IMG/VR virus record: IMGVR_UViG_3300032401_000002
Coordinates: 1-64,000 of that record
Source of the DNA: a virus
Reading direction: 5' to 3' (one strand)
Length of the DNA: 64,000 nucleotides
Part shown: positions 1 to 64,000 of the stretch, one piece after another
How the letters are laid out: each line of letters opens with the position of its first letter
How positions within the stretch are numbered: the stretch's first letter is position 1
The notes under the pieces: generated by a model
The model's database searches: none
The model's input: the letters and a program-made list of their open reading frames with translations, nothing else
What the model was told of the DNA's origin: nothing
Program-made: the position numbers and the translations under genes

Positions 1-218
1 TCTCCGTAGGTACGGTTCATCTTGAGGGGAGTGCGACGGGTGATGATTGCTTCCTCGATGATGTGCTGACGCTCGTCCACACCACGAGGCGCGACCTCAA
101 CGTCAAACTTGTCAACCTCGATGCCCACGAGCGTGGTTACGCCCAGCAGCCTCGACTCCTGCGGATCACGCAGGATGAGAGTCTTGCCGTCGAGGCGGAT
201 GCGTTCCCAGTGGGCCAT
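1..218 (-). CDS. hypothetical protein (partial, runs off window; leaderless start)
   Basis: ATG at 218 lies directly after a TTGACA-N17-TACTCT-TAG promoter; frame is open to the window edge (MAHWERIRLDGK...). Confidence 0.6.
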   Translation of the reverse strand, partial: MAHWERIRLDGKTLILRDPQESRLLGVTTLVGIEVDKFDVEVAPRGVDERQHIIEEAIITRRTPLKMNRTYG

Positions 219-222
219 ATCT

Positions 223-254
223 CTAAGAGTAGTCGAGATTCACGAGGTTGTCAA
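223..254 (-). promoter_or_regulatory. sigma70-type phage promoter
   Basis: TTGACA-N17-TACTCT-TAG; motif recurs through the window. Confidence 0.75.
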
Positions 255-400
255 GGGGCGTGTATTCCGGCTCGTCACCCACCGGAGATTTGACTGATAG
301 GGATACACGCCCCTTGCTTCGCTTACTCATCGCAGGCGGGCATACAAGAGTGCGAACACGAGAAGTAGCACGACTGCCGCCACTGCCTTGACCTCTGGAG

Positions 401-979
401 TCATGGCCCTAACACCAGGGCTAGCTTGGCTCGGGCTATGGTGGCGATCTGACTTACCCTAGACTCGGTGACCCCCATTTGCTCTCCGATCTCCTTGCCT
501 GTTGTCCCGAATGCAAACCCCCACATGACAAGCTGCTCTCTCTCGGTCAACCCCTCCATGGCATGTTGAAGATCAACTCTCAGCCAAGGCGTAGCTTCTA
601 GGTCAGCTAATGGTCGCATGGGAAGATCCGAATCACCCATCATCTCATCGAGAGACTCGATCTTGGCTTTCTTGCCAGCTTCTTTGTCTCTCCTGCCAAC
701 AAACGACAACCTCCTCGTTTCATCCAGGATAGCCCCGTGTATACGCTTGTACGCGAAGTTCTTGAAGTGCTGACCCATAGTGCCGATGCCATCGTCGTGC
801 TTGGAAGGATCGAACCGACGCGCGGCCTCGATCAATCCCACGTAGGCAACAGACACCGCATCTTCAGCCTCGATGAGCTTGGGGATCTTCATCTGCATGT
901 TGCGTGCGATCCCTGACGCGAACGTCATGTACTCGGTGACCAGCTTCTGCTGATTAGGCGTAAGACCCGACAAGGCCAT
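401..979 (-). CDS. RNA polymerase sigma factor, FliA/WhiG-like
   Basis: Region 2 'EDAVSVAYVGLIEAARRFDP..FAYKRIHGAILDETR'; region 4 'LTEREQLV..KEIGEQMGVTESRVSQI'. Confidence 0.9.
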   Translation of the reverse strand: MALSGLTPNQQKLVTEYMTFASGIARNMQMKIPKLIEAEDAVSVAYVGLIEAARRFDPSKHDDGIGTMGQHFKNFAYKRIHGAILDETRRLSFVGRRDKEAGKKAKIESLDEMMGDSDLPMRPLADLEATPWLRVDLQHAMEGLTEREQLVMWGFAFGTTGKEIGEQMGVTESRVSQIATIARAKLALVLGP

Positions 980-1190
980 CCCGCCATTCTGCTGCTACTG
1001 CGAAGGCTTCCCTGCCGGTGGCGAACTGACCCAGATCATGCTGCATCCACTTCTTGAAGTAGTTCCCATCCTTGTCCTGCTCCTCTTCGAGAGTGTTGCC
1101 GATGACCAGGAAGATGCCACCAATTGGCATCACCTGAGTGTAGGGCTGACCTTGTCGAAGGTGACGCTGATGTGCTGTTACCTTGGTCAT
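954..1190 (-). CDS. hypothetical protein
   Basis: ORF overlapping the MazG stop; start MTKVTAH. Confidence 0.55.
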   Translation of the reverse strand: MTKVTAHQRHLRQGQPYTQVMPIGGIFLVIGNTLEEEQDKDGNYFKKWMQHDLGQFATGREAFAVAAEWRDGLVGSYA

Positions 1191-1633
1191 CGATTGTCGC
1201 CGCTGCCTCGGATAACACCACGCTCTTGGCGACTGAACAGCTTGCTGAGGTTGGCCTCGGCAATGCCTTCGAGATCCTGCTTGAGGCCGGTCGCCACTGC
1301 TGCCTGGTACCACAACGTGTCGCCCAACTCGTCAGCCAGCGCGTCTTCCTGGTCGTGCGTGCTGCCCCCTCCTGAGTCGCGGCCCCACTTCTTGAGCTTG
1401 TTGGCCAACTCACCAGCCTCGCCCACGAGACCAAGGATGGGATAAACCAGCCGAGACAACGGAGTCTCTGCGCGGTCTAGGTCGTACTCGGTGTAGGATC
1501 TTGCAGCCTCCTCCTTCTCGCCACTCCTGAGGTACGCCTGTAGGAGAATCGTGCGCACCTGATCCTCGGTGTAGAAGCGAGGAAAGGCAGCCGTGGTGGC
1601 TGCGAGATCCTGGTACTCGTTAAATGTTGTCAT
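1187..1633 (-). CDS. MazG-like nucleotide pyrophosphohydrolase
   Basis: 'FNEYQ..LGLVGEAGELANKLKK..DELGDTLWY..EANLSKL..R..RG..GSGDNR'. Confidence 0.9.
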   Translation of the reverse strand: MTTFNEYQDLAATTAAFPRFYTEDQVRTILLQAYLRSGEKEEAARSYTEYDLDRAETPLSRLVYPILGLVGEAGELANKLKKWGRDSGGGSTHDQEDALADELGDTLWYQAAVATGLKQDLEGIAEANLSKLFSRQERGVIRGSGDNR

Positions 1634-1919
1634 ACTCCTCTTCCCTCGGTGTCGGGTTGTTCATCTCTTCCACCAACATGTTGGCGGTCGCCTTCAGCGT
1701 CTTGGCTGCCAGGGGAAGAACTCGTGGGGAGTACATCACTCCCTGGAAGATGTTGAGCATCACATTCGAGAAGATCTCAAAGCTGGCTCGCATTGCCTCC
1801 TGCTCTTCTGGCTCCATCTCGCCATAGAACTCAGGCAGCTTGAACATGAGCACGGCATCCTCGGTCTTGGCCATTGTTGGTCTGATTGTCATAACCACAT
1901 TGTACAGGTAGGTTGACAA
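1620..1919 (-). CDS. hypothetical protein
   Basis: ORF in tightly packed operon. Confidence 0.55.
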   Translation of the reverse strand: MSTYLYNVVMTIRPTMAKTEDAVLMFKLPEFYGEMEPEEQEAMRASFEIFSNVMLNIFQGVMYSPRVLPLAAKTLKATANMLVEEMNNPTPREEEYDNI

Positions 1920-1947
1920 GGCACCTGTACGGCCACCAGGGCCATCC

Positions 1948-2181
1948 TCAGGCCCTTCGAAGCCCTAGACGCCCAAGGAGTCGATCCCAGCGTGATAGAG
2001 GCTTAGAAGGCCGTACAATGCCCTTCCAACCATCAACGGCTGCAAACAGATCACCCAGGAGAGCTTCGGCGTCATCAAGGCCGATCTCGTAGTCATGATC
2101 ACCAGGAGTGGTGATCTCGATGAAGTGTCTTCCGTTAGCTCGAAGCAGCCGGGCTGAGAGTTTGGTCTGACTCTGTGTCAT
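1948..2181 (-). CDS. hypothetical protein
   Basis: ORF; start placed at MTQSQT. Confidence 0.5.
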   Translation of the reverse strand: MTQSQTKLSARLLRANGRHFIEITTPGDHDYEIGLDDAEALLGDLFAAVDGWKGIVRPSKPLSRWDRLLGRLGLRRA

Positions 2182-2494
2182 CGTCTTCTGGCTCCTCAGG
2201 TTCGGTGGCATCTGCATTCCAACGATCATCCTCGCCATGCCACGCCGTACCCATGAGGATCGCGGTGGCTAGCTCATGAGGACATCCAGCATTGAGCAAA
2301 TCCTCCATTGCGTGGAGATCGATTCGACTTTCGGCCAAGAAGTCAGCCAGATAGGGAGCGTAGCCGAAGGAGCGAAACTGAAACTTCCTCCACTCCAGCA
2401 CGTCCTCGGGGTGGGTAATTGAGTCACTCACGGTACCCTTTAAGTCATCGACCGATGGCTGCTTGTAGGTTAAGGGATGTTTGGGTCTCATCAC
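2135..2494 (-). CDS. hypothetical protein
   Basis: ORF overlapping the RNase H stop. Confidence 0.6.
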   Translation of the reverse strand: MMRPKHPLTYKQPSVDDLKGTVSDSITHPEDVLEWRKFQFRSFGYAPYLADFLAESRIDLHAMEDLLNAGCPHELATAILMGTAWHGEDDRWNADATEPEEPEDDDTESDQTLSPAASS

Positions 2495-2913
2495 GACTTA
2501 GCGTACTCCCTCGTCATCTCATCGGCGAGACTGTTCTGCTCTCGCGGAATCCAATTGAACGTGACTGCGTCGAACATATCAACCTCTGCCTCGGCCCCAG
2601 CCTTGAACTCAAACAGGCTTCGAGCCTTGCATGCCCAGGTGCCGTTCATCTGGTTCACGATCAACTGACTGTCAGAGTAGACATCAACCTCGGTGGCACC
2701 CAACAGTCGAGCACAATACAGCCCGGCGATCACGGCGCTGTACTCAGCCTCATTGACCGTAGTCTCGCCGATGTGCATGCCACCCTTACGAAGAATCTTG
2801 TTGTCCATGTCGCGAACAACATAACCGATGGAGCCGGGGCCGCTCTTACCTCCTGTCGGCCCCTTGACTCCACCAGTCCGCACGCCTCCGTCCGTGTAGA
2901 GCTTGAGCTTCAC
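2491..2913 (-). CDS. rnhA: ribonuclease HI
   Basis: 'LYTDGG..TVNEAEYSAVIAGL..SDSQLIVNQM..WIPREQNSLAD'. Confidence 0.93.
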   Translation of the reverse strand: MKLKLYTDGGVRTGGVKGPTGGKSGPGSIGYVVRDMDNKILRKGGMHIGETTVNEAEYSAVIAGLYCARLLGATEVDVYSDSQLIVNQMNGTWACKARSLFEFKAGAEAEVDMFDAVTFNWIPREQNSLADEMTREYAKS

Positions 2914-3326
2914 TACGGTCTGTCGATGTTCGGGATGAGCGTCTCGGGCTTGAAGATCACCCGGAAGCGGGTTGTTGAAACGTTGATGGGATCGATCTGC
3001 TGGACGACGTAGGTGGTGTTGTCGGAGAGACCCATGAAGAGCTTCTTGTATCGGCCCTTCCCCTCCTTACACGTCACTTCGAGCGCCCCAGCGAGACCGG
3101 ACTGAGCCGTCTCGACAGAGCAGTAGCCTCGGATCTGCCAGAGGTATCCCCCAGTGATGCCGTTGATGCCGACGATGTCGCGAGCAACCTCGAACTGCTC
3201 TGCCGCCTTCGAGATGTTCTTCGCCGCCACGTCCGCGTCGGACTCGTTGCAGCCGGTGAGGATCACGGGAAGTGCCACCAGCACGAGTGCCGCGAGCACG
3301 AGGTAACGCTTGCACTTCATGAACAT
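2913..3326 (-). CDS. putative lipoprotein
   Basis: Signal peptide with lipobox LTGC. Confidence 0.7.
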   Translation of the reverse strand: MFMKCKRYLVLAALVLVALPVILTGCNESDADVAAKNISKAAEQFEVARDIVGINGITGGYLWQIRGYCSVETAQSGLAGALEVTCKEGKGRYKKLFMGLSDNTTYVVQQIDPINVSTTRFRVIFKPETLIPNIDRP

Positions 3327-3327
3327 G

Positions 3328-3531
3328 TTACTTGTCCTTTCGTAGGATGGAACAGACCTCACACGATGGCTTGCAGCCATCTTCGGGGTGGAACACATGC
3401 AGAGGCTCGTGCTTGCCTAGACTGAAGAGAGCGACTTCCAGTTGAGCTATACGAGCCTCGGACTTCCTGGCTCGTTGCTCCCAAGCGTAGCCGTGGTCGC
3501 TCAGTTGTCTGAGGGTCGCCTCGTCGCTCAT
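3328..3531 (-). CDS. hypothetical protein
   Basis: Small ORF in operon. Confidence 0.5.
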   Translation of the reverse strand: MSDEATLRQLSDHGYAWEQRARKSEARIAQLEVALFSLGKHEPLHVFHPEDGCKPSCEVCSILRKDK

Positions 3532-3896
3532 CGTCTCACCACGTAAGGCGAGATGGTGCAGTCAAACCCGAAACGGTTGAGACGTGCAGCCATGTGCTTG
3601 GCTCCGTCTGGGTTCCAAGAGTGGATCGTGACCTTGGCGGGCACGACATCGTTATCGATCATCCACTCCACCAGGTGGAAACCCGTCTTCTCGGACTGAC
3701 CCTTGCCGAACAGAAGCTCGGGGTCGTCGGTGATCTGCTGCTCGCTGAAACCATCGAGGCCGAGATCGTGATCCATCGAGATCTCCACCACGTTGCCCGT
3801 TCTGAGAATGTGCTGGGCTGCCTCGTTGGTGCGCGCCCAGAGCCAACCCTCAGGAGCGGGACGAATGTCATCGTGCCAAAGTCTTACGTCGCTCAT
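3528..3896 (-). CDS. cyclic-phosphate processing receiver domain protein
   Basis: 'LWHDDIRPAPEGW..ARTNEAA..SMDHDLG..TG..IHSWN' pattern. Confidence 0.8.
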   Translation of the reverse strand: MSDVRLWHDDIRPAPEGWLWARTNEAAQHILRTGNVVEISMDHDLGLDGFSEQQITDDPELLFGKGQSEKTGFHLVEWMIDNDVVPAKVTIHSWNPDGAKHMAARLNRFGFDCTISPYVVRR

Positions 3897-4123
3897 TCTT
3901 CCCCCTCTTCGAAGTCGTAGGTGTCAGGAACATCGTACACGATCTCAGGTGCATCGGGGATGTAGCTCACAATGCAATCCTTGGAACAGAAGCAGAACTC
4001 ACCACCAGGGCCATCGAGGAACCACCAGCCGTCCATCGTGGCATCGACTATCTCCTCGTACTCGTCCGTTGTCTTGCCGCACCAGTCGCACGTACAAGTC
4101 ATCCAGGTTACGGCCATAGACAC
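3893..4123 (-). CDS. small Zn-finger-like protein
   Basis: CDWC...FCSKDC. Confidence 0.55.
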   Translation of the reverse strand: MSMAVTWMTCTCDWCGKTTDEYEEIVDATMDGWWFLDGPGGEFCFCSKDCIVSYIPDAPEIVYDVPDTYDFEEGEE

Positions 4124-4227
4124 ATTCTAGCATGCCACCTAGAAGGCTACGATCACGAAGGCAAGTGCTACGACGTACCAGAAACCGAGGCATATCGCAA
4201 TCATCCAGAGCCAGGTGGTGCCCACGC

Positions 4228-4467
4228 TCACTTGTCGCCCCCTCCGTAGAGTCCAACCGACAAGTCCAACGAGGGTGCCTGTCTCTGGACGAGCCGCTCG
4301 CTATTGTAGCGGGAGGACAAGCCACCGAAGTCACCCGTGAGGAGACAACGCTCGCACTGCTCGCAGAGATCGACCGTCTCGTTGTAGGGGTCACGCTGGC
4401 TACCCTTCTCGGGGCCGACGTTGACCGCCTTGGCACCAAGATCCAGACAGTTGATGCAGAGTCTCAT
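4228..4467 (-). CDS. hypothetical Cys-rich protein
   Basis: CINC...CEQC. Confidence 0.5.
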   Translation of the reverse strand: MRLCINCLDLGAKAVNVGPEKGSQRDPYNETVDLCEQCERCLLTGDFGGLSSRYNSERLVQRQAPSLDLSVGLYGGGDK

Positions 4468-4738
4468 GGCTTCCTTCCTGTGCCGCCGCAGCGGACACGT
4501 ACAAGCATGGACGATCCCCAGCGCATGCCCATGCGCTTGTGAGCAGCGATCTTGCCGTCCTTGCGGAGGGCCTTCTCCTCACCGCACACGGGGCACACGC
4601 CGGTCATGAATCAGACTCCCCGGTGAGGGCGCGAGAGGTCAGCGTTCTCCAGGAACGCCCGACTCGGCCGACCGACACCGAAGCAGCGGTCATCCTTGAG
4701 CCGAAGGGCCACGAACCACTTGCCGACGTAGAGCCGCA

Positions 4739-5182
4739 TTAGAAGACCTCCACATAGTTGGGATCACGAGTCTCGACGCCGAAGAGCGGGGACATGCCGC
4801 TCGCACCGTGCGAGTAGTCGCTGACCTGGATCTCGCGCTCGACCTCCACCGCCGAGAAGCCAACCGACTCCACCGCGTAGTAGGTCTCGAAGACGCGGAT
4901 CACGTCACCCACCGACACTGAGCGCTCCTGGTAGGCGTCGTCACCCACGAACTGGGGAGCGCCACGGTTGAACATCGCGTAGGCGCTGTTCAGGATCTCG
5001 GTGTCTGAGGGGTAGTTGCATGCGTCGTACGAGATCACGACTTCGAGGGGATCACCGTTGGTGTAGCCGTCCATCATGGCGATGCTGCGACCCTCGGCGT
5101 CAGTCGCGCGGTTGAGAAGGATCTCGACGTTGGTGCGGTAAGCGTTCTTGACGGGCATGCGGGTCTCCTTTGTCGAAGTCAT
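4739..5182 (-). CDS. YodL-like domain protein
   Basis: 'RSVSVGDVI..YAVESVGF' motif; leaderless start after promoter. Confidence 0.6.
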   Translation of the reverse strand: MTSTKETRMPVKNAYRTNVEILLNRATDAEGRSIAMMDGYTNGDPLEVVISYDACNYPSDTEILNSAYAMFNRGAPQFVGDDAYQERSVSVGDVIRVFETYYAVESVGFSAVEVEREIQVSDYSHGASGMSPLFGVETRDPNYVEVF

Positions 5183-5185
5183 ATT

Positions 5186-5217
5186 CTAAGAGTAGACGAC
5201 AAACTGGGACTTGTCAA
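5186..5217 (-). promoter_or_regulatory. sigma70-type phage promoter (leaderless)
   Basis: TTGACA-N17-TACTCT-TAG-aat-ATG. Confidence 0.8.
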
Positions 5218-5229
5218 CCCCCAGATGCA

Positions 5230-7039
5230 TCAGGAGGGTCGCTCTCCGTCCAACACCCAAGCGAGACACAGCTTCTTGGCCTCTGTCTCGCTCTGCCTTA
5301 GAATAGTCTTCTCATCGAAGTACCCACTCTCCCTCAGAGAACGAAGAGCGACATTGAAGCGATCATCCACCGCTCGCGGCGTGTAGGACGCACGACGCAT
5401 CCCGTCTAGTGACTCGTAGTCGCCGTAGGGTGACCAATACGGCCGACCCTTGTGGATGCGGACACGCTCACCGAAGTACAAGGCATCGCCCAGCTTCTCG
5501 CTCTCGGCGTGGAGCTTCCGAAGCTCTTTGCCGATCTCAACCAGGCGCTTGCGAGCAGCGGGCGCAGCCTTGCGGGATGCTAGGGCTTCTGCCTCTGAGT
5601 CAAAGACGGCGTAGCTCACGATCCACCCTTAACCCAGAAGGCCAGACACTCCTTGTCGGGTTGCCCCACAGTCAGCACGGGCCTGAGCATCGTGATGGTG
5701 AACTCACCGTCTCGATCACGAGAGATACTCATGAAGGGCTTAGTGTCTCCGCTGATGATCTCCAGCTTGGCTCTCGCCATGACGGTGATCTTCGTCTGGA
5801 TGGTGCCATCCACAGCGACGATGGTGAAGTCGTCGGACTTGATTGCCTTGGTATTCTTCATACGAGATCCTCTCCGTACGAGAAACCTTCCTCGATGGTG
5901 TCGTCATCCGGCTCAACGATCTCATCGTCGGGCTGCCAGTCGTCGGCAACGACCTCGATGTCATCGAACATGAAGACGAACGGCTCGTCCTCGTAGCCAG
6001 GGTAGCCAACGTTGACCAGGTACCCAGAGAACCGCTCGGGATCTCCAGGGAAGTCGTCCCACTCGACGTGGACATACGGGCCGTACTGAACGGCGCGCTG
6101 GAGATCGTCGTCGTAGTCCCCGTCCATCTCGTCAAGCCTGACAACGGTGCCACCGGGAAGGTTACTGTCGGTTGAGACCCTCGTACCGATCTTGATCTCG
6201 GTGCCGCTCGCATCCTCGTATCGATCACTCATGACTTGACTACCTTTCCCTCAATGACAGGAACCTTGAACATCTCGCTGAGATCATCCATGGGGACGAT
6301 CACGACGGCCTCGCGCCATTCGTACGCGAAGCGGTCACCCGTCCACGTTTCCTTGAGAGCGTTGATCATCTCCTCGCCCTCCTCCAGCGGAATCTGGTTC
6401 ATGTACTCGTTGTTAAAGGCACCCACGATGAACGGCTCAGCTTGGTCATCAGCCTCACGACCGACAATCAGTAGCAGTGACTCGTATTTCACGATCCCTC
6501 CTTCGACCACAACTGGCTCATGACATTGGCGTTACGACGGTCGCGCTCCTGCTGGACGATCTTCTTCAACTCTTCCTCGATCTCGACGGCAGTCACCCAC
6601 CCGTTGCCCAGAGCTTCGGCCACAACGTTGCGAACAACAATCTCGTCCGCTATGGGGAACACACTCGCCATCAGTCGTCATCCTCGACAACAGGAGCCAG
6701 CTTGGCCTCGAACCGTCCGCCACCGACCTTGACGTACTTCACGTCGCGACCCTCGGCGATCAGGTCAGCGTAGACGAAGGCGTCGTAGCGGTCAGTCGGC
6801 TGATAGAAGCTCTGGACGAAGTCCTGCTTGAACGAGTGCTTGTGCTTGGTGTCGCACACCGAGGCGCAGGGCGTGAAGCCTTCGTCGGGATACCAGATCG
6901 TGAACTTACCGCTGGCGTGCTCGCGAACTTCGACGTGCCCCTTCAGGTTCTTGCAAGCAGTCTCGATCAACATCTGACGCGAGTCGATGATGCCGATGAC
7001 CTCTCGGGGCTTGGGTGTTCTACGAAGTGACAGACTCAT
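5230..7039 (-). other. operon of six small hypothetical genes (5230-5619, 5616-5861, 5858-6232, 6229-6510, 6489-6671, 6671-7039)
   Basis: Consecutive minus-strand ORFs with overlapping stops and starts; no recognisable domains. Confidence 0.6.
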
Positions 7040-7081
7040 GTGATCCTCTCAGACAGAAGATATAGTTTCTCTTAACACACT

Positions 7082-7909
7082 TTAGACGAAAGATGTCGAT
7101 CCGTCAAGTACCATCGCAGAAGTCGTGACGTACTTGGTCACCAGTCCGTACTCGTCCAGCCACACACCAGCGGGCGGAAGATCCATCTTCGCACCAGCGT
7201 CGATGTTGAGCGTGAACGTACCCGCCTGCTTGTACTCGATGAGCACGGGGCCACCTGAGATCGGAGTGTGTCCCAGGATCTGGTTGAACTTCGGATTCTT
7301 CGACTCCTCCCAGGCACCCCAGATGATCCCTCCGAGGGGATCAAGTCCACCACGATCCTTGGGGACGCCAGAGATCAGGTGGTGCTTGCTGAGAGCGTAG
7401 TCGCGGAAGGTGTACTCGTACATGTCATCCTCATCGAGATCGTCGTACAAGCTCGGCTGGAAGAAGTCACCCCAGATTTCATTGATCTCGTCGTAGGCTT
7501 CCCTCGCCGTCTCGAAGTCGAAGTAGTGATGAACGCCAGCGTGAGACAGAAGTGTCTCACCGACGAGGAGGCATGGCACGGCCATCCCGCTATAGTGGCG
7601 CTGCTTGTAGGCATCGATCAAGTCCCGGTCGGGGTAGTAGCCATTGAAGATCATCCCCCTACCAGGCAGGAGATACTCGACCTCGTGGTTACCCACGATG
7701 AGTTGATCAATCCACAGGTCAGCCAGCCTCAGCGACTCGTGGTCGCCCGCGATGTCCTTGTAGGCTCCGCTCAAGAGGTCACCAATGCTGACGACCTTGT
7801 CGTCTAGATTGATGCGCTGGTCATTGTCGTTGATGACTCCAGCCTTGAGCAGGAGCGCTCGAAGAGCGTCCGGCTTGCCATGCAGATCGGGGATGACGAA
7901 AGTATTCAT
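7082..7909 (-). CDS. calcineurin-like metallophosphoesterase
   Basis: DLHG, GDL, GNHE, HAG and GHT motifs; upstream TGcTACACT-TAG leaderless promoter. Confidence 0.88.
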   Translation of the reverse strand: MNTFVIPDLHGKPDALRALLLKAGVINDNDQRINLDDKVVSIGDLLSGAYKDIAGDHESLRLADLWIDQLIVGNHEVEYLLPGRGMIFNGYYPDRDLIDAYKQRHYSGMAVPCLLVGETLLSHAGVHHYFDFETAREAYDEINEIWGDFFQPSLYDDLDEDDMYEYTFRDYALSKHHLISGVPKDRGGLDPLGGIIWGAWEESKNPKFNQILGHTPISGGPVLIEYKQAGTFTLNIDAGAKMDLPPAGVWLDEYGLVTKYVTTSAMVLDGSTSFV

Positions 7910-7941
7910 AGACTAAGTGTAGCACACAACCGGGATGGCGT

Positions 7942-8436
7942 CTATCGGAGCCACAACTCTTTGTAGTCGAAGTCTTCTACGTAAGCGATGGTTATCCACT
8001 CATCGCGCCCGTCCTCGAACGTGTTGTGTTCATCACTGAATGCATACAAGACACCCTTGTAAGTGTACGTCATCAGCGGAAGATCCTCGGTGCCCAGGAG
8101 AAAGTTGCGGCCGAACTTAGTGATGCGATACATGCCATGCCCATCGCGACCATGACTGCCCGTGGATTCCTCTGGCTCGATTAGGAACCAATGCCTAAGC
8201 AACGCCGCTACGTTGCCAGGATTGAGACCATGTTCGTTCAGGGCCGGGGCCATCTTGATGAACTCTCTCGGATGAGTGTCATCCCACTGGCGCATGAAGT
8301 TGAGCGCTCGGGCGAGAGTCAGATCGAATGGGCGTCCGTCGATGTGCGACCGTCTATCACACACGCAACAGAATACCTCTTCTCCTGCTCCGAGGTCTGC
8401 CGCAAACTTCTGGCGAGCCTCCTCCACCGTGGTCAT
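7942..8436 (-). CDS. hypothetical protein
   Basis: 164-aa ORF with CxxC. Confidence 0.6.
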   Translation of the reverse strand: MTTVEEARQKFAADLGAGEEVFCCVCDRRSHIDGRPFDLTLARALNFMRQWDDTHPREFIKMAPALNEHGLNPGNVAALLRHWFLIEPEESTGSHGRDGHGMYRITKFGRNFLLGTEDLPLMTYTYKGVLYAFSDEHNTFEDGRDEWITIAYVEDFDYKELWLR

Positions 8437-8551
8437 CGGCGCTTGCCGATCCAGAACTCAGTCATGAACTTGCCCACGCGGAGAACGATGACCACGCACC
8501 CGTAGTCTCGATCCTCTTTGTCGAACGTAGAACCTCTGGTTATCTCGAAAC

Positions 8552-9178
8552 TTACCATTCTAGTGCCTCCGCGATAGCAGGGAATTGTTCAGCGAACACG
8601 AGCTTGATCTCTTCGGCGATCTCCAGGTGCTCAAGTTGAGTGCCCGGCGTGGTGCGAAGCTGGAGATAGTGAATCCACGACCTCAGAGTGCCGTTCATGT
8701 ACAGCTTGGTCTCGGTGCTCAGGGGTAGCAAGAAGCGGGCGCACTCTTTCGCGATCCCGCGTTCGAGGGCTTCCTGGTAGAGCTTGAAGCCCGCCTCGCC
8801 GTGATCCACCTGGACGGTCGAGAACCACAAGCGATCTTCCTGAGACAGGTCATCAATGCTGTTCTGCCGGTTCTTGGTGTCCTGGCGTCGAGCCTCATAG
8901 ACGTAGAAGTCTGATGCAGCGGCGTACCGCTGACTGAACTCCTGGAATGAGAACGACCTATGCCTAAGAATCTGCTGAGCGATAGCTCGACTTGTCGTGA
9001 TCTCGACCACCATGTTGGCCATCTCGAAGATCGACCAGTGATGGTTGCGAATGCAGTAAGCCAAGAGGGGTGCCCACTCATCACTCTCCTGCTTGGGGCT
9101 GCTGACCCGCGCACAATACGCAATGGTCTGCTCGGCATCCGGCGTGGCTGAGATCAGCCTAACTTGTCGGAACAACAT
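8552..9178 (-). CDS. thyX: FAD-dependent thymidylate synthase
   Basis: '[14 protein letters not shown]' ThyX motif; 'ECARFLLP', 'LRSWIHY'. Confidence 0.96.
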
Positions 9179-10000
9179 CCTCGAACTCCTCCCAGTCTCG
9201 GTCTAGCTTCTCGGTGATGTAGCGCAGTACCATCAGGGGATGAGTGAGACATGACTTGTCCCTGCCCACAGCCTCGACACGCAACATGTAGGCGTCAAGA
9301 TCCGCGTGATGGATGATCTCGACATGAGCACCACCAAGCTCCAGCCTTGAGATAGCGTATTGGGTGACATAGAGCCTCTCGCCCTCAGGAGCCGTTTTAA
9401 GCTCTTCCGAGGCGTCACCCAACACGTTGCTCACCTTTGTCCTGGGAGGAGCTTAGGATGGCTCTCATGCGAGCACAGGGGCCGCTGCGGGGCATAGCTC
9501 AACCACGATGTCGCGATCCATGAGGAGCCACGTCCTGCGCCTGTCATCATCGGGGTCTGTGAAGGCCCGTAGCTCGAACTCGTTGAAGACGACACCGGCT
9601 GCGTCGAACGGGCCGTTCTGCACGACACACACCAGCACCTTGGTCTTGTCCTCGGGTAGGTCGGGCGTTGTGACCACGGCACCGAAGTTGTCGATCAGTT
9701 GCAAATCCTTGGCCAGATTGAAGGCCGTCTCGATGTAGTATCCCATGACTCTCCTTACGAACGTAGCTCTTCAAGCTGCTGGGCGTAGACTTGATCTTCT
9801 TCCGACAAGGCTACTGCGTAGTACATGATGTGGAAGTCCCTCGGGGAGGTACTCCACGAATCTGCGATCCACTTCTCTGCGTCCTCGATTGTGTTGAAAC
9901 CCCGTGACTCTTCAAGCGTGGTGGTCGCAAGGAACACCCCTGTCTTGTCGAGCCAGTAGCCGTGGTATCGAATGACAACCGAGGACGCAGATCGCTTCAT
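9159..10000 (-). other. three small hypothetical genes (9159-9434, 9465-9746, 9755-10000)
   Basis: Consecutive minus-strand ORFs. Confidence 0.55.
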
Positions 10001-10602
10001 ACGAAGTCGTGAGCCGACAGCCCCTCGCTGCTGGGGCTGAACTTGAGTCCCGCCTCGTTCTCAAGGAACTCGATGCGCTGAAGTGCCTCGGTCAGTCGAG
10101 CATCGATTGCCTCGACGTACGCGGCGTCAGCGTCAGACTCTTCTTCGACGTTGGCAACCCAATCGGCAAGAGCAGTCGTCTCCAGTCCCATGTCATCGAA
10201 TCCTCTCTGGATCGAATCGATGAGAGTGCCGAACGCCTTGTCTCTACTCTCGAACGCTGAATCGAGATCGCTCTCCATGGTCTCGATAGCTGTGGCCAAG
10301 AGGACGAAGTCCGACTCTTCGAGAGTGTCGTCCTCGTCAGAGAAGCTGTCGAGCCACGCCAGGAACTCTTCCGTGTCCATGGCCTCGGGAGCACCGTCAC
10401 CGACGACGATGTACTCGTCCTCGAAGCTGGGTGTCTCCAGGGCAGCATCGAGACCCTCGGCATACGCCTCAGCCTGCAAGAGCCTGATGCGATTCGAGAG
10501 GGTTTCGTCCTGCTCGACCGTAAGGCCGAGTTCTTCCGTGCAGTACCCTACCAACCTACAAAGGGGCGGGCACTCGCTGATGTCAACCGTGTTTGTGTCC
10601 AT
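9997..10602 (-). CDS. acidic coiled-coil hypothetical protein
   Basis: ORF; start MDTNT follows an extended -10 element TGtTACACT. Confidence 0.6.
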   Translation of the reverse strand: MDTNTVDISECPPLCRLVGYCTEELGLTVEQDETLSNRIRLLQAEAYAEGLDAALETPSFEDEYIVVGDGAPEAMDTEEFLAWLDSFSDEDDTLEESDFVLLATAIETMESDLDSAFESRDKAFGTLIDSIQRGFDDMGLETTALADWVANVEEESDADAAYVEAIDARLTEALQRIEFLENEAGLKFSPSSEGLSAHDFV

Positions 10603-10620
10603 GGGCAGAGTGTAACACAC

Positions 10621-11134
10621 CTAGGACAAGGCACCTTCCTCTTTGGGGGTCGGAGACGGCAGCGGGCCAGACATGGTGTAGGCCAACAGGTTCTCACGCA
10701 CGGTAGGGCCAAGTTCATTGTCCTCGCCGCGCTCGTCGCCGTACTCGTCAACTTCCTCGTCACGCTTGCGTCCGAACATCATGCCGCCTTTCGTAGGTCA
10801 CCGTGCTTGCCGCACGGGCCGATGTAGTTGCCGTTGCGGTCAACAACCCGCCACAGACAACGATGGGCCGGACAGTACCTGTCAGGCGTCTGCTCCTTGG
10901 ACTTGGCTACTGCTGCTGCAACTCTCATACGACCACCCTTCCGCCATCGGCCTCGAAGACAGCCCTGGCCGCGTCGTACTTCTCGTTGGCGCGATGCAGC
11001 CGTGCGATTGCGGCAGCGTGCTGCTCGTCAGTCTCGGACGCATTGGCCTGACGCTGCGCGGATTCGTACTCTTTCCGGTACGCTTTCGCTGCGGCGTCGA
11101 GGACAAGCTGACGGGGTGTGTTGACGATAGCCAT
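10621..11134 (-). other. three small hypothetical genes (10621-10782, 10779-10928, 10925-11134)
   Basis: Short ORFs with overlapping stops and starts. Confidence 0.45.
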
Positions 11135-11823
11135 TACGAGAGCCTCCCTGCAAGCTCGGCGAACGTGCGCGGAATCTCGCGTCCCTTGCGATCAGTGTGA
11201 TTGACGGCGATGACCTCGCGGGCCTCCTCGGACAATGCCGCGAAGACCGGATGACCCTTGATGCAGGAGCCATCACAGTAGACGACGTTGCCGATGGGGC
11301 CGTCAGTGGACTCGTGACCCTGACACTCCTCGGCCTCCTCCTTGGGAGCAGCCTCGGCCTTGTAGTGATGCGAGCCGGTGTCCATGTCTGCGCAGTGCGG
11401 GCCGAGACCACGAGCGATGCTCACGGGGTCAGTCAACTCCAGGCCGCAGCGGCCACAGTGGCTGGACTCCTCGATGCGGTAGACGCCGTCGAGATCCTGC
11501 TGGATGCGAGTGGCTGCGCCGAGAATCTGCTGCACGGCGTACTTCCACGCCCTGTCCTCGGTCGTGAAGTAGAGGTTACCCTTCTGCGGATAGAAGGTGC
11601 CGAGCTTGTTGCCCTGGCCACCAGAGATGAAGACGTGAGTCGCATCGGCGAACTCGGAGTTCTGCCAGCGATTGTTGACCTTGACCTTCGAGACGAACTC
11701 CACTGTGATGTGGGTGCCCGTCTTCTCGGAAGTGATGGTCGCCTTGAGCCGACCAGCGGACAGCATTCGACCCATGCGGGTCTCCTGTGTGGGCTTGACT
11801 TCCATCTTGATCGGCTGAGACAT
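11134..11823 (-). CDS. DUF6011-like Zn-finger protein
   Basis: 'CGRCGLELTDPVSIARGLGPHC'. Confidence 0.75.
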   Translation of the reverse strand: MSQPIKMEVKPTQETRMGRMLSAGRLKATITSEKTGTHITVEFVSKVKVNNRWQNSEFADATHVFISGGQGNKLGTFYPQKGNLYFTTEDRAWKYAVQQILGAATRIQQDLDGVYRIEESSHCGRCGLELTDPVSIARGLGPHCADMDTGSHHYKAEAAPKEEAEECQGHESTDGPIGNVVYCDGSCIKGHPVFAALSEEAREVIAVNHTDRKGREIPRTFAELAGRLS

Positions 11824-11848
11824 GTGGCTCCCTCTCTCGGTTTGTACT

Positions 11849-11880
11849 CTAACAGTAGACGAAAGAGGGAGCCTTGTCAA
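11849..11880 (-). promoter_or_regulatory. sigma70-type phage promoter
   Basis: TTGACA-N17-TACTGT-TAG. Confidence 0.75.
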
Positions 11881-11884
11881 CCCC

Positions 11885-12319
11885 CTATCTCTTGTCTGCT
11901 CTTGACTTGTCCCGAAGGGCCTGAGCCTGCTGCCTCTCGGTCATGGGGCCAAGCACGAAACCACGGAGCTTGACCAACTGCTTGGCACGTCGTTCGACCT
12001 GGAGCTTGGTGGGCTTCTTGTCTGCTGCCCAGAACTCGTCCTCGGCCATGCGGCGAGACGCACTCGCGAACGCAGCCGGGACGACCACTAGCTCTTCCGT
12101 CTGGGTCAGCATCCCCATAGTCAGCCCCAGCCCCAGACAGATCTTGTCTGCCGTGTCGAGGCCGACGTACTGATAGTTCTGATCGACCAGAATGCGCTTC
12201 AGGTCGGCTGACGTTCTCCCGATGCGGTCGGCGAAGACATCCAGGGGCGTGCCCTTGGAGTGTCGAGCGAAGACCTCACCTAGCTGACGGGTAGAGACTC
12301 CCGTGTAGTCTGTTGCCAT
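11885..12319 (-). CDS. putative HTH DNA-binding protein
   Basis: 'FADRIGRTSADLKRIL..VGLDTADKICLGLG' XRE-like. Confidence 0.55.
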   Translation of the reverse strand: MATDYTGVSTRQLGEVFARHSKGTPLDVFADRIGRTSADLKRILVDQNYQYVGLDTADKICLGLGLTMGMLTQTEELVVVPAAFASASRRMAEDEFWAADKKPTKLQVERRAKQLVKLRGFVLGPMTERQQAQALRDKSRADKR

Positions 12320-12341
12320 TGCTATCCCTTCGTTGATTGCA

Positions 12342-12575
12342 CTAGAAGACCTTGCGGAGTGCGGAGAGTGCTCGACCAAGCGGCGACTCCATGCGCCGAA
12401 TGATCGCCTCGCTGTCGTAGTACGCGGGAGTGTTGCGCTGGTTGCGGTCGATGGAATGACGCACAGACATCACGAGCGCAATCGACAAATCGACGGCGTC
12501 CTTCTGGGTCACTCTGTGCCCCCAGAGCGTGATGTGTCCGTCCGCGTCCACGACAACATCGCTGGCTACCGACAC
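12342..12575 (-). CDS. hypothetical protein
   Basis: ORF with AGGAGG RBS downstream of a promoter. Confidence 0.6.
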   Translation of the reverse strand: MSVASDVVVDADGHITLWGHRVTQKDAVDLSIALVMSVRHSIDRNQRNTPAYYDSEAIIRRMESPLGRALSALRKVF

Positions 12576-12607
12576 TTGTACCTCCTGTGGGTTGATAGTC
12601 TCACTCC

Positions 12608-12639
12608 CTAAGAGTACACGAGACTGGCGCTTCTGTCAA
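12608..12639 (-). promoter_or_regulatory. sigma70-type phage promoter
   Basis: TTGACA-N17-TACTCT-TAG. Confidence 0.75.
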
Positions 12640-12640
12640 C

Positions 12641-13990
12641 CTACCGCTTGAAGCGATTACGCACTGCGTTCGGCATAGGCCGCACGTCGGCATAGTCTAC
12701 CCAGCCCTTGAGGCTGTGGGGATGCAGCCGGACATCTCCACCATCGGGGTAGTCGAGCGAGACAACGATGTAGACCATCTTGAGGTTGGGGTCGAAGTCA
12801 ATGACCTCAGCCCTCTTACCGGCCGGAACGTCACTGTAGGTGCTCTGCTGCTCGGGCGCACCCTGGAGGACATTCACGTCTGAGTTCTCGCGATTCTGGG
12901 TGGCGGGGTTGTACCCTAGATCCATGACTCGATACATGGGGATACCCTCGCTCGTCGTGCCATAAGGCTGAGCACCCGGCACGGGGATCTTGCCACCACT
13001 GCGCTCCAACAGCACGGGCTTGAGCATCGCCACGACGATGGGCTGATGGGCTGCACGACACTGCTCGAAGTAGTCAGTCAAGGTGTCTGAAGCATACACG
13101 AACTCGTTGGAGTACATGACGAAGGTGGGGATGAAGTGTGAGAACGTGCCCGGTAGCTGTACGGGGTTTCCGGGTGTCGGGGGTCGCCCACCAGGAACTG
13201 ACACTGCCGGTGCTGCCGGGGTAGGCTGCATGCCCGGAGGGGCTGAGATGTCGAACAAGTGCATCTGCTCCTTCTGGGGCGGCATGACCGGACTCGTCTG
13301 AGGCTGTGTCGAGAACGGAGACTGAGGCTGACCAGGTAGAGCGATGTCCTTGTTGGACGGGAGTGGGCCACTCGGGGTGCTGACCGGGATGGGCGCTTGA
13401 GCGGGCTGAGTTGTGTCAGGCGGCGTCTCGGGTTGTTCGGGAGCTTGGAACTCGGGGCCGGTCGGGGCCGGGACGTTAGTCGGAGGCTCCTCGTTGGGCG
13501 CGATCTGGGTCGGGCCGAGACCGGGGAACTGCTGCTGGCCGGGGCCTGCGTCTGTGGCCTGACCGCCCGGCACCGGATAGTCAGGGGCCTGGTCTTGCAT
13601 GTCCATAGGCGTGGACTTGGCCTTCCAGAAGGTGGCCAACACATGCGAACACACTCGACCCTCTAGCTTCTTCCACTTGCGCGTGCGGTCGAAGGCGAAT
13701 GATGCCCACGGGCACTCACAATTCCACTGCTCGATGACCTGGCTCGTGGGATCATGCCTGCTGATCTCACAGTTGTACTGGCCATGATCGCCAACGACAT
13801 GGGACATGACGTGAGTGGGTGAGTTGCGCAAGATAGTCACACTACCCTGCTGCACGAGACGCTTGGCTTTAGCTGCCACGTCAGACCATGCGGCCTGGTG
13901 CTGCATAGCTGCCACGAACTCGAACGGCATCCGTACCTCGGGGAGGATCGCGGCCTTGACGTACTCAACCCAATCAATGGAAGTGTCCAT
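12641..13990 (-). CDS. SWIM Zn-finger protein with Pro/Gln-rich linker
   Basis: CxC...CxH ('CECPW..RVCSH'); long P/Q-rich middle. Confidence 0.7.
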   Translation of the reverse strand: MDTSIDWVEYVKAAILPEVRMPFEFVAAMQHQAAWSDVAAKAKRLVQQGSVTILRNSPTHVMSHVVGDHGQYNCEISRHDPTSQVIEQWNCECPWASFAFDRTRKWKKLEGRVCSHVLATFWKAKSTPMDMQDQAPDYPVPGGQATDAGPGQQQFPGLGPTQIAPNEEPPTNVPAPTGPEFQAPEQPETPPDTTQPAQAPIPVSTPSGPLPSNKDIALPGQPQSPFSTQPQTSPVMPPQKEQMHLFDISAPPGMQPTPAAPAVSVPGGRPPTPGNPVQLPGTFSHFIPTFVMYSNEFVYASDTLTDYFEQCRAAHQPIVVAMLKPVLLERSGGKIPVPGAQPYGTTSEGIPMYRVMDLGYNPATQNRENSDVNVLQGAPEQQSTYSDVPAGKRAEVIDFDPNLKMVYIVVSLDYPDGGDVRLHPHSLKGWVDYADVRPMPNAVRNRFKR

Positions 13991-14193
13991 AGAAGATCAC
14001 CCCCGTCTCGATGTTGCGCCACTGAGTCATCACCTTATCGCAAGTGAAGTGCCCACACACAGCCGTCTTGCCAGTCTTCTCATGACGACTGGCCCACTCT
14101 TCGCGAGCGATCCGATTCTTCTCAACTTGCTCGGGGTGATGCACCGGGCACGGATAAGTTCGCGAGCCATTACCATCGAACTCACAGGTGCAG

Positions 14194-17100
14194 CTAAGCA
14201 ATGTGCTCACCGATGGCTTCCGCGATGTGAGGGAACAACCCAGCGTTCGCCAACGTCTTGTAGACGATGTTGGACTCTGAGTAGTCGCCCTTGCCCTCGC
14301 GCATGTCACGGAATCTCTTCATGTGCAACAGATCCCAATAGATCTTGAGGGCCGGTGCGTTGTCGAAGCGGAGAAGCAGGCGCACCTTCTCCTCGCAATC
14401 CTTAGCGTAGCGAACGACAGCCGGGTACGTCTTATACACGTCGATGGTGCGCTGCCTCTCAGGCAGCACGATCCACTCGTCGTTGTCAAGATCGTAACCA
14501 CTGCGCAAGCCAGGCTTATAGAGATCATCAGGTTGAAATCTGTTTGTATCAACCACGAAGACCTGCAAGGGGTGTGTAGTGCCAGGGACAATGATCCCTT
14601 CGGCCTTCTCGATCATGAGGGCCACGAGATCTGATCTAACCCACTCGGGAAAGTTGTCCGTGTCGATCCAGAGACTGACATCAAAGTCACTGTCTGCGCT
14701 CCACTGATACGTCGTAAGACTACCCGTCAACACGAGCTTGAGGTACTTCTTGGGATCGGGCCACCCCGCTTCGGTCAAGATCTTGTAGACCTTGTTCTTC
14801 ACCCAAGCAACGTGCGTTGACTTGACAGTCGGAGAGGGCGAGTCTGCGTTCGTGAAGACAGCCGGATCTAGCTCCTCCTGGATGGGATCGAGGATGTTGG
14901 CATGCTTCTGCGGGATCGACTCGGGAGGAGTGCTCTGGGCGATCTGGAGCAACTGATCCTTGGTGTTCAGGGTCGGATCTTCGAGCACAAGCTCCACCAT
15001 GTGATTCAGAAGCGCACCCATCTGCGGGCCGGGCTTGAACCCCGCCGCGATCAGGTCACCACCGTTGATAGCCAGCATCTTGGTGTTGGTGGGTTCGCCA
15101 GCTTCACGCACGCCTTGGACAAGCTGCTGCATGCGAGGAACGTTACCATCCCATGCGGCACCCTTGCCACCCGAATCAGCCCAGCGCAGGTTCAGAAGAT
15201 CATCCGCGTGCTCGTCACCGACACGATTGATGAACTTGCGTGCGCCATTGGGTGCCTGGAAGGGCGGGAACATGTGCCATCTGACAAGGTGCTCGATGCG
15301 CTGAATGCGATCCACGGGAAACTTGAGTTCGGTCAACAGACGCTGCGTCATCTCGGCACCCAACTTCTCGTGATCTTGCCCCTCACCGTGCTCGTTCTCG
15401 TAGTAGTGGCCCCACCCCTCATCATCAAACCACTGACTACCGGGCTTCCCGATGTCGTGCAGAAGCGCAGCCCAGCGTACGTCCACGTCATCGGTCACCT
15501 GAGCCGTAAGGCGCAAGACCTCCTTGATGTGATCGTTGAGGAGCAGGCTGTGGTGCTTGTTCTTCTGATCGAAGCCAACCGTGTTGGCCACATCAGGCAG
15601 AACGTGCTCAAGGATGCCAGTGGTCTCCATGAGATCAACAGCCTTGGCGGGATCTGCACCACTCATGAGCTTGTCTAGCTCCATCATGACACGCTCACGA
15701 GGAAGCTCACTCAGGCTAGGAGCATGAGCGGCCATGTCGTGGTAGGTTTGTGGCGAAGGGTCAAGTCCATGGCGACTAACCGACGATAGCCCTCTAAGGA
15801 TGCGGAGAGGGTCTTCAGGGAAGGATCGGTCGGAGACAGTGTTGAGCAGTCCAGCTTTGAGATCCTCTGATCCACGGTAAGGGTCAACAAGGTCGCCGGT
15901 GGAGAGATTGACAGCCATTGCGTTGCCAGTAAAGTCCCGTCGTGCCAGATCCTGACCAACGCTAATGTAGGGGTCGGTGTAGACCTCAAAGTCCTTGTGT
16001 CCAGGCCCAGTGGATCGCTCAGTCCTCGGCATAGCGATCTCAACCTCGTTCCCCTCGGGATCGCGGTAGCGGAATACCCCGAACTGCTTACCCGTGTAGT
16101 CCACCCGACCGGGAAGAGCCTCCAGAGCTTCTTGAACGTCATCTTCGTCAACTCCTTGTACCATCAGGTCAACGTCCTTGGGTACCTTCCCCAGAACGAT
16201 GTCGCGTACGACACCACCCACCGCATAGACATTGCCCATGGGTTCGAGTGCCTGGAATGCCGCCCAAGCTGCCGGGTCGGTTGCTGCGATGTTGCGCACC
16301 TTGTGTCCGATGTTCGCCGATGCCAGCTTGTACTTCTCGTCGCCTACCATCAGAGTGATCGACTTGATGACTAACTCGGGATGCATTGCGTACCACAACT
16401 CGGCCATGTGTCGGACTGTGTAGGGCATGTCTGTGTTGGTGCGGATCTGAACATTGCCCTTGGGGTCATACAGCCCTTCCACGATGCCGCCCGGCGTGAA
16501 GCGCCCCTGGATGTCAGAGTGACGCTCGCCAGGATGGCCAACGTAGATGCGATCAGTCTCGATGTCAAAGATGTACGGGATGGGGCCAGCCAGCATCGGA
16601 GGCTGTGGCTTCGCTGCTGTCATCTGGAAGATTAGTCTCCCCTGCCTCTGCACGGTCTTGTCCATGATGTTCTCGTTGAAGTTGGCAGGCAGAACGTCGT
16701 CCATATCGACAACGGGTTGCGGATCAGTGGGGGGCTTTCTGTCAGGGTTGATGTGGAAACGCAGGGTGTGCTTGCGCCAGTCGTCGTAGTTGATGCATGC
16801 AGCCCCGCAGTCAGAGCACGTACGCGGAGCCGTCATCGGCATCTCGTCATCGGGGTCATTCATGTAGAAGGGCTTAGGACTCTGGGGATAGCCAGGGTTG
16901 TCGAACTGATCGGTGCCCGACCACTCATCCAGCTTGTAGTTGAGCAGACCGGGGTTGATCTCGCCGATGCCCTCGACAGAAGCCTGCTTGAGTGCCGTGC
17001 TCCCGTAGGGCATGCCCTCTTGATCCAACAGTCCGCCCCAGTCCCACCCTTGATCCTTCGTGTAGCGCTTGAGGCGCTTCTCGACCAAGTGGAGGGAGAT

Positions 17101-17391
17101 GTTGCTGTGCTTGATCGACCAGAACGCAGTCCATCGGAAGTGTAGCTCCAACTCGCCGAAGGCATGAGGGCGACTACCATCGTTCCACCCCATGGCCTTG
17201 AACTGATCTACGTGATGGTCATTGGACACACTCACATGCGTGCCACTCATGGCCCAGTTGTACTCGTCAGCAGGACGATCCAGAGGCGCGACAGAGTAAT
17301 CCTGACGGATCTGTGCCGCTTCGGCAGCGGCTTGTGGCTCCTCGCCCGGATAGGCGTCAGAACCGAGTAGGTCGGCAGACTTCTGCATCAC
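14194..17391 (-). CDS. multidomain protein: C2H2 finger + class II CCA tRNA nucleotidyltransferase + HD domain + second Pol-beta-type nucleotidyltransferase
   Basis: VGGVVRD..DVD, RRDFTGNAMA, EDPLRILR, LLHDIGKP, INGGDLI..GP; C-terminal 'LTGSLTTYQWSADSDFDV'. Confidence 0.9.
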   Translation of the reverse strand: MMQKSADLLGSDAYPGEEPQAAAEAAQIRQDYSVAPLDRPADEYNWAMSGTHVSVSNDHHVDQFKAMGWNDGSRPHAFGELELHFRWTAFWSIKHSNISLHLVEKRLKRYTKDQGWDWGGLLDQEGMPYGSTALKQASVEGIGEINPGLLNYKLDEWSGTDQFDNPGYPQSPKPFYMNDPDDEMPMTAPRTCSDCGAACINYDDWRKHTLRFHINPDRKPPTDPQPVVDMDDVLPANFNENIMDKTVQRQGRLIFQMTAAKPQPPMLAGPIPYIFDIETDRIYVGHPGERHSDIQGRFTPGGIVEGLYDPKGNVQIRTNTDMPYTVRHMAELWYAMHPELVIKSITLMVGDEKYKLASANIGHKVRNIAATDPAAWAAFQALEPMGNVYAVGGVVRDIVLGKVPKDVDLMVQGVDEDDVQEALEALPGRVDYTGKQFGVFRYRDPEGNEVEIAMPRTERSTGPGHKDFEVYTDPYISVGQDLARRDFTGNAMAVNLSTGDLVDPYRGSEDLKAGLLNTVSDRSFPEDPLRILRGLSSVSRHGLDPSPQTYHDMAAHAPSLSELPRERVMMELDKLMSGADPAKAVDLMETTGILEHVLPDVANTVGFDQKNKHHSLLLNDHIKEVLRLTAQVTDDVDVRWAALLHDIGKPGSQWFDDEGWGHYYENEHGEGQDHEKLGAEMTQRLLTELKFPVDRIQRIEHLVRWHMFPPFQAPNGARKFINRVGDEHADDLLNLRWADSGGKGAAWDGNVPRMQQLVQGVREAGEPTNTKMLAINGGDLIAAGFKPGPQMGALLNHMVELVLEDPTLNTKDQLLQIAQSTPPESIPQKHANILDPIQEELDPAVFTNADSPSPTVKSTHVAWVKNKVYKILTEAGWPDPKKYLKLVLTGSLTTYQWSADSDFDVSLWIDTDNFPEWVRSDLVALMIEKAEGIIVPGTTHPLQVFVVDTNRFQPDDLYKPGLRSGYDLDNDEWIVLPERQRTIDVYKTYPAVVRYAKDCEEKVRLLLRFDNAPALKIYWDLLHMKRFRDMREGKGDYSESNIVYKTLANAGLFPHIAEAIGEHIA

Positions 17392-17408
17392 GTATTAAGT
17401 GGCCGCTA

Positions 17409-19770
17409 TCAGAGGTCTGAAAGCAACCTGCCCCTCTTCCCTGGAGTGTAGGTCTTCATGTACTCACGCATATAAGCGTTGTACTCCTCACGAGTCCTCT
17501 TAGGCTTTGCCGACAGTCGCTTGATAGCGCGACACTCTTTGCAATACGCCTGAAGATACCCCTGACTCGTGAGCGGCTCGAACTCAGACAGCCAGAAATC
17601 TCCCTTACAGCTTGGGCACTTCTTGAACTCAGGTGTTGAGGGAGTGCTTGTAGAGGTTTCCATCACAGGGCATCTTTGCTTTGCCCTTAACTGTATCACA
17701 CACGTAGATAGGGGCCATGGTAAGATTGGTCGCCTGCTTGAGGAGCTTCATTGGCTCGCCGCAGATGGAACACGTCCTCGGAGTGGCTTCTTGCTCGTCA
17801 GCCTGCATCAAACACCTTCAGATTCGACTCGTTGATGTAGACCGTCTGAGCCGGTGGCTTCTCATCGGTCTTCATGGATACACGAGATGGAGACCCACCA
17901 GCGCCCTCGACACGTCCAGTTCCGAACGAGTAGACTCTAGTCCACTTGCCGGGCAAAGACGGAGGGACGCTCCAGTGATCGTGCTCGACCACTTCACCCT
18001 CCTTGTTCTTCCATTCGTACATCATGTCGCGTACTTCTCCAGGTAGGAACGGATGACGCGGTAGGTGTTCTCCGCATCCTTGAGGACTGCCCTCATCTTG
18101 GGTGCCATCTTGGGGCCAAGCTCGCGCTCTAGATCCTGAAGGTCGTTCAAGACCTTGAGGGAGTTGCGCTGAACCTGGAACAAGTCATCCTGCTCGGGGA
18201 TGAGCCTCGGTGCCTTGATCTTGGGGCTAGGTGCCTTGATGTCAGGCGTCGGCGGGTTGAAGTAGTCGATGTTCCAGAGGTCGCTCATGCATCCCCTGCC
18301 GCCTCGGATGCGGTCAGCCTGCGTCCTGACTGTCGCTTCACCTTCGGCTCGCCGAATGCGGAGTCTGGGAGAATTGCATCCACCAGTACCTCCTCAGGTG
18401 CCTCTGTAAGCTCCTCAGAGCCATCCTCAGCCTCATCGAGGTCATCCTGGGCATCTAGGTCATCCTCGTCGTCGTAGAGCGCAGAATCGCTCTCATGCTG
18501 TCGTAGGAGGTAGTCACCGAAGACGCCATCGAGGCGCTTCTTGACACGGGCTACCTCAAGGGTCAGGGGAGAGTTTCGGGTAGCTGTGAAGTTCAACTGC
18601 GAAACCTCCATATCTCTGGCCTGGAAGTACGTCAGGCATGCTTCGAGAACGAAGCGCGCGTCCTCAAGGTCTGATGCCAGAATGGTTGTCTCGTCAATGC
18701 TCACTGCTATCACCTGTTTCTATCGCTCGTTGAATGGTGCTCTCGCTCGGAGCGAGAACGGAAACTGCTTGTACATCATCGGTCACGATGACAATCTTGT
18801 TGAACATCCGATCAGAGAAGACCATGCGATGAGCAGCCTTGTTGTCCATCAGAGCCAGCACCGTGTTGACGCAAATGCTCTGGAAGTCCGAAAGCTCTTC
18901 GCCAGCGTCGAGCATGTCGGCGTTGAACTGAAACGTGGCTGGCACCTGGATAGGATCGTCTCGACCCCTCAGGTAGAACTCGTACGTGGCATCGACAATG
19001 ATCGTGCCGTCATACGATTCCCTCTTCTCGTCTCTCATCATCGGTTGCGCTTCCTCGCCTTCTTCGCATTCTTCTTCTTGGCCTTGACCTTGACCCACTG
19101 GCGCTCGCGTGCTTCCTGCTCTTTAAGTGCCTGAACTGCGGCACTATACGGGATGACCTTCATCGGAATCCCAGCCACCTGGCACGCCGCATACTCCTTG
19201 TCAGTCCTGACAACGGTCTTCTTGTCCATCCTCAGGTAGTAGTTCTGATCCTTGGGGTCGCTATCGAGCGCCATGCGCTTGCGAGCTTCAGCTTCAAGCT
19301 CGGTCATAGCGGCAGCGGCCTGCTCGTCCATGAAGGCCATACCAGAAGCGATGTCGTTGAATGCCTGAGGCGCGTCGGGGTTAACGTACTCCTCGATGTC
19401 CTCCATGTTCATGATGCCGAAATCAGTCATCGCTCAGGGGCCTCCCCCATGGATCGCAGAACCAGACGGGTGTGCGGCATACGCCACACTCGAACAAGTT
19501 GACGGGTCTCCCTGCTCGTTTCATGAGAGGGTCATCATCGATGTATTGCTCGATGTAGGCCAATGGATGAGTACATCCGGTCACATCCATCTCCCCTCGT
19601 TCGGCCATGCCCGTGAACTTGCTGCGCAGAGCGAACGCTTCGGGATTGTGGATGTACTTGACCGTCGAATCTCCAGGCTTCAGGGACGCGATGAACTCAG
19701 CGTTATCCTTCGCTCGTTGGCCTTCAACACGCGCAGCCTCGATCCGCTGCTCCACTGAGTCTTTATCCAT
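17409..19770 (-). other. cluster of small hypothetical genes (17409-17699, 17629-17811, 17798-18025, 18022-18288, 18285-18713, 18694-19041, 19038-19430, 19423-19770)
   Basis: Consecutive overlapping minus-strand ORFs, several with Zn-ribbon Cys pairs. Confidence 0.55.
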
Positions 19771-20338
19771 GCTTACCTATTCGGACGATTCGAGCAAACT
19801 CTTGAAGGTCGAGCACCCATTCGTGGCCCGTAGTAGACACCAGTCCACCCTTGCGGCTAACGTAGGCGGGGTCGAATGTGGGCGTAACGCGCAACGTTGT
19901 GCCGAACCTCAGCACGTACATGGGAAGCCCTCTAACATCATCAATCTTGAACGACATGCCGGTGACGAACTTGAAGGGAACAGATCCCAGAGTTAGAATA
20001 ACACGAGGGTCTCCACTCGTGATCTCATGCTCCAAGTGCATACCGCATCTCCAGCATTCGTAAGCTGATGGCTTTCGATTGCCAGAGGCGACATCAGTCG
20101 GACGACGCTTGAGAACATTGGTGAAGTAGATGTCATCCATATCCAGGCCGATATCCTCCAAGAGGTTCCTGACCAGGAGTCCGTGCTCGCCAGAGAACGC
20201 TACGCCCGACTCAGACTCGTACTTGCCGGGTGCCGTGCCAACGACCCAGAAGGGTGCCCACGGGTTACCGTACCCTACGACGTAGGGCTTGTCCAGAAGA
20301 GGACAATCGACACACGCGAACTCGTCATCTACACCCAT
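19763..20338 (-). CDS. uracil-DNA glycosylase family 4-like protein (divergent motifs)
   Basis: CxxCPL, GTAPG..E, FSG..G, YFTNVLKRRP, TFDPAY. Confidence 0.82.
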   Translation of the reverse strand: MGVDDEFACVDCPLLDKPYVVGYGNPWAPFWVVGTAPGKYESESGVAFSGEHGLLVRNLLEDIGLDMDDIYFTNVLKRRPTDVASGNRKPSAYECWRCGMHLEHEITSGDPRVILTLGSVPFKFVTGMSFKIDDVRGLPMYVLRFGTTLRVTPTFDPAYVSRKGGLVSTTGHEWVLDLQEFARIVRIGKHG

Positions 20339-20889
20339 GTCTCGATATCGAGTCCTGATGCGTGGACGAGCTTCTTGAACCTGCGCTCGAAGTACGGGCC
20401 TGACTTGAGTGGGTCGAGAAATCCCTTGGCGTGCTTGAGGTACTTGCGAGTAGCCACACCAGCGGCCTCGTCGTAAGTGTCGCCCCACTGGGTCTCAGCA
20501 CCAGGGTGCTTGAGAATGTGAGCTTCGGCGATGAGAGTCTTGTGGTCTGCCTCATCGATCTGCTCCTGGATGTCGTCCGGGATCGGCCAAGGCAGTCCGT
20601 TGGCCAGATAGATGTTGCGCAAGAGGACAGCCTCGCGGTTGCGTGCGACCTGAGTCTTGAAGGGAGTCGGCACGTCCGATACCAGGCACTCCTGAGCATC
20701 ATGCATGAGTCCGTAGATCGCGATCTCGGAGGGCATGATGTCAGACACTGCCAGTGAGTGACACAGCACCGTGTAGTACCGCTGCGTATGCCCACAGAAG
20801 CGAACGATACGCCCCAGGCTGACACCAATCGTGTTGATCGACGGAGACCCCGCCTGGAGCGTCACACGCTCGCGGTTGTAGGTGATCAT
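20329..20889 (-). CDS. HD-domain (YfbR-like) nucleotide phosphohydrolase
   Basis: 'RFCGHT..YTVLCHS..LMHDAQE..SDVPTPFK..AD'. Confidence 0.85.
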   Translation of the reverse strand: MITYNRERVTLQAGSPSINTIGVSLGRIVRFCGHTQRYYTVLCHSLAVSDIMPSEIAIYGLMHDAQECLVSDVPTPFKTQVARNREAVLLRNIYLANGLPWPIPDDIQEQIDEADHKTLIAEAHILKHPGAETQWGDTYDEAAGVATRKYLKHAKGFLDPLKSGPYFERRFKKLVHASGLDIETWV

Positions 20890-21599
20890 ACCGTCATCTC
20901 CCACTTGAGAGGAATGAACAATTCCGCTGCGATGAATCGAAGCTGGCGATCCAGAAACTCGAAGTTGTCATCCCGCACGTCGTTCATGATCGTATGCGTG
21001 AACCCCTTCGGCGGCACTTCGGACGGATGAACCTCCATGCCGGTCGCGAAGTTGAAGTACCCGTAACGATCCGGGAGAGCAGGAAGCAAATCGGTCTGAT
21101 CGCGTCCAAGAACCAGACGCTCCACGATCTCAGGCTCATTGCCCGTAAGCACCTGGATGACCTGACCACCACGAGACTTGACTCCCTCGACCTCGTTGTC
21201 GAATCGGACATCAGTCACGTAGTAGAGTGTGTCGGGATCTGTGGCACCACCCAGAGCCTGCTCGACCCAGAAGTTCTGACTGAACACGTCGCGGTGCGAC
21301 TCGGTGCCATACCTCTGTAGTACCTCGCGGAAAGTGAACTCCCTGATGACGTTCGGCTCATCGTACTCGTAGCCGCTGATATTGCCATGTGTCCGACCGA
21401 CCGAGAGATGCACTAGAGCGTCGGGGTCATTCTTCCAGGCGTCGAAGTTCTCCATGTCCACGTCGAACAGCGCCGCGACAGAAGCCTTGAGTTTGTGGGC
21501 GAAGCTGATCTGCTGCGATGGCATGTCCACCATGTTTGCGAAGCGCTTGCCCGCCGTATCTTTCCCGGCACTCAGCGCTCCTCCGAATCCGATGATCAT
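20886..21599 (-). CDS. deoxynucleoside monophosphate kinase
   Basis: 'IIGFGGALSAGKDT..FAHKLK..REVLQRYGTE..VTDVRFDNE'. Confidence 0.9.
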   Translation of the reverse strand: MIIGFGGALSAGKDTAGKRFANMVDMPSQQISFAHKLKASVAALFDVDMENFDAWKNDPDALVHLSVGRTHGNISGYEYDEPNVIREFTFREVLQRYGTESHRDVFSQNFWVEQALGGATDPDTLYYVTDVRFDNEVEGVKSRGGQVIQVLTGNEPEIVERLVLGRDQTDLLPALPDRYGYFNFATGMEVHPSEVPPKGFTHTIMNDVRDDNFEFLDRQLRFIAAELFIPLKWEMTV

Positions 21600-21925
21600 C
21601 AGTCTCCTCCTCCGAGGATCTCTTCCTTCTCACTGATCACGAGATCTCCCAGTTCGTTGTGTAGCTCCTGGTACCTTTCGTGCCAGAGCTTGTCAATTTC
21701 AGGGGCTGTCATGTCGGTCGTGTCGAACTTCTCCGACCGAGACATGTGAACATCCACTGACTCGTAGTTACCGATGTTCACCTTCGTACCTATGGAGTAG
21801 CTGACCGATAGCTCGGTCTGCTTAACGGCCTTCTTTGCCGCAGCGCGTGGCCTGGGCTTGGGCGGTGTTGCGTCTGTCGCAGGCTTGGTAACCTTGCGAG
21901 CCGCAACTGTTTTCTCGACTGTCAT
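21599..21925 (-). CDS. hypothetical protein
   Basis: Leaderless start after TGgTAGACT-TAG. Confidence 0.6.
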   Translation of the reverse strand: MTVEKTVAARKVTKPATDATPPKPRPRAAAKKAVKQTELSVSYSIGTKVNIGNYESVDVHMSRSEKFDTTDMTAPEIDKLWHERYQELHNELGDLVISEKEEILGGGD

Positions 21926-21957
21926 GGTCTAAGTCTACCACCCCTAGGGGGAGGCAG

Positions 21958-22164
21958 CTAGACTCGACTGGTCTGCGTTAGCAGGCGAACACCGTCATTG
22001 AAGAGCGCCAGCGTCGAGCGCTGGATAGCATCCTCGATCTCCTTGACAGCATTCTCGGGCACAAGGCCACCACTTGCCGACCAGACGGTGAACTGCACTG
22101 CCTTGATCGGACGCGGCTTCCGCTTGACGGGGGCCTTGGTCGTCTTCTTGGTTTCAGCCATCAT
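21958..22164 (-). CDS. hypothetical protein
   Basis: ORF with AGGAGG RBS. Confidence 0.55.
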   Translation of the reverse strand: MMAETKKTTKAPVKRKPRPIKAVQFTVWSASGGLVPENAVKEIEDAIQRSTLALFNDGVRLLTQTSRV

Positions 22165-22175
22165 GGCCTCCTTGA

Positions 22176-23495
22176 CTAGACAGTGAACTTCTGGTCGCGC
22201 CAGCGCAGGATACCATCCTGCTCGTACGTTGCCAGATCGAATGAGAAACCTCCGTCAGGCCATACAGTGACCGTAGCGAAGCCGGGCTGCCAGTCAGGGT
22301 TGCCCCCGTTGGCGTATCCAAGTCCACCCTCGATCTGGCATAGGCAGCCAGCTTCGATGGCAGTAACGACATCCCACTTGTTGAGGATGGCGTTCCACAG
22401 TGTCTTGCGTGCAACCGACTGCCTGTGAGTGTGACCGAGGACAACGGAGTGCCCAAGCTCAATAGCGGTCTTGAGTGCTCCACCGGCAACCGTCTTGTGA
22501 CCGTGACGTGCTGCCAGCGTGTCGGTGATCGGGACGAACTGGAACTCGTAGGTTCCCTTCGGCTCGATGTACTCGATCCCTAGCTCCTTGAGCCTGAGAA
22601 GGTGGTTGAGCGAGTAGACCCACTCAGGCTCCTCCTCGCCCGGCCACTGGGCCTGGGTGACGCCGTACAGGCGCTCGTTGCGCTCAAGCTGCTCGTTGCG
22701 GATGCGGTCATCGTGGTTACCCTTGATGAGTGACCACTCAGTCTCAGGACTTGCGTTCACCGTGTCGAGGAGAAGAACTCCTGCCGACTGGACACACTGC
22801 TGCACAGTGGCGTTCCATGCCGGGTCGTCACGGTGGCGGGAGATGTATCCGTTGTCTAGGATGTCGCCGCCCCAGATCCCGAAGTCAGGACGGTTGTGAG
22901 CTAGCCACTGCTGGAAGACCTCGACGGCAGGCTCCAACTGGAACGGAGTCTGCGGGTCAGTCGGAATGACCCCCAGTCGAACACCCTCGGGACGTAGCTC
23001 CTTCTTGGGCCGCGCGATGGAGACCATCGGCGGAATGAATGGATAGACAACCTCGACCGGAGTCTTCTTGTGAAGGAAGATCTTGAACTGGTGAAGCGTG
23101 ATCTTCTCACCACCACCAGCATTGGCCTGCCACTGGTTGTCGAGGATCGTCTTGACTTCCCAGTGAGCCGGGTTGAGGTTACGGCGCTCCAGGATGTCCT
23201 CGATGACGAGCTTCTCGACGGGCTTGTCCACGGGCAGCGTAACGATGATCTCGTCGCCCTTGTCTTCGACTCCCACCGCGTCTGCACGGTTGTCGATCTC
23301 CTGGTTCAGACGACGCTTCTCAGCGGCATCCGCCAGAGTGTCGTTGCGCTCGATGCAGCGCCGAATGGACGCCTCAGATGTCTCGATGCCCTGCTCGGCT
23401 AGAGCGGCAACGATCTCGACATTGGTCTTGTTTGCAACGATCTGTCCGTAGATGTAAGACAGATGGTTGTCGAGCGGAGAGCTAGCCACGCTCAA
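22176..23495 (-). CDS. metallophosphoesterase with N-terminal HTH-like region
   Basis: GDILD, GNHD, HGH, GHTHR motifs. Confidence 0.8.
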   Translation of the reverse strand: MSVASSPLDNHLSYIYGQIVANKTNVEIVAALAEQGIETSEASIRRCIERNDTLADAAEKRRLNQEIDNRADAVGVEDKGDEIIVTLPVDKPVEKLVIEDILERRNLNPAHWEVKTILDNQWQANAGGGEKITLHQFKIFLHKKTPVEVVYPFIPPMVSIARPKKELRPEGVRLGVIPTDPQTPFQLEPAVEVFQQWLAHNRPDFGIWGGDILDNGYISRHRDDPAWNATVQQCVQSAGVLLLDTVNASPETEWSLIKGNHDDRIRNEQLERNERLYGVTQAQWPGEEEPEWVYSLNHLLRLKELGIEYIEPKGTYEFQFVPITDTLAARHGHKTVAGGALKTAIELGHSVVLGHTHRQSVARKTLWNAILNKWDVVTAIEAGCLCQIEGGLGYANGGNPDWQPGFATVTVWPDGGFSFDLATYEQDGILRWRDQKFTV

Positions 23496-25830
23496 TCACG
23501 TCACGACGTACCTTAGGCGGCACGCGGTCGATTACCTTCTTCTCGGTTGAACTTAGCTTCAGATCCATCTCAACATCCTCCGTCTCGAACACGCGAGTCT
23601 CTCGATGCTCGCGGGCTGTCTTTCGCATCTTCTTGCGGAACTCGATCTCATTGACCTCAACCTGTAGGGCTGCGATGTGCTGATCGATCTCTGCATCCGA
23701 TACGCTGTCCATTTCGTTAGCAAACTCCTCGAACTCTTCTGAGGCAACTCCCGCTGACTTGAGCAGCAACTTAGCTGCGGTTGGCATGCCAGGTCGGCGT
23801 TCATTGCTCACTTGTGGAATTGTACCTGCTGGCCCACCAGGCAGTGGTGCTGTCGGGGGCGGGCCACCACCAGGAACGGTACCACCCATGCCACCAGGGC
23901 CGAGATCCGGGGGTGCGGGAGGCATGATCGTACCGCCGCCACCGCCACCCGGAGGAGGAGCGCCAACGTCAACAGAGCCACCGCCGCCCATGCCACCCAT
24001 CGGGTCACCACCAGGAGCACCACCAGGAGGAGTGGGCGATCCGCCACCCTCGATCTCTGCCTGAAGGTCGGGCGGGATGGACAAGCCCTGCGAGCGAAGG
24101 ATCTTGTAGGTCTGGAGCTTGGCCATCTGCTGAGCAACCGTCTTCTGGATCATCTCTTCCTGCATCTCGTCCAGTGAGTCCTTGAACTCGAACGAAACGC
24201 CCACCATGAGGCGCTCGTCCGAGATCGGTACACCCATTGCACGGAGTGACTGTAGGAACTGGCGCTCTGTGGCTTCGTCGCGCACGTCCAGTGATTCGAA
24301 CTCAAGCTCGGGAGTGAGCAGCTTGTGCTTCTCCACAATGTGGGGGTTGCCCTCTTCGTCCCACTCGACAACCTCTTCCATGATCGGCACGCGGGTCTGA
24401 CCACGCTTCTCGTAGTCGTAGTGTTCCTGAGCCTCAGCGACAACCTCCATGCGCTCGCCAGCGTGCTTCTTCATGTACTTCTGGAAGGTCGAGAGGATCT
24501 GGTTCATGAACTCGGCGTTCAAGGCAGATGTCGCGTAGGGTGCGCCATCCGATCCCGATCCGAGGATGTTCTGGAGTCCGAAGATCTGCATCAGCCATCG
24601 GTCGATGCGGTCGAAGTCGTTGCCTAGGTCAGGTACCTGCTCGCGCCCGAAGACATTCTCGATCTCCAGAGCGTAGTGGTAGACCATGAGGCGGAAGTCT
24701 GACGATAGTGCGAGATCCATGTCGTCGCGGAATGCCTCAAGCTGATCCGGCCCAGGAATCCACGGGCCTTCCGAGGCGCTACCTTCTCCGACGTTGTTGA
24801 TACCCAGCTTGGCCAGGATGAGAGGCGAGTACAAGCGCTCAGCGATAGCGTCCTGTGATGCCAACAGCTTCTCCTCGTGGAGGAGCGTGCGTAGACCACG
24901 AAGCATGATCGGAGTACCGTGATCGTCCCAGTCAGTGATCTTGAACGCTACCTGCTTGAGCAGAACGTTCGATACGGGGAACGGCTCGCCACGACGTAGG
25001 TACGGGATGAGGTCGGGGAAGTTCAGTTCAAGCTGCTTGTACATGTCGGGCGGCGACTTGGTGCTTGCCAGCCTCTTCATGTACTCGGGCGGAACGACCT
25101 TCATCTGAGACGTGCCCAGGAGCGGGAAGTTCTCAATGATGATGTCCTCAGGATTGAGAAGCTCTTCCCTCTCCCACACCCCCAGCGACTCGTTGAACGA
25201 TCCAAGCGGGAACGCCTCGCCGACCGTCCAATACTCGCGACCCAAGTTGACCAGGAAGTCTTCGTACTTCAGTTCGTTGAGGAAGAGATCCTCATAGAAC
25301 TCCGTGATCTTCTTGTCCTTCGAGTAGAAGTGCATCCCGACGAGAGGGAACCTCGTGAAGATGTCAATCAGGATCGGCACAAGGCGATGGGTAGCGTAGT
25401 ACAACCGCAGCCACTTATGCAGCTTGTGGCGGTGACCCTCGTCGGCCATGTTCCACGGCAGACCAGAGAGATCCCAATACTCAAGGGGATCATAGAAGCG
25501 CGGGATAGCGATAGCCACGTCCTGAGACGAGCCAAGCCTTCGCATCGAAGAGATGTTGCGCTGCTTGCCCATGGCACCCATCAGTGCCGCGTTGTTCTTC
25601 ATGATGGACTGAACTTCAGCGCTTTGCCCGCTCTGACGCGAGCCGTAGTTGGCTAGAGCGTCAAGACCCTTGACATCCTTCGTCAGACTTCCCCGCTCCG
25701 ATGCCATCTTCTGCATCTGGCGAGCCGACTCCAGAGCGCGATGAGGATTCTTCGGAAGGGTGATCCCCGCCGACCTCAGGTTCGCTAGCTCCTGCTGTAA
25801 TTCCTTGGTTGCTGTTCGTTTGGACGCCAC
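23482..25830 (-). CDS. portal protein
   Basis: Near the terminase; 'HRLVPILIDIFTRFP..GREYWTVGEAFP..GTPIMLRGLR..AIAERLYSPLILAKLG'; P/G-rich tail. Confidence 0.75.
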   Translation of the reverse strand: MASKRTATKELQQELANLRSAGITLPKNPHRALESARQMQKMASERGSLTKDVKGLDALANYGSRQSGQSAEVQSIMKNNAALMGAMGKQRNISSMRRLGSSQDVAIAIPRFYDPLEYWDLSGLPWNMADEGHRHKLHKWLRLYYATHRLVPILIDIFTRFPLVGMHFYSKDKKITEFYEDLFLNELKYEDFLVNLGREYWTVGEAFPLGSFNESLGVWEREELLNPEDIIIENFPLLGTSQMKVVPPEYMKRLASTKSPPDMYKQLELNFPDLIPYLRRGEPFPVSNVLLKQVAFKITDWDDHGTPIMLRGLRTLLHEEKLLASQDAIAERLYSPLILAKLGINNVGEGSASEGPWIPGPDQLEAFRDDMDLALSSDFRLMVYHYALEIENVFGREQVPDLGNDFDRIDRWLMQIFGLQNILGSGSDGAPYATSALNAEFMNQILSTFQKYMKKHAGERMEVVAEAQEHYDYEKRGQTRVPIMEEVVEWDEEGNPHIVEKHKLLTPELEFESLDVRDEATERQFLQSLRAMGVPISDERLMVGVSFEFKDSLDEMQEEMIQKTVAQQMAKLQTYKILRSQGLSIPPDLQAEIEGGGSPTPPGGAPGGDPMGGMGGGGSVDVGAPPPGGGGGGTIMPPAPPDLGPGGMGGTVPGGGPPPTAPLPGGPAGTIPQVSNERRPGMPTAAKLLLKSAGVASEEFEEFANEMDSVSDAEIDQHIAALQVEVNEIEFRKKMRKTAREHRETRVFETEDVEMDLKLSSTEKKVIDRVPPKVRRDVIERG

Positions 25831-26068
25831 GTTCTATCCTTAATCGGACGATCTCTTGAAGTTCTTCAGTCGGAATCCAACCTCGGTCAGCTTCAGCGTG
25901 GTGGTTGGGGCATAGCGCGATGACATTTCCGAGCTTGTACTTACCACCGTCGCGACCCGGCACAATTCGATGTCGCTGGAAGATCTTGGCGTAAGCACAT
26001 CTTGGAATCTCGCAGTAGTTGGGAGTAAGAGCGTCCCGTTTCCTACGAGACGGACTCTTCCCACCCAC
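25661..26068 (-). CDS. HNH endonuclease
   Basis: 'HRIVPGRDGG..NVIALCPNHH'. Confidence 0.75.
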   Translation of the reverse strand: MGGKSPSRRKRDALTPNYCEIPRCAYAKIFQRHRIVPGRDGGKYKLGNVIALCPNHHAEADRGWIPTEELQEIVRLRIERGVQTNSNQGITAGASEPEVGGDHPSEESSSRSGVGSPDAEDGIGAGKSDEGCQGS

Positions 26069-26072
26069 GTCT

Positions 26073-26951
26073 CTAGGTTACGACCAGCCAGTTATCGAGT
26101 GCGCTACTCGTAACCGGATCGGCCTGGTTCTTCTGATCTCCGAACGTCTTGGTGCTCTGAGACTCATTGAACTCGGGCTGTGTCGCCTGGTCAGCGTCTA
26201 CGGTCTTCCGCAGAGGGCTGCTCGGATCGAAGTCAGCGGCGTCATACTTTGCCTTGTCGGTGACATCTTGATTCACCAGCTTGTTCCTCACCGAATCCAC
26301 GTCGATTGCCGAGAGACCACCAGCGGTGCCCTTGTCAATCGCAGGCTCGTTGGGGCCACCCAGGCCCGAAGCGTCCGCGCTAGGAAGGCTGACACTCTTC
26401 TGCTGATACGAGTCACCAGTTTCAACACCGGCTGCTGTCTTGGATGACTTGGTGCTGCATGAGCAACCATCATCTCCGCACTCGCACTTGCCAGCGCACT
26501 TGCCGCCGCACCCACAAGCACAAGCTACACGAGACTCGACAAACTTCTCGTCCTCGTCACCCGTGTCGTTGTCAGGATTGTCGTCATCGACATCAGGCAG
26601 TGGGCCAGTGTCCTTCTTGGAACCAGGGAGATTGCCCTTGTTCTCACAGAAGCCGCAACCGCAGTCGCTAGCATGTCCGCCGCCAAGGGCAACCGTGCTG
26701 GCTAGGAAGAGCCTGTCGGCGTCTTCGAAGCCGTACTCCTCGCACACTTCGGAAGCGATGGTGCGAAGGTTGGTCTCGATGAGACCGATGCGTGCTTCAA
26801 CCTCATCAGGCGTAGTCGCCTTAGCGATGAAGTTCGAGAAGCGAGTCTTAGCGCGAGCCTGAACTGCGATGACAGCACGAGAGCCAGCGATGCGCTCCTG
26901 CTCCTCTGCGTCCTCGGTGGCTAGCACCTGGAATAGATCGATGTTCGTCAT
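26073..26951 (-). CDS. putative head-associated protein with Cys-rich patches
   Basis: Between portal and terminase; acidic. Confidence 0.5.
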   Translation of the reverse strand: MTNIDLFQVLATEDAEEQERIAGSRAVIAVQARAKTRFSNFIAKATTPDEVEARIGLIETNLRTIASEVCEEYGFEDADRLFLASTVALGGGHASDCGCGFCENKGNLPGSKKDTGPLPDVDDDNPDNDTGDEDEKFVESRVACACGCGGKCAGKCECGDDGCSCSTKSSKTAAGVETGDSYQQKSVSLPSADASGLGGPNEPAIDKGTAGGLSAIDVDSVRNKLVNQDVTDKAKYDAADFDPSSPLRKTVDADQATQPEFNESQSTKTFGDQKNQADPVTSSALDNWLVVT

Positions 26952-26958
26952 GATTCTC

Positions 26959-28512
26959 CTAGAGGAAGAGGGCCTCTGCCGGGCCTTCGTTGTCTGTGGT
27001 GTCTTCAGCGGTGAACTCTTCAGTGTGGACGAGACGATGCTCGTCTGCTACCGAAAGGAACTCGTTGATCTGTCCGCCACTCAAGCCAATCTGGGTAGCG
27101 TAGTGCGCTGCTGCGAAGCGGAAGTCGTCATCGTCAGCGGTCTTGGTGTACGGGGACTCGGTCACCCAGATCGTGGCAGCCTCAACGATGTTTCCGTTGT
27201 ACGGGAAGATCTGCGGCTCGGCCTGCTCCAGCTTGTTGAATGCATAGCTCGTGAGGCTAGCCAGGTACTTGGTGTCATCAGGGTTGCCCACTGACGCCAG
27301 TGCTGCCTTGAGTGCGATCTGCTCAACCTGAGCGTCCGAATCGAAGCCTTCGAGCTTGACTTGGTCGTGGAAGCCCACCTTGGAGATGTTCGCGCGAACT
27401 GCACGACGGACTAGCTCCAGATTGGCCAAACGTGCCTCAATCGAGGGACGTGTGGGCTGAACTTCGGGGATAGAGTCGATGAAAGTCTGAATCTCGGTCA
27501 CAGGATGCTGCGGAGATGCCCCTGTAAGGCTCTCAATGGCCTCAGGAGCCACGTCGAGGGTACCACCCTCATCAAGTGCCACCTTGACCGTAGTTTCGCC
27601 CCACAAGCCCTCCCAGCGGCTTAGCTCGACGCCCTCCATGCTGGTTCCAGCAATTCGGACGCGCTTTGCCATGACGGGAGGCTGCTGCGATAGCCCCTGC
27701 ATCTCGCCAGTAGCGCTCGGATCATCGGGCGGGGGTGTCTCAAAGGGATCTTGACCAAGCTGGTCAGTTACCGGAGGCTCATTCGGCTGCGCCTGTGCGC
27801 GCTGAAGGACTTCCTCGGGGTTGGGACAGCCATCATGCGCAAGCTGTGCCACAACCTGCTCGGGCGACTGGCCACGGTTCAGGCCGTCAATGGCCGTATT
27901 GACCCACGTCTGAAGAGCGACCTCCTGCTCGGGGCTGTTGTTAGCATTGTCAACGCTCGGCGGCATGTCCGGGTTGGGGCCGTCAACGACGGGGTTGTAC
28001 GGTTGCGTTGCGCCAACGCCTCCTGGCTGCTGAAGCTCGCCCAGGGATACAACGCGCCAGTTTGATTGAACAGCGGTAGTCATCTCACCCCTTACATGGA
28101 CGGACTCACTGGCTTTGTTGCCCCAATGCGCAGCGACCTGTTGCCCGGTCTCTTCTGGAATACTCAGATACTCCCGGCGCAAGTGATTCGCAGCCTGGTT
28201 GTACCTCTCAGGCGGAAGGACGGGGTCAGGCTGACCTGGTGCTCCCCTGTAGGGATTCGTGCCTACTTCAGCAATCCCGCGAGCTACGTGCAGAGCATCC
28301 CTGTCCATCTGATCACCACCACCCGTCTCGGCAGACCACTGCACGGGGACACCAGGACGAGTACCCTTCAAGATCTCGTCGTAGTGTTCATCATTGTGCG
28401 GGTCTAGCCCGTTGATCTGAATGTGGCCGGGCTGCATGTGATGCCTGATAGCTCCCAGCGACCCATTATGCAGGCCAGCACGGAAATTGATGGGTGCGGT
28501 CTCGGTGTACAT
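26959..28512 (-). CDS. putative head-associated protein
   Basis: 517-aa ORF in the packaging module. Confidence 0.5.
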   Translation of the reverse strand: MYTETAPINFRAGLHNGSLGAIRHHMQPGHIQINGLDPHNDEHYDEILKGTRPGVPVQWSAETGGGDQMDRDALHVARGIAEVGTNPYRGAPGQPDPVLPPERYNQAANHLRREYLSIPEETGQQVAAHWGNKASESVHVRGEMTTAVQSNWRVVSLGELQQPGGVGATQPYNPVVDGPNPDMPPSVDNANNSPEQEVALQTWVNTAIDGLNRGQSPEQVVAQLAHDGCPNPEEVLQRAQAQPNEPPVTDQLGQDPFETPPPDDPSATGEMQGLSQQPPVMAKRVRIAGTSMEGVELSRWEGLWGETTVKVALDEGGTLDVAPEAIESLTGASPQHPVTEIQTFIDSIPEVQPTRPSIEARLANLELVRRAVRANISKVGFHDQVKLEGFDSDAQVEQIALKAALASVGNPDDTKYLASLTSYAFNKLEQAEPQIFPYNGNIVEAATIWVTESPYTKTADDDDFRFAAAHYATQIGLSGGQINEFLSVADEHRLVHTEEFTAEDTTDNEGPAEALFL

Positions 28513-28544
28513 CTATGCATTAGGAGGCAGAGAGTGGCTTGAAT

Positions 28545-30593
28545 CTAGCGACGGCCACGATCTCGAATGCCTCGGGTGATCGAAGGATTGTTAGATCCGC
28601 TCCTGCCATAGAACTCTCCGAAACGCCCGCCACCCTTTGAGGCTGAAGCGTTGGGGTCTGGGCCACCTGGCGCACGTCCACCGATCTGGTATCCACCCTC
28701 TGATCCGCCCATGAGCTTGGCCCGCCCGAAGTTCTTCTGCATGAGATCTCCGAGGTAAGATGACAGGAACTTGTAGGTGACTTCAGCAATGCAGTCCGCA
28801 ATGTCCTTGGTCTGGATGGGGCCGAGGGTCTGCTTGTCTACCCTCTTGGTCTGACCAGTCTGGATCTCCTGAAGGAACTTCAACTCCATCGATGCGTACT
28901 CGGAGTGATCAAAGTCATCGAAGTAGCAGTCAGGCGGGATGTGAACCAGGTCTAGGTAGAGCGCTGTCTTGAACGCTTCCCAGCGATTCCAGTTGACCGC
29001 CTGTGTTGCTGTGACCTCTGCGATACGAGTCTCATAGATGCCCATGCTACGAATGTCCTCACGTAGCTCCTGCATCAGACCGGCAGAGTTGTACTGGTCG
29101 AACGTGACCATGCCTGGCCGGTAGAGATCGATCTGATGCGCGAGATCCTTCCGCACCTGGATGTAGTTGATGACCCCACCTGGGAAGCTCGCGGGGTTCC
29201 ATCTCATCACGCGGTCGAAGACAACATGACGAGCCAGACCATCTGGCCAGAATCCAGTCTCGTCCGGGAACTCTTCGACATGAGCCATGGCGTAGCCGAA
29301 GCCTGCGGTCGTGCTCGAAGGGTCACAATGCGCTGCGTAGTCGTAGACGTATGATCCACCGTTGGTTGTCCCATGGAACTTGCCGTTAGGCAAGATACCA
29401 CTGAAGGCTTGATCCACCTTCTCTGGTCGCAGGTAAGCATCGAGAACCTCTGCCCAGTTGGCTCGATACTCGACCTTGTAGGTGTCGGGCTGAGCCTTCT
29501 CCTTCAACTGCTCCTGCTGGCGCTTGCCCAGGCTGATCTTATCAAGGCGGCTAGACTCGACATCCTTGTCAAGCTGATCCTTCCAGTTCGGAGAGACCAT
29601 AATCGCGTTGGTGTAGCGCTGCTCAGGATCGAGCCACCACTTGTCGTACAACGCCCACGACGGGAACTTGAAAGCGAAGCGCATGGGGAAGACTTCTGTA
29701 TCGTCTGTGCCCGCACTGATGGGCCGCAGCGCCTGCTCGACCAACTCGTAGAACATACCGATCTTGGTGTACGGTGACGAGTTGGCAAAGACGAGAGCGT
29801 GATAGCCGAACTGAGCCAGAGACGGCTCGGCAGCCGTATACACCTGGTGTGCGGACGAACGCGACTCGCCGGGCATCATGAATGCCATCTCGTCAAACAC
29901 GATGACGATGGAAGCAGAGCCTCGGAGGGTGTCAGCGTTCGCGGCCAACGGGATGACCCGGAGCTTGGCGAAGTCTCGGGCAACCTTGATCCCCTGCGCC
30001 TGCATGTTCGCGATGTTGTCGATATCAGTCTGACACCTGATCGTGATCATCTCCTCCTGTCGCTTGGAGATGTACGGCTCTAGAGCCTTGCAGCGCGTGA
30101 TGACGGAGTAGAAGTCGGCGAACTGTCGAGTCTTGGCCTGCTCGAATGCGGCAGCCATGCATGAGAACTCGATCTGCTTGTCTACGTCCATCCCGTAGAA
30201 CGCACCCGGATCTGGGATCTCCTGAACACGGAAGAGCTTGTAGCCACCAGCCAGAGCCGTGATGTATCCCTTAGATGATCGTCGCCCTCCCACGAGATCG
30301 ACCTGACCAAAGTGGTCGTACCCCTGCGCCCTACACCAGTCCCGACGCTCTCTGATGTCTTTGGACAAAGTGATCTCGCCATTGCGTCCGCCATTGATCA
30401 TCCAGGTCAGGAGATCCTCTTCCCAACCCTCCATCTCTTCGAGGAAGATCAGCTTGAGGAGAACTCGCTGAAGAGGGTAGAGAGGCTTGCCGCAGTAGTC
30501 ACTCGACTCGGCAAACTCCACAATGCCCGAAGCGCTACCCTTGAGGCCGCGCTTGAGTTCGCCACTTAGGTCGAAGCTACTTAGAGCGCCCAT
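28545..30593 (-). CDS. terminase large subunit
   Basis: Walker A GGRRSSKG, Walker B IVFDEMA, nuclease motifs HCDPS / TFDQYNS / KDIAD. Confidence 0.9.
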   Translation of the reverse strand: MGALSSFDLSGELKRGLKGSASGIVEFAESSDYCGKPLYPLQRVLLKLIFLEEMEGWEEDLLTWMINGGRNGEITLSKDIRERRDWCRAQGYDHFGQVDLVGGRRSSKGYITALAGGYKLFRVQEIPDPGAFYGMDVDKQIEFSCMAAAFEQAKTRQFADFYSVITRCKALEPYISKRQEEMITIRCQTDIDNIANMQAQGIKVARDFAKLRVIPLAANADTLRGSASIVIVFDEMAFMMPGESRSSAHQVYTAAEPSLAQFGYHALVFANSSPYTKIGMFYELVEQALRPISAGTDDTEVFPMRFAFKFPSWALYDKWWLDPEQRYTNAIMVSPNWKDQLDKDVESSRLDKISLGKRQQEQLKEKAQPDTYKVEYRANWAEVLDAYLRPEKVDQAFSGILPNGKFHGTTNGGSYVYDYAAHCDPSSTTAGFGYAMAHVEEFPDETGFWPDGLARHVVFDRVMRWNPASFPGGVINYIQVRKDLAHQIDLYRPGMVTFDQYNSAGLMQELREDIRSMGIYETRIAEVTATQAVNWNRWEAFKTALYLDLVHIPPDCYFDDFDHSEYASMELKFLQEIQTGQTKRVDKQTLGPIQTKDIADCIAEVTYKFLSSYLGDLMQKNFGRAKLMGGSEGGYQIGGRAPGGPDPNASASKGGGRFGEFYGRSGSNNPSITRGIRDRGRR

Positions 30594-30822
30594 TGCGCTC
30601 CAGTAGTCGGTTGAATCCAGACATGATGTCGTCCATCTGCTTGTCAACATCCTGCTCAACGAATGCCTTCGGGCCGTCCATGAGAACGAGCTTGCTGGCA
30701 CAGTTAGGGCATTCCCAGACAGGGGCACCCGCTGCGGTAGTCATACCACAGTCATCGTTCACGCACTTGTAAGTGTAGGCCCCGAATGGGTGCCTACCCT
30801 CGGTTGGTTTCTTTCTCTCCAT
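30577..30822 (-). CDS. Zn-ribbon protein
   Basis: CxxxxC...CPNC. Confidence 0.5.
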   Translation of the reverse strand: MERKKPTEGRHPFGAYTYKCVNDDCGMTTAAGAPVWECPNCASKLVLMDGPKAFVEQDVDKQMDDIMSGFNRLLERNGRSK

Positions 30823-31162
30823 AGAATCTCTCGTTGCGGATGTTCGCTGCCAGCACTTCGTGACGCTTGCGCTCGTGGTCGAATCCATCCGTCTCGTGGT
30901 CTGCTCCTCGGGCACCAGGCGCTCGGCCCATGACCTCAATAGCAATCGGGAAAGACTCCATGGTGTTAGGGTCAACCATGAGTGCATTCTCCCAAACGAC
31001 ATTGACGATGAAGCCCGCCTGTAGGAACTCAGCGTGTGCCACAGTGGCCAACTCCTGAAGGTTCCTCTTGTTGTTGGGCTTGCGTGAGAAGCGATCCATC
31101 AGGCTCTTCCAGATGACGCTGACCTCTTTCACTTCCCAGTCGTACAAGTCTGCTGTATCCAT
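30794..31162 (-). CDS. hypothetical protein
   Basis: ORF in operon. Confidence 0.6.
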   Translation of the reverse strand: MDTADLYDWEVKEVSVIWKSLMDRFSRKPNNKRNLQELATVAHAEFLQAGFIVNVVWENALMVDPNTMESFPIAIEVMGRAPGARGADHETDGFDHERKRHEVLAANIRNERFYGEKETNRG

Positions 31163-31812
31163 TACTCACTCTCCTCTTCCTCTTCTGCCTCGACATCCAC
31201 GGCTTCTTCGATCTGTGCCGGTTTGGGAGTGCCAAGTAGTATCTCGTATGTGTCGTACACAGTCACCCACTGATCTTCAGGGACAACCTCTTTGACCGCA
31301 GCCATGAAGGCACGGAACTGTCTCTCCAACTCTGCCACCTGAGCGCCAGCTTGCTCGGCATCCATCTTCTCCAGGATCTGGACGGCTTGGAGAAGATCCT
31401 TGACCTCTGAAGTGATCTGACCCGCCTGCATCTTCTCCAGGGCGTCGTTCACTACCTGCTCTACGGCCGCACGCTTCGTTCTAATGTTCTCCGACGCGAT
31501 GGCTATGTCAGCACCTTGCCTGCGCGCATTCTCCTCGTAGATAGCCCTTACAGCCTTGTCCCGAAGGGTCATGTGCTTGGCGGCGTGAAGGGAGATGTTG
31601 TTGGCAGTGAAGAACTCTTTCCCGTAGATGCCATTGAAGTGTCGCTTGACTGCTGCCTGTTGCCATCCCATTGCGATGGCGTGATCGATCTCTCTACGGT
31701 GAGGAGACTGACACACCTTGCAGCGCGCGGCCACGATCTCGAATCCAGACGCAGCGGCACCCGGTACTACGGGTACGTTAGCCTGCCTGCCTCCTTCGCT
31801 GAACTTAGCCAT
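31162..31812 (-). CDS. possible terminase small subunit
   Basis: CKVC..H Zn/HTH-like N-terminus, helical C-terminus; upstream of the large terminase. Confidence 0.4.
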   Translation of the reverse strand: MAKFSEGGRQANVPVVPGAAASGFEIVAARCKVCQSPHRREIDHAIAMGWQQAAVKRHFNGIYGKEFFTANNISLHAAKHMTLRDKAVRAIYEENARRQGADIAIASENIRTKRAAVEQVVNDALEKMQAGQITSEVKDLLQAVQILEKMDAEQAGAQVAELERQFRAFMAAVKEVVPEDQWVTVYDTYEILLGTPKPAQIEEAVDVEAEEEEESE

Positions 31813-32058
31813 CTAGCAAATGTTCTCTGGCCGCTGCCGAGGCAACGGATCGCCTGTGTGATAATCGAAAGGAGATCCAGGTAGAGGATCACCCACGTAG
31901 TAAGGGGGCTGCCTGGGTGGCCACACTGGCTCTGCCACGTCTTTCACCGTGTCGAACGTGACTGAGTAAAGCGGAAACGCTAGAGACTCTAGAGCCTTGG
32001 CAATGCGCTCCAGGACACCCATCAGTTCTTTGTGCTCAGCGGAAGTAGGACGCGCCAT
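31813..32058 (-). CDS. hypothetical protein
   Basis: ORF with GGAGG RBS. Confidence 0.5.
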   Translation of the reverse strand: MARPTSAEHKELMGVLERIAKALESLAFPLYSVTFDTVKDVAEPVWPPRQPPYYVGDPLPGSPFDYHTGDPLPRQRPENIC

Positions 32059-32383
32059 GCTTCCTCCTCTGCTCCTCTGAGTTGATCTTACGACCTTCAG
32101 GATGAGCACGGTAGTACATGCCGCTCACCAGGCCCGGCTCAGGTACGCCGTTCTCGTTCAGGATCTCACGCTTCTGGCGCTGATACAAATGCTCGGCGAA
32201 CAAGATGGGGTTGTCTCCACCGATGCCTCGCTCCTTGCCGGTTTCCTCGACTACCGACCGCGCTTCGTCACGGAGGAACTGATCAGCGATCTGCTCCATC
32301 TCGCGGGCAGTGTAATCCTTGCCCTCTTCGTACTCGATCCGATCATGCTTGTTATACGAGGGACGCCTCTTCCAACCACCCAT
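32036..32383 (-). CDS. hypothetical protein
   Basis: ORF in operon. Confidence 0.55.
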   Translation of the reverse strand: MGGWKRRPSYNKHDRIEYEEGKDYTAREMEQIADQFLRDEARSVVEETGKERGIGGDNPILFAEHLYQRQKREILNENGVPEPGLVSGMYYRAHPEGRKINSEEQRRKHGASYFR

Positions 32384-32385
32384 AT

Positions 32386-32730
32386 CTAGTTCGCTTCCTC
32401 TTCTGGCCATAAGTCTTTGGCGACCTGAAGCATTGCCTGCTCGACGTATTGGCCGACCGACACGGTCGTGATGCCCATACGTTCGGCAACATCCTTCTGC
32501 TTCTGGTCTACAATTACGTTCCAGTAAACGGCCTCTTTCTTGCGTTTGCTGAGTTTCTTGAGACAGGACTGGAGGTCAAGGAAGTTGATTGTTAGCCCCT
32601 TGTGCTTGATCTCCCAGTCGCCGGTGCGTAGACCGCCCTCCATTGGCTGCTGCCTACACAATGCCTCAAACGTTGTGTAGTTGCGAATAACCTCCCGTAG
32701 GATGCGGTGCTTCTGTGTTGGTTCAATCAT
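32386..32730 (-). CDS. sigma70 region-4-like HTH protein
   Basis: 'LSKRKKEAVYW..KQKDVAERMGITTVSVGQY'. Confidence 0.75.
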   Translation of the reverse strand: MIEPTQKHRILREVIRNYTTFEALCRQQPMEGGLRTGDWEIKHKGLTINFLDLQSCLKKLSKRKKEAVYWNVIVDQKQKDVAERMGITTVSVGQYVEQAMLQVAKDLWPEEEAN

Positions 32731-32740
32731 TACCCCCTCT

Positions 32741-32770
32741 CTATCGACACGAAAGGGACGTAGACTTTAG
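32741..32770 (-). promoter_or_regulatory. sigma28/WhiG-type promoter candidate
   Basis: CTAAAG-N16-GTCGATAG upstream of the packaging operon. Confidence 0.5.
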
Positions 32771-33192
32771 TTCTTCTTGGTGCCGCGCTTGACAACGCGC
32801 TTCTTACGTCGCAACGGACGCTTGTTGGTGACCCGGCCTTTGCGACCGTAACGCTCCTCGCCAAGAGCCGCCGTGGTCGGCGGATTCCTCAAATAGGCTA
32901 GAGTCTTCTCAAGCCACTCGATGGTCATCCATGTTGGAATGCGACGATTACATCCAGCGCACAAGATGCCGCGCGTCAGCCCCGACCCGTGATCGTGGTC
33001 TGTGTGCAATGGCTTCGGCTGCCCCTTGTTCTTGCCGTACTTGGTGTTCTTCTCTTTGCAGTGAGCGCAAACCCCGCCCTGGAACGCCAGGATGACATCC
33101 CACTCATCCGCTGTGATATCGAACTGATCCCGGAGCCTCTTGTCGCGTGCTGCTCGGCGTGTCTCTTCAGGCGTACGCTTAGGTGCGGCCAA
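32767..33192 (-). CDS. recombination endonuclease VII
   Basis: 'QGGVCAHC..LHTDHDH..TRGILCAGCN'. Confidence 0.9.
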   Translation of the reverse strand: MAAPKRTPEETRRAARDKRLRDQFDITADEWDVILAFQGGVCAHCKEKNTKYGKNKGQPKPLHTDHDHGSGLTRGILCAGCNRRIPTWMTIEWLEKTLAYLRNPPTTAALGEERYGRKGRVTNKRPLRRKKRVVKRGTKKN

Positions 33193-33964
33193 CGGGATCG
33201 AATCCCTTCGCAGGACACTCGACCGAATGGTCGCAAGTGCAGTCCGGCACGACACCCTCTACTTCACAGTCCACGACGTACTCCCACTTGTCGTAGATGT
33301 CCTCACAGAAATCATGATCTGCCGCAACGACGTGCTCCTTGAAACGATGCGGGCCATCCTTCTCGACGCACAAGATGATCGCCTGGTTGATGTCTTCCAA
33401 GTCCATGTAGAGCTTGACCTGGGCCTCGTACTTGGGCTGATTGGCCGAGCCGACAAAGTCCTGCGCGTAGATGCGCGACATCATTGTCTTGATGTCAACC
33501 AGGTACTCTCCCTTTCCGGGTAGGCGACATCGAGAGAAGTCAGCGAAACCCCGGATGCGGTAAGAGTTGCCCTTGTGGGTCACCAGACTGTCATCGAAGC
33601 AGTTGCCCTCCTTATCCCAGCCGTAGTCGTACTCTCGCTCGACCTCGCTCCACTTGCTGAACCCAAGCTCCTCGACCATGATGAACTGGATCAGACCATG
33701 GTACATGTGACCGATCATGAAGTTCTTCTGGGAGGTAGCATCGTGCTTAGCGTACTCGTGATCTCCCTGGCGCTCGATCCAAAGCTCGCGAGCACACTTG
33801 AGCGCACCCGATGGATGGAAGGCGTTGTCGTCTTCCTTGTTCGGGTGAACTGTGAACGGGATCTCGTCCGGCATCTCGCCGTTGGCGAACCAGTTGTTCA
33901 GGTAAGGAACGAGAATCTCATTCCGTGCCATGTGCTTGGCGAACTTGTTACTGAGCTTAACCAT
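33179..33964 (-). CDS. Cas4-like PD-(D/E)XK exonuclease
   Basis: 'HPS..CAR..G..H..GFAD..VDIKT..QVKLYM' plus C-terminal Cys cluster. Confidence 0.8.
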   Translation of the reverse strand: MVKLSNKFAKHMARNEILVPYLNNWFANGEMPDEIPFTVHPNKEDDNAFHPSGALKCARELWIERQGDHEYAKHDATSQKNFMIGHMYHGLIQFIMVEELGFSKWSEVEREYDYGWDKEGNCFDDSLVTHKGNSYRIRGFADFSRCRLPGKGEYLVDIKTMMSRIYAQDFVGSANQPKYEAQVKLYMDLEDINQAIILCVEKDGPHRFKEHVVAADHDFCEDIYDKWEYVVDCEVEGVVPDCTCDHSVECPAKGFDPVGRT

Positions 33965-34326
33965 TACTCGGCGTACCGACCTCTCCTGTCGTCATCTATT
34001 AATCGGGCTATGATGTCTACGTTACCATCCTCATCGGACAGCACTGAATCCGGGCAATAGATCCTGAGAGCCATAACAGGCTGGCGACCCTCACTCCACG
34101 CCTCGTCTGCGATCTTCTCGAAGTCGTCCAGCTTGATCGAGACCGAGCGGGCTGGCTTGTCGAACGTGCCCCGATGCTTGCACTCGATCAAGAGCTTGGC
34201 GGTGCGCACATCACCTTGATCGGTTACGCTCCCGCCACTAGACAGCGAGCGCTTGCCTGCGAATCGGCGAGCGATCTCGTCCTCCTGCCGGACGCTGAGC
34301 CATTTGGTTGATCCTCTCTTAGCCAA
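33964..34326 (-). CDS. Holliday junction resolvase (PD-(D/E)XK type)
   Basis: 'QEDEIARRF..SSGG..DQGDV..LIECKH'; TTG start inferred. Confidence 0.75.
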   Translation of the reverse strand: MAKRGSTKWLSVRQEDEIARRFAGKRSLSSGGSVTDQGDVRTAKLLIECKHRGTFDKPARSVSIKLDDFEKIADEAWSEGRQPVMALRIYCPDSVLSDEDGNVDIIARLIDDDRRGRYAE

Positions 34327-35016
34327 GGGGAAGGAACTGGGAGTAGGGAGACTCGCCACCAAGCGCGGGATGCAAGGGTCGATTGGTCTTACCCTCGACG
34401 TACTGATCGACACGAGGGGCACTGTTGCCGTGGGCGATCTTGCGGAACTCCTTAGCTTGCTCCACCAGGTCGGACAACTCATCGTACGCAACCTGAACCA
34501 GATCGCCCTGGTCATACTCGCCTGAGTAGAGCACGTCTTCGATGGAGCCGATGTAGAGGCGCGACTCAGCCATCAGAATCCATCCAGGTAGTCGCGGAGA
34601 TCGCTCTTGGCGAGGGAGTTTCCCTCGTCTCGACCCAGGTCTCGTCCTTCTTCGTATCCCGTGTCATACCCTCGTTGCCACGCACTGTCATTCGCATCCT
34701 CCTGCTGGATCTCTCGTTGCTCCTGGACGGCCTCTTCGACCAACCTCTCGACATGCTCCGCGTATGCGTTCAACACATGTCGCATCTCGGTATTGGGCTT
34801 AGTGATCTGTCCACCCGTGATCTCGTCGTACAAACCGGGGATACCCTCCATCATGGTACGGAAGTCGTAAAGCTCGCGCTTGATCTGGTCGAGGCTGACA
34901 CCATCGAAGTCTCGATCTGCCACGCGGGCGAATCGATCCGTGGCAGGTAGATCCCTTGCCTTCAAGATAGGCAACCAGAACTTCTGCCACACAGCCTCAA
35001 CATCGTGCTCAGCCAC
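34319..35016 (-). other. two hypothetical genes (34319-34573, 34573-35016)
   Basis: Consecutive ORFs. Confidence 0.55.
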
Positions 35017-35473
35017 CAGTCCGAGCCTCCTTGGAAGCGCGATATTCCTCCTGGGTCATGCCCCGCTCCTGCGCGAGGAGTTGCTCGAAGGTGCGTCGGC
35101 GCGACGGATGCAGCGTATCACTCGCGTTGAGCTTCCAGGTTTCTCGCTCCTCGGGGGTGATGAGACGCTCGTTCTCCTCGTCAGACCAGTGCTCCTGGTA
35201 CGCTCGCAGGTATGGCTTCGGCTCCTCTTCAACCAATTCGTACGTGGCCTCGAAGATATCCGGCTTGCAGGGATAGAACTCACCCTGGATACCCTTGATG
35301 ATGTAGTCGCCGACCGAGACGCGCATGTCGCCTTCGAGAGTCGGGATGATCAAGCTAGGGCCACGCTCTTCAGGGTCAATGATGGTCGGGCAGAACGCAA
35401 GGCACTCGATGTCGTTCCAACCTTCGTACCTGACGGCCTCAATCACGACGGGCTTCTTACGATACTTGGGCAT
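35009..35473 (-). CDS. conserved phage protein
   Basis: 'KYRKKPVVIEAV..IPTLEG..GDYIIKGIQGEFYPCKPDIFEATY'. Confidence 0.75.
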   Translation of the reverse strand: MPKYRKKPVVIEAVRYEGWNDIECLAFCPTIIDPEERGPSLIIPTLEGDMRVSVGDYIIKGIQGEFYPCKPDIFEATYELVEEEPKPYLRAYQEHWSDEENERLITPEERETWKLNASDTLHPSRRRTFEQLLAQERGMTQEEYRASKEARTGG

Positions 35474-35678
35474 GCTGTCTCCTCTCGACGTGGAACCCAT
35501 TGTCTGTCTTGACAATGCGATCCCCACAATATGCGGTCTCGGTACCCTCGGGGGTATCGACTTCAATCCTCTCGTCCTCCATGTAAGAGCGCCCGTTGCA
35601 CCACTCAGCCAACTCCATCCAAGCGTCTAGTGCGTCAAGGCTAACCTCTGTGGGAACGTCACGATGCTGCTGCGGCAT
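35457..35678 (-). CDS. hypothetical protein, resembles its neighbour
   Basis: 'DTPEG..GDRIVK..GF' similar to the adjacent gene. Confidence 0.5.
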   Translation of the reverse strand: MPQQHRDVPTEVSLDALDAWMELAEWCNGRSYMEDERIEVDTPEGTETAYCGDRIVKTDNGFHVERRQHAQVS

Positions 35679-36759
35679 CCTCGACCTCCGGTACGACTTC
35701 GAGTACGGTGCGAGTGTTGCGGTCGAGCATCACCTGAAGCACCTGGACACGAATCATCTCCACCGTGTCAGGCCGCGCTTCGAGATGCGCCACAACCTTG
35801 TCCCACCCCTTGACTGTCGTGCCGTCCGGGAGATCGTACATGCTCCCCCTGACCGGGATAACTCCCGTGCGCTTGCCCGTCTGGATGATGTCCGTGAAGG
35901 CATCGATCCCGAAGGGGTAGTCGTCTGTCTCGGCGTAGTAGTAGTCGAACAGAGCCTTATGACCCGTACCCTCGGTCATCTTGTTGCGCACGATGTGTGC
36001 AACGATCTCCTGACCGATCTGCACGTCCGTGCCGTTCTGCTTCACGGAGAAGCGGTTCTTGCCACGCTTCAACTGGACGATGATCGACTCGTGGTGCTCC
36101 AGAGCGTGACCACCCGGCTGTGCAACCAGACCAGGGATACGAGACTGCATGTCGTCGCGCACCTGATTGAGCAGGATCACGCATACGTCATTCTTCCACG
36201 CCAGCGGCGCTGCGGTCTTGACAGCCCAGGTGATCAGCCCTGCCTGGCCACCGACGCGAGGCTTCCCGTCGTCGCCCATCTCCTTCTCGGAGATCACGGC
36301 CCCGATAGAGTCGAAGATGACCAAATCGACAGCGCGGCTCTTGACGATCTTGTGGAGCATCGAGAAGGCTTCCTCGCCAGTCGTCGGGTAGGCCACCAAC
36401 ATGTCATCAGTCTTGACGCCGTTCTTGCGCGCCCACTTCTCATCGAAAGGCTCGTAGGCAATCCAGGCAACGTTCATGTCGAGTTGCTGAGCGTTGCGAG
36501 CAGCGTTCAAACCGACCATCGATGACTTGCCGATGTCCCGTGGGCCGAAGACGCCGACGAGGTAGCCAAGCGGCCACCCTCCCGTCCCTAGCTCGTAGTC
36601 GAGTGCGAGCGAACCAGTCGGGATCGACATGAGGGTCTTCTGGAGACCTCCACGGACAGCCGTGCTCTGGCCGAATGTCTTGGTGATGTCGGCAGCAAGG
36701 AAGTCGAGATCCTCGCGCCTCTTGTCCTGCGTGGGTGTAGTCTTCTGCTTGGCTTTCAT
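35659..36759 (-). CDS. recA: RecA-like recombinase
   Basis: 'IPTGSLALDYELG.GG.P..GPRDIGKSS..VIFDSI..LNQVR..PGGHALEH'. Confidence 0.93.
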   Translation of the reverse strand: MKAKQKTTPTQDKRREDLDFLAADITKTFGQSTAVRGGLQKTLMSIPTGSLALDYELGTGGWPLGYLVGVFGPRDIGKSSMVGLNAARNAQQLDMNVAWIAYEPFDEKWARKNGVKTDDMLVAYPTTGEEAFSMLHKIVKSRAVDLVIFDSIGAVISEKEMGDDGKPRVGGQAGLITWAVKTAAPLAWKNDVCVILLNQVRDDMQSRIPGLVAQPGGHALEHHESIIVQLKRGKNRFSVKQNGTDVQIGQEIVAHIVRNKMTEGTGHKALFDYYYAETDDYPFGIDAFTDIIQTGKRTGVIPVRGSMYDLPDGTTVKGWDKVVAHLEARPDTVEMIRVQVLQVMLDRNTRTVLEVVPEVEDAAAAS

Positions 36760-39700
36760 GTCAGCTTGTACCCTTTCTTGAGCTTTGCGCCCCTAGCCCC
36801 CGTTTCGAGGGTGAACTCTCCCAGCACTCGTGGCTTCAACATGTAGCTGAAGTCCTCGTACTCCTGAGGGAAGGCGGCGAACGTGACCTCTTCGCCTTTC
36901 CACTGTATTGTAACCTTAGCCCATGGGGCACCAGGCTTCCACTTGGCATCGTCCTTGTTCTTGCGTGGCTCCACCTTGGTGATGACTCCAGGCACCTTGA
37001 TCTCGGTCTTCTCGGTTTCCGAAGCTCCCGCCAGTGGAGCACAAGCCTCAAGCCGCTCGATGTTCTTCTCGATGAGATCGGCATTCGTGTCGGTCAGTGA
37101 CACACCAAGGAAGAACTCCTCGAAGTCGTAGATGGCCTGCGCGGTTGGTAGGTCAGTCCGCTCGTAGCCTGTAGCGCTACATGCTACGCAGTCTGCATAG
37201 CTACGCTTGTCGGGGTCGGGCTTGTACTTGCCACGTCCGTCGCACTGCGAGCACTTGGTCAAGCGGTACCCGAATGCGTCGAACGCTCCAGCGGCCATCA
37301 GAGCCTCACGGTAGTTCTTCTTCATCACGACAGGAGACTCGTTGATCGCCTTGTTGAAGAAGTCTTCGGGCGACTCGAAGGGGCCGTTATCGAGACACCA
37401 CTGCGCCGGGATGTCTCCCAGACCCTTCACGTCACGAAGACCGAACAAGATGTCGTTATCCACCTTGGAGATGACGATGTTAGACCTGTTGATGTCGGGC
37501 GGTAGCACACTTACGCCGATGCGACGAGCCTCGTTGATGTAGGCCGCGACCTTCTTGGGCGCTGTAGTGATAGACGCCATCACGAACTCAGTCGGCCACC
37601 TTCGCTTAGCGTACATCGTCCAGGCCAGGATCAGCCCGTACCCAACCGCGTGGGATTTGTTGAAGCTGTACTTCGAGAAGTCCTCGATGGACTTCCAGAT
37701 GTTCTCGGCAGTCCCCTTGGGCATGTGCTGCATCGCCTTCTCCATGTAGATCGGGAACTCAGCCTTCATCTCTTCGCCGAGCTTCTTGCCCAGGATCTTG
37801 CGAATGTGGTCGGCGTCAGACAAGCTGTACCCGATCTCACGGAAGTACGCAATCACTTGCTCCTGGTAGAGGAAGTCTCCGTAGGTTGGTTCGAGGATTC
37901 CTTCCAGGATCGGATGAGGGTATGTGGTGTCTTCCTCTCCGTTGCGGCGAGCCAGGAAGCGATCAACGACCCCACCACGGAGAGGGCCGGGTCGGTTGAG
38001 TGCAACAATCGCTGCGAGATCTTCAACACTTCGCGGTCGAATGTGCTTGCCAATCCTCTTCGCAGCGAATCCCTCTTCGACCTGAAATAGCCCAAGGGTG
38101 TGTCCATTGTCGATAAGCTCCCAGTAGCTGTCAGCCAGCGTGTTGTAGTTGACCTCGTTGCGGAAGTGATTAGCCACCTTGACCATGGCTTCACGAGCCT
38201 CGGGGTGACCTTCCACGAACTCTCCGCGATTACGGGCCTCGATGATCTCAGCGACCTTAGGGCCGAGCACGGCAGGGTCACCGAAGTCGCCGCCCATGAT
38301 AGCGGTCAGCATCAGAGTGTCCAAGTTGCGCAGACCCAAGAAGTCAAACTTAGGGAAGCCCTCCTTCTCGACCTGATGCATCTCAGCCTGCGTGACGATC
38401 ACCTTGCGCTTCTCGTCGTCCGATGCCATGCGTGCAGGAAGGTGGTCGGCGAGATCCACACTAGAGATCACGACAGCAGATGCGTGAACACCGTACGTCG
38501 AGATGCGACCTTCAAGGAGCTTGGCTAGAGCAAACAGTTGCGGCTCTTGCTCCTGCCAATAGGCGAGAGGGTGATCGGTGCCGTCACGGTCAGCCCAGTC
38601 CTGGAGAGTGTCCCACATGTCGTCCCAGTCGAGAGCCTGACCGGCGTCGGTCGTGGACTCGATGATCTCCTTGACCTTGACCATCAGTCCGTAAGGGGGC
38701 TTATCGTACAACACAGCGCCCGCCTTGTCAATGGCTGATTTCGGTCGAATGAAGATGTGGTTACCAACGGGGAGAACACGAGCAGGCCCGTACTTGCGCT
38801 TGACGTACTCGATCATGAACTGACGAGCACTCCGCTCGAAGTCGATGTCGATGTCAGGGAGTCCGTCCGCACGACCGGGGTTCCAGAAGCGCTCGAACTG
38901 CAACCCGTACTTGATCGGGTCGATAGCGGTGATGCCAAGAGCGTACGCGATGATGGAGCCACCAACCGACCCTCGACCCGGCCCGATAAGGCCACCATGC
39001 CGGATAGCGTGGTTGATGAAGTCCCAGACAATCAAGAAGTAGTCATGGAGACCAGCCTCGATGATGGCCTTCAACTCAAACTCAGATCGCTCCCATGCTT
39101 CATCCCAGACAGCGTCAGTGGCGTCCTGGTAGCGCTCCGTGATCCCCTCGGCCACGAGGTCAATCAGAAGCTGCTTAGTGTCAGTGGCATCATCCTCCTT
39201 GAGCTTGAACTTCGGGAGGTAGAGACCAGGCTTGGGCAACTCGAAGCGGCACTGCTCCATGATCGCGTCGGAGTTGCTGATAGCCTGATTGACAATTGAC
39301 TCCGGGAGATGATCGAGGCACTTGCGCACTTCGGCCTCACCCATGATGTACAGAGACTGAGGGTGGTAACAGTCAGGGTTGTCAGGATTGTTAACGACGA
39401 ACTTGCCGTCCACCTTGCGACCCTTGATGTCATCCAGCTTGGAGTTGTACTGCGCGCAGATCAGAGCCTCATGAACGGGCCACAGTTCGGGTGAAGTGTA
39501 GTGAGCATCGTTGGCGTACAGGACACCAATGCCCTTGTCGTTCGCGATCCCGACGAGCGTCTGGTTCAGATCACGCTGCAAGTCAGTGTTGTAGGTCGAA
39601 AGCTCGATGTAGAAGTCATCACCGAAGATCTCTCCGAGCTTGTCGAGCGGCTCGCGGTTGCCATCCTCCAGGAGACTCTTGTTGACAAGAGACCCGATGC

Positions 39701-40142
39701 ACGCCGTGGTGCAGATCAGACCTTCGCGGTACTTCTTGAGGAGATCCCAGTCCACGCGGGCGTCGTAGTAGAACCCCGTACGATGGGCCTCGTCCGAGAT
39801 CCTCAGGAGGTTCTGGTACCCCTTGTACCCTTTGGCCAACAAGATCAAGTGGAAGGCATCCTGCCCCTTCTTGAAGGGAACGCCGTCGAGCTTGGTGTCC
39901 GTGCGTGAGTTGCGAGCCTGGTAGGCTTCCATACCCAGGCCGAATGACAGGTCACGCTTGATCCCCTTCTTCTTGTCCTTCCATGTCATCGCATCCGCAA
40001 ATGACGTTAGACCAGCCACGGTGCCGTGGTCAGTCAGGAAGGCACCGGGGAGTCCAAGCTCCTCGATGCGGTCAGCGATCTCGAAGGTCTTCGAATACCC
40101 ATCGAGGGCACTGTACTCGCTATGGTTGTGGATTGGGATCAA
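36756..40142 (-). CDS. dnaE: DNA polymerase III alpha subunit
   Basis: PHP domain (HNHSEYS, TDHG, NDAHY); GPGRGS, PDIDIDF, KFDFLGL, YSFNKSHA. Confidence 0.96.
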   Translation of the reverse strand: MIPIHNHSEYSALDGYSKTFEIADRIEELGLPGAFLTDHGTVAGLTSFADAMTWKDKKKGIKRDLSFGLGMEAYQARNSRTDTKLDGVPFKKGQDAFHLILLAKGYKGYQNLLRISDEAHRTGFYYDARVDWDLLKKYREGLICTTACIGSLVNKSLLEDGNREPLDKLGEIFGDDFYIELSTYNTDLQRDLNQTLVGIANDKGIGVLYANDAHYTSPELWPVHEALICAQYNSKLDDIKGRKVDGKFVVNNPDNPDCYHPQSLYIMGEAEVRKCLDHLPESIVNQAISNSDAIMEQCRFELPKPGLYLPKFKLKEDDATDTKQLLIDLVAEGITERYQDATDAVWDEAWERSEFELKAIIEAGLHDYFLIVWDFINHAIRHGGLIGPGRGSVGGSIIAYALGITAIDPIKYGLQFERFWNPGRADGLPDIDIDFERSARQFMIEYVKRKYGPARVLPVGNHIFIRPKSAIDKAGAVLYDKPPYGLMVKVKEIIESTTDAGQALDWDDMWDTLQDWADRDGTDHPLAYWQEQEPQLFALAKLLEGRISTYGVHASAVVISSVDLADHLPARMASDDEKRKVIVTQAEMHQVEKEGFPKFDFLGLRNLDTLMLTAIMGGDFGDPAVLGPKVAEIIEARNRGEFVEGHPEAREAMVKVANHFRNEVNYNTLADSYWELIDNGHTLGLFQVEEGFAAKRIGKHIRPRSVEDLAAIVALNRPGPLRGGVVDRFLARRNGEEDTTYPHPILEGILEPTYGDFLYQEQVIAYFREIGYSLSDADHIRKILGKKLGEEMKAEFPIYMEKAMQHMPKGTAENIWKSIEDFSKYSFNKSHAVGYGLILAWTMYAKRRWPTEFVMASITTAPKKVAAYINEARRIGVSVLPPDINRSNIVISKVDNDILFGLRDVKGLGDIPAQWCLDNGPFESPEDFFNKAINESPVVMKKNYREALMAAGAFDAFGYRLTKCSQCDGRGKYKPDPDKRSYADCVACSATGYERTDLPTAQAIYDFEEFFLGVSLTDTNADLIEKNIERLEACAPLAGASETEKTEIKVPGVITKVEPRKNKDDAKWKPGAPWAKVTIQWKGEEVTFAAFPQEYEDFSYMLKPRVLGEFTLETGARGAKLKKGYKLT

Positions 40143-40202
40143 GGCTCTAAGTGTAGCACTCGAAGGGGGAGGGAGTGACCCCTCCCCCGCCGAAGTGAGT
40201 GC

Positions 40203-41126
40203 CTACTCGTCGTCCTCGGCCGGTGCTGCCTTCTTGGCAACGTCAGCCTTGAGGTTGTCGAAGTTACGACGACGGCGTGCGGGCTTGGTCTCCTCCGCAG
40301 GCTCGTCTCCGTCTCCATCGTCCTCTTCCGGCTCGACAACGGCCCTGCGAGAGCGTGTGCTCTTGCTGCCGCCCGACGCCTTACCTGACTTCTTGTTGCG
40401 CTCCTTGTTGTACGGATTGACAACGAAGTCGTCCGGCAGCGGGGCGATGATCTCCCGCATGCGATCCTCGTCTGCCCAGTCATCGAGCAGAGCCTCGAAG
40501 TCGAACTCTTCGAAGAACTCTTCGAGATCCTCTTCGATGCCATCGAGGGCATCTCCGACCGGCACGAACGTGTAGTTCGTGGAGGTCTTCTCACCCGTGC
40601 GAGTCACGGCGAAGACCGTCTCCTCGATGGGCTTGATGTCATCGTTGACCACGAGCGCGTTCCAGAAGTTGAACGGCGACTGGACAACCAGCCCGACTGC
40701 CGGAACCTCAACAGTCTCACCATCCTTGTTCTCGAACTGCCGTGTCGCGATGTCGAAGCCCACGAGCGTCTGGCGCTTGGTGCCAGTCTTCTTCTCGTAG
40801 ATCGGCTCCAACTCCACCGCGAGACCGATGGTCTTGTTGGTCGGCTTCTCGCCGAACCTGTCCATCAGTTCGTCGTACCCGTCCGATCCGTCGAGCACGG
40901 GATCGCGCCGAGAGATGAACGTGTTGTAGACCGGCCCGCCATCCTCGCGCTCGCCAGTGATGACGAAGTCATGAAGAAGAACGGTGGGCGTGTCGTCAAG
41001 CGCCGACAAGAACTGGATGTACTTCGTCTTGTTGGCCTCGAACTTGAAGCGCGGTGTGAACTTCCCACCTGTCGAACGTGTTGCTGCGGCGGCGATGCTG
41101 TCGCCACCAGTGCGGAACTTAGCCAT
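40203..41126 (-). CDS. putative single-stranded DNA-binding protein
   Basis: Next to the polymerase; acidic C-terminal tail. Confidence 0.6.
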   Translation of the reverse strand: MAKFRTGGDSIAAAATRSTGGKFTPRFKFEANKTKYIQFLSALDDTPTVLLHDFVITGEREDGGPVYNTFISRRDPVLDGSDGYDELMDRFGEKPTNKTIGLAVELEPIYEKKTGTKRQTLVGFDIATRQFENKDGETVEVPAVGLVVQSPFNFWNALVVNDDIKPIEETVFAVTRTGEKTSTNYTFVPVGDALDGIEEDLEEFFEEFDFEALLDDWADEDRMREIIAPLPDDFVVNPYNKERNKKSGKASGGSKSTRSRRAVVEPEEDDGDGDEPAEETKPARRRRNFDNLKADVAKKAAPAEDDE

Positions 41127-41339
41127 GTGACCTCCGTTTGGTGTGCTTGATTGGCTATGCTAAGCGTAGCATACGCTTAGGGAGGCAACTACTTCTTGGT
41201 GCAGGAACAGTTGCCGTCGCACTTACATGCGAGCTTCTTGCCGGTCTTAGCAACAGACGCTGCCAGAACTGGCTCGACCTTCTCGACCTTCTGATACTTC
41301 ACGAATGCCATAGTTGTACCTCCAACCTTTAGGGTTCGC

Positions 41340-42407
41340 TTAGGCTCCAAATGAGGGTCTGCAACGGTCGATTAAATCGTGAATCTCATCGTCTTCGAGA
41401 TCGGCCAAATCGCCCTTCTCAAGCGCTACATTGGGCACTACGAAAGTCGCTGCGAGGTCGCTCAAGCGGGCCGTCAATTCCTTGAGGGCTTTCTGCCCAG
41501 CACCCTTCACCAAGACACCCTTGGCGTTCACGTAATCTGGGTCGGAGTCGTACGACAAGACAAGCATGCCGAGTGCTCCAAGAAGACGTACCTGCACGTC
41601 GGAGACGCTTGCTCCGAAGGTAGCCACAGCGGTGTAATCAAGCTCGTGCAACCGATGGACGGTGAACACACTCTCAACAACAATCACAGGCTCTCCCCGG
41701 CGTGCAGCTTCCACAGCCCGGCCCCAGTTGTACAGGGTCTGAGCCTTCGGGAAGTCATCAGAGTTGGTGTACTTCGGTACCCACTTGGGGCGATCTTCCT
41801 CGATCCACCGCTCCTGGTACCCTACGAGCCTGTCCTCCCAGTAGTGAGGAATGACGATGGCCGGTGCGACGTACTCTTTGCCGCCCTTGATCCTTCTGCG
41901 CTCGGAGTCATACTTGATCTGGAAATCCTCGACCGTCTGAGGGTCTTTGATGCCCCACTTGTCCAGCAAGGCCACAGGAGCCGATTCTAGCTTCTCAATG
42001 ACCGAATTGGAGTAGTAGGGAAGGGTAACCCCTCGACGCCTCTTAGAAGGCGTCTCAGAGCGTTCTAGGTACCCTTGTAGCTGCTTCATGAAAGCCACAT
42101 CGTCTTCGCCGTCAACATCGGCGTCAGAGAAGGGTGCCAGGTATCGCAGAGCCTCGTCCCACGAGACTATGCCCAACACCTTCATGGCCAGAGATGGCAA
42201 GATACCACCCTCGTTGCATGTGAAGCAATTCCACAAGAAGGTGTCATCGTTGACAGAGAATGACGGGTTGGCATCGGCCCCCGGATGTGTCGGCAGGGGA
42301 CAAGAGGCGAAGTGCTCGCCACGGTTGACGTAGTTGACCCGGACACCCATTTCATCCAGGACTTCTTCTAGTCTCAGTGACTGGCTGATGTCATCCCAGG
42401 TAACCAC
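41340..42407 (-). CDS. DNA primase
   Basis: CHC2 finger (CPL..H..PSFSV..CFTC); TOPRIM (VVES, YDSD, GDLAD). Confidence 0.9.
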   Translation of the reverse strand: MVTWDDISQSLRLEEVLDEMGVRVNYVNRGEHFASCPLPTHPGADANPSFSVNDDTFLWNCFTCNEGGILPSLAMKVLGIVSWDEALRYLAPFSDADVDGEDDVAFMKQLQGYLERSETPSKRRRGVTLPYYSNSVIEKLESAPVALLDKWGIKDPQTVEDFQIKYDSERRRIKGGKEYVAPAIVIPHYWEDRLVGYQERWIEEDRPKWVPKYTNSDDFPKAQTLYNWGRAVEAARRGEPVIVVESVFTVHRLHELDYTAVATFGASVSDVQVRLLGALGMLVLSYDSDPDYVNAKGVLVKGAGQKALKELTARLSDLAATFVVPNVALEKGDLADLEDDEIHDLIDRCRPSFGA

Positions 42408-43687
42408 TAGACTACGTTGGTGATCTTGAAGGTCGAATCCTTGCTCAAGTCAACGCTCATCTCCCACACGGTTGGCTCGTACGACCGAGACTCGATCACG
42501 CCCATGTGGATGAGGTTCTGCGCCTTCATATCCTTGGTCGCATGTACGCCCAGGATGGTGTCCGCCACCTGGCCGATTGAGTCCGACAGTCCGATCTTGG
42601 ATAGGTCGGCCATCTCGTTTAGCCCCGCAGCCTCGCGGTTGAACTGAGCGGCCACGTAGATGGGCATGTGCTGAGTAGCATCCTTGAGATCCTCGCAGAT
42701 GAAAGACACTTCGCGATGGCGCTGATCGACGCTCGCCTTGCGGACGGATTCGATGAACGACAACTGATCGATGTAGAGAGCCTCGGCCCCCAACTCGATA
42801 GCCTCCTGCATCATCTGCTGGACAGTGCGCTCCCCACGAGGGGGTCGTCGGAAGTAGATCTTGTTGGGGTTGTTGAATGCATCGCGCGCAGCCTTATCCA
42901 ACTCACCCAGCGCCGCTGGACTGAGATTGTGGAGCTTGAAGTCTCGGTAGCTCACGCCAGCGATGATGCATGTGTATCGCTCCATCATCTCCTCGGGCGG
43001 CATCTCCAGAGTGTCGAACACCACGCTCCGAGACTCAGTCCAGACAGCGGCAGTTGCTGACCACAGAAGCTGCCAAGACTTGTAGCGCTTGGGTCGAGCG
43101 ATGATGAAGGTAAGCTCGTCTGTCTTGAGACCACCCAGTGACTTGTCAAGCTCTTCGAATCCAAACGTGACTCCCTGGATCGCGCCGTGCTTGAGGCGCT
43201 CGTGGTACTTGTCCACGACCTCGGCAACCTCGGACGAATCCATCGTGTGCTTGCGATCAGCCGTCTCGGCTCGAATGCGATTGAACTCGCTGAGACCAAT
43301 CCGCAGAGCCTCCTCGGGATTGCCCGCGTTGCGCCCCAACGTCGTGATGACGCGCTTCATCTGCTGACGCTGATAGCGCTCTCGCAGCTTCGTGATAACG
43401 TACCCAATCGGGGCGATAGGCGTGTCGAACTCGTCGTACCCCGTCTCCTCTTCGAGCACACCGCGCGACGGAGGCTCACGGTACTCGTCCATGTACGAGA
43501 TGACGAACTCAAGAGCGGTGCGGATACCATCGTCGCTATCACCGATCAGTTCGGACGATAGGCGCTCTTTCCAGATCGCGCGACAGCCTGCCGGGGTGGC
43601 CATGTGATCAAGAAGCTGATCCTCTAGGACAAGTCCGGCGTACTCCTCGACAACGTCTTCCGTCTCGGTCGTCATGTGATGGGCCAT
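42407..43687 (-). CDS. DnaB-like replicative helicase
   Basis: 'ARPKRYKS', 'LEM', 'YIDQL', 'AAQFNR', 'SDSIGQVAD'. Confidence 0.88.
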   Translation of the reverse strand: MAHHMTTETEDVVEEYAGLVLEDQLLDHMATPAGCRAIWKERLSSELIGDSDDGIRTALEFVISYMDEYREPPSRGVLEEETGYDEFDTPIAPIGYVITKLRERYQRQQMKRVITTLGRNAGNPEEALRIGLSEFNRIRAETADRKHTMDSSEVAEVVDKYHERLKHGAIQGVTFGFEELDKSLGGLKTDELTFIIARPKRYKSWQLLWSATAAVWTESRSVVFDTLEMPPEEMMERYTCIIAGVSYRDFKLHNLSPAALGELDKAARDAFNNPNKIYFRRPPRGERTVQQMMQEAIELGAEALYIDQLSFIESVRKASVDQRHREVSFICEDLKDATQHMPIYVAAQFNREAAGLNEMADLSKIGLSDSIGQVADTILGVHATKDMKAQNLIHMGVIESRSYEPTVWEMSVDLSKDSTFKITNVV

Positions 43688-44493
43688 GCCTCTCCGTTCA
43701 ACTGAAGCTCACGGTTATGAAGGTCGAACTGGTCACTCAGGCGATAGTCAGCCCCGGTCAAGTCGATGGTCAAGTTCTTACCCCAGATGAGTGAGAACAC
43801 TCGGGGGAAGACCTTCTCCAGAACGTCTGGGGTCATGTTGGTTGTGATGATCGTCGGGAAGTCATTGTCAGCACGAGGGCGGATCAGAGCCTCAAGCTCG
43901 TCAGCGAAGAAACGCTTCTGAGCGTCCGAACCCGGCTCGCGCACTTCGTCTAGAACGAGAAGGTCAGCGGTCTGCACACGCTTGATCTTGAACTCGCGCT
44001 CCTTACGATCCTCGATGTCGTAGTACGACTTGACTTCGTAGAAGGGTGCGAACCATCCGTCCACGCCGGACTTGACGAGGCGCTTCAGAGTCGAAGTAGC
44101 TCCCCATGTCTTGCCGGTGCCCAGCCCCGACGAGAAGAACGTCAACCCCTCGCCATTCAGACCACCGCGCTCGAAGTTGGCGACGTAGTAGTCCATCGCC
44201 TCTTTGGCTTCACGCTGATTATCTGTGTCGGTTGGCCACTCTGCCCAGATGAGCTTCTGGTACCTGATCGGGATGTTGTGCAGGAAGTAGAGCATCGACA
44301 GACGCAGCGCGACATGGATGCCGCCCGGCCCGACTGGGCACTCGTACTCCTTCCCCTGATAGGCATACCGACCCTCGTTGAGACAGACCGGGCACACCTT
44401 CCCGGACTGTGTCTTGGACACATATCCGGGATGGCGCTCGATCTGCTCAAGCTGAGAGTCAGTGAAGGTCGTCTTGAAGTCGGCGGGGATCAC
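43672..44493 (-). CDS. DnaC/IstB-like AAA+ helicase loader
   Basis: GLGTGKT, LLVLDE, TIITTN. Confidence 0.85.
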   Translation of the reverse strand: MIPADFKTTFTDSQLEQIERHPGYVSKTQSGKVCPVCLNEGRYAYQGKEYECPVGPGGIHVALRLSMLYFLHNIPIRYQKLIWAEWPTDTDNQREAKEAMDYYVANFERGGLNGEGLTFFSSGLGTGKTWGATSTLKRLVKSGVDGWFAPFYEVKSYYDIEDRKEREFKIKRVQTADLLVLDEVREPGSDAQKRFFADELEALIRPRADNDFPTIITTNMTPDVLEKVFPRVFSLIWGKNLTIDLTGADYRLSDQFDLHNRELQLNGEAWPIT

Positions 44494-45212
44494 TCGCTAA
44501 GTGTAGCTGATGCGTCGAGTAGCAGCGACTCGTCCTCTTCCACTTGTGCGATTTCTGTGATCTCCTGAACACCGTTCTCGGCGATGTCCGTGATCGTCTG
44601 GTGCATGAACGCCGCGCGCTCCTCGACCGTAGGCTGATCGAGACGCTGGAGCCGGATGCCGAAGTTCTGGAAGATCATCTGAAGCGCATCGTCCAGTCGG
44701 TTGTTGTAGTTGGCCTCGTCGTCGTTCGCGCCTGGTAGGATCAGGCCCGCCGTCTTGGGGATGTAGAAGGCGAACGAGTACCTGAAGGTGCTCAGGAACA
44801 GATACGTCAACTGCGTCATGGCGATCTGCTGAACCTGTAGCTGCTGCTGCTGCTGCTCGGTCTGGATACCCCGCAGGATGTTCTCCATGTTGACTCCGGT
44901 GTGGGCCATGTTGTCCAGGGCCGTACCCAGTGTGATGAAGTTCTGCTTCGCGTAGAGGTACGCCTGCTCCTGCTCGTAGCGGCGCATGAAGATCCTCAGA
45001 TCCTCCTTCCATCCACCGAAGAGTCCAACCGCCTGGTTGAGATCTTCGAGAATGGCATTGCCTCCGTTGGGGATCACATTGAGACCCTTAACGGTCTGCT
45101 CTTCGAACCACGATGCCGAGAGATCCTTGTATGCCTCGGCTACCGCCTGCTTGCCACTGTCGGGTGCCCCAACCAACGCGATGGCGATTGGGAACTCAAG
45201 TGCTGTGCTCAT
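44490..45212 (-). CDS. P-loop NTPase/kinase-like protein
   Basis: 'IALVGAPDSGK'. Confidence 0.55.
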   Translation of the reverse strand: MSTALEFPIAIALVGAPDSGKQAVAEAYKDLSASWFEEQTVKGLNVIPNGGNAILEDLNQAVGLFGGWKEDLRIFMRRYEQEQAYLYAKQNFITLGTALDNMAHTGVNMENILRGIQTEQQQQQLQVQQIAMTQLTYLFLSTFRYSFAFYIPKTAGLILPGANDDEANYNNRLDDALQMIFQNFGIRLQRLDQPTVEERAAFMHQTITDIAENGVQEITEIAQVEEDESLLLDASATLSE

Positions 45213-45892
45213 ACTTCGTCTTCCTCCTTGGCTACCTTGATCGGTAGCAGTCTAACCTGGGGCGTCCCAGGAGTGCTGTACTTCTGGAACATCCACAGAA
45301 GTTCGGGGTACTTGGCGATTGCCGCCTCGGCCTTGTCTTCGTCCAAGGTGTACGTCGTGTGTGTCTCGACCTTGATCGTATCGAGCGCGGCATGGTACAC
45401 ATCGTCATCGATGAGAACACCTTCGTCTTCATCGGCGTCGAGGAACTCCCACATCTCCTTGGCCAAGAACTCGGCTCCGACCATGGCTATCGTACGACCA
45501 TACCGCTTGCCGTCCACCGTGAACTCGAACTTCTTGAGCGTCTCGTTCTCCTCAAGCGTGATGACCGCTTGCTCAGCGTCGGGAAGGATACCCACGACGC
45601 GCCACTCGGGATATTCACGAGCGGCCCACTTCTCGTAGTCCCAGTCGAACGGAGCCAACGTGTCATTGGTAACCGTGACCACCTGACGAAGCAGTTCGAC
45701 TTCATCTCGAACCACTGCCGTCATTAGTTCGAGCATCGGCCCCTTCACCTGGGTCTTGACCTTCGCCGCTTCCTTCTCTTCGGCGTCCGCCTTGCCATAG
45801 CTCTTGGCTAGCTCGTATAGCTCGTCACGAGAGGATGGGTCTTGACTGAGATCCGACTCGATCTCAACAGGGGCTGCCTTGAATCTAGCCAT
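45209..45892 (-). CDS. hypothetical protein
   Basis: 227-aa ORF in the replication operon. Confidence 0.65.
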   Translation of the reverse strand: MARFKAAPVEIESDLSQDPSSRDELYELAKSYGKADAEEKEAAKVKTQVKGPMLELMTAVVRDEVELLRQVVTVTNDTLAPFDWDYEKWAAREYPEWRVVGILPDAEQAVITLEENETLKKFEFTVDGKRYGRTIAMVGAEFLAKEMWEFLDADEDEGVLIDDDVYHAALDTIKVETHTTYTLDEDKAEAAIAKYPELLWMFQKYSTPGTPQVRLLPIKVAKEEDEV

Positions 45893-46190
45893 TGATCACT
45901 ACCACCTTTGTCGGCCCTCCACACTCAGGGCAGATTCTGTCTCTCTGTTGATCGGTCGTTTGGGGCTGAGAGTCAAGCTCCGACCAGTTGCAAATCTGTT
46001 CCAAGGCTTCTCTCTGGTGCCTACATCGGCCACGAAACTCATAGCCAGGGCACTCACAGACAGCCTCTGCTTCGTTTCGATCCCATGGTGGGAGAGTGAC
46101 CAAGTAGTAGGCCGACTCATCTGTAGCCGAAGGCACAGCAACCTCTTGCCAGCCTCCCAGCATCGAGCACTCTTGAATCACCTGTGACAT
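45885..46190 (-). CDS. SWIM Zn-finger protein
   Basis: CECPG..CRH plus CPECGG. Confidence 0.7.
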   Translation of the reverse strand: MSQVIQECSMLGGWQEVAVPSATDESAYYLVTLPPWDRNEAEAVCECPGYEFRGRCRHQREALEQICNWSELDSQPQTTDQQRDRICPECGGPTKVVVING

Positions 46191-46463
46191 CCTACTCAGC
46201 TTACCAGGGTGCCCACTAGGCAGTACCGTCACCTACGTAACCATACGGCTCCATGGCGGGAAAGGTTTCGTAGGGAGCCAAGAAACCCCTGCAAATGACC
46301 ACTTTACGCAGCGCGCGAAAGTTACGTAGGTTTGGCGTGAATCCCTTGTTGAGAATAGTTCTCATTAGGTTCCCCCGTCACCCCCTCCAGATTCTTGAAT
46401 CTCTGGATTCTCTGTGCGCTTCTCGCTTTCCTTCAAGATCATCAGATAACCATAATGGTCTCT

Positions 46464-46492
46464 TTATCGACACAAATCGCGAACAACTTTAG
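46464..46492 (-). promoter_or_regulatory. sigma28/WhiG-type promoter candidate
   Basis: CTAAAG-N15-GTCGATAA. Confidence 0.5.
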
Positions 46493-46551
46493 AAACGAGA
46501 AGAGGCCCCTCCTGGAGCCTCTTCAACGTTCGCGGGATGTACCCTGACGGG

Positions 46552-46758
46552 CTACTCCCCCGGATCTGCTCCGTACCGCAGCCACTTCTCAGCAGCCACG
46601 AGGGCAGGGGTCACAACAGCAAGAACTACCCACTGATACCCTGACGGGACAATCGAGAGGACATCTGGGCTAGATACCCAGGTGATCAGCGCAGCAACAC
46701 CTAGAGCACCTAGGGTACGCGCGAAGCGGAGTAGAACAGTCTTGGTCTTTGCGGTCAT
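46552..46758 (-). CDS. holin-like membrane protein
   Basis: Two hydrophobic helices, basic N-terminus. Confidence 0.5.
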   Translation of the reverse strand: MTAKTKTVLLRFARTLGALGVAALITWVSSPDVLSIVPSGYQWVVLAVVTPALVAAEKWLRYGADPGE

Positions 46759-46933
46759 GAAACCTCCTGGATTGAACAATGTGGTCACCAGTTAGGGGGG
46801 TGCAGTTTGCTCATTTAGGGTATCGATTTCCGCCTAGCGAGGGGTCTGGTAAGATAACATTTGGGTCATCCTCCAAAGCGTTGCGGAGCTTCACCTTACT
46901 CTACACACAGACATATTCGAAAGACAGGGAAGA

Positions 46934-48808
46934 GTGACCTCTAGTACCTTGATCGGCTCTGATAGCCGACAAATCCTTCAAGACTTGGTGCATTATCGCA
47001 CCTACGCAGGAACCCAGCAGAACGGTAAGAAAGAGACTCGCGAGCAAGTCATCGACAGAGTCCGGGACATGCACCAGACGATGTTCCCGTGGTTCTCGGA
47101 CGAAATCGCTGATGTCTTCCAGGAGGTTTACGCAGGACGGACAGTTCCTTCTATGCGTACCATGCAATTCGGTGGGATGCCCATCTTCAGAAGCAACGCG
47201 CGAGGGTACAACTGTGCCTTTGCTGCGCTGACCTCTTGGAAGGACTTCGCCGACATGTTCTGGCTCCTGATGAACGGAGTCGGCACTGGCTATTCCGTCC
47301 AGCAGCATCACATCGACCAGCTACCCGTGGTTCACGCATTCGAGGGGCAGACATTCACGGTGCCCGACTCGAAGGAGGGTTGGGCTGATGGAATCGTCGC
47401 TCTGCTCGCGAACCCCCAGGTCAAGATCATCACCGACCTGATTCGGCCCAAGGGTGCCCCGATCTCATCTGGTGGTACAGCCTCAGGCCCTGAGTCGTTG
47501 TCGGAGATGTACGAGAAAGTGAGAGCGATTCTCATTAGTGCTGTGGGCCGCAAGCTCACGTCACTGGAGTGCTTTGATGTCATGTGTCACATCGCAGACG
47601 TGGTTGTAGTCGGAGGCGTTCGACGCGCGGCAACAATTGCTCTCTTCGACGCTGACGACAACTCTATGCTCTCGGCCAAGCAAGGATCATGGTGGGAAGA
47701 CAACGCCCAGCGCATGAGGGCTAACATCTCAGCCGTCCTGGTTCGGAGCGATCCTAACTTTGAGACCAAGCTCCGTCACATCCTGGATATGTGCTTCAAG
47801 TCCAACTGCGGGGAGCCGGGCGTGTCGTTGACAAATGACAGGGAGTACGGATTTAACCCCTGCCATGAGATCAGCCTGCGTGATGGCCAGATGTGCAACT
47901 TGACTGAAGTCAACGCGGCGGCTTGCTCTACCGAAGCAGAGTTCTTCGACGCGGTGTCTTCGGCAGCAGCCATTGGCACGCTTCAGGCTGCCTACACAAA
48001 CTTCGAGTACCTTCAGCCGAAGTGGAAGAAGAACTGCGAGCTTGACGCTCTTCTCGGAGTTAGCATCACCGGCCAAGCTGCCGCGTGGGATCTGTTGACC
48101 CCTGAGGTCTTGGCGCGTGGAGCCGAAGAAGCCGCTCGTGTCAATCGCGAATGGGCACAGAAGCTGGGTATCAACTACGCCGCGCGGGTGACCACGACGA
48201 AGCCTTCTGGTTCTACTTCTGCGTGGTGGGGAACGACCAGTGGTATTCATGCCGCTCACTCCCCATACTACCTCCGTCGAGTTCGCGTTGACCGCAAGGA
48301 TGCATTCGGTCAGCACCTGATCGAGGCGTACGGCGAAGGCGAGGCCGAGTCGGGTTCCTTCGTGGAGTCGGACGCTTACGCGCCTGAGAACATCATCGTG
48401 ACGGTGCCCGTCCACATGAACGGGGCGATCTATCGCGAAGGCGAGACAGCTATCGCACTGATGGAGCGCTCGAAGCACATCTTCGAGAATTGGATCATGC
48501 CCGGCCACAGCACTGGCCCGAATCCTCACAACGTTAGCTTGACCGTGAGCTACCGACCCGAAGAGCAGGCAGAGATCACCGAGTGGATGGTAGACAACTC
48601 CGACTCATGGGCTGGCATCAGTCTCCTGCCCTACGACGGTGGCAACTATACCCAAGCTCCATTCGAAGAGATCAGCGAGCACGAGTTCTTCCAGTGGCTC
48701 AAGAAGGTACCAAGCGTTGTGGACTTTGGAGTCATCGACTTCACAGCACAAGTGGATGAGCGGTTGGGCGAGCTTGCATGCTTCGGCGGACAGTGCGAGG
48801 TCATCTGA
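46934..48808 (+). CDS. nrdJ: class II (AdoCbl-dependent) ribonucleotide reductase
   Basis: 'YNCAF', 'GGVRRAA', 'NPCHEI..CNLTE', 'TTTKPSGS', C-terminal CxxxxC. Confidence 0.92.
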   Translation: MTSSTLIGSDSRQILQDLVHYRTYAGTQQNGKKETREQVIDRVRDMHQTMFPWFSDEIADVFQEVYAGRTVPSMRTMQFGGMPIFRSNARGYNCAFAALTSWKDFADMFWLLMNGVGTGYSVQQHHIDQLPVVHAFEGQTFTVPDSKEGWADGIVALLANPQVKIITDLIRPKGAPISSGGTASGPESLSEMYEKVRAILISAVGRKLTSLECFDVMCHIADVVVVGGVRRAATIALFDADDNSMLSAKQGSWWEDNAQRMRANISAVLVRSDPNFETKLRHILDMCFKSNCGEPGVSLTNDREYGFNPCHEISLRDGQMCNLTEVNAAACSTEAEFFDAVSSAAAIGTLQAAYTNFEYLQPKWKKNCELDALLGVSITGQAAAWDLLTPEVLARGAEEAARVNREWAQKLGINYAARVTTTKPSGSTSAWWGTTSGIHAAHSPYYLRRVRVDRKDAFGQHLIEAYGEGEAESGSFVESDAYAPENIIVTVPVHMNGAIYREGETAIALMERSKHIFENWIMPGHSTGPNPHNVSLTVSYRPEEQAEITEWMVDNSDSWAGISLLPYDGGNYTQAPFEEISEHEFFQWLKKVPSVVDFGVIDFTAQVDERLGELACFGGQCEVI

Positions 48809-49095
48809 TGAACCTCAAGCAAGAGATCCGTCACGGCGAGGTCATCATCGACTTCTATGCTGAGTGGTGTGGCCCGTGCCACGCCGTGGCCCCTGTCCTT
48901 GACAAGGTCAGCCTTGACACGGGCATCAAGATCGTCAAGGTAGACATTGACGCCGAGCGCGAGATCAGCGAGACGTTCGGGGTTGTGTCCATCCCGACGA
49001 TGGTCTACATGATCAATGGAGACGAACAGGCTCGCGTCACTGGCGCTCTCCCTAAGGACAAGTTGATGGCTGCTTTGGGGATCATCGGCACGTAG
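48808..49095 (+). CDS. thioredoxin
   Basis: WCGPC. Confidence 0.93.
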   Translation: MNLKQEIRHGEVIIDFYAEWCGPCHAVAPVLDKVSLDTGIKIVKVDIDAEREISETFGVVSIPTMVYMINGDEQARVTGALPKDKLMAALGIIGT

Positions 49096-49097
49096 GG

Positions 49098-49130
49098 TTG
49101 ACTGCCTTGTGGGTCGTGTGCTACAGTTAG
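49098..49130 (+). promoter_or_regulatory. promoter of the RNA island
   Basis: TTGACT-N18-TACAGT-TAG with extended TG. Confidence 0.7.
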
Positions 49131-49483
49131 ACCTCAAGTGTGAAGCGCCTCTGCTAACGAGGCACCGAGATCGGGAACGCCCTCTCTGACCCCCTCGGTG
49201 AAAGAAAGAGAGGGCCGTGGCCCCGTGGAGACGGGGCAAAGATTTCAACTGCTTCTGAACCGTGTACTATAATTTGGGGGCAAGCAGTTACTGAAGGTAT
49301 ACCGATGGTGTAGTTTGCCATCTGATCGCCTGGCTCTTCGGAGCAGGGAGATACATAGTTCGGGTAGCCCATCTGGCGCAGCATTGCTACGGGGATCGCA
49401 ACCGAGGCAGATGCCGAACGAAGTAGAGTTTCGAGACTGGGGGTCGATCCCCAAGGTTGGCCCCCAGTCTCAAAGTTTATCGT

Positions 49484-49555
49484 CGCGGATTGGAGCAGTG
49501 GTAGCTCGCTAGGCTCATAACCTAGAGGTCGTTGGTTCGAATCCATCATCCGCTA
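49484..49555 (+). tRNA. tRNA-Met(CAT), initiator-like
   Basis: Cloverleaf, C1:U72 mismatch, loop CTCATAA. Confidence 0.9.
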
Positions 49556-49915
49556 TGAGGCCACCGCCCTAATACCCACGGGTAGTCGGGTTGTGCTGGC
49601 CTCTCTAGCTCAGGTGTATAACAGGACGGCTTGCCGTCTGAGGCCACCTGGGAACGGGTACGGGGTGGAGGCTGGTCGCCGTCTGCTTGTGGTGTAGCGT
49701 CGTCTTCGGACGGGGTGTAATCCGCAGGTTTGATATAGAGCAGTCCCACTCCGTCCCACCTATCCCTTTCTAGCTCACACAAGACTGTCGCGAAAGCGGC
49801 ACCACACGCGCATCTATGCGCGGATTGAGCAGGGTGGCACACAACCTTGACCAAAAGAGTGTGTCTGCGCATGAGATCGCAGGAACCATCTCACGGGCAT
49901 GGCCCGTTACAGCCA
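49556..49915 (+). ncRNA. unassigned large structured RNA
   Basis: Multiple complementary stems with GNRA/UUCG loops between tRNAs. Confidence 0.45.
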
Positions 49916-49920
49916 TACTA

Positions 49921-49994
49921 CAGCGTGTAGCTCAGTCTGGTAGAGTGTCCGTCTGGGGGACGGAGAGTCGAGGGTTCGAGTCCCTCCACGCTGA
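49921..49994 (+). tRNA. tRNA-Pro(GGG)
   Basis: Cloverleaf. Confidence 0.9.
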
Positions 49995-50002
49995 TAGCAT
50001 GA

Positions 50003-50078
50003 CTGGATGTAGCTCAGTTTGGTTCAGAGTACCCGATTCGGATTCGGGGAGTCGGAGGTTCGAATCCTCCCATCCAGA
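50003..50078 (+). tRNA. tRNA-Pro(CGG)
   Basis: Cloverleaf. Confidence 0.9.
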
Positions 50079-50082
50079 TAGA

Positions 50083-50157
50083 CAGGTCGTAGCTCAGTCT
50101 GGTAAGAGTGCCCGCCTTGGACGCGGGGAGTCGGTGGTTCGAATCCACCCGGCCTGA
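50083..50157 (+). tRNA. tRNA-Pro(TGG)
   Basis: Cloverleaf. Confidence 0.9.
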
Positions 50158-50391
50158 TACCTCCTATCCTGAGGGGGAACCCCGCGTTGACCGTGGGATC
50201 GTAAGCGCGTCTCGGCGCTCGTGGAAACTACCCGGACATAGGCGGGCAAGTCTGCGAGAACAACCTGGGGCGAAGCGCGTACCCTGCGCGAGCGGTTAAC
50301 AGAGCACAAGGTTTACATGGTTCGGCTCGTCGTGATGGTCTGTCGCGCTCCTTGTGCCGCGCGATGGATGGCAGGCCATCCTGAGCAACTT

Positions 50392-50755
50392 GGGCATGCC
50401 CGGTTTCGACAGTCGTGTATGGGCAATGAGATGCAGCGGGTCGCGGCCTTATCGCGCCAAGCCTTGGACAGGGCAACCACATGCAGACGACAACATCGTC
50501 TCCACGGACTACATCGACAACGGCATCGCCGCTCTCGAAGACTTCCTCGCGGAAGCGTCCCTCGTCACGGTCTAGCGAGTACCAATAGACCGCTGTGTCG
50601 CCCAGCTTAGGCGACTGACTGCTCGGAAAGTGACGAGTTGACCCGGAGAGGGAAAGTCCTCTGCCCTGGTGGAGGGCACACAGCCCCCAAAGAAGCTGCT
50701 AGAAGTCTTGTTGTAACCGCTCGGTTGGACGAGGGTTCGACTCCCTCCATGTCCA
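50392..50755 (+). ncRNA. ssrA: tmRNA
   Basis: GGGCATG/CATGTCC-A acceptor with G3:U70, 5' GGTTTCGAC, 3' T-arm GAGGGTTCGACTCCCTC, internal tag ORF 50483-50575. Confidence 0.92.
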
Positions 50756-50901
50756 CTGCAAGAATCAAGAAATCCCCTAGGGGCGTCGTTGTCTGCTACC
50801 AGTTCCGCAGGAGCAGCCAGGTGCGGAACACCTGCGAGGCGTATGAGGGAGAGTCACGAGAGTGACACGGAGATGTCTTTCCCTAGGGGCATCTCTCACA
50901 C

Positions 50902-50970
50902 GCGGAGTAGGCTAAGGCAGCCAAGTGGTCTCCAACACCACAGGACAGGGTTCGATTCCTTGACGCCGCG
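50902..50970 (+). tRNA. tRNA-Trp(CCA), atypical small D-arm
   Basis: GTGGT-CTCCAAC-ACCAC anticodon arm, T-arm, G73. Confidence 0.75.
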
Positions 50971-51055
50971 CTTCATCACTGAAAGGTTCGAGGGTTGACT
51001 GAAGGTACGGTTCGTCTGCTCACGGCAGGCAGCTAGGCTTCAGCAGTGATGGCAT

Positions 51056-51129
51056 GCCCCGTTAGTCTAACGGTTCAGGATACCACCCTCTCACGGTGGG
51101 GATTGCGGGTTCGAATCCCGCACGGGGTA
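51056..51129 (+). tRNA. tRNA-Glu(CTC)
   Basis: Cloverleaf. Confidence 0.9.
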
Positions 51130-51170
51130 CTGCCTTCGGGCACTGGGCCACGCAGCATCAGTGGCATCAC

Positions 51171-51242
51171 TGGAGGGTAGCTCAATGGTAGAGTGTCCCG
51201 CTGTTAACGGGGTGGTTCTGGGTTCGAGTCCCAGCCTTCCAG
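51171..51242 (+). tRNA. tRNA-Asn(GTT)
   Basis: Cloverleaf. Confidence 0.9.
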
Positions 51243-51254
51243 CTTGCAACACAT

Positions 51255-51328
51255 GGCCTGTTCGTCTAGCGGTCTAGGATACCGGGCTTTCAACTCGGAC
51301 GACAAGGGTTCGAATCCCTTACGGGCTA
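51255..51328 (+). tRNA. tRNA-Glu(TTC)
   Basis: Cloverleaf. Confidence 0.9.
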
Positions 51329-51427
51329 CTGACGGTGCCACGAGCCGTCGTAAGCAACTCGTGGTCGTGAACAGAGAGGGACGACGGGAAACCGTCCTCT
51401 GACACGGATGAGAAAGCTCCCACACCT

Positions 51428-51500
51428 TAGAGGGTGGTCTAATCGGCAGGACGCCAGGCTCTGACCCTGGAGATTGAAGGTTCGATCCCTTCCCCTCTAG
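51428..51500 (+). tRNA. tRNA-Gln(CTG)
   Basis: Cloverleaf. Confidence 0.9.
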
Positions 51501-51505
51501 CTCTC

Positions 51506-51577
51506 AACAGGGTAGACTAACGGTAGGTTCCCTGGCCTTGAACCAGGTCGGTCTAGGTTCGAATCCTAGCCCTGTTA
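51506..51577 (+). tRNA. tRNA-Gln(TTG)
   Basis: Cloverleaf, weak D-stem. Confidence 0.82.
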
Positions 51578-51662
51578 CTGCAACAAGATTGCCACGCCCC
51601 TATGCCGGGGCCAATCTAGGCGGGTATTGCGCCCGTGTGTCCAGGTGAAAGCCCTGGCTTAT

Positions 51663-51737
51663 GCCCCTCTAGCCCAACTGGCCAGAGGCAACGGCTTTAA
51701 AGACCGTTCAGTGAAGGTTCGAATCCTTCGGGGGGCA
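51663..51737 (+). tRNA. tRNA-Leu(TAA), short variable loop
   Basis: Cloverleaf, loop TTTAAAG. Confidence 0.8.
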
Positions 51738-51793
51738 CTGAAGGACACGCACGTCTGCGCGAAGGGGTTGCTCCCGGAGAGCTTAGGGCGTCC

Positions 51794-52083
51794 GTGGTGG
51801 TGTGGCCGAGTAGGACTGGATTCCTCTCCACGAGGGGTACAGTTGCGAAGGCACAACCGGCGAAAGTGACGGGCAACCGGCACGAGTAGTAGCCGCGACA
51901 AGGGTGTTGCGTTCGGCCAGAGCCAATCGGTGAGGTCGGTCTCAGTCAGCACTCGTCTGGGAGTAGTTACCTGGGCAGACGGTGGCGCTTGACAGCGCAG
52001 GGAAGGTACGACCGAAACTGTAGCCATTGACATGGACAAGCAGTGGATAGGTCGTCGGAGGGTTGCTGAATCCCTTCCACCAC
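51794..52083 (+). ncRNA. unassigned large multibranch RNA
   Basis: Closed by GTGGTGG/CCACCAC; many internal stems. Confidence 0.45.
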
Positions 52084-52121
52084 TCCTTCTATCTCTTTCT
52101 CCCCGCACAGTAACTAGCACT

Positions 52122-52301
52122 ATGGCGGGAATCATGATCAGGTGCTCAGGCACGAAGGACGGGGTACATTGTGCCCGGTACACTCGTTTCATTGGAGCGC
52201 CGAATGTTGACTGGACGTGCGAAGGGTGCCTTGCTGGTCGAGCACCATTCGAGCACAAGTCGAAGGTTGTCCAGCAGCAGATGAAGCACAAGAAGAAGTA
52301 G
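52122..52301 (+). CDS. small Cys-rich protein inside the RNA island
   Basis: 59 aa, C..HC..CxxC, Lys-rich tail. Confidence 0.45.
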   Translation: MAGIMIRCSGTKDGVHCARYTRFIGAPNVDWTCEGCLAGRAPFEHKSKVVQQQMKHKKK

Positions 52302-52304
52302 CTT

Positions 52305-52378
52305 ACCTCGCTAGCTCAAACGGATAGAGCAAGGGTCTTTTAAACCCAAGGTTCTGGGATCGTACCCCAGGCGAGGTA
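52305..52378 (+). tRNA. tRNA-Lys(TTT)
   Basis: Cloverleaf, T-loop ATCGTAC. Confidence 0.88.
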
Positions 52379-52380
52379 CT

Positions 52381-52536
52381 CTTGAACGACTATTCGGCTC
52401 CTCTGGACGCTGCGCGGCTTCACCACCGCTCGACTCCATGTGGTTCATGGAGGGTCAAGGTTGTTGACGGTAGGCACGCTCGCGACGTAGCCGAAAGACA
52501 GCTTACCGAAGGGCAAGACCGCACTGGTCGTTCAAG
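52381..52536 (+). ncRNA. long irregular hairpin RNA
   Basis: CTTGAACGAC/GTCGTTCAAG terminal stem with nested stems. Confidence 0.45.
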
Positions 52537-52541
52537 TTATT

Positions 52542-52615
52542 GGATCGCTAGCTCAGTTAGGCAGAGCAGGGGACTCTTAATCCCAAGGTCGTCGGTTCGA
52601 TCCCGACGCGATCCA
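52542..52615 (+). tRNA. tRNA-Lys(CTT)
   Basis: Cloverleaf. Confidence 0.9.
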
Positions 52616-52635
52616 CTGGCCGCAAGGCCGACAGG

Positions 52636-52717
52636 GCCGGAAGGGCGAGGGTTCGAATCCCTCCCGGACAAGGAGCTTCGGCTCACCGTCCGGTAGCTCA
52701 GTGGGAGAGCGTCCGGC
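52636..52717 (+). ncRNA. circularly permuted tRNA-like RNA (YrlA-like topology)
   Basis: Order is T-arm, acceptor 3' strand, UUCG hairpin, acceptor 5' strand, D-arm; closed by GCCGGA/TCCGGC. Confidence 0.8.
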
Positions 52718-52722
52718 GTTAT

Positions 52723-52805
52723 GCTCTGGTGGTGGAATTGGTATACACACTAGCCTTAGAAGCTAGCGCCCACAGGGATTGAGGGTTCGACTCCCTCCTA
52801 GAGCA
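52723..52805 (+). tRNA. tRNA-Leu(TAG)
   Basis: Cloverleaf with long variable arm. Confidence 0.9.
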
Positions 52806-52857
52806 CTAGGTAGACGTACCGAGACCCAGCGGATGGGTCAACCTAAAGTCCGCACCC

Positions 52858-52941
52858 GCGCTCGTGATGGAATGGGTAGACATGCTAGGTTGAGAGCCTA
52901 GTGGCCGCGAGGTCGTGCAGGTTCAAGTCCTGCCGTGCGCA
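52858..52941 (+). tRNA. tRNA-Leu(GAG)
   Basis: Cloverleaf with long variable arm. Confidence 0.88.
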
Positions 52942-52942
52942 T

Positions 52943-53012
52943 AGGATGGTAGCCCAACAGAGAGGCAGCCCGACAAGGGAAGAGTTGCCGGAATCGAGTC
53001 CGGCCCATCCGA
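52943..53012 (+). ncRNA. tRNA-like RNA with truncated anticodon arm
   Basis: GGATGG/CCATCC acceptor, D-arm, CCC-GACAA-GGG mini arm, GCCGG/CCGGC T-arm. Confidence 0.55.
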
Positions 53013-53016
53013 CCCT

Positions 53017-53090
53017 GGTACGCTAGCTCAATTGGTAGTAGCGTTCGGTTGAAGCCCGAAAGGTTCTCGGTTCAAGTCCGAGGCGTACCA
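53017..53090 (+). tRNA. tRNA-Phe(GAA)
   Basis: Cloverleaf. Confidence 0.9.
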
Positions 53091-53100
53091 CTGTAGTATT

Positions 53101-53175
53101 GCCCTCTTAGCCCAATCCGGCAGAGGCACCAGCCTCAAACCCTGGTCAGTGGAGGTTCGACTCCTCCAGAGGGCA
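53101..53175 (+). tRNA. tRNA-Leu(CAA), short variable loop
   Basis: Cloverleaf. Confidence 0.82.
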
Positions 53176-53189
53176 TAGTACCACCACAT

Positions 53190-53264
53190 GCGGATCGTAG
53201 CTCAATCGGTCAGAGTCGTGGCTTGTGAAGCCATCGGTTGCGGGTTCGAATCCCGTCGATCCGC
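53190..53264 (+). tRNA. tRNA-His(GTG) with encoded G-1
   Basis: Cloverleaf, G-1:C73. Confidence 0.9.
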
Positions 53265-53271
53265 CTTGTAC

Positions 53272-53344
53272 GTGCGAATGGCTCAGTAGGTAGAGCATCT
53301 GGTTGCCAATCAGAAGGTCGCGGGTTCGAACCCCGCTTCGCACA
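53272..53344 (+). tRNA. tRNA-Gly(GCC)
   Basis: Cloverleaf. Confidence 0.9.
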
Positions 53345-53465
53345 TCGGTAGCTGGTTGGCGAGTCCTTCCCATGCAGCCTGGGCGACCTGAGTCTCGGCC
53401 GAGATGAGGGAACCTTGTGAATCGGGTCGTTGGCCAACTTGTGCAAACCATCCAGGTGCCGTCCT

Positions 53466-53539
53466 GCTCCATAAGCTCAGTCTGGCAGAGCGCTGGTCTT
53501 GTAAATCAGGGGTTGTCGGTTCGATCCCGACATGGAGCT
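53466..53539 (+). tRNA. tRNA-Thr(TGT)
   Basis: Cloverleaf. Confidence 0.9.
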
Positions 53540-53542
53540 TAC

Positions 53543-53615
53543 GACCCGGTAACTCAGTGGACAGAGTCACGGTTTCCTAAACCGTTGGTCACAGGTTCGA
53601 CTCCTGTCCGGGTCA
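53543..53615 (+). tRNA. tRNA-Arg(CCT)
   Basis: Cloverleaf. Confidence 0.9.
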
Positions 53616-53620
53616 TGTTT

Positions 53621-53693
53621 GGCCTGTTAGCTCAGTGGACAGAGCGTGGGGCTTCTATCCCCAGCGTCGGAGGTTCGATCCCTCCACGGGCCA
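53621..53693 (+). tRNA. tRNA-Arg(TCT)
   Basis: Cloverleaf. Confidence 0.9.
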
Positions 53694-53834
53694 CTTTACA
53701 CAAGACGCTCGAAGCGTCCTTGTACTAGATGATGCCCTTCGGGGCCGGGCGGGGCGATCCATTGGCCTGGGAACAGAACGAGGTCGAACACGACGGGTGA
53801 CAGTTGAACGGCGGGACGCCCGGTGCCCGCACAT

Positions 53835-53906
53835 GCGAAGGTAACTCAACGGTAGAGTCTCAGTTTTCCAAACTGGTGGTTGCGGGTTCGATTCCCGTCC
53901 TTCGCT
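53835..53906 (+). tRNA. tRNA-Gly(TCC)
   Basis: Cloverleaf. Confidence 0.9.
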
Positions 53907-53951
53907 CTCGGTGGGTGAGTCCAGGTTCGCCCTGTAAGTAGCCCACCGCTA

Positions 53952-54024
53952 CGCTGTGTAGCTCAGTTGGTAGAGCAATCCCCTCATAAGGGAGAGGTCG
54001 GAGGATCGTAGCCTCCCATAGCGA
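53952..54024 (+). tRNA. tRNA-Met(CAT), elongator or Ile2
   Basis: Cloverleaf, T-loop ATCGTAG. Confidence 0.85.
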
Positions 54025-54130
54025 CTTCGGTCAGTGCTTAGGCACAGGACAACGAACCTCCCAAGACCCGGTACGACTCCACAACATGGGTGGAGCAACG
54101 TTCTGATCAAAAGCCGGGTTGGCCGAACAC

Positions 54131-54201
54131 GCTCCTATAGCTCATGTGGAAGAGTCATCCTTCGTACGGATGTGGTCGCAGTTCGACTCTGCGTGGGAGC
54201 T
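54131..54201 (+). tRNA. tRNA-Thr(CGT)
   Basis: Cloverleaf. Confidence 0.85.
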
Positions 54202-54204
54202 TGC

Positions 54205-54276
<72 letters not shown>

Positions 54277-54385
54277 TGCAACAAGACTCTCCTCGATGCG
54301 TGAGGGGCTGCTCACCAGCCCGCAAAGCGCAAACACGGGAGATAGACCGGGCGAACGGGAGTGAGCTTCGCCTGGTCGAACTTTC

Positions 54386-54458
54386 GGCCTGTTAGCTCAG
54401 CGGACAGAGCGAGTGGCTTCGAACCACTAGGTCGGGGGATCGTACCCCTCACAGGCCA
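54386..54458 (+). tRNA. tRNA-Arg(TCG)
   Basis: Cloverleaf. Confidence 0.9.
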
Positions 54459-54468
54459 TGTAGTACCT

Positions 54469-54540
54469 GGTTTCGTACGAATCTGGTGAAACGGTTCCCC
54501 TGTCACGGGAATGAGGCGGGTTCGATTCCCGTCGAGACCG
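54469..54540 (+). tRNA. tRNA-Asp(GTC), weak D-stem
   Basis: Acceptor GGTTTCG/CGAGACC-G, loop CTGTCAC. Confidence 0.8.
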
Positions 54541-54691
54541 CTATGGGCTGTAGAGTCCTGGGGTGTTGGAGAATCCCCGAAGCTGCGAGGTAGACCAACC
54601 TCCTCGCGGCCTCTAGTCGCGCTCCTTGAAAGCTGGCCCGCAAGGCCGGTGGAAGTATCGGGCAAAACCGACGCGACTCATTCAGGGCCTG

Positions 54692-54763
54692 GGGCGGTTA
54701 GCTCAGTGGGAGAGCAGGTTCTTTACACGTACAAGGTCGGGGGTTCGAATCCCTCACCGCCCA
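54692..54763 (+). tRNA. tRNA-Val(TAC), mismatched anticodon stem
   Basis: Cloverleaf. Confidence 0.8.
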
Positions 54764-54879
54764 TACCAGGATTCAGCGCTAGTGTGCCTGCCTGGGGCCG
54801 AACCACCCGTATGCCGGTGGGGGAATCAGCACCCGAGGGTACTCGGAGTTCAGGTGCGAACCCTGAGCGCTATTGAACG

Positions 54880-54953
54880 TGACCCGTAGCTCAGTGGTAA
54901 GAAGCGGGAGGCTTATATCCTCTTGGTCGTGGGTTCGATTCCCACCGGGTCAA
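54880..54953 (+). tRNA. tRNA-Ile(TAT)
   Basis: Cloverleaf, loop CTTATAT. Confidence 0.85.
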
Positions 54954-54954
54954 T

Positions 54955-55190
54955 CACGAACGGAAAGACAAGCGCGGTCGCAAGATCGAGGAAAGTCAGG
55001 CCACCTGAACCAGGGGAGACCAATGCAACCTGGGGAAACGTGACGAGGACGTGGGAGAAGGTCGCAAGGTCTTCGGCTTACCACCTAATCGGCGGGGTGC
55101 AACCTCAAGCGGACGGTCATCTCAGACCGGACAGGTAGAGGGCACAGATAGATGCTTGTCCTAGACAGAAGCCTGCTTACGAAGTTCGTG
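54955..55190 (+). ncRNA. rnpB: RNase P RNA, miniature
   Basis: GAGGAAAGTC and ACAGAAGCCTGCTTAC (P4), AGATAGATG, P1 CACGAAC/GTTCGTG, P2 GACAAGC/GCTTGTC, P15 with GGU. Confidence 0.88.
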
Positions 55191-55244
55191 TACACATGAG
55201 AGTGGTTTGGCGGTCGTGACCCATACCTCACGCGCTCTCACCTT

Positions 55245-55317
55245 TGGCTCGTAGCTCAGTTGGGAGAGCACTTGATTGACATTCAAGAGGTCGTCGGATC
55301 GAGGCCGACCGAGCCAA
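55245..55317 (+). tRNA. tRNA-Val(GAC)
   Basis: Cloverleaf. Confidence 0.88.
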
Positions 55318-55388
55318 CTTGCCCACCCGTCGCGTTGTAGGGGAGTGGCATAAGCCCCCGTCTGTTGCAACGCCAGCCGGGGGAACTC

Positions 55389-55462
55389 GCGGTTGTAGCT
55401 CAGTGGAATAGAGTATCAGGTTGCGAACCTGAGGGTCGCTGGTTCGAATCCAGCCAATCGCA
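55389..55462 (+). tRNA. tRNA-Arg(GCG)
   Basis: Cloverleaf, TCAGG-TTGCGAA-CCTGA. Confidence 0.9.
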
Positions 55463-55653
55463 CTCAGCACTACAAGTTTGGGGACGGCCCCGTCAGGCCC
55501 CTTCCCAACGCTACCTCTGGCGAGATAGGGGTCGTGTCAACTCGACCACGAAAGTGTCGGGGCGCTGCGAATCACAGAGCGTGTTATCTGTGGTCGTCTG
55601 CCGGGAGACTACCCCGTGTCAAACCAGGTGTAGCTGACGGCTCGCCTGGCCTA

Positions 55654-55727
55654 GGACTTGTAGCTCAGTGGTATAGAGCATCCGTCTGATACGCGGAGGG
55701 TCGGTGGTTCGACTCCACCCAAGTCCA
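55654..55727 (+). tRNA. tRNA-Ile(GAT)
   Basis: Cloverleaf. Confidence 0.92.
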
Positions 55728-55849
55728 TGAGAAGTAGCTCAGATGCCATCTCGCATGTGTCTCCCGGCCAGAGCCGGATAGGGTGCATGCGGGGCAGAGC
55801 GGGCCGATGATCACGGTCGCGACGAGGGGCTGGCAATCCTCCTTCTCTA
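55728..55849 (+). ncRNA. tRNA-like RNA with ~45-nt hairpin inserted in the D-loop
   Basis: GAGAAG/CTTCTC acceptor, GCTC/GAGC D-stem, GGCCG-ATGATCA-CGGTC arm, non-canonical T-loop. Confidence 0.65.
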
Positions 55850-55852
55850 CAT

Positions 55853-55923
55853 AGTGATGTGACCGAGAGGCCAGGTCGTTGGCTGCAACCCTTCGCACAG
55901 CGGTTCGAATCCGCTCATCACTT
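55853..55923 (+). tRNA. tRNA-Cys(GCA)
   Basis: Cloverleaf, U73, U:U mismatches in the anticodon stem. Confidence 0.82.
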
Positions 55924-55927
55924 CTTC

Positions 55928-56001
55928 GGGCGGCTAGCTCAATTTGGGAGAGCAACGCGCTTGCACCGCGTAGGTTGGGGGTTCAAGTCCCCCGCTGTCC
56001 A
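55928..56001 (+). tRNA. tRNA-Ala(TGC)
   Basis: Cloverleaf, G3:U70. Confidence 0.9.
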
Positions 56002-56003
56002 CT

Positions 56004-56103
56004 ACCGAAAGAACGGGTTCGAATCCCGGCCGCGCGACCCAAGCTAGAGGGGTATACACCAAAGGCGAAGGTCTGATCAGTAGTGTAAGGGCAGCACGTC
56101 GGT
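56004..56103 (+). ncRNA. second permuted tRNA-like element
   Basis: ACCGA...T-arm...insert...D-arm TAGTGTAAGGGCAGCACG...TCGGT. Confidence 0.55.
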
Positions 56104-56110
56104 TTAACTT

Positions 56111-56186
56111 GGGTTGTGGGGCTGCATGGGGTGGCCATCTCGCTTGCACCGAGAACAACAGCAGGGTTCGATTCCCTGACGATCCA
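56111..56186 (+). tRNA. tRNA-Ala(TGC), second atypical copy
   Basis: G3:U70, TCTCG-CTTGCAC-CGAGA. Confidence 0.78.
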
Positions 56187-56278
56187 CTAGGAAGCAGAAG
56201 CACGCAGATGACTCGTAGGTGTTCTAGAAACCAGGGCCGTAACGCAACCGTGCCCCATCAGCGCTGCATCCTACTCGT

Positions 56279-56362
56279 GGTAGGTTACTCAAGTGGTTAC
56301 GAGAGCGGGTTGCTAACCCGTCAAGTCGCAAGGCTTCCTGGGTTCGAATCCCAGACCTACCG
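56279..56362 (+). tRNA. tRNA-Ser(GCT)
   Basis: Cloverleaf, long variable arm. Confidence 0.9.
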
Positions 56363-56367
56363 TACCA

Positions 56368-56451
56368 GGAAGGTCGCATTGGCGTGCTTATGCGGTTTGA
56401 ACCCGTTGATGGGGCTAATCCCCCGTGGGAGTTCGACTCTCCCACCTTCCT
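56368..56451 (+). tRNA. tRNA-Ser(TGA), atypical D-arm
   Basis: GGAAGGT/ACCTTCC acceptor, long variable arm. Confidence 0.75.
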
Positions 56452-56455
56452 CTTT

Positions 56456-56536
56456 GCTGGCGCTTGCTCAATGGTGAGGGCTACTGGCTGTAACCCAGAA
56501 GACACGTCTATGGGGGTTCGACTCCTCCCGCCAGCA
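56456..56536 (+). tRNA. tRNA-Tyr(GTA)
   Basis: Cloverleaf. Confidence 0.85.
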
Positions 56537-56542
56537 CTCCGC

Positions 56543-56578
56543 GACACCCCTGCATCCTTCGGGATGTGGGGGTGTTTC
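56543..56578 (+). terminator. terminator-like hairpin ending the RNA island
   Basis: GACACCCCTGCATCC-TTCG-GGATGTGGGGGTGTTT. Confidence 0.7.
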
Positions 56579-56614
56579 ACGTTGCCTTGTTGTTGGTCTG
56601 CTACAATACGAGAG

Positions 56615-56853
56615 TGAGCACAGTTCACCCCCACGCTAAGCGTTCGCTCGTGGCTCGTCCTCATGCGGTTGCCGGGCACGAGCACACCCACGTAGACGAG
56701 CGAGGCTTCGTCGTCAAGTGCTACCACACTTGCCGAGGCGTTCTTACGTCGTGGCAGTTCTGGCTAGGCACGTTCCTGGCCTTCCCGCTAGAGCACGCCA
56801 TTTGGGAGAAGCTCTGGCCCTTCAATCTTCTAACGCAGTGGATGGGACTCTAG
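56615..56853 (+). CDS. small membrane protein (start approximate)
   Basis: GTG after TGcTACAAT; hydrophobic C-terminal half. Confidence 0.5.
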
Positions 56854-57042
56854 ATGGCCAGCACGACCAAGATCGATTTCCCCGGCTACCCTCGTCATGA
56901 TGACGGTGGCGGAACGTGGCAAGGTCGCAAGCCGAAAGGCGAGAAGTGTCACAACTCCTTCGCAGCCTTCGTGGCCAAGGTGAAGGTCTTCAAGGAGGGC
57001 AAAGCCCACCTGGAGCGTCACCACAACGGATACGGCCTGTAG
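56854..57042 (+). CDS. hypothetical protein
   Basis: ORF abutting the previous gene. Confidence 0.5.
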   Translation: MASTTKIDFPGYPRHDDGGGTWQGRKPKGEKCHNSFAAFVAKVKVFKEGKAHLERHHNGYGL

Positions 57043-57044
57043 GG

Positions 57045-57076
57045 TTGACAAACCCTCTCGAAGCGTGTACTCTTAG
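57045..57076 (+). promoter_or_regulatory. sigma70-type phage promoter (leaderless)
   Basis: TTGACA-N17-TACTCT-TAG-tac-ATG. Confidence 0.8.
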
Positions 57077-57079
57077 TAC

Positions 57080-59128
57080 ATGAGCGAAATCACCACCCTT
57101 TCGGACGAACTCTGGAGCGACATCGAGCACGGTCGTGTTGACCGCTCCAAGTTCCTCTTCCTCGAAGAAAGCGACTCCCTCAAGCGCCAATGGAAGGTCG
57201 AGTCGTTCGATGAGAACTACTGGGCGCGCATGGGTGACACGGTCACGAGGTTCTCGACCGTGTCGGTGAGCAGTTACCCTCGCTTTGCACGGGTGGCTGA
57301 CGAGATGGGCTATACGCCTGTCTTCATGGACGATCCGACCGATCACTTTGACTGGGTCACGTCATTGGATCGCGATCCTCTCGTCGCCGTCAATTCCTCC
57401 CTGGAGGGAACGATTGGTGGTTTCTTGCCGTTCCAGGCACGGGGCCTGAACTTCATGAAGAGCACCAACCGCTGCGTCTACTTCCAGTGGAGCACGGGCA
57501 CGGGCAAGACGTTGGCAGCCGAGGGCACGATCCTCGTCAAGTCCAAGGAGGGCTACGGCGAGAACAAGGACGAGGGCTTCGACCTCTGCTTGTACGTTGT
57601 TAAGCCCAACAACCTCGTGAACACCCAGCGCAAGCTCAAGGATCACACGGGCCTGACGGGACGCATCTTGTCCGGCACGCCCAAGCGCCGCCAGACCATG
57701 ATCGCAGAGACCGCTGCTGCGATGGTCGCTGGCGAGCAGCCTATCCTGATCTTCAACGCCGAGAAGTTCCGCGAGGACACCGAGCTTCTGAAGCTCTTGG
57801 TCGAGGATCACAAGCTCCTGGTCATCTTCGATGAGATGCCGACCAAGTACGCCAACCGTGGCACGGCGCTGTACAAGGCGACGGCCGAGGTTCTCTACAC
57901 GACTTTCGTCATCCCCCAGGACGGCAAGGGCAAGGGCAAGCCGCTCTTCTACCCGAGCGTCAAGGGTGACCGCCCGAGCGAGGTCTTCTACGTTGCCATG
58001 TCGGCCACGCCGATCTCGAACTCACCCGAGGACTTCTTCAACTCGATCCGCCTCATGGACTCCTCGATCTACGGGAGCGTCAAGGACTTCAACAACCAGT
58101 TCGTGTCGTCGCGTGACCGCTGGTTCCAGATCGACGGTTGGAAGTCTCTCGACCTGATGGGCGCGATGGCGGCACACATCGTTCACCAGGTTGACAAGCA
58201 CACTGACCCGGAGATCAACGCTCAGTTCCCGACCAAGCTCCCGCCCGAGACGGTCTACTGCGACATGGACTCGGCCACTGAGAAGCTGTACGCCAAGCTC
58301 CAGAAGGAGTACGAGAACATCAAGAACGGTTCGATGCTCGACTTCGAGGAGATCCTCGCAGCCATCGGCACCTTCCAGATGCTGTGCTCTAATCCCCGCT
58401 CAGTGCTCATCTCGGCCAAGATCCGCGAGGAGTACGAGGCCAAGCTCGATGACTTCCTGGCCACCGACCCGAGCGAGGACGAGATCAAGGAGTTCGAGAA
58501 GAAGTTCCGCGACGGTAGCTTGGTCGCCCTCAAGCTCCGCACCCTCGTCAATGACGATTCCAAGTTCACGGACGAGAACGCCAAGGGCGAGTGCATCGTC
58601 TCCAAGATGATCGAGCTTCGTGAGCGCATCGAGCAGAATGACGACAAGGTCATCGTCTTCTCGACCATGAACCAGACTCTGCTTCCCCTGATCTCCGAGT
58701 GGCTCGACAAGTGGGGCATCACGCATGTGTCGTACCACGGTGGTATCACGGGCCACGCCAACAAGCAGGCGATCATCGATGAGTTCCGCACGAACCCGGA
58801 CGTAAAGGTCTTCCTGAGCACGGATGCTGGGTCGGACTCCATCGATCTTCCCGAGGCCACCCTCACCATCCACTACGACCTTCCCTGGACGAAGAGCAAG
58901 ATCACGCAGCGCGAGAATCGGCAGGATCGCATCGACTCGACCAAGGATGCAGTCCAGGTGGTCACCCTCGCAGTCCCGTTCACGGTCGAGGATCGCAAGG
59001 CCGAGATCCTGAGCATCAAGCAGGGATACCACGACTCGCTCTTCAACGGTGTCATCTCCGAGACCGAGGGCAAGGCCGTGAAGTCTGACTTCTTCTACAT
59101 CCTGACGGGCAAGCGAGAAGGCGAGTAA
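57080..59128 (+). CDS. SNF2-family helicase/ATPase
   Basis: LPFQ, TGTGKT, IFDEMP, SATP, KVIVFS, STDAG..IDL, YDLPW, QRENR. Confidence 0.85.
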   Translation: MSEITTLSDELWSDIEHGRVDRSKFLFLEESDSLKRQWKVESFDENYWARMGDTVTRFSTVSVSSYPRFARVADEMGYTPVFMDDPTDHFDWVTSLDRDPLVAVNSSLEGTIGGFLPFQARGLNFMKSTNRCVYFQWSTGTGKTLAAEGTILVKSKEGYGENKDEGFDLCLYVVKPNNLVNTQRKLKDHTGLTGRILSGTPKRRQTMIAETAAAMVAGEQPILIFNAEKFREDTELLKLLVEDHKLLVIFDEMPTKYANRGTALYKATAEVLYTTFVIPQDGKGKGKPLFYPSVKGDRPSEVFYVAMSATPISNSPEDFFNSIRLMDSSIYGSVKDFNNQFVSSRDRWFQIDGWKSLDLMGAMAAHIVHQVDKHTDPEINAQFPTKLPPETVYCDMDSATEKLYAKLQKEYENIKNGSMLDFEEILAAIGTFQMLCSNPRSVLISAKIREEYEAKLDDFLATDPSEDEIKEFEKKFRDGSLVALKLRTLVNDDSKFTDENAKGECIVSKMIELRERIEQNDDKVIVFSTMNQTLLPLISEWLDKWGITHVSYHGGITGHANKQAIIDEFRTNPDVKVFLSTDAGSDSIDLPEATLTIHYDLPWTKSKITQRENRQDRIDSTKDAVQVVTLAVPFTVEDRKAEILSIKQGYHDSLFNGVISETEGKAVKSDFFYILTGKREGE

Positions 59129-59391
59129 TGGCCGTCCGCAGAGATCACCCCGTCACGGTTCGCGAGAGCTTTCTCCTAGCTGAAGCGTGGACAGACGCCA
59201 TCGGTGGCGTCAGCCACTCCGAGATCCTGATCAGCAACCCTGAGCATCACGACCCGGCTTGGCTGGAGGAGCTTGCAGCCGATGGGTGGACTCTCACGAA
59301 ATATGTCCGCGAGGGGTTGACAAACCCGTCAGAACCGACTACTCTTAGTGAAGTAAGCCATTCCACAAGAGGAGAACACTTTGATTCCTGA
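59128..59391 (+). CDS. hypothetical protein
   Basis: TAATG overlap with the helicase stop. Confidence 0.45.
   Translation: MAVRRDHPVTVRESFLLAEAWTDAIGGVSHSEILISNPEHHDPAWLEELAADGWTLTKYVREGLTNPSEPTTLSEVSHSTRGEHFDS
59317..59348 (+). promoter_or_regulatory. sigma70-type phage promoter
   Basis: TTGACA-N17-TACTCT-TAG. Confidence 0.75.
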
Positions 59392-61321
59392 GACCCGCAA
59401 CATCGAAGTCACCGGCACCCTCCAGGGTGAGAAGGTTGGCATGAGCATCAAGCAGGATGCGCTCGCTCACATCATGAGCGTCCTGACCGACCTCTATTCC
59501 GACCCCGAGCTTGCTGTCGTTCGTGAGTACAGCACGAACGGCTTCGATGCACACGTCGAGGCTGGTGTCTCCCTCCCGGTCGAGGTCACGACACCGAGCA
59601 ACATGTCGCCGTACTTCAAGGTGCGCGACTTCGGCAATGGTCTTAACGCTGAGGACATCCGCGAGATCTACTCGCAGTACGGCGCTTCGACCAAGCGTGG
59701 CTCGGACGACGTTGTCGGGATGCTGGGCCTGGGCTGCAAGTCGGCTCTGACCTACACCGACCAGTTCACGCTGACGGGCATCAAGGATGGCATTGCCACC
59801 GAGGTCGCGATCTCCCGTGACGCGGATGGTGCTGGTTCGATGACCATCGTCGCAACCTACGCCACGGATGACGCTTCGGGCGTCGAGGTTGTCGTGCCTG
59901 TCAAGGGAATGAACACGTTCGCCAAGACGGCTCAGGACTTCTTCCGCTTCTGGGAGCCGGGCACGGTGCTCGTGGACAGCAAGGAGCCGGTCGCGGTCGA
60001 GGGTCTTCAGGTCACTGATGACATCCTCGTCACAGACAAGCTCGATTCCTCCTACATCGTCATGGGCAACGTCGCTTATCCCTTCGACACCTACGAGCGC
60101 TACAACATCGTCGCGCGAGTCGCTATTGGTGCGGTGCAGTTCACGCCGTCACGCGAGGCGCTCCAGATGACCGACAAGACGACGCAGGCCATCAACGACG
60201 TGAAGGTGCGGGCCGAGGAAGGCAAGCTCAACGCCATCCAGGCTCTGGTGGACGCTGCCTCGGATCGCTTCGAGGGCATCATGGTCGCGCTCTCGGCCGA
60301 GAACATCTACGGGATCAGGCTCAACAAGCTCACGTACCAGGGCACGGAGTTCCCCGACCGGATCGAGATCTCCGACAAGAAGGATGCGCAGGAGTTCGTC
60401 GCGGTCAAGGCCGTCAAGGGCTACCGCTCCAAGGGTTGGAGCAAGGAGAAGTGGGTCGCTACGTCTTACATCTCCAAGGTTGTCTTCATGACCGGCTACA
60501 ACGGATCGGCGTTCACTCCTACCAAGCGCCTCAAGCTGGAGGGCTGGGAGGCACTCCAGACCGGCGAGAGCTTCGTGCGGCCCGAGCACTACTACCTGAT
60601 CGATAAGCTCACCAAGGCCGAGAAGCAGTGGATCAGGCCCGAGCAGATCGTGAACTGGGCCGACGTTGACGCCATCAAGATCGTGCGAGAGAGTCGGACT
60701 GGTGCCACCAAGGAAGACGGCGCTCCGAGCGGTTCGTACGAGGGCTACGTTGCAGGCAGTCGTCGCAACGACATCCTGGCCTCGGAGATCAACCCCTCCA
60801 ATCGGGTCGGCCTCTTCTACTGCGACCACAAGAACTCCCGTCACTACCGCGAGATCATCTTCTCCAAGTACCCGAACGCCACCATCGTGGAGCTTCCCTC
60901 GAACCGCATGAGCAAGTTCCTTCGCTTCTTCCCCAAGGCTCGTCACGCTCGCGACACGAGCATCAGCATCGCCAAGAAGTGGAGCGAGACGCTGACGGTC
61001 GAGCAGAAGCTCGCGATCAACTTCGAGCAGGCTGGTCGGTACGAGTACAGCTACATGACCAAGCTGGACGAGGCGCTGATCCAGGACGAGGACTTCTCGG
61101 CCATCGTGAAGGCGTACAAGTCCAAGGCCAAGGCTGCGGCCAAGTACAACATCATGAAGAACTTCCTGCACGGCACCAAGATCGAGAACATGATCGAGGA
61201 CACCACGGATAAGTACCCCCTCTTGACAGCCATGAACTTGTACGGTACTATGGGAGAGAAGGCATCTGCCGACCTCATCGTCTATCTGAACGCGGCCTAC
61301 TTGGTCGGGAAGGAGATCTAA
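59381..61321 (+). CDS. rIIA-like protein (GHKL ATPase)
   Basis: 'LYSD..AVVREYSTNGFDAH..VRDFGNGL..YGASTKR..GLGCKS..PSREAL'. Confidence 0.85.
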   Translation: MIPETRNIEVTGTLQGEKVGMSIKQDALAHIMSVLTDLYSDPELAVVREYSTNGFDAHVEAGVSLPVEVTTPSNMSPYFKVRDFGNGLNAEDIREIYSQYGASTKRGSDDVVGMLGLGCKSALTYTDQFTLTGIKDGIATEVAISRDADGAGSMTIVATYATDDASGVEVVVPVKGMNTFAKTAQDFFRFWEPGTVLVDSKEPVAVEGLQVTDDILVTDKLDSSYIVMGNVAYPFDTYERYNIVARVAIGAVQFTPSREALQMTDKTTQAINDVKVRAEEGKLNAIQALVDAASDRFEGIMVALSAENIYGIRLNKLTYQGTEFPDRIEISDKKDAQEFVAVKAVKGYRSKGWSKEKWVATSYISKVVFMTGYNGSAFTPTKRLKLEGWEALQTGESFVRPEHYYLIDKLTKAEKQWIRPEQIVNWADVDAIKIVRESRTGATKEDGAPSGSYEGYVAGSRRNDILASEINPSNRVGLFYCDHKNSRHYREIIFSKYPNATIVELPSNRMSKFLRFFPKARHARDTSISIAKKWSETLTVEQKLAINFEQAGRYEYSYMTKLDEALIQDEDFSAIVKAYKSKAKAAAKYNIMKNFLHGTKIENMIEDTTDKYPLLTAMNLYGTMGEKASADLIVYLNAAYLVGKEI

Positions 61322-61323
61322 GC

Positions 61324-62325
61324 ATGAGTCTCAACTACACACTCGTCGGGAACGAGGCGGGAGAGAAGAACGTCACTCTCTACGTCGAGGGTCGCAAGCC
61401 CCTCCTCGCCCACTCGACGCATCCCAAGTTCGACGCCATCGTCGCTGGCATCCTCGCGGACGACGCCTCGGTGGCCGATCTCTTCGACCTGAGCCAGGTC
61501 GCGGGTCAGAAGTTCGAGAAGCTGTCGGAGCGGGTCGCGGTCGCCAATGGCCGGGTCTACTTCGATGGCGAGGAGCTTGACGAGGCCATCTCCGGTGAGA
61601 TCGTCGGTTTCATCGAGGCCAGCGTCGAGGACTGGAAGCCCCTCGTCGCGTTCATCGAGAACGTCATGCAGAACCCGAACCCGCACTCGCGGGAGAACCT
61701 CTACACCTGGCTGGTGGCGCACGAGATCACGATCACCGAGTCGGGCCTGCTCGTTGGCTACAAGGGCGTCGAGAAGGATGCGGACGGCAACCTTCAGTCG
61801 TCTTCAGAGGGAGTCGCCACGGTGGACGGCACGGTGTTCGAGGGCAAGATCCCGAACCCCATCGGAGCCGTCGTGGAGATGCCCCGCGCGTCAGTCGATC
61901 ACGACCCGAGCAACCCGTGCATGAGTGGCCTGCACGTCGGGACGTACCAGTACGCCAAGGGCTTCGCCTCGGTGCTCCTGGAGGTTCACGTCAACCCGCG
62001 CGACATCGTGAACGTCCCGGACGCCAGCTTCAAGTTCCGCACTTGCCGGTACACTGTCGTCCAGGTGATCGAGGATCGCTACACGTCCAAGGTCGTCGCG
62101 GACGCCAAGCCCGCCGAGCAGGTTGCGGCCGAGTACGATCTCCGCAAGGGGACGATCTTCGAGGACACCGATGCTCGCCGGATCGGTCGGAAGCTCAAGG
62201 TGGTCGAGGTCGAAGGTGACCAGGCAGTCGTGGAGTCCAACGGCAAGACCACGAGGGTCAAGATCGCCCGGCTCTTCACCCGCAAGTACAAGCTCGTGCG
62301 GAAGGGCCGCAAGCCGAAGGCGTAG
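61324..62325 (+). CDS. rIIB-like protein
   Basis: 'NVMQNP..LY..GYKGV..VEMPR..C..GLHVG..VNPRDIV.VP..RTCRY'. Confidence 0.85.
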   Translation: MSLNYTLVGNEAGEKNVTLYVEGRKPLLAHSTHPKFDAIVAGILADDASVADLFDLSQVAGQKFEKLSERVAVANGRVYFDGEELDEAISGEIVGFIEASVEDWKPLVAFIENVMQNPNPHSRENLYTWLVAHEITITESGLLVGYKGVEKDADGNLQSSSEGVATVDGTVFEGKIPNPIGAVVEMPRASVDHDPSNPCMSGLHVGTYQYAKGFASVLLEVHVNPRDIVNVPDASFKFRTCRYTVVQVIEDRYTSKVVADAKPAEQVAAEYDLRKGTIFEDTDARRIGRKLKVVEVEGDQAVVESNGKTTRVKIARLFTRKYKLVRKGRKPKA

Positions 62326-62355
62326 GAAGCTCTGTAAGGCGTTCTAAGCCTCAGA

Positions 62356-62391
62356 AACGACAAGGGCACCCACTGGGTGCCCTTAGTCGTT
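62356..62391. terminator. hairpin between convergent genes
   Basis: AACGACAAGGGCACCCA/TGGGTGCCCTTAGTCGTT. Confidence 0.65.
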
Positions 62392-62432
62392 GGAGGCCCG
62401 GAGAATCGCTCCTGAGGCCGTATGGAGGGTGT

Positions 62433-63914
62433 CTAGACCTCGATGTAGGACTTGTTGCGTCGGCGAAGCTGGGTGTAGATGGTTTCGTCCTGCGGATTGA
62501 CCGTATTCGTGACCAGACGCTTGACCTTGGCCTGCGGATCGCTCAACTGAGCACCAGCTACTGTGTAGGTTGCCTCGTTCGTTGCAACCGTGATTTCTGC
62601 GGTGCCACCAGCAACACCCTTGAGGGTTGCGACCGTGGCTGAAGTCAGAACAGCCGTTACGTCGGCGTTGATCGTCTGGCCCGTTGAGTAGTCCGTGCCT
62701 GCCGTGCCAGTCAGGTTGATCAACTTGACAAGAGCGGCGAACGTGAGGGCCGCTGAGCCAGCGATCTTCAACTCGTCCAGGACAGGGTTGACTCCACCGG
62801 AGAAGGTTGCTGCGCCACGAGCCAGGTTAACACCAGTCACCGCGAGGGTGAATGCGTTAGCTGCCGTCCCCGGAGTGCGAGCCGTCAGAGTTGTGGTCGT
62901 GGTCACAGCGACTGCCGTGACATCGGCGTTGGCTGTAGCCACCTGATAGTCCGTACCAGGAACACCACCCGAACCGTTGATCGCGTTCTGGAAGTTGGTC
63001 ATCGAGCCAGCACCACCGTTGATCAGGATTTCGTCGTTGGCGGGCGTAAGGGCTGTCTTGAACGTGTAGGTGCGACCGTTGACAACCGCCGTAGCGTTGT
63101 TCGCGGGCGTGCCTGCCGTGTCGTTGACTGTGTTGGTAGCCTTGACCTCGGTTAGAGACGTCTTGATCGTGTAGACGCGAGCATTGATGGTCACCGTTGC
63201 TGCGTTCGAAGCATTGCCGCCTGCCTGAGTGATCGTTGCCGCATCCTGGTTGGCAGCCGAAGCTGTCGCCTGGAACCCAGCTTGCGCTGAGTGGAGTCCA
63301 CGAAGGTCTACGGCGGTTGCGCTCGCAGATACGACGTATTGACCGGCGTTGCGCTTGAGAACTCGAAGAACCCGACCATCAGTCAGATCAACCGAGTGAA
63401 CGCCCGAGCCGAGCTTAACGCTCCTGATGTTGCCGTCTGTCTGATAGACGCGGAAGCCGAATCGAGTCAGACCTACGATGCTAGTGGAAGCTGCGTCCAC
63501 TGTATGAACACCAGACTGCGAGCCGCTCGTGTTGATCGCCGCACCGCCCCTAGTGGCCGATACCTGGAACGCGCCTGCGCCGAAGCCTGCGGTGATTACC
63601 CAGTAGCGAACACCCGGAAGTAGACCAGTCGGGAGAGCACCCGTTGTCGAGAAGACAACAGCGTCACCGATTGCGAAGCCGTGGGTGGCCTTGGAGACTA
63701 CGCCAGGGGTGGCGATGGTTACCGTGAAGGTGCCCGAGTTCTGAAGCACGCGAACAAAGTTGTCCTTCTCGCGAACCAGGATAAGCTGTGTTGCGCGGTC
63801 ATCAACATCAACGAGGGCGACTACGCCTTCCTTGATTGTCTTCTTGGCCGCTGAAGAGTTGGGGATTCGGAAGCCTCGACCTGAGATTCCACGAATGCTG
63901 CGGTTGGTTGCCAT
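62433..63914 (-). CDS. putative virion structural protein (Ala/Thr/Gly-rich)
   Basis: 'TIATPGVV..HGFAIGDAVVFSTTGALPTGL' module typical of phage tail/head proteins; internal repeats. Confidence 0.6.
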   Translation of the reverse strand: MATNRSIRGISGRGFRIPNSSAAKKTIKEGVVALVDVDDRATQLILVREKDNFVRVLQNSGTFTVTIATPGVVSKATHGFAIGDAVVFSTTGALPTGLLPGVRYWVITAGFGAGAFQVSATRGGAAINTSGSQSGVHTVDAASTSIVGLTRFGFRVYQTDGNIRSVKLGSGVHSVDLTDGRVLRVLKRNAGQYVVSASATAVDLRGLHSAQAGFQATASAANQDAATITQAGGNASNAATVTINARVYTIKTSLTEVKATNTVNDTAGTPANNATAVVNGRTYTFKTALTPANDEILINGGAGSMTNFQNAINGSGGVPGTDYQVATANADVTAVAVTTTTTLTARTPGTAANAFTLAVTGVNLARGAATFSGGVNPVLDELKIAGSAALTFAALVKLINLTGTAGTDYSTGQTINADVTAVLTSATVATLKGVAGGTAEITVATNEATYTVAGAQLSDPQAKVKRLVTNTVNPQDETIYTQLRRRNKSYIEV

Positions 63915-64000
63915 TTCAGTGTTGTCCTTTAGATCAGTTCATCCCGCTTGATTGCGGGGAACCACTGTACTCTTTACGGGCCGATCCAAGGACTTTCTAA

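What the first reader, a model, noticed from the sequence alone, without database searches (positions are those of the whole stretch)
49098..56578. Phage-encoded tRNA maturation/repair system: 39 CCA-less tRNAs, tmRNA, own RNase P RNA and own CCA enzyme
Seen: one promoter-to-terminator island holds 39 tRNAs covering all 20 amino acids plus a tmRNA. None is followed by an encoded CCA. An RNase P RNA sits inside the array, and a CCA-adding/HD enzyme is encoded at 14194-17391. Nearly every spacer is structured RNA. Known: RNase P makes tRNA 5' ends; class II CCA enzymes with HD domains add CCA and repair 2',3'-cyclic phosphate ends. Inference: the phage supplies both 5' and 3' maturation and could rebuild the tRNA pool if host tRNAs or processing are destroyed, for example by anticodon-nuclease defence.
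Basis: partly seen in the sequence, partly recalled or inferred. Interest (0 to 1): 0.88.

Follow-up and report, generated by a model that had tools for sequence, protein, structure and literature searches.

The report
Phage tRNA operon encoding RNase P
A 150-kb uncultured phage carries one 7.4-kb block with 39 tRNA genes that lack their CCA ends, a tmRNA and a shrunken copy of the RNase P ribozyme, plus a giant CCA-adding enzyme elsewhere, so it brings much but not all of the tRNA-finishing machinery, and I found no paper describing a virus-encoded RNase P RNA.

Summary
The core observation holds. ARAGORN finds 39 same-strand tRNA genes (49483-56537) covering all 20 amino acids. Rfam finds a tmRNA above threshold (50392-50758). 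None of the 39 tRNAs has CCA after the discriminator. A 242-nt RNA (54954-55195) matches bacterial type A RNase P RNA at E about 1e-13 but scores below Rfam's cut-off (49 against 100 bits). It keeps P1-P5, P15, the P4 pseudoknot with its bulged U, CR-I/IV/V and the GGU loop. It lacks P18, and its specificity domain is only about 90 nt. Across 34 distinct relatives its helices covary strongly. Thirty of 38 IMG/VR contigs with such reduced RNAs carry tRNA genes nearby. ORF 14194-17391 is a conserved 1065-aa class II CCA/HD enzyme with all catalytic motifs and a probable second nucleotidyltransferase domain. "Nearly every spacer is structured" is overstated; about half are. The phage lacks RnpA, RNase Z, RtcB, RNA ligase and SmpB matches, so it still depends on the host, and the anti-defence reading is untested. 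Reduced P RNAs also occur in CCA-encoding phage arrays. This scan has reported similar phage mini RNase P RNAs on other DNA. I found no published description.

The parts
49098..49127 (+). sigma-70-like promoter candidate (TTGACT-18 nt-TACAGT, TG before -10), 3 nt after the thioredoxin-like ORF 48778-49095
   Evidence: the count of such sites in the region is not above chance, so weak
49483..50157 (+). tRNA-Met(CAU; mismatched 1-72 pair, initiator-like), tRNA-Pro GGG, CGG, UGG
50392..50758 (+). tmRNA with G3:U70, no encoded CCA, and a 30-aa tag ADDNIVSTDYIDNGIAALEDFLAEASLVTV read from 50483
   Evidence: a tmRNA sits at the same place in L004
50902..52616 (+). tRNAs Trp, Glu, Asn, Glu, Gln, Gln, Leu(UAA), Lys, Lys
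52636..52718 (+). YrlA-type tRNA mimic: outer stem, T-arm (52647-52663), acceptor-like stem closed by a UUCG hairpin, D-arm (52695-52710)
   Evidence: Rfam RF02553 33.4-33.7 bits (below the cut-off of 69), E 4e-6 in the local search, aligned to model positions 23-85; fold
52723..54953 (+). 18 tRNAs from Leu(UAG) to Ile(UAU); the discriminator of tRNA-Ile(UAU) is the base just before the P RNA
54954..55195 (+). reduced type A RNase P RNA, 242 nt. Numbering from 54954: P1 2-8/231-237; P2 14-20/201-207; P3 22-26/31-35 (GCAA loop); P4 40-42,44-47/219-225 with U43 bulged; P5 49-52/143-146; specificity domain 53-142; A148 A149 (J5/15); P15 150-153/185-188; hairpin 161-165/172-176; GGU 181-183; CR-IV 191-201; CR-V 212-226; no P18
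55245..56537 (+). tRNAs Val(GAC), Arg(GCG), Ile(GAU), Cys, Ala, Ala (atypical), Ser, Ser, Tyr; same order as in L004 and L002
56543..56576 (+). 15-bp G+C-rich hairpin (UUCG loop) followed by a weak U tract: terminator candidate
   Evidence: z -3.8; not picked up by the consensus terminator scan
16234..17391 (-). N-terminal 386 aa of the 1065-aa protein: conserved module of unknown fold with invariant Cys192, Cys195, His208, His213 (zinc-finger-like)
14932..16233 (-). class II CCA-adding nucleotidyltransferase head/neck plus HD domain (aa 387-820): GGVVRD392, D406xD408, RRD484, EDPLR526, H644-D645
14194..14931 (-). C-terminal about 245 aa: probable second Pol-beta-type nucleotidyltransferase domain (G-S ... 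D902-F-D904)
   Evidence: pLDDT 89; minimal NTases, Z 6.6, rmsd 3.5 over 97 aa: middling

Best explanation
The island is a single-strand, probably polycistronic tRNA operon of a lytic-type tailed phage. It supplies decoders for every amino acid. If U34 reads all four codons in the Ala and Ser boxes, it covers every sense codon. It also holds a tmRNA and a miniaturised type A RNase P RNA.

Proposed mechanism:
- The 242-nt RNA is cut out of the precursor by the same reactions that free the tRNAs. It starts one base after the discriminator of tRNA-Ile(UAU) and ends about 50 nt before tRNA-Val(GAC).
- It folds into a complete catalytic domain and binds the host's RnpA protein.
- It adds RNase P capacity to cut the 5' leaders, which also separates the closely packed tRNAs.
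- Host nucleases (RNase Z type or exonucleases) remove the short trailers, which begin with U or CU.
- The phage's own class II CCA-adding/HD enzyme then builds the CCA end on tRNAs and tmRNA.

Shown: the genes, their motifs, the RNA's fold conservation and its association with tRNA arrays. Inferred: transcription as one unit, catalytic activity, use of host RnpA, and the order of the steps.
For: - Phage identity: portal, terminase, rIIA/B and replication genes, in an IMG/VR record rated 93% complete.
- 39 tRNAs plus a tmRNA on one strand, and none elsewhere in the genome.
- The P RNA matches the full RF00010 model at E 4e-13 to 2e-15.
- CR-I, CR-IV, CR-V, the bulged U in P4, A-A in J5/15 and GGU in L15 are all retained.
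- Across 34 distinct relatives, 96.5% of cells are paired against 67% in shuffles and about 40% when partners are slid. 34 of 44 pairs show double changes. This includes a P4 pair that was not part of the search model (AU 22, CG 7, GC 4).
- Compensatory changes in P1, P2 and P5 separate the window from its nearest relatives L004 and L045.
- L004 and L002 have the same tRNA order, with the P RNA at the same place.
- 30 of 38 viral contigs with such reduced RNAs carry at least 3 tRNA genes in the fetched locus. One of the reduced RNAs (L007) passes Rfam's cut-off at 136 bits.
- The CCA enzyme has motifs A, B, D and HD. It is conserved full length at 50-84% identity on 150-220 kb contigs, and at 64% in L002's record.
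- No tRNA or tmRNA encodes CCA, so a CCA adder is obligatory.
- The trailers carry a non-random U/CU start.
- Literature: RNase P can separate polycistronic tRNA transcripts in E. coli (PMC2190699, title and abstract seen). RNase P cleaves CCA-less precursors, and RNase Z cuts after the discriminator only when CCA is absent (PMC1874595).
Against: - The Rfam score is half the gathering score. About 140 model positions of the specificity domain could not be aligned.
- I could not recognise the T-loop-docking modules (CR-II/III), and P18 is absent.
- No RNase P protein gene is present, so activity depends on an unverified cross-species RNA-protein pairing.
- No expression data could be obtained.
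- No promoter or terminator evidence rises above chance.
- No cultured relative was found for testing.
- Reduced P RNAs also occur in phage arrays whose tRNAs encode CCA. The P RNA and the CCA-less/CCA-enzyme pairing are therefore separable traits, not one obligate system.
Confidence: 0.6

Rival explanations
1. Counter-defence kit. The array, P RNA and CCA/HD enzyme exist mainly to replace or mend tRNAs destroyed by host tRNA-targeting defences (anticodon nucleases, CCA-end nucleases) or by the phage's own host shut-off.
For: The set covers all amino acids and includes tRNAs for codons the phage itself hardly uses (TTA 1%, ATA 3%, AAA 5% of their families). This fits replacement of a whole pool better than codon-bias tuning. 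The HD domain is intact. From my own knowledge, not re-read here, the E. coli Cca HD domain has 2',3'-cyclic phosphodiesterase and phosphatase activities.
Against: No RtcB, no Rnl2-type ligase and no supported Rnl1-type ligase were found. Broken anticodon loops therefore cannot be resealed by phage genes. Nothing identifies the host or its defences. This reading is compatible with the best explanation rather than exclusive of it.
Confidence: 0.2
2. The 242-nt RNA is not an enzyme during infection. It is a mimic that soaks up host RnpA, or binds pre-tRNAs, to slow host tRNA maturation or to time phage tRNA release.
For: The specificity domain is drastically reduced, and no phage RnpA exists. 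A catalytic-domain-only RNA would still present the protein-binding surface.
Against: Every nucleotide block tied to catalysis is conserved across very divergent phage copies: CR-I, the P4 bulged U, J5/15 A-A, CR-IV, CR-V and L15 GGU. A decoy would not need that. Also, 39 phage pre-tRNAs themselves need RNase P.
Confidence: 0.1
3. Decaying remnant of a captured bacterial rnpB gene with no present function.
For: It scores below Rfam's cut-off and has lost P18 and most of P7-P14.
Against: There are compensatory substitutions in every helix. Position is conserved in syntenic arrays from independent samples. The same reduced design recurs in at least 38 viral contigs.
Confidence: 0.04
4. Assembly or binning artefact: a bacterial rnpB or tRNA region wrongly joined to a phage contig.
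For: The record is a metagenome assembly with no terminal repeats.
Against: Phage genes flank the array on both sides (ribonucleotide reductase and thioredoxin-like upstream, SNF2 helicase and rIIA/B downstream). G+C content is uniform. The same array order is seen in two other viral contigs.
Confidence: 0.02

Closest known systems
Bacterial type A RNase P RNA (E. coli M1 RNA / rnpB; Rfam RF00010)
   Same: P1-P5, P15 and a P16/17-like hairpin; the P4 pseudoknot with bulged U; CR-I GAGGAAAGUC; CR-IV; CR-V ACAGAA..C.GCUUA; A-A in J5/15; GGU in L15.
   Different: It is 242 nt, against about 350-400 nt by my own knowledge. It has no P18. Its specificity domain is about 90 nt with no alignable P7-P14 or CR-II/III. 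It scores 49 bits against the cut-off of 100. It is encoded by a virus inside a tRNA operon, and no rnpA lies in the same genome.
Naturally reduced RNase P RNAs (Pyrobaculum type T; Mycoplasma fermentans 276 nt), from my own knowledge and not tested here
   Same: The catalytic domain is retained while the specificity domain is lost or shrunk.
   Different: Those are cellular and essential, and each pairs with its own proteins. This one is a bacterial type A core in a phage. Rfam's best clan match here is type A.
Phage tRNA clusters and phage tmRNAs (T4, T5, large actinophages), from my own knowledge. Tested here: five cultured actinophages with about 30%-identical DnaE have no RF00010 match.
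   Same: Many tRNAs clustered on one strand, some lacking CCA; a tmRNA within the cluster; a phage-encoded tRNA nucleotidyltransferase family (phrog_2244).
   Different: This array is a complete 20-amino-acid set, uniformly CCA-less, with an RNase P RNA embedded in it. No P RNA was found in Rhodococcus phage E3, Gordonia phages SCentae, Skog and RedWattleHog, or Saccharomonospora phage PIS136.
Class II CCA-adding enzymes with HD domain (E. coli Cca; B. stearothermophilus 1miv)
   Same: Head-domain motifs A, B and D, the RNA-binding neck and the HD dyad. Best PDB sequence match is 1miv, E 3.5e-23.
   Different: It is 1065 aa, against 404-525 aa for the best-matching solved class II chains. It has a 386-aa N-terminal module with a Cys2His2 site and no fold match. 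It also has a C-terminal second Pol-beta-type NTase-like domain.
YrlA, the bacterial Y RNA-like tRNA mimic (Rfam RF02553)
   Same: The same permuted order: stem, T-arm, closed acceptor hairpin, D-arm, stem. The T- and D-loop sequences are canonical.
   Different: It scores below the cut-off (33 against 69 bits). No Rsr-binding stem aligned, and the phage has no Rsr/TROVE gene.

Membership tests
RNaseP_bact_a (RF00010) | Score at or above Rfam's gathering threshold (100 bits) | tested here: not met
   49.4 bits, E 4e-13 to 2e-15, over the full model span 1-367 with three large local-end jumps
RNaseP_bact_a (RF00010) | P4 pseudoknot with bulged U, flanked by CR-I and CR-V | tested here: met
   AAG(U)CAGG pairs with CCUGCUU. 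The variable P4 pair covaries (AU 22, CG 7, GC 4) and was not part of the search model.
RNaseP_bact_a (RF00010) | Catalytic-domain helices P1, P2, P3, P5 and P15 supported by covariation | tested here: met
   93-98% of cells are paired per helix; 24 of 27 pairs in these five helices show double changes (34 of 44 over all eight helices); slid controls give about 40%. Caveat: the alignment was fitted to the model.
RNaseP_bact_a (RF00010) | L15 GGU motif that pairs with the tRNA 3' RCC | tested here: met
   G181 G182 U183; kept in most phage copies
RNaseP_bact_a (RF00010) | Specificity domain P7-P14 with CR-II/CR-III T-loop modules, and P18 | tested here: not met
   Only 90 nt lie between the P5 strands. 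Rfam could not align about 140 model positions. P18 (24 positions) is absent.
RNaseP_bact_a (RF00010) | Pre-tRNA 5' cleavage activity | not testable with these tools
   Needs an in-vitro or complementation assay
Class II CCA-adding enzyme | Motif A (GGxVRD...DxD), motif B (RRD), motif D (EDxxR) | tested here: met
   GGVVRD392, D406-V-D408, RRD484, EDPLR526; PF01743 1.5e-21, PF12627 9e-15
Class II CCA-adding enzyme | HD phosphohydrolase domain | tested here: met
   PF01966 5.5e-13 at residues 620-711; H644-D645
Class II CCA-adding enzyme | CCA specificity, as opposed to A-adding, CC-adding or poly(A) polymerase | not testable with these tools
   Sequence matches both CCA enzymes and poly(A) polymerases in the PDB. 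The genome context (0 of 39 encoded CCA) argues for CCA addition.
tmRNA (RF00023) | Score above the gathering threshold, a tRNA-Ala-like acceptor with G3:U70, and an in-frame tag ending in a stop | tested here: met
   56.7 bits against 47; acceptor GGG.../...UCC; a 30-aa tag from GCA at 50483 to TAA. ARAGORN did not call it.
YrlA (RF02553) | Gathering score, and an Rsr-binding stem beside the tRNA-like module | tested here: not met
   33.4-33.7 bits against 69. Only model positions 23-85 align when the spacer is searched alone. No TROVE gene is present.

The most novel reading that the evidence does not exclude
The 242-nt RNA is a catalytically active, virus-encoded ribozyme. It is a natural minimal type A RNase P RNA that forms a hybrid holoenzyme with the host's RnpA. 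Having shed the tRNA-elbow-reading domain, it relies on its retained GGU loop. That loop pairs with the C74(U75) that begins most of the phage's CCA-less trailers. C74 is kept in 23 of 39 trailers here, and in 29 of 29, 18 of 18 and 10 of 10 in other CCA-less phage arrays. Processing of the phage precursor is thereby coupled to CCA synthesis by the phage's two-nucleotidyltransferase enzyme.
Probability: 0.4. Interest if true: 0.88.

Novelty: new variant of a known kind. Interest (0 to 1): 0.76.

Why it matters
As far as I could find in the searchable literature, RNase P RNA has been described only as a cellular and organellar ribozyme. A family of phage-encoded copies of about 220-270 nt would be the first viral RNase P ribozymes.

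It would also give a natural series of minimal type A RNAs. These would show which parts of the specificity domain are dispensable.

It would show that large phages take over tRNA 5' processing, not only tRNA supply and CCA addition.

The uniform U/CU trailer start, the retained GGU loop and the giant CCA enzyme with a second nucleotidyltransferase-like domain give concrete, testable hypotheses. They bear on how substrate recognition works without encoded CCA.

Tried and rejected
- **Related loci from the neighbouring gene.** The search for related loci with the adjacent ribonucleotide reductase found no relatives.
- **Close or cultured relatives.** Megablast of the island and blastn of three different phage P RNAs against 50,697 deposited phage genomes gave nothing beyond tRNA fragments. 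RF00010 on five cultured actinophages with about 30%-identical DnaE gave no match. tblastn of the CCA protein's N-terminal module gave no match. No cultured relative was found.
- **Consensus folding.** RNAalifold on three sequences gave a wrong, pseudoknot-blind fold. I used a hand-drawn structure and a covariance model instead.
- **Specificity-domain fold.** I could not derive a convincing fold for it. Two hairpins (57-61/76-80 and 104-110/115-121) are kept through base changes in L045 and L004. The rest is unresolved.
- **N-terminal module.** The AlphaFold model was poor (pLDDT 61) and had no Foldseek match.
- **RNA ligase.** A weak Rnl1 hit (11.7 bits, 44595-44993) was not backed by Pfam or PHROGs and was dropped.
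- **Missing paper.** Pellegrini et al. 2003 on RNase Z (PMC202377) is not held. The idea that U74 favours RNase Z rests on my memory only.
- **Literature.** Searches with six term sets found no paper on a phage or virus RNase P RNA.
- **Complex prediction.** Complex prediction was not used. The question concerns an RNA-protein pair, which it does not cover.

Full report
**What the DNA is.** The window is the first 64 kb of a 150,167-bp IMG/VR virus record rated 93% complete, with 57% G+C. It is a genuine tailed phage. The window encodes a portal protein (phrog_2833, 6.5e-160) and a large terminase. It also encodes rIIA and rIIB, a DnaB-like helicase, a primase, a UvsX-like recombinase and a DnaE-type polymerase. 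No deposited phage genome is close. The DnaE is only about 30% identical to those of 135-152 kb actinophages.

**The tRNA and tmRNA observation.**
- ARAGORN tRNA genes, all on the + strand between 49483 and 56537, for all 20 amino acids. There are none elsewhere in the genome.
- Rfam confirms 37 of them at gathering score.
- tRNA-Ser(UGA) scores only as a weak Sec-type hit.
- The second tRNA-Ala(UGC), 56111-56187, is seen only by ARAGORN. It has an irregular D-arm but keeps G3:U70.
- There are 37 different anticodons. By standard wobble rules (my own knowledge) they read every sense codon, provided U34 reads all four codons in the Ala and Ser boxes.
- The set includes tRNAs for codons the phage barely uses: TTA 1%, ATA 3% and AAA 5% of their families.
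- Rfam finds a tmRNA at 50392-50758, 56.7 bits against a cut-off of 47. It has a G3:U70 acceptor and a 30-residue tag ending LVTV. A tmRNA sits at the same place in the syntenic array L004.

**The 3' ends.**
- A strict test located the 3' acceptor strand by complementarity to the first seven bases, then read the three bases after the discriminator. By this test 0 of 39 tRNAs have CCA. The tmRNA also ends A-CUG.
- Absence of CCA alone is not beyond chance (P=0.54).
- The trailers are far from random, though. 23 begin C-U and 13 begin U, so 36 of 39 fit one rule (P=6e-18).

**The RNase P RNA.**
- At relaxed threshold Rfam reports RNaseP_bact_a at 54954-55195. The match is 242 nt, 49.4 bits (cut-off 100), E 4e-13 in the island and 2e-15 in the genome, and spans the whole model.
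- Read by hand, it has P1, P2, P3 (GCAA loop) and the P4 pseudoknot with its bulged U. It also has P5, the two J5/15 adenosines, P15, a P16/17-like hairpin, the L15 GGU, CR-IV and CR-V.
- P18 is missing.
- Only 90 nt lie between the two P5 strands. Rfam could not align about 140 model positions there.
- I recognise two hairpins in this stretch that are kept through base changes in the two nearest relatives. I could not find the T-loop modules of CR-II/III.

**Relatives of the P RNA.**
- Exact CR-I...CR-V patterns at reduced spacing (120-210 nt) occur in 38 IMG/VR contigs. A narrower scan found 25 metagenome contigs.
- 30 of the 38 viral loci hold at least three tRNA genes. 28 have a tRNA within 1.5 kb of the element.
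- L004 (89.5 kb) and L002 (41 kb) have the same tRNA order as the window, with a tmRNA after the Pro tRNAs. The P RNA lies just before Val(GAC)-Arg-Ile-Cys-Ala-Ala-Ser-Ser-Tyr.
- L045, a 2-kb contig with 17 tRNAs, has the nearest P RNA (77% identity).

**Covariation.**
- A covariance model built from the window's RNA and my structure found 38 copies.
- On their alignment (34 distinct rows), 96.5% of cells form standard pairs. Shuffles give 67%, and sliding the partners gives 34-41%.
- 34 of 44 pairs show changes on both sides.
- P4 was not in the model, yet its variable pair covaries (AU 22, CG 7, GC 4).
- The alignment was fitted to the model for the other helices, which inflates pairing. The controls, and the visible compensatory changes against L004 and L045 in P1, P2 and P5, make chance or decay unlikely.
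- Rfam scores of other phage copies range from 45 to 136 bits, so one passes the curated cut-off.

**What the phage does not encode.** Six-frame profile searches of the genome found none of the following:
- RNase P protein
- RNase Z-type metallo-beta-lactamase
- RtcB
- Rnl2-type ligase
- SmpB
- PTH2
- Rsr/TROVE

A weak Rnl1 hit was not supported by other searches. The record is 93% complete, so absence is probable, not certain.

**The CCA enzyme.**
- ORF 14194-17391 (-) is 1065 aa. Residues 387-820 match PolyA_pol head, its RNA-binding domain, HD and tRNA_NucTran2_2, and phrog_2244 tRNA nucleotidyltransferase at 7.6e-73. The best solved relative is the B. stearothermophilus CCA enzyme.
- Motifs A (GGVVRD...DVD), B (RRD) and D (EDPLR) and the HD dyad are present.
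- The whole length is conserved. It is 64% identical over residues 2-1065 in L002's record. It is 50-84% identical in about 30 proteins from contigs of up to 223 kb.
- The N-terminal 386 aa have invariant Cys192, Cys195, His208 and His213. The model is poor and has no fold match.
- The C-terminal about 245 aa fold confidently (pLDDT 89) and carry a G-S...D-x-D signature. They resemble minimal and other Pol-beta-type nucleotidyltransferases at middling scores (Foldseek E 8e-4; VIA Z 6.6 over 97 residues). I call this a probable second nucleotidyltransferase domain of unknown substrate.

**Spacers and transcription signals.**
- The 27 spacers fold on average better than shuffles (mean z -1.8). 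Only 10 reach z below -2.
- In 13 of 25 spacers, the two ends pair with each other, so the trailer of one tRNA pairs with the leader of the next.
- Apart from one spacer (55728-55852), they are not conserved in L004.
- Spacer 52617-52722 holds a YrlA-type tRNA mimic.
- A sigma-70-like site at 49098-49127 and a strong hairpin at 56543-56576 sit at the stated ends of the island. This is suggestive only.

**How it most likely works.**
- Shown: the genes, motifs, fold conservation and genomic association.
- Inferred: the block is transcribed as one or a few long precursors.
- The P RNA begins one base after the discriminator of tRNA-Ile(UAU) and ends about 50 nt before tRNA-Val(GAC). The cuts that free the flanking tRNAs would therefore also free it.
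- With a complete catalytic domain but no phage protein partner, it would have to bind the host's RnpA. From my own knowledge, the catalytic domain of bacterial P RNA is active with the protein.
- RNase P is known to separate polycistronic tRNA transcripts in E. coli (PMC2190699) and to cleave CCA-less precursors (PMC1874595).
- RNase Z cuts after the discriminator only when CCA is absent (PMC1874595).
- The U/CU trailer start fits a host 3' nuclease step, followed by CCA synthesis by the phage enzyme.
- The retained GGU loop together with C74 in most trailers suggests residual trailer pairing. C74 is kept in 23 of 39 trailers here, and in 29 of 29, 18 of 18 and 10 of 10 in other CCA-less phage arrays. 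This is speculation.

- The P RNA is not tied to CCA-less genes. L045, L006, L007, L010 and L016 encode CCA in 14 of 17 to 19 of 19 tRNAs.
- Nothing in the sequence points to repair of cleaved anticodons. Defence evasion remains a possibility, not a finding.

**Novelty.**
- Six literature searches found no report of a phage or virus RNase P RNA.
- This scan has already reported the same kind of element on other DNA (e1-1035272, e1-3605993, e1-5367886, e1-5392627, e1-5632758, e1-5644670).
- I class it as a new variant of a known kind: a viral, miniaturised type A RNase P RNA inside a complete CCA-less tRNA operon, beside an unusually large CCA enzyme.

Noticed in passing
window 52636-52718 (+): A tRNA-like RNA in permuted order: stem, T-arm, acceptor stem closed by a UUCG hairpin, D-arm, stem. 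It aligns to the tRNA-like module of YrlA (33 bits, below the cut-off). No Rsr/TROVE gene is in the phage, and no Rsr-binding stem was recognised. A first-reader note calls it a permuted tRNA gene.
   Followed up: partly
window 14194-14931 and 16234-17391 (-): The CCA enzyme is fused to a probable second Pol-beta-type nucleotidyltransferase domain (C-terminus). It also has a 386-aa N-terminal module with an invariant Cys2His2 site and no fold match. The fusion is conserved in about 30 proteins from large contigs.
   Followed up: partly
window, the base(s) after each tRNA discriminator, 49483-56537: 36 of 39 trailers start with U or C-U (P=6e-18). Other CCA-less phage arrays with a mini P RNA keep C74 in all their tRNAs (L012 29/29, L008 18/18, L017 10/10).
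   Followed up: partly
window 50483-50575: The tmRNA tag is long (30 aa) and ends ...ASLVTV, not the usual ...ALAA. The relatives' tags end LVAA (L004) and LVNA (L008). No SmpB gene is in the phage.
   Followed up: no
window spacers, e.g. 50972-51055, 52380-52541, 53345-53465, 54542-54691, 56188-56277: In 13 of 25 spacers the first and last bases pair with each other, so the trailer of one tRNA is base-paired to the leader of the next. The purpose is unknown (folding insulation, RNase III sites or exonuclease blocks).
   Followed up: partly
window 49128-49482 and 49557-49920 (+): Two spacers of about 360 nt at the head of the array fold much better than shuffles (z -3.0 and -4.0). They match no Rfam family, and no conserved ORF was seen. 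The 566-nt spacer 51739-52304 shows no excess structure and no family match for its ORFs.
   Followed up: no
window 56111-56187 (+): The second tRNA-Ala(UGC) is atypical: extra bases before a G-U-rich D-stem, and no match to Rfam's tRNA model. It keeps the G3:U70 alanine identity pair.
   Followed up: partly
L008 2438-2853 (+): A GOLLD RNA (200 bits, above the cut-off) lies in another phage tRNA array that also carries a tmRNA and a mini RNase P RNA.
   Followed up: no
window 22176-23495 (-): A 439-aa protein beside the portal gene has a calcineurin-like metallophosphoesterase domain (residues 180-411) and an unassigned 178-aa N-terminus. Any role in RNA end healing was not examined.
   Followed up: no

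What the first reader, a model, noticed from the sequence alone, without database searches (positions are those of the whole stretch)
52636..52717. Circularly permuted tRNA gene with the acceptor end closed by a UUCG hairpin
Seen in order: anticodon-stem 3' strand CCGGA; variable loop AGGGC; perfect T-arm (52647-52663); acceptor 3' strand CCGGACA-A; linker GAGC-TTCG-GCTC; acceptor 5' strand CGTCCGG; D-arm TAGCTCAGTGGGAGAGC; anticodon-stem 5' strand TCCGG. The break lies in the anticodon loop, and the acceptor has an initiator-like C1:A72 mismatch. Known: this topology occurs in YrlA Y RNAs and in permuted tRNA genes of some algae and archaea. However, no extended Ro-binding stem and no Ro/Rsr gene are seen here. 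Inference: after RNase P and CCA processing it would be a two-piece, anticodon-open tRNA. It could act as a decoy for anticodon nucleases or uncharged-tRNA sensors, or as a ligase substrate.
Basis: partly seen in the sequence, partly recalled or inferred. Interest (0 to 1): 0.85.

Follow-up and report, generated by a model that had tools for sequence, protein, structure and literature searches.

The report
Orphan YrlA-like phage tRNA mimic
A 106-base spacer in an uncultured phage's 39-tRNA operon encodes a conserved RNA built like a tRNA with its parts in rotated order (the design of the bacterial Y RNA YrlA). Unusually, the phage has neither the Ro protein gene nor the Ro-binding handle that normally go with this design.

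Summary
Window 52617-52722 lies between tRNA-Lys(CUU) and tRNA-Leu(UAG). It folds into a 5' hairpin plus a four-way junction whose arms are, in order, a T arm, a closed acceptor hairpin and a D arm. A 6-bp stem that stands for the anticodon stem closes the junction. Re-permuted in silico, ARAGORN calls it a canonical cloverleaf.

The fold is selected. Two diverged orthologues (L009, L018) keep every helix fully paired through compensatory changes, and the G-U pairs fit the + strand.

It is not a decoding tRNA, and it fails the tests for YrlA proper:
- Rfam scores it 33.7 bits against a cut-off of 69.
- It has no basal stem or Ro handle.
- No TROVE, DUF2828 or RtcB gene and no credible RNA ligase gene was found in the 150-kb record.

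In cultured actinophages the same model hit 4 of 4 Ro-encoding phages, with the best hit beside Ro, and 0 of 5 Ro-less ones. This Ro-less carrier is therefore an exception.

The 7-position acceptor and the C1:A72 mismatch are not conserved. One allele has also lost the T-loop and D-loop consensus. This weakens the RNase P/CCA "two-piece" idea.

Best reading (about 0.45): a stand-alone YrlA-type tRNA mimic released by processing of the flanking tRNAs. This scan has noted similar modules in other phages, usually beside Ro-like genes.

The parts
52542..52616 (+). tRNA-Lys(CUU). Its 3' processing would create the element's 5' end.
   Evidence: ARAGORN; Rfam tRNA 62.5 bits
52617..52630 (+). 5' hairpin H0: 5 bp including one U-G, GNRA-type loop. 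It starts directly after tRNA-Lys.
   Evidence: MFE fold. Kept with compensatory changes in L009 and L018.
52631..52635 (+). Conserved single-stranded linker (ACAGG; ACAAG in L009)
52636..52641 (+). Closing stem P1, 5' strand (anticodon-stem 3' strand equivalent)
   Evidence: Pairs with 52712-52717. The innermost pair is A-U here, G-C in L009 and G-U in L018.
52642..52646 (+). Variable-loop equivalent, 5 nt ending in C
52647..52663 (+). T arm: 5-bp stem and canonical 7-nt T loop
   Evidence: The stem covaries in L009 and L018. The loop is canonical here and in L009, and replaced by a 10-nt loop in L018.
52664..52693 (+). Closed acceptor arm: 6-bp stem (52664-52669 with 52688-52693), a C52687/A52670 mismatch, a 3x3 internal loop and a 4-bp hairpin with a UUCG loop (52673-52684)
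   Evidence: The stem sequence differs completely in each orthologue but always pairs. The insert is 18, 16 or 4 nt.
52694..52711 (+). UA (U8/A9 equivalent), D arm (4-bp stem, 7-nt loop with GG) and the G26 equivalent
   Evidence: The D stem is invariant. The D-loop GG is lost in L018.
52712..52717 (+). Closing stem P1, 3' strand (anticodon-stem 5' strand equivalent)
52718..52722 (+). 5-nt tail, which is also the 5' leader of tRNA-Leu. RNase P cleavage of tRNA-Leu would create the element's 3' end.
   Evidence: Conserved in L009 and L018.
52723..52806 (+). tRNA-Leu(UAG), downstream neighbour
   Evidence: ARAGORN; Rfam

Best explanation
The whole 106-nt spacer is a small RNA gene of the YrlA type. 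It is a tRNA-shaped four-way junction with permuted strand order (T arm, closed acceptor hairpin, D arm), closed by an anticodon-stem equivalent and preceded by a protective 5' hairpin.

It is transcribed as part of the tRNA operon. It would be set free as a stable RNA of about 106 nt by the same cuts that mature its neighbours: RNase Z-type 3' processing of tRNA-Lys and RNase P cleavage of tRNA-Leu. This step is inferred.

It cannot decode, because it has no anticodon loop. As made, it cannot be aminoacylated, because it has no free 3' end.

Unlike YrlA, it lacks the Ro-binding handle, and the phage record has no Ro gene. I therefore read it as the tRNA-like 'effector' half of a Y RNA working on its own. 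It would act in trans through its tRNA-like body, occupying or recruiting a factor that recognises the tRNA L-shape or elbow without being consumed. The partner and the purpose are inferred, not shown.
For: - The structure is exact and is both MFE and centroid.
- The re-permuted sequence is a canonical cloverleaf.
- The best non-tRNA Rfam family is YrlA.
- Orthologues sit at the same Lys-Leu position in L009 (RNR 79% identical) and in L018. All five helices are 100% paired in all three, the acceptor and T stems are rewritten compensatorily, and the G-U pairs fit only the + strand.
- Between window and L009 the element is as conserved as the flanking tRNAs: 86% in one BLAST block, against 70-77% for neighbouring coding DNA.
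- All nucleotides that build the tRNA elbow and core (U8, A14, G15, G18, G19, C48, U54, U55, C56, A58 equivalents) are intact in window and L009. The loop changes fall only at positions that vary in real tRNAs.
- Many tRNAs in this array are only 3-14 nt apart, so a 106-nt spacer is not needed for processing.
- The same model finds such modules in 4 of 4 Ro-encoding actinophages, with the best hit beside Ro, and in 0 of 5 Ro-less large actinophages. This ties the design to the Y-RNA world.
- No TROVE, DUF2828 or RtcB gene was found in this record.
- The Ro-handle motif that clusters beside Ro in those phages is absent from this array.
Against: - There is no expression or processing data.
- Only three distinct orthologues could be obtained.
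- The L018 allele sits in a phage 98.7% identical over 16.6 kb. It has lost the T-loop consensus and the D-loop GG while keeping all helices. The tRNA elbow is therefore not indispensable, which fits a purely structural spacer better.
- Nearly every long spacer in this array is a stable, end-closed fold.
- No partner is identified.
- Homology to YrlA cannot be shown by sequence. The Rfam YrlA model and my model score tRNA-tRNA junctions almost as high, at 25-35 bits.
- The record is about 8.6 kb shorter than the longest contig carrying the identical helicase, so a Ro gene in the missing part is not excluded.
Confidence: 0.45

Rival explanations
1. It is a tRNA-derived structured spacer. A tandem tRNA duplicate lost its outer halves, and the remainder is kept only as a compact, self-contained fold. 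That fold stops the spacer from mispairing with neighbouring pre-tRNAs. It has no function in trans.
For: All spacers of 40 nt or more in the array are stable, end-closed folds of similar energy density. The L018 allele keeps the helices but not the T-loop and D-loop consensus. The acceptor insert varies from 4 to 18 nt. The array holds other anticodon-less tRNA-like spacers at 52942-53016 and 56003-56110. No partner gene is present.
Against: Many tRNAs here are separated by only 3-14 nt, so long spacers are not needed for processing. The tertiary-interaction nucleotides of a tRNA are all retained in two lineages. The element evolves as slowly as the tRNAs. Among cultured actinophages such modules were found only with Ro, not as general array debris.
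Confidence: 0.27
2. It is a genuine, minimal Y RNA. It would be bound by a Ro60/Rsr protein supplied by the host or encoded in the unsequenced ~8.6 kb. Binding would use the conserved 5' segment, which resembles the Ro-contact motif GNCGAA(N)G.
For: The 5' segment (GCCGACA plus G or AG) is conserved in all three orthologues and matches GNCGAA with one mismatch. Chen et al. note that Ro mainly contacts the 5' strand (PMC4201824). In the cultured actinophages sampled, the module goes with Ro. The record is incomplete.
Against: There is no TROVE or DUF2828 gene in 150 kb, and tblastn with two phage Ro proteins gives nothing better than E = 0.12. There is no basal stem: only 5 nt separate the closing stem from tRNA-Leu. 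The handle motif that occurs 1-4 times beside Ro in GiJojo, BRock, Trax, Atuin and L012 is absent from this array and from L009's. In Ro phages the module lies within ~0.5 kb of Ro, inside or at the edge of the tRNA array; here the array is complete and holds no Ro. A near-match to a 6-base motif is expected by chance roughly one time in five (my estimate).
Confidence: 0.12
3. RNase P cuts at the acceptor 5' strand, the 3' side is trimmed and receives CCA, and the result is a two-piece, anticodon-open tRNA. That RNA would act as a decoy for tRNases or sensors, or as a ligase substrate.
For: This allele has a 7-position acceptor (6 bp plus a C/A mismatch) stacked on a 5-bp T stem, with an unpaired 3-nt segment 5' of the site. 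M. smegmatis YrlA with a 7-bp stem is cut by RNase P and gains CCA in vivo (PMC4201824). The phage encodes its own CCA-adding enzyme, and an RNase P RNA-like gene lies in the array (seen in L009).
Against: The acceptor is 5 bp in L009, and in L018 it is a 6-bp hairpin closed by a tetraloop with no leader. The feature is therefore not conserved. The C1:A72 mismatch is unique to this allele. There is no anticodon loop, so it cannot bait anticodon nucleases. No RtcB gene and no credible RNA ligase gene was found in the phage.
Confidence: 0.08
4. It is a true circularly permuted tRNA gene. Its transcript would be circularised and re-opened at the acceptor to give a decoding tRNA.
For: The 3' half precedes the 5' half, and all four arms of a cloverleaf are encoded.
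Against: Joining the processed ends would give a 'loop' of about 24 nt that contains a hairpin, with no conserved U33-NNN-R37. There is no bulge-helix-bulge motif, and bacteria and phages are not known to have the splicing endonuclease (established knowledge). The phage record has no RtcB gene and no credible RNA ligase gene. The array already covers all 20 amino acids. The L018 allele lacks the T/D loops.
Confidence: 0.02

Closest known systems
YrlA (Y RNA-like A; Rfam RF02553), partner of bacterial and mycobacteriophage Ro60/Rsr (Chen et al. 2014, PMC4201824; structure preprint 10.1101/312249)
   Same: It has the same module: T arm, closed acceptor hairpin and D arm, shut by a stem in the place of the anticodon stem, with tRNA-type T and D loops. 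The D stem, and in L009 the T stem, are identical to the Rfam consensus. [quoted passage not shown]
   Different: It scores 33.7 bits against a gathering score of 69. It has no long basal stem or Ro-binding handle. No Ro gene lies within 4 kb or anywhere in the 150-kb record. It is packed directly between two tRNAs. One allele has lost the elbow loops.
Ro-linked tRNA-like modules of cultured actinophages (Streptomyces phages GiJojo and BRock, Arthrobacter phage Atuin, Gordonia phage Trax), found here with my model
   Same: They lie in or beside the phage tRNA array on the tRNA strand and have the same permuted module (27.8-39.6 bits with model R1). A short hairpin and a CAGG-type linker precede the closing stem.
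   Different: Those RNAs carry a 25-30-nt handle on each side with the repeated motif GAUGCGNAG...UACUUC. They sit within ~0.5 kb of a Ro-like gene, among up to four handle-bearing sister RNAs. The window element has none of this.
M. smegmatis YrlA (cut by RNase P, CCA added in vivo; PMC4201824)
   Same: In this allele only, it shares a 7-position acceptor stem that could make it an RNase P substrate.
   Different: The 7-position stem is not conserved in the orthologues. There is no evidence of cleavage, and no Ro.
Circularly permuted tRNA genes of Cyanidioschyzon merolae and some archaea (review PMC3978253)
   Same: The 3' half is encoded upstream of the 5' half, with the acceptor ends joined by an intervening sequence.
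   Different: There is no complete anticodon loop and no bulge-helix-bulge junction. The setting is a phage. It is not expected to yield a decoding tRNA.
Small stable RNAs co-transcribed with phage T4 tRNAs (species 1 and 2) and the RNase P-released tRNA-like mascRNA. This row rests on my own knowledge and was not checked here.
   Same: They are non-decoding, structured RNAs released by the tRNA-processing machinery from a longer precursor.
   Different: They have different folds, are not permuted, and no sequence relation is known.

Membership tests
YrlA (RF02553) | tRNA-like module in the order T arm, closed acceptor hairpin, D arm, shut by a stem made from the 5' and 3' parts | tested here: met
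YrlA (RF02553) | Conserved T/D loops and stems that build the tRNA elbow | tested here: met
   Met in window and L009. Not met in the L018 allele, which has a 10-nt T loop and no GG in the D loop.
YrlA (RF02553) | Score at or above Rfam's gathering threshold (69 bits) | tested here: not met
   33.7 bits. tRNA-tRNA junctions reach 25-35 bits with the same model.
YrlA (RF02553) | Long stem formed by the RNA ends that carries the Ro-binding site (GNCGAAN0-1G near the 5' end) | tested here: not met
   There is only a 6-bp closing stem and a 5-nt 3' tail before tRNA-Leu. The 5' segment matches the motif with one mismatch.
YrlA (RF02553) | Encoded within about 4 kb of a Ro60/TROVE gene on the same strand | tested here: not met
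   No TROVE or DUF2828 match in 150 kb. tblastn with two phage Ro proteins gives E >= 0.12. Caveat: about 8.6 kb of the genome may be missing.
YrlA (RF02553) | Bound by Rsr/Ro60 | not testable with these tools
   Needs EMSA or co-immunoprecipitation.
Ro-linked handle RNAs of actinophages (defined here from GiJojo, BRock, Trax, Atuin) | 5' handle motif (U/A)GCGNAG ... (U/A)ACUUC, repeated on the Ro strand beside Ro | tested here: not met
   The motif occurs 4, 4, 4 and 1 times beside Ro in those phages. It occurs 0 times in this array or L009's; the genome has only scattered matches in coding DNA.
Circularly permuted tRNA gene (C. merolae type) | 3' half upstream of 5' half, acceptor ends linked | tested here: met
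Circularly permuted tRNA gene (C. merolae type) | Ends that rebuild a 7-nt anticodon loop, with a bulge-helix-bulge junction for end joining | tested here: not met
   The flanks are a hairpin plus linker (19 nt) and a 5-nt tail. No U33/anticodon/R37 pattern is conserved.
Canonical tRNA (RF00005) | Contiguous cloverleaf with anticodon loop and free acceptor end | tested here: not met
   ARAGORN and Rfam call no tRNA at 52617-52722. ARAGORN calls one only after artificial re-permutation with an added loop.

The most novel reading that the evidence does not exclude
The element is a natural 'separation-of-function' Y RNA: the tRNA-like effector half of YrlA, kept by a phage lineage that has no Ro and no Ro handle. 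It would work on its own as a non-consumable tRNA-elbow mimic. It could sponge a host tRNA-binding defence or processing factor, or recruit that factor. This would be a Ro-independent class of phage tRNA-mimic RNA, and it would give a route to the still unknown effector of YrlA's tRNA-like domain.
Probability: 0.15. Interest if true: 0.75.

Novelty: new variant of a known kind. Interest (0 to 1): 0.45.

Why it matters
YrlA-type tRNA mimics are known only as partners of Ro60, and what their tRNA-like domain binds is an open question (10.1101/312249).

Here the tRNA-like domain is conserved by compensatory evolution in a phage lineage with no detectable Ro gene and no Ro-binding handle. If it is functional, it shows that the tRNA-like half can act without Ro. 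It would also offer a short, handle-free bait for finding the effector.

It also adds to the picture of this phage's tRNA operon as a dense island of non-decoding, tRNA-derived RNAs. The island sits beside the phage's own CCA-adding enzyme and an RNase P RNA-like gene.

If the element is only a structured spacer, it is a clean example of how tandem tRNA duplicates turn into permuted tRNA-like folds, which is the origin proposed for Y RNAs.

Tried and rejected
Searches that found nothing useful:
- Exact or degenerate pattern scans for further orthologues gave nothing real. Three viral contigs patterns found none.
- A conserved 18-mer gave 16 viral and over 120 genome hits. I take all of these as chance: none of the 16 viral loci matched the covariance model, and the genome hits, which were not run through the model, are about the number expected by chance for this pattern.
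- The single metagenome scan returned only an identical copy, L015.
- blastn of the element against cultured phages found no match, and megablast of the neighbourhood matched only a tRNA-Gly.
- The search for related loci with the helicase found no relatives in IMG/VR.

Limits on fetching relatives:
- Contigs of closer relatives (RNR 85% and 78% identical) exist in ENA but their DNA could not be fetched. The Logan fragments and L020/L021/L158/L159 do not reach the Lys-Leu junction.
- Whole-contig searches of the metagenomic relatives were not possible, so I could not check L009's 223-kb contig for Ro.

Leads that did not hold:
- L012 carries a TROVE gene but is an AT-rich, non-syntenic phage that shares only a similar RNR. 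It is not a close relative.
- The element has no close paralogue among the array's 39 tRNAs, so its parent tRNA could not be named.
- A weak Rnl1-like hit at 44595-44993 is a thymidylate-kinase-like protein.
- The unexplained N- and C-terminal parts of the 1065-aa CCA enzyme gave no family.
- The overlapping ORF 52382-52696 was rejected as a gene: it lies inside the RNA array, and its 5' part is absent in L009.
- The Rfam YrlA score alone is not diagnostic, because tRNA dimers score similarly.

Full report
**Setting.** The window is the first 64 kb of a 150,167-bp IMG/VR phage record, estimated 93% complete. Its GC content is 55-61%. It encodes a DnaE-type polymerase, an RNR, an SNF2 helicase and a 1065-aa CCA-adding/HD enzyme. 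DnaE is only about 30% identical to those of large actinophages such as Rhodococcus E3 and the Gordonia Pupper, Skog and Stormageddon groups. Positions 49483-56537 hold 39 tRNA genes on the + strand covering all 20 amino acids, plus a tmRNA. The finding lies in the 106-nt gap between tRNA-Lys(CUU) (ends 52615/6) and tRNA-Leu(UAG) (starts 52723).

**Observation.** RNAfold's MFE and centroid agree on one structure:
- a 5' hairpin (52617-52630);
- a 5-nt linker;
- a four-way junction closed by a 6-bp stem (52636-52641 with 52712-52717);
- three arms: a T arm with a canonical loop, a closed acceptor arm (6 bp, a C/A mismatch, a 3x3 internal loop and a 4-bp UUCG-capped hairpin) and a D arm.

The fold has -50.3 kcal/mol, and 4 of 200 shuffles fold as well. 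I joined 52687-52716 to 52637-52671 through an artificial 7-nt loop, and ARAGORN then called a regular 75-nt cloverleaf. In native order neither ARAGORN nor Rfam's tRNA model sees a tRNA here. The flanks are not the missing halves of two tRNAs, so this is not a dimeric-tRNA artefact.

**Is the fold selected?** Through the neighbouring RNR protein I fetched syntenic relatives.
- L009 (JGI contig of 223 kb, RNR 79% identical) has the same gene order, the same tRNA order and a 105-nt spacer between Lys(CUU) and Leu(UAG).
- L018 (ENA) is 98.7% identical to the window over 16.6 kb. It carries a patch at 52450-52720 that is about 30% diverged, evidently brought in by recombination, so it supplies a third, independent version.
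- L015 is an identical copy from another sample.

In all three versions every helix is 100% paired.
- The acceptor stem has three unrelated sequences.
- The T stem has three different sequences.
- The innermost closing pair is A-U, G-C or G-U.
- The 5' hairpin changes compensatorily.
- L018's three extra G-U pairs would be A-C mismatches on the other strand, so the + strand is the RNA.

On the model-fitted alignment, which also includes the GiJojo RNA, 96% of cells pair. Seventeen of 30 pairs carry changes on both sides, against 0-4 when the partners are slid by 1-3 columns. That alignment leans towards the model, but the hand segmentation gives the same picture. Between window and L009 the element sits in one BLAST block at 86% identity with its flanking tRNAs, while neighbouring coding DNA is 70-77% identical.

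**What varies.**
- The acceptor is 6 bp plus a C/A mismatch here, 5 bp in L009, and a 6-bp hairpin closed directly by a tetraloop in L018.
- The insert is 18, 16 or 4 nt.
- The UUCG cap and the 'initiator-like' mismatch are therefore allele-specific.
- Window and L009 keep all nucleotides that form the tRNA elbow and core. Their loop differences fall at positions that vary in real tRNAs.
- L018 has a 10-nt loop in place of the T loop and no GG in the D loop.

**Relation to YrlA and Ro.** Rfam's best non-tRNA match is YrlA: 33.7 bits, local E 5.7e-6, gathering score 69. That model also scores tRNA-tRNA junctions at 25-35 bits, a pitfall Chen et al. themselves mention. The score alone is therefore not diagnostic.

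The record has no TROVE, DUF2828 or RtcB match and no RNA ligase (PF09414) match. tblastn with two phage Ro proteins gives nothing better than E = 0.12. A faint Rnl1-like hit turned out to be kinase-like.

I then examined cultured actinophages that do encode Ro.
- In GiJojo, BRock, Atuin and Trax the Ro-like gene lies inside or beside the tRNA array.
- My covariance model, built from this element alone, finds a permuted tRNA-like module within ~0.5 kb of Ro in each, at 27.8-39.6 bits and outside annotated tRNAs.
- Those RNAs carry long handles with a repeated motif, (U/A)GCGNAG...(U/A)ACUUC. The motif occurs up to four times in tandem beside Ro.
- The motif is absent from this phage's array and from L009's.
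- Five Ro-less large actinophages (E3, SCentae, RedWattleHog, Finch, Skog) have neither TROVE nor any match to the model.

In this small sample the module goes with Ro in 4 of 4 phages and is absent from 0 of 5 Ro-less ones. The present phage is the exception. Caveat: the longest contig with the identical helicase is 158.8 kb, so about 8.6 kb of genome is unseen.

**Mechanism.** These points are shown:
- a conserved, + strand, tRNA-shaped but permuted fold fills a tRNA-to-tRNA spacer;
- it has no anticodon loop and no free acceptor end;
- it has no Ro handle;
- the record has no Ro gene.

These points are inferred:
- The RNA is co-transcribed with the array. The only promoter-like site on the + strand is at 49098, and no terminator lies near the element.
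- Its ends are made by 3' processing of tRNA-Lys and RNase P cleavage of tRNA-Leu. The tRNAs lack encoded CCA, most are followed by U, and the phage has its own CCA enzyme.
- The 5' hairpin and the tight fold would protect the released ~106-nt RNA.

Many tRNAs here are only 3-14 nt apart, so a long spacer is not needed for processing. This, together with the retained tertiary nucleotides, favours an RNA with a function of its own. I take it to be the tRNA-like effector half of a Y RNA acting without Ro (confidence 0.45).

The main rival is a tRNA-derived structural spacer (0.27). It is favoured by the L018 allele and by the fact that all long spacers here are stable, end-closed folds. Other rivals:
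- A minimal Y RNA for a host or unseen Ro (0.12). The conserved 5' segment matches GNCGAA with one mismatch.
This fate is documented for M. smegmatis YrlA, but the stem it requires is not conserved here.
- A true permuted tRNA gene (0.02).

**Novelty.** The design itself is published: the YrlA papers describe these RNAs as resembling circularly permuted tRNAs with closed acceptor stems. What I could not find described is a handle-less, Ro-less version conserved in a phage tRNA operon. Earlier notes of this scan report many such modules in other phages, usually beside Ro60-like genes, and a second, eroded one in this same array. I used those notes as leads and checked what I could. Verdict: real and conserved, a new variant of a known kind, with the function still open.

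Noticed in passing
window 52380-52541: This 162-nt spacer between the two tRNA-Lys genes folds into a multi-helix structure closed by a 12-bp terminal stem (-62 kcal/mol, z = -2.6). It has no Rfam match. It is absent in L009, where the two Lys genes are 2 nt apart, and it is part of the diverged patch in L018.
   Followed up: partly
window 52942-53016: This 75-nt spacer looks like a non-permuted, anticodon-less tRNA. It has a 6-bp acceptor stem, a T-arm-like hairpin and a 3-bp stem with a GACAA pentaloop where the anticodon arm should be. ARAGORN and Rfam do not call it.
   Followed up: no
window 56003-56110: A second, weaker permuted T-arm-first module lies between the two tRNA-Ala genes. My model scores it 12.9 bits, and its fold is no better than shuffles (z = +0.4). 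It looks eroded.
   Followed up: partly
window 52450-52720 versus L018:15510-15777: This patch is about 30% diverged inside a phage that is otherwise 98.7% identical over 16.6 kb. Other small divergent patches lie at 48850-49100, 50750-50900 and 52850-52950. This points to recombination mosaicism within the RNA island.
   Followed up: partly
L009:18834-19076 (equivalent to window about 54954-55160): There is a sub-threshold match to bacterial RNase P RNA class A (52.4 bits, E 4e-14) spanning the whole model in only 243 nt, inside the tRNA array. It looks like a miniature phage RNase P RNA.
   Followed up: no
window 49483-56537: None of the 39 tRNAs has an encoded CCA, and nearly every one is followed by U right after the discriminator. 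This fits RNase Z-type 3' processing followed by CCA addition by the phage's own enzyme.
   Followed up: no
window 14194-17391 (- strand): The CCA-adding/HD enzyme is 1065 aa long. About 386 N-terminal and 250 C-terminal residues match no Pfam family, and the N-terminal part gave no convincing Atlas hit.
   Followed up: partly
L016:8290-8790 (Streptomyces phage GiJojo); also L162:2430-2800 (BRock) and L161:2510-2900 (Trax): Four or five tandem small RNAs sit upstream of the Ro-like gene, and each starts with the same handle motif. In the two phages checked for this (GiJojo, Trax) none is annotated; their spacers hold no RNA gene, and Trax lists only small hypothetical CDSs there. Only one or two of them carry the tRNA-like module.
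   Followed up: partly
L012:6900-7110 (- strand): Upstream of a TROVE gene in an AT-rich metagenomic phage there are three repeats of a similar handle (GCGAAAG/GCGAAG ... GGGAUACUUC). None has a recognisable tRNA-like module.
   Followed up: no
L019:2466-2852: A ribosomal protein S12-like gene (PF00164) lies inside the tRNA/tmRNA island of a distantly related metagenomic phage.
   Followed up: no

Follow-up and report, generated by a model that had tools for sequence, protein, structure and literature searches.

RNase P is the RNA enzyme that trims new tRNAs, and its RNA is one of the few universal ribozymes. In this RNA, the junctions J11/12 and J12/13 dock the tRNA elbow through T-loops that are built by their consensus motifs, the GGU of L15 normally pairs with the 3' CCA of the tRNA, and P3 is part of the usual protein-binding surface. 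The type-T RNase P RNA of the Thermoproteaceae (Pyrobaculum) is reported to be a working enzyme with little or no specificity domain (S-domain) (PMC3579882), and an engineered type-A ribozyme consisting only of the catalytic domain (C-domain) is reported to cleave substrates still, albeit less efficiently (PMC5839562). No description of a phage-encoded RNase P RNA was found in the literature searched, in which PMC6582537 deals with host rnpB only. Here we report that positions 54955-55190 of the DNA analyzed contain, as judged by comparative sequence analysis, a true homologue of bacterial type-A RNase P RNA that is encoded by a phage and kept under selection, with a size of 236–242 nt against the 367 positions of the bacterial model (RF00010).

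The phage record, its tRNA array, and the RF00010 match

The window, that is, the whole stretch of DNA analyzed, comprises the first 64 kb of an IMG/VR virus record of 150,167 bp (estimated completeness, ~93%; GC, ~58%). The record is a real tailed phage: among its genes are those for the portal (PHROG E 6.5e-160), the large terminase, an rIIB-like protein, DnaB helicase, and primase, and it also encodes a UvsX-like recombinase and a DnaE-type polymerase. The best matches of DnaE are ~30% identical and come from actinobacteriophages, the cultured relatives being distant. The elements of the window that concern the RNA are as follows.

14194..17391, minus strand: 1065-aa ORF with CCA-adding enzyme domains (PolyA_pol head, RNA-binding, HD, and tRNA_NucTran2_2)
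49483..56537, plus strand: tRNA array with 39 tRNA genes (ARAGORN)
50392-50758, within the tRNA array: tmRNA (Rfam, 56.7 bits)
54880..54953, plus strand: upstream tRNA-Ile(UAU), with its discriminator base 1 nt before P1
54955..55190, plus strand: miniature RNase P RNA gene, from the 5' strand to the 3' strand of P1 (RF00010 match, 54954-55195)
55245..55318, plus strand: downstream tRNA-Val(GAC), following the RNA after a 54-nt spacer; the same neighbour is found in the related contig L004

None of the 39 tRNA genes of the array encodes a 3' CCA, and the base at position -1 is U in 17, C in 11, A in 6, and G in 5 of them. The tmRNA was called by Rfam and not by ARAGORN. The rIIA-like (HATPase_c_3) and rIIB-like genes adjoin each other at 59381-62325 on the plus strand, just downstream of the array. 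In the 1065-aa ORF, the CCA-adding domains occupy only ~aa 388-817, the N-terminal ~380 aa and the C-terminal end being without a Pfam family; this ORF may be a fusion. Promoter-like sites, the count of which was not above chance, were not found near the RNA, and the sole one on the plus strand lies at 49098, ahead of the whole array. The RNA is not overlapped by any notable ORF, and the spacer separating it from tRNA-Val(GAC) (55196-55244) forms a long hairpin in the minimum free energy (MFE) structure. The protein subunit gene rnpA, which the original prediction had failed to see in the window, was not found (PF00825) in the whole 93%-complete record either, nor in any of five other virus records carrying mini RNase P RNAs (0/5); four of these five records contain a gene of the CCA-adding type.

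The match to RF00010 (bacterial class A) covers the whole model (positions 1-367) with 49.4 bits and an E value of 4e-14 in a local search. When the whole 150-kb record was searched, the E value was 1.8e-15 and 54954-55195 was the sole match; RF00010 is also the best-scoring Rfam family for this RNA. Its gathering score (100 bits) is not reached, and Rfam run at the gathering threshold reported no RNase P, the match surfacing with an E-value threshold. Such genes thus go unannotated because they score below the gathering score of RF00010. The original prediction of a ~236-nt RNase P RNA inside a phage tRNA array, for which a comparison with the Rfam RNase P models had been proposed as a check, was therefore borne out by an end-to-end, though sub-threshold, match and by the array of 39 tRNAs. 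The folding energy of the region is not significant (MFE z-score, only -1.23), and the MFE fold mis-pairs the strands of P4 and P5.

Catalytic core and remnant of the specificity domain

The helices and motifs assigned to the RNA are listed below.

54955-54961 with 55184-55190, plus strand: P1, 7 bp, all 7 pairs changed on both sides across the family
54967-54973 with 55154-55160, plus strand: P2, 7 bp
54976-54979 with 54984-54987 (hairpin 54976..54987), plus strand: minimal P3, 4 bp with a GCAA tetraloop
54988..55000, plus strand: CR-I and the 5' strand of P4 (GAGGAAAGUCAGG), from the RF00010 alignment, helix map, and motif check
54993-54995 and 54997-55000 with 55172-55178, plus strand: P4, with U54996 bulged
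55002-55005 with 55096-55099, plus strand: P5
55006..55095, plus strand: reduced specificity domain, 90 nt between the strands of P5
55010-55014 with 55029-55033, plus strand: P8-like hairpin, kept through compensatory changes
55041-55046 with 55089-55094, plus strand: tentative helix Y, compatible with three sequences but with little covariation
55051-55054 with 55081-55084, plus strand: helix X, kept through compensatory changes
55057-55063 with 55068-55074, plus strand: hairpin Z with a GCAA loop, kept through compensatory changes
55100..55141, plus strand: J5/15 CAA, P15, and the L15 region, from the RF00010 alignment, helix map, and three-sequence comparison
55103-55106 with 55138-55141, plus strand: P15, within 55100..55141
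55114-55118 with 55125-55129, plus strand: P16/17-like hairpin, within 55100..55141
55134-55136, plus strand: GGU of L15 (motif check)
55146..55179, plus strand: J18/2 (AGAUAGAUG), the 3' strand of P2, and CR-V with the 3' strand of P4 (ACAGAAGCCUGCUUA from 55165)

All of the helices originally proposed for the catalytic domain (P1, P2, P3, P4, P5, and P15) were recovered in place by a script, as was the GGU by P15 that had been assigned to the tRNA 3' end. The P3 of 5 bp stood as a hairpin with a GCAA loop; its fifth pair was dropped, as it borrows the G of the GAGGAAAG motif, and 4 bp remain. P1, P2, P3, P5, and P15 occur in the canonical order of class A with covariation support, and P4 is formed by CR-I and CR-V with a bulged U. 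Moreover, the universal core motifs are all present at the right places, namely GAGGAAAGUC, GCAA in J5/15, GGU in L15, AGAU..AUG in J18/2, and ACAGAA..GCUUA in CR-V, and they include the substrate-contact nucleotides of J5/15 (GGUGCAA from 55096) and L15 (AGGUAG from 55133). Lost from the RNA are P18, most of P16, P7, P9, P13, and P14. The lack of P18, also foreseen in the original prediction, is complete, 24 model positions being aligned to 0 nt; P18 is not strictly defining for class A, as a full-size RNA without it scores 257 bits. Full-size type-A RNase P RNAs without P18 occur in the soil metagenome contigs L019-L021, L023, L025, L028, L031, and L032 (L020, 257 bits), which presumably derive from one bacterial lineage.

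The full specificity domain of class A (P7-P14 with J11/12 and J12/13) is not found in the RNA. Between the strands of P5 there are exactly 90 nt, in agreement with the ~90 nt originally estimated, and in the RF00010 alignment made by Infernal, 140 model positions face 88 unaligned nt in this domain. The consensus motifs of the RF00010 S-domain junctions (ACAGARA, GUGAAA, and GUAAGAG) have no occurrence in the 90-nt insert, which accounts for the earlier failure to find the usual interdigitated T-loop sequences. The insert can be folded into several helices in common with its two closest relatives, L002 and L036 (see below). The P8-like hairpin is CCAGG/CCUGG in the window and CCGUC/GGCGG in L036, with three of the five pairs changed on both sides; in L002 it has a stem of 4 bp and a GNRA loop. 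Helix X reads GUGG/CCAC, GAGG/CCUC, and GCGG/CCGC in the three sequences, its second pair being U-A, A-U, or C-G, and the terminal hairpin Z differs in sequence in all three; the asymmetric loop between X and Z is conserved in this comparison. Since the 3' strand near 55075-55085 is similar to the P11/P10 3' strand in the RF00010 consensus, we infer that X is P10/P11-like and that Z stands in place of J11/12, P12, P13, and P14. With only three distinct sequences in the subtype, helix Y and the finer details of the S-domain remnant are tentative. Two other pairings were considered and rejected, that is, a 7-bp helix of 55015-55021 with 55068-55074, which is favored by the MFE but has no counterpart in L036, and a 3' hairpin of 55081-55085 with 55091-55095, the middle base of which covaries with the 5' strand of helix X instead. 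According to these comparisons, the specificity domain is not simply absent, with a P8-like hairpin and a P10/P11/P12-like arm covarying in the three sequences; in the predicted fold, the T-loop junction module is replaced by a plain hairpin on a short P10/P11-like stem.

The original prediction had linked the reduced specificity domain to a relaxed recognition of the tRNA elbow, suited to many tRNAs of the array with non-canonical T-loops. Variant T-loops as quoted there do exist, but "many" was an overstatement, as the T-loop is canonical in 35 of the 39 tRNAs and of the A54 type in the following four.

52305-52379: Lys-UUU, A at T-loop position 54
53952-54025: one Met-CAU, A at T-loop position 54
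54386-54458: Arg-UCG, A at T-loop position 54
55245-55318: Val-GAC, A at T-loop position 54

Because the A54 type is confined to these 4 of 39 tRNAs, the proposed link between the reduced S-domain, with its relaxed elbow recognition, and odd T-loops is unsupported. In three of the four A54 tRNAs, position 58 is U, which resembles a swapped U54-A58 pair.

Relatives and covariation

A search pattern with both P4 strands 148–178 nt apart, a distance too short for a full-size RNA, matched 15 IMG/VR contigs, and another for P18-less 3' halves matched 18 metagenome contigs; most of the reduced-size matches lie in or next to tRNA genes. The subtype of the window, characterized by an A-U pair in P4, the P8-like hairpin, and its own S-domain arm, is rare, with three distinct sequences in IMG/VR and the JGI metagenomes: that of the window, that of L002 (identical in L004, L029, and L033; contigs of 41 and 89.5 kb), and that of L036, a 2-kb metagenome contig packed with 17 tRNAs. 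Patterns specific to the subtype recovered only L002 and L004, or nothing. Both distinct relatives sit in phage-like tRNA arrays. The array of L004 is syntenic with that of the window: its tRNAs and tmRNA follow one another in the same order, and the RNA occupies the corresponding slot, directly ahead of tRNA-Val(GAC). L036 also has the 1-nt spacer, its RNA following tRNA-Cys. Between the window and L004, the C-domain is best conserved (84% over 98 nt, including 55146..55179, plus an identical 22-nt CR-I block), the tRNAs are 74–83% identical, and the spacers do not align. The tmRNA of L004 has an unusually long predicted tag peptide.

The RNAs of the window, L002, and L036 form the same 11 helices with standard pairs only, despite differing helix sequences. 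Thus, P5 is CACC/GGUG in the window and CAUC/GAUG in L036, P15 is CCUC/GAGG or CCCC/GGGG among the subtype sequences, and P2 has one A-U replaced by C-G in L002 and six of its seven pairs differing in L036. P1, P3, and the P16/17-like hairpin also differ in sequence among the three members. P3 is longer in the relatives than in the window (4 bp), reaching 6 bp in L002 and, with a large insert, 7 bp in L036.

Because MAFFT and RNAalifold, applied to two or three sequences, misaligned P1-P3 and the S-domain, a covariance model (R1) was built from the window sequence with a hand-made structure. Model R1 detected one copy in the window and scored L036 at 131 bits and L002/L004 at 116 bits. Run against the remaining viral and metagenomic loci, it yielded another 23 RNase P-like RNAs with scores of 20–66 bits; of these, about 20 are reduced (219–265 nt), two are type-A RNAs of full size, and one is truncated by a contig end. 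When 25 distinct rows were aligned on model R1, 96.4% of the cells were paired, a share inflated by the fitting of the family alignment to the structure, and changes on both sides were seen in 49 of the 59 pairs. The covariation score was 0.401, compared with 0.094 for shuffled data (reached in 0 of 500) and 0.03–0.05 when the partners were slid by 1–3 columns. P1, P2, P3, P5, and P15 together showed both-side changes in 24 of 26 pairs in this alignment fitted to the model, and the middle pair of P4 is C-G in 13, A-U in 4, and G-C in 4 members of the family. Such a variety of pairs in these five helices and in P4 would be hard to explain otherwise. The covariation among homologues by which the original prediction was to be judged is thus seen, the helices being kept through compensatory changes.

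Among cultured phages, blastn of the RNAs of the window, L036, and L016 against 50,697 phage records gave no match, model R1 found none in the five actinophages with the nearest DnaE (E3, SCentae, PIS 136, RedWattleHog, and Skog), and no cultured carrier of the window's own subtype was found. A search for related loci via the neighbouring helicase likewise found no relatives. In the genome of the cultured Stenotrophomonas phage DLP6 (KU682439.2), RF00010 matches 105774-106022 (249 nt, 54.7 bits, E 3.3e-17), located in an unannotated gap between a hypothetical CDS and tRNA-Arg(CCG) that ends 3 nt before the latter. A reduced type-A core, a viral contig, a position in or beside a tRNA array, and homologues in other phages are accordingly all found together. 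Collectively, we regard it as close to certain that the RNA of the window is a real, conserved RNase P RNA homologue.

Proposed function and relation to known RNase P RNAs

The most likely role of the RNA is that of a working ribozyme that borrows the RnpA of the host and matures the phage tRNAs, a role that the sequence makes probable. We infer its transcription, ends, protein partner, and catalysis as follows. The RNA would be transcribed within the 7-kb tRNA/tmRNA array, and cleavage at the 3' end of the adjoining, CCA-less tRNA-Ile would release its 5' end; such a cut could create the 5' end of the ribozyme because a 1-nt spacer separates the discriminator of tRNA-Ile(UAU) from P1. It would then bind the RnpA protein of the host, remove the 5' leaders from the 39 phage pre-tRNAs and the tmRNA precursor, and work alongside the phage CCA-adding enzyme, which would provide the phage with its own capacity for tRNA maturation during infection. 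The borrowing of the host protein is the simplest reading because rnpA is absent both here and in the five other carrier records. Counting against this role, the usual partner of the L15 GGU, the 3' CCA, is encoded by none of the tRNA genes. For the broader proposal that tRNA-rich large phages encode their own working RNase P ribozyme, the first virus-encoded member, with a rebuilt specificity domain that recognizes substrates differently, we consider the balance to be slightly favorable.

The heavily reduced substrate-measuring domain, with its T-loop junction motifs missing, would also suit a decoy or regulator that titrates host RnpA or pre-tRNAs and thereby shuts down or redirects host tRNA maturation, catalysis being dispensable; a phage without rnpA must, moreover, compete with host rnpB for the host protein. 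We judge this role to be unlikely, since the nucleotides conserved are those of catalysis and substrate contact (the bulged U of P4, the A residues of J5/15, the GGU of L15, J18/2, and CR-V) and are kept across deeply diverged phage lineages, whereas protein sequestration alone would not need them. In addition, the array in which the RNA lies provides many substrates, and the phage has a gene for a CCA-adding enzyme. Quite unlikely as well is an active ribozyme that dispenses with host RnpA, functioning either alone or with an unrecognized phage protein. A P3 of only 4 bp and the many ORFs without a family in the record would fit such an enzyme, but no candidate protein was found, the size of P3 varies widely among the three close relatives, and reduced type-A RNAs require unphysiological salt for activity in the RNA-alone form.

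It is very improbable that the RNA is a functionless, decaying relic of a captured host rnpB, as might be suspected from the large deletions relative to type A and the sub-threshold score. In the three diverged sequences and in the wider family, every helix is maintained by compensatory changes, and the RNA holds a syntenic position in a diverged phage, being the best-conserved stretch of the array neighbourhood. Furthermore, the exact P4/CR-V variant of the window with its J18/2 spacing occurs in 0 of 185,579 species genomes, which speaks against recent acquisition from a host lineage that has been sequenced. An assembly or binning error that placed bacterial sequence in a viral record is scarcely credible as the source of the element. 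Host DNA can occur in IMG/VR records, and the other carriers include two records classed as proviruses, but the RNA is found in the middle of a 150-kb contig that also has portal, terminase, rII, and replication genes, the same arrangement recurs in independent contigs, and the complete genome of the cultured phage DLP6 carries a homologue.

If the RNA is indeed a working ribozyme with borrowed host RnpA, the 39 CCA-less tRNAs, the tmRNA, the CCA-adding enzyme, and the ribozyme would constitute a self-contained maturation module that borrows only RnpA from the host, and 5' processing would be added to the phage-borne translation functions (tRNAs, tmRNA, and CCA addition). A naturally minimized phage family would show which parts of the ribozyme can be dropped in evolution if it acts on tRNAs of the phage itself, and would also explain a conserved, unannotated gap in phage tRNA arrays that is missed by standard annotation because of scores below the Rfam threshold. 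Cultured carriers such as phage DLP6 would offer a tractable laboratory system, in which the idea is directly testable.

Compared with E. coli M1 RNA (rnpB; type A, RF00010), the RNA of the window has the same order of P1-P2-P3-P4-P5-P15 and the same P4 pseudoknot with a bulged U, and CR-I, CR-V, the GCAA of J5/15, the GGU of L15, and J18/2 are common to both. It differs from type A in lacking P18, P7, P9, P13, and P14, almost all of P16, and any recognizable T-loop junction motif of J11/12 or J12/13, and from the bacterial holoenzyme in that rnpA is not encoded in the phage record. The type-T RNA, which is archaeal and works with archaeal proteins, and the man-made C-domain ribozymes are not viral, and in the RNA of the window a specificity-domain remnant of 90 nt is retained.

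A small size is in itself nothing new, because ~245-nt forms exist in Elusimicrobia and CPR (Patescibacteria). The small-spacing pattern matched 46 of the 185,579 species genomes, mostly MAGs, and an RNA of ~245 nt is the sole RF00010 match in three Elusimicrobia MAGs (L072:777-1018, L057, and L080) and two CPR MAGs (L071 and L084), scoring 126–141 bits in four of these five genomes and 82 bits, below the gathering score, in a Shapirobacteria MAG. The elusimicrobial RNA shows constant synteny, ~1.2 kb from tRNA-Met and tRNA-Val. These cellular RNAs are similar to that of the window in size, in the loss of P18 and P13/P14, and in the intact C-domain, but they are the sole rnpB of their organisms, whereas the RNA of the window is phage-encoded. 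The reduction has also gone in opposite directions: the elusimicrobial form, of which one was aligned, has P7, P10/P11, and two junction motifs (ACAGAAA and GUGAA) but no P8/P9, P13/P14, or P18, whereas in the phage RNA a P8-like hairpin remains and the junction motifs are gone. The RNA of phage DLP6 shares with that of the window the same core, a sub-threshold RF00010 score, a place adjoining a tRNA gene, and the lack of annotation, the window representing a separate, rare subtype. What is new here is the phage origin together with this particular rebuild of the S-domain.
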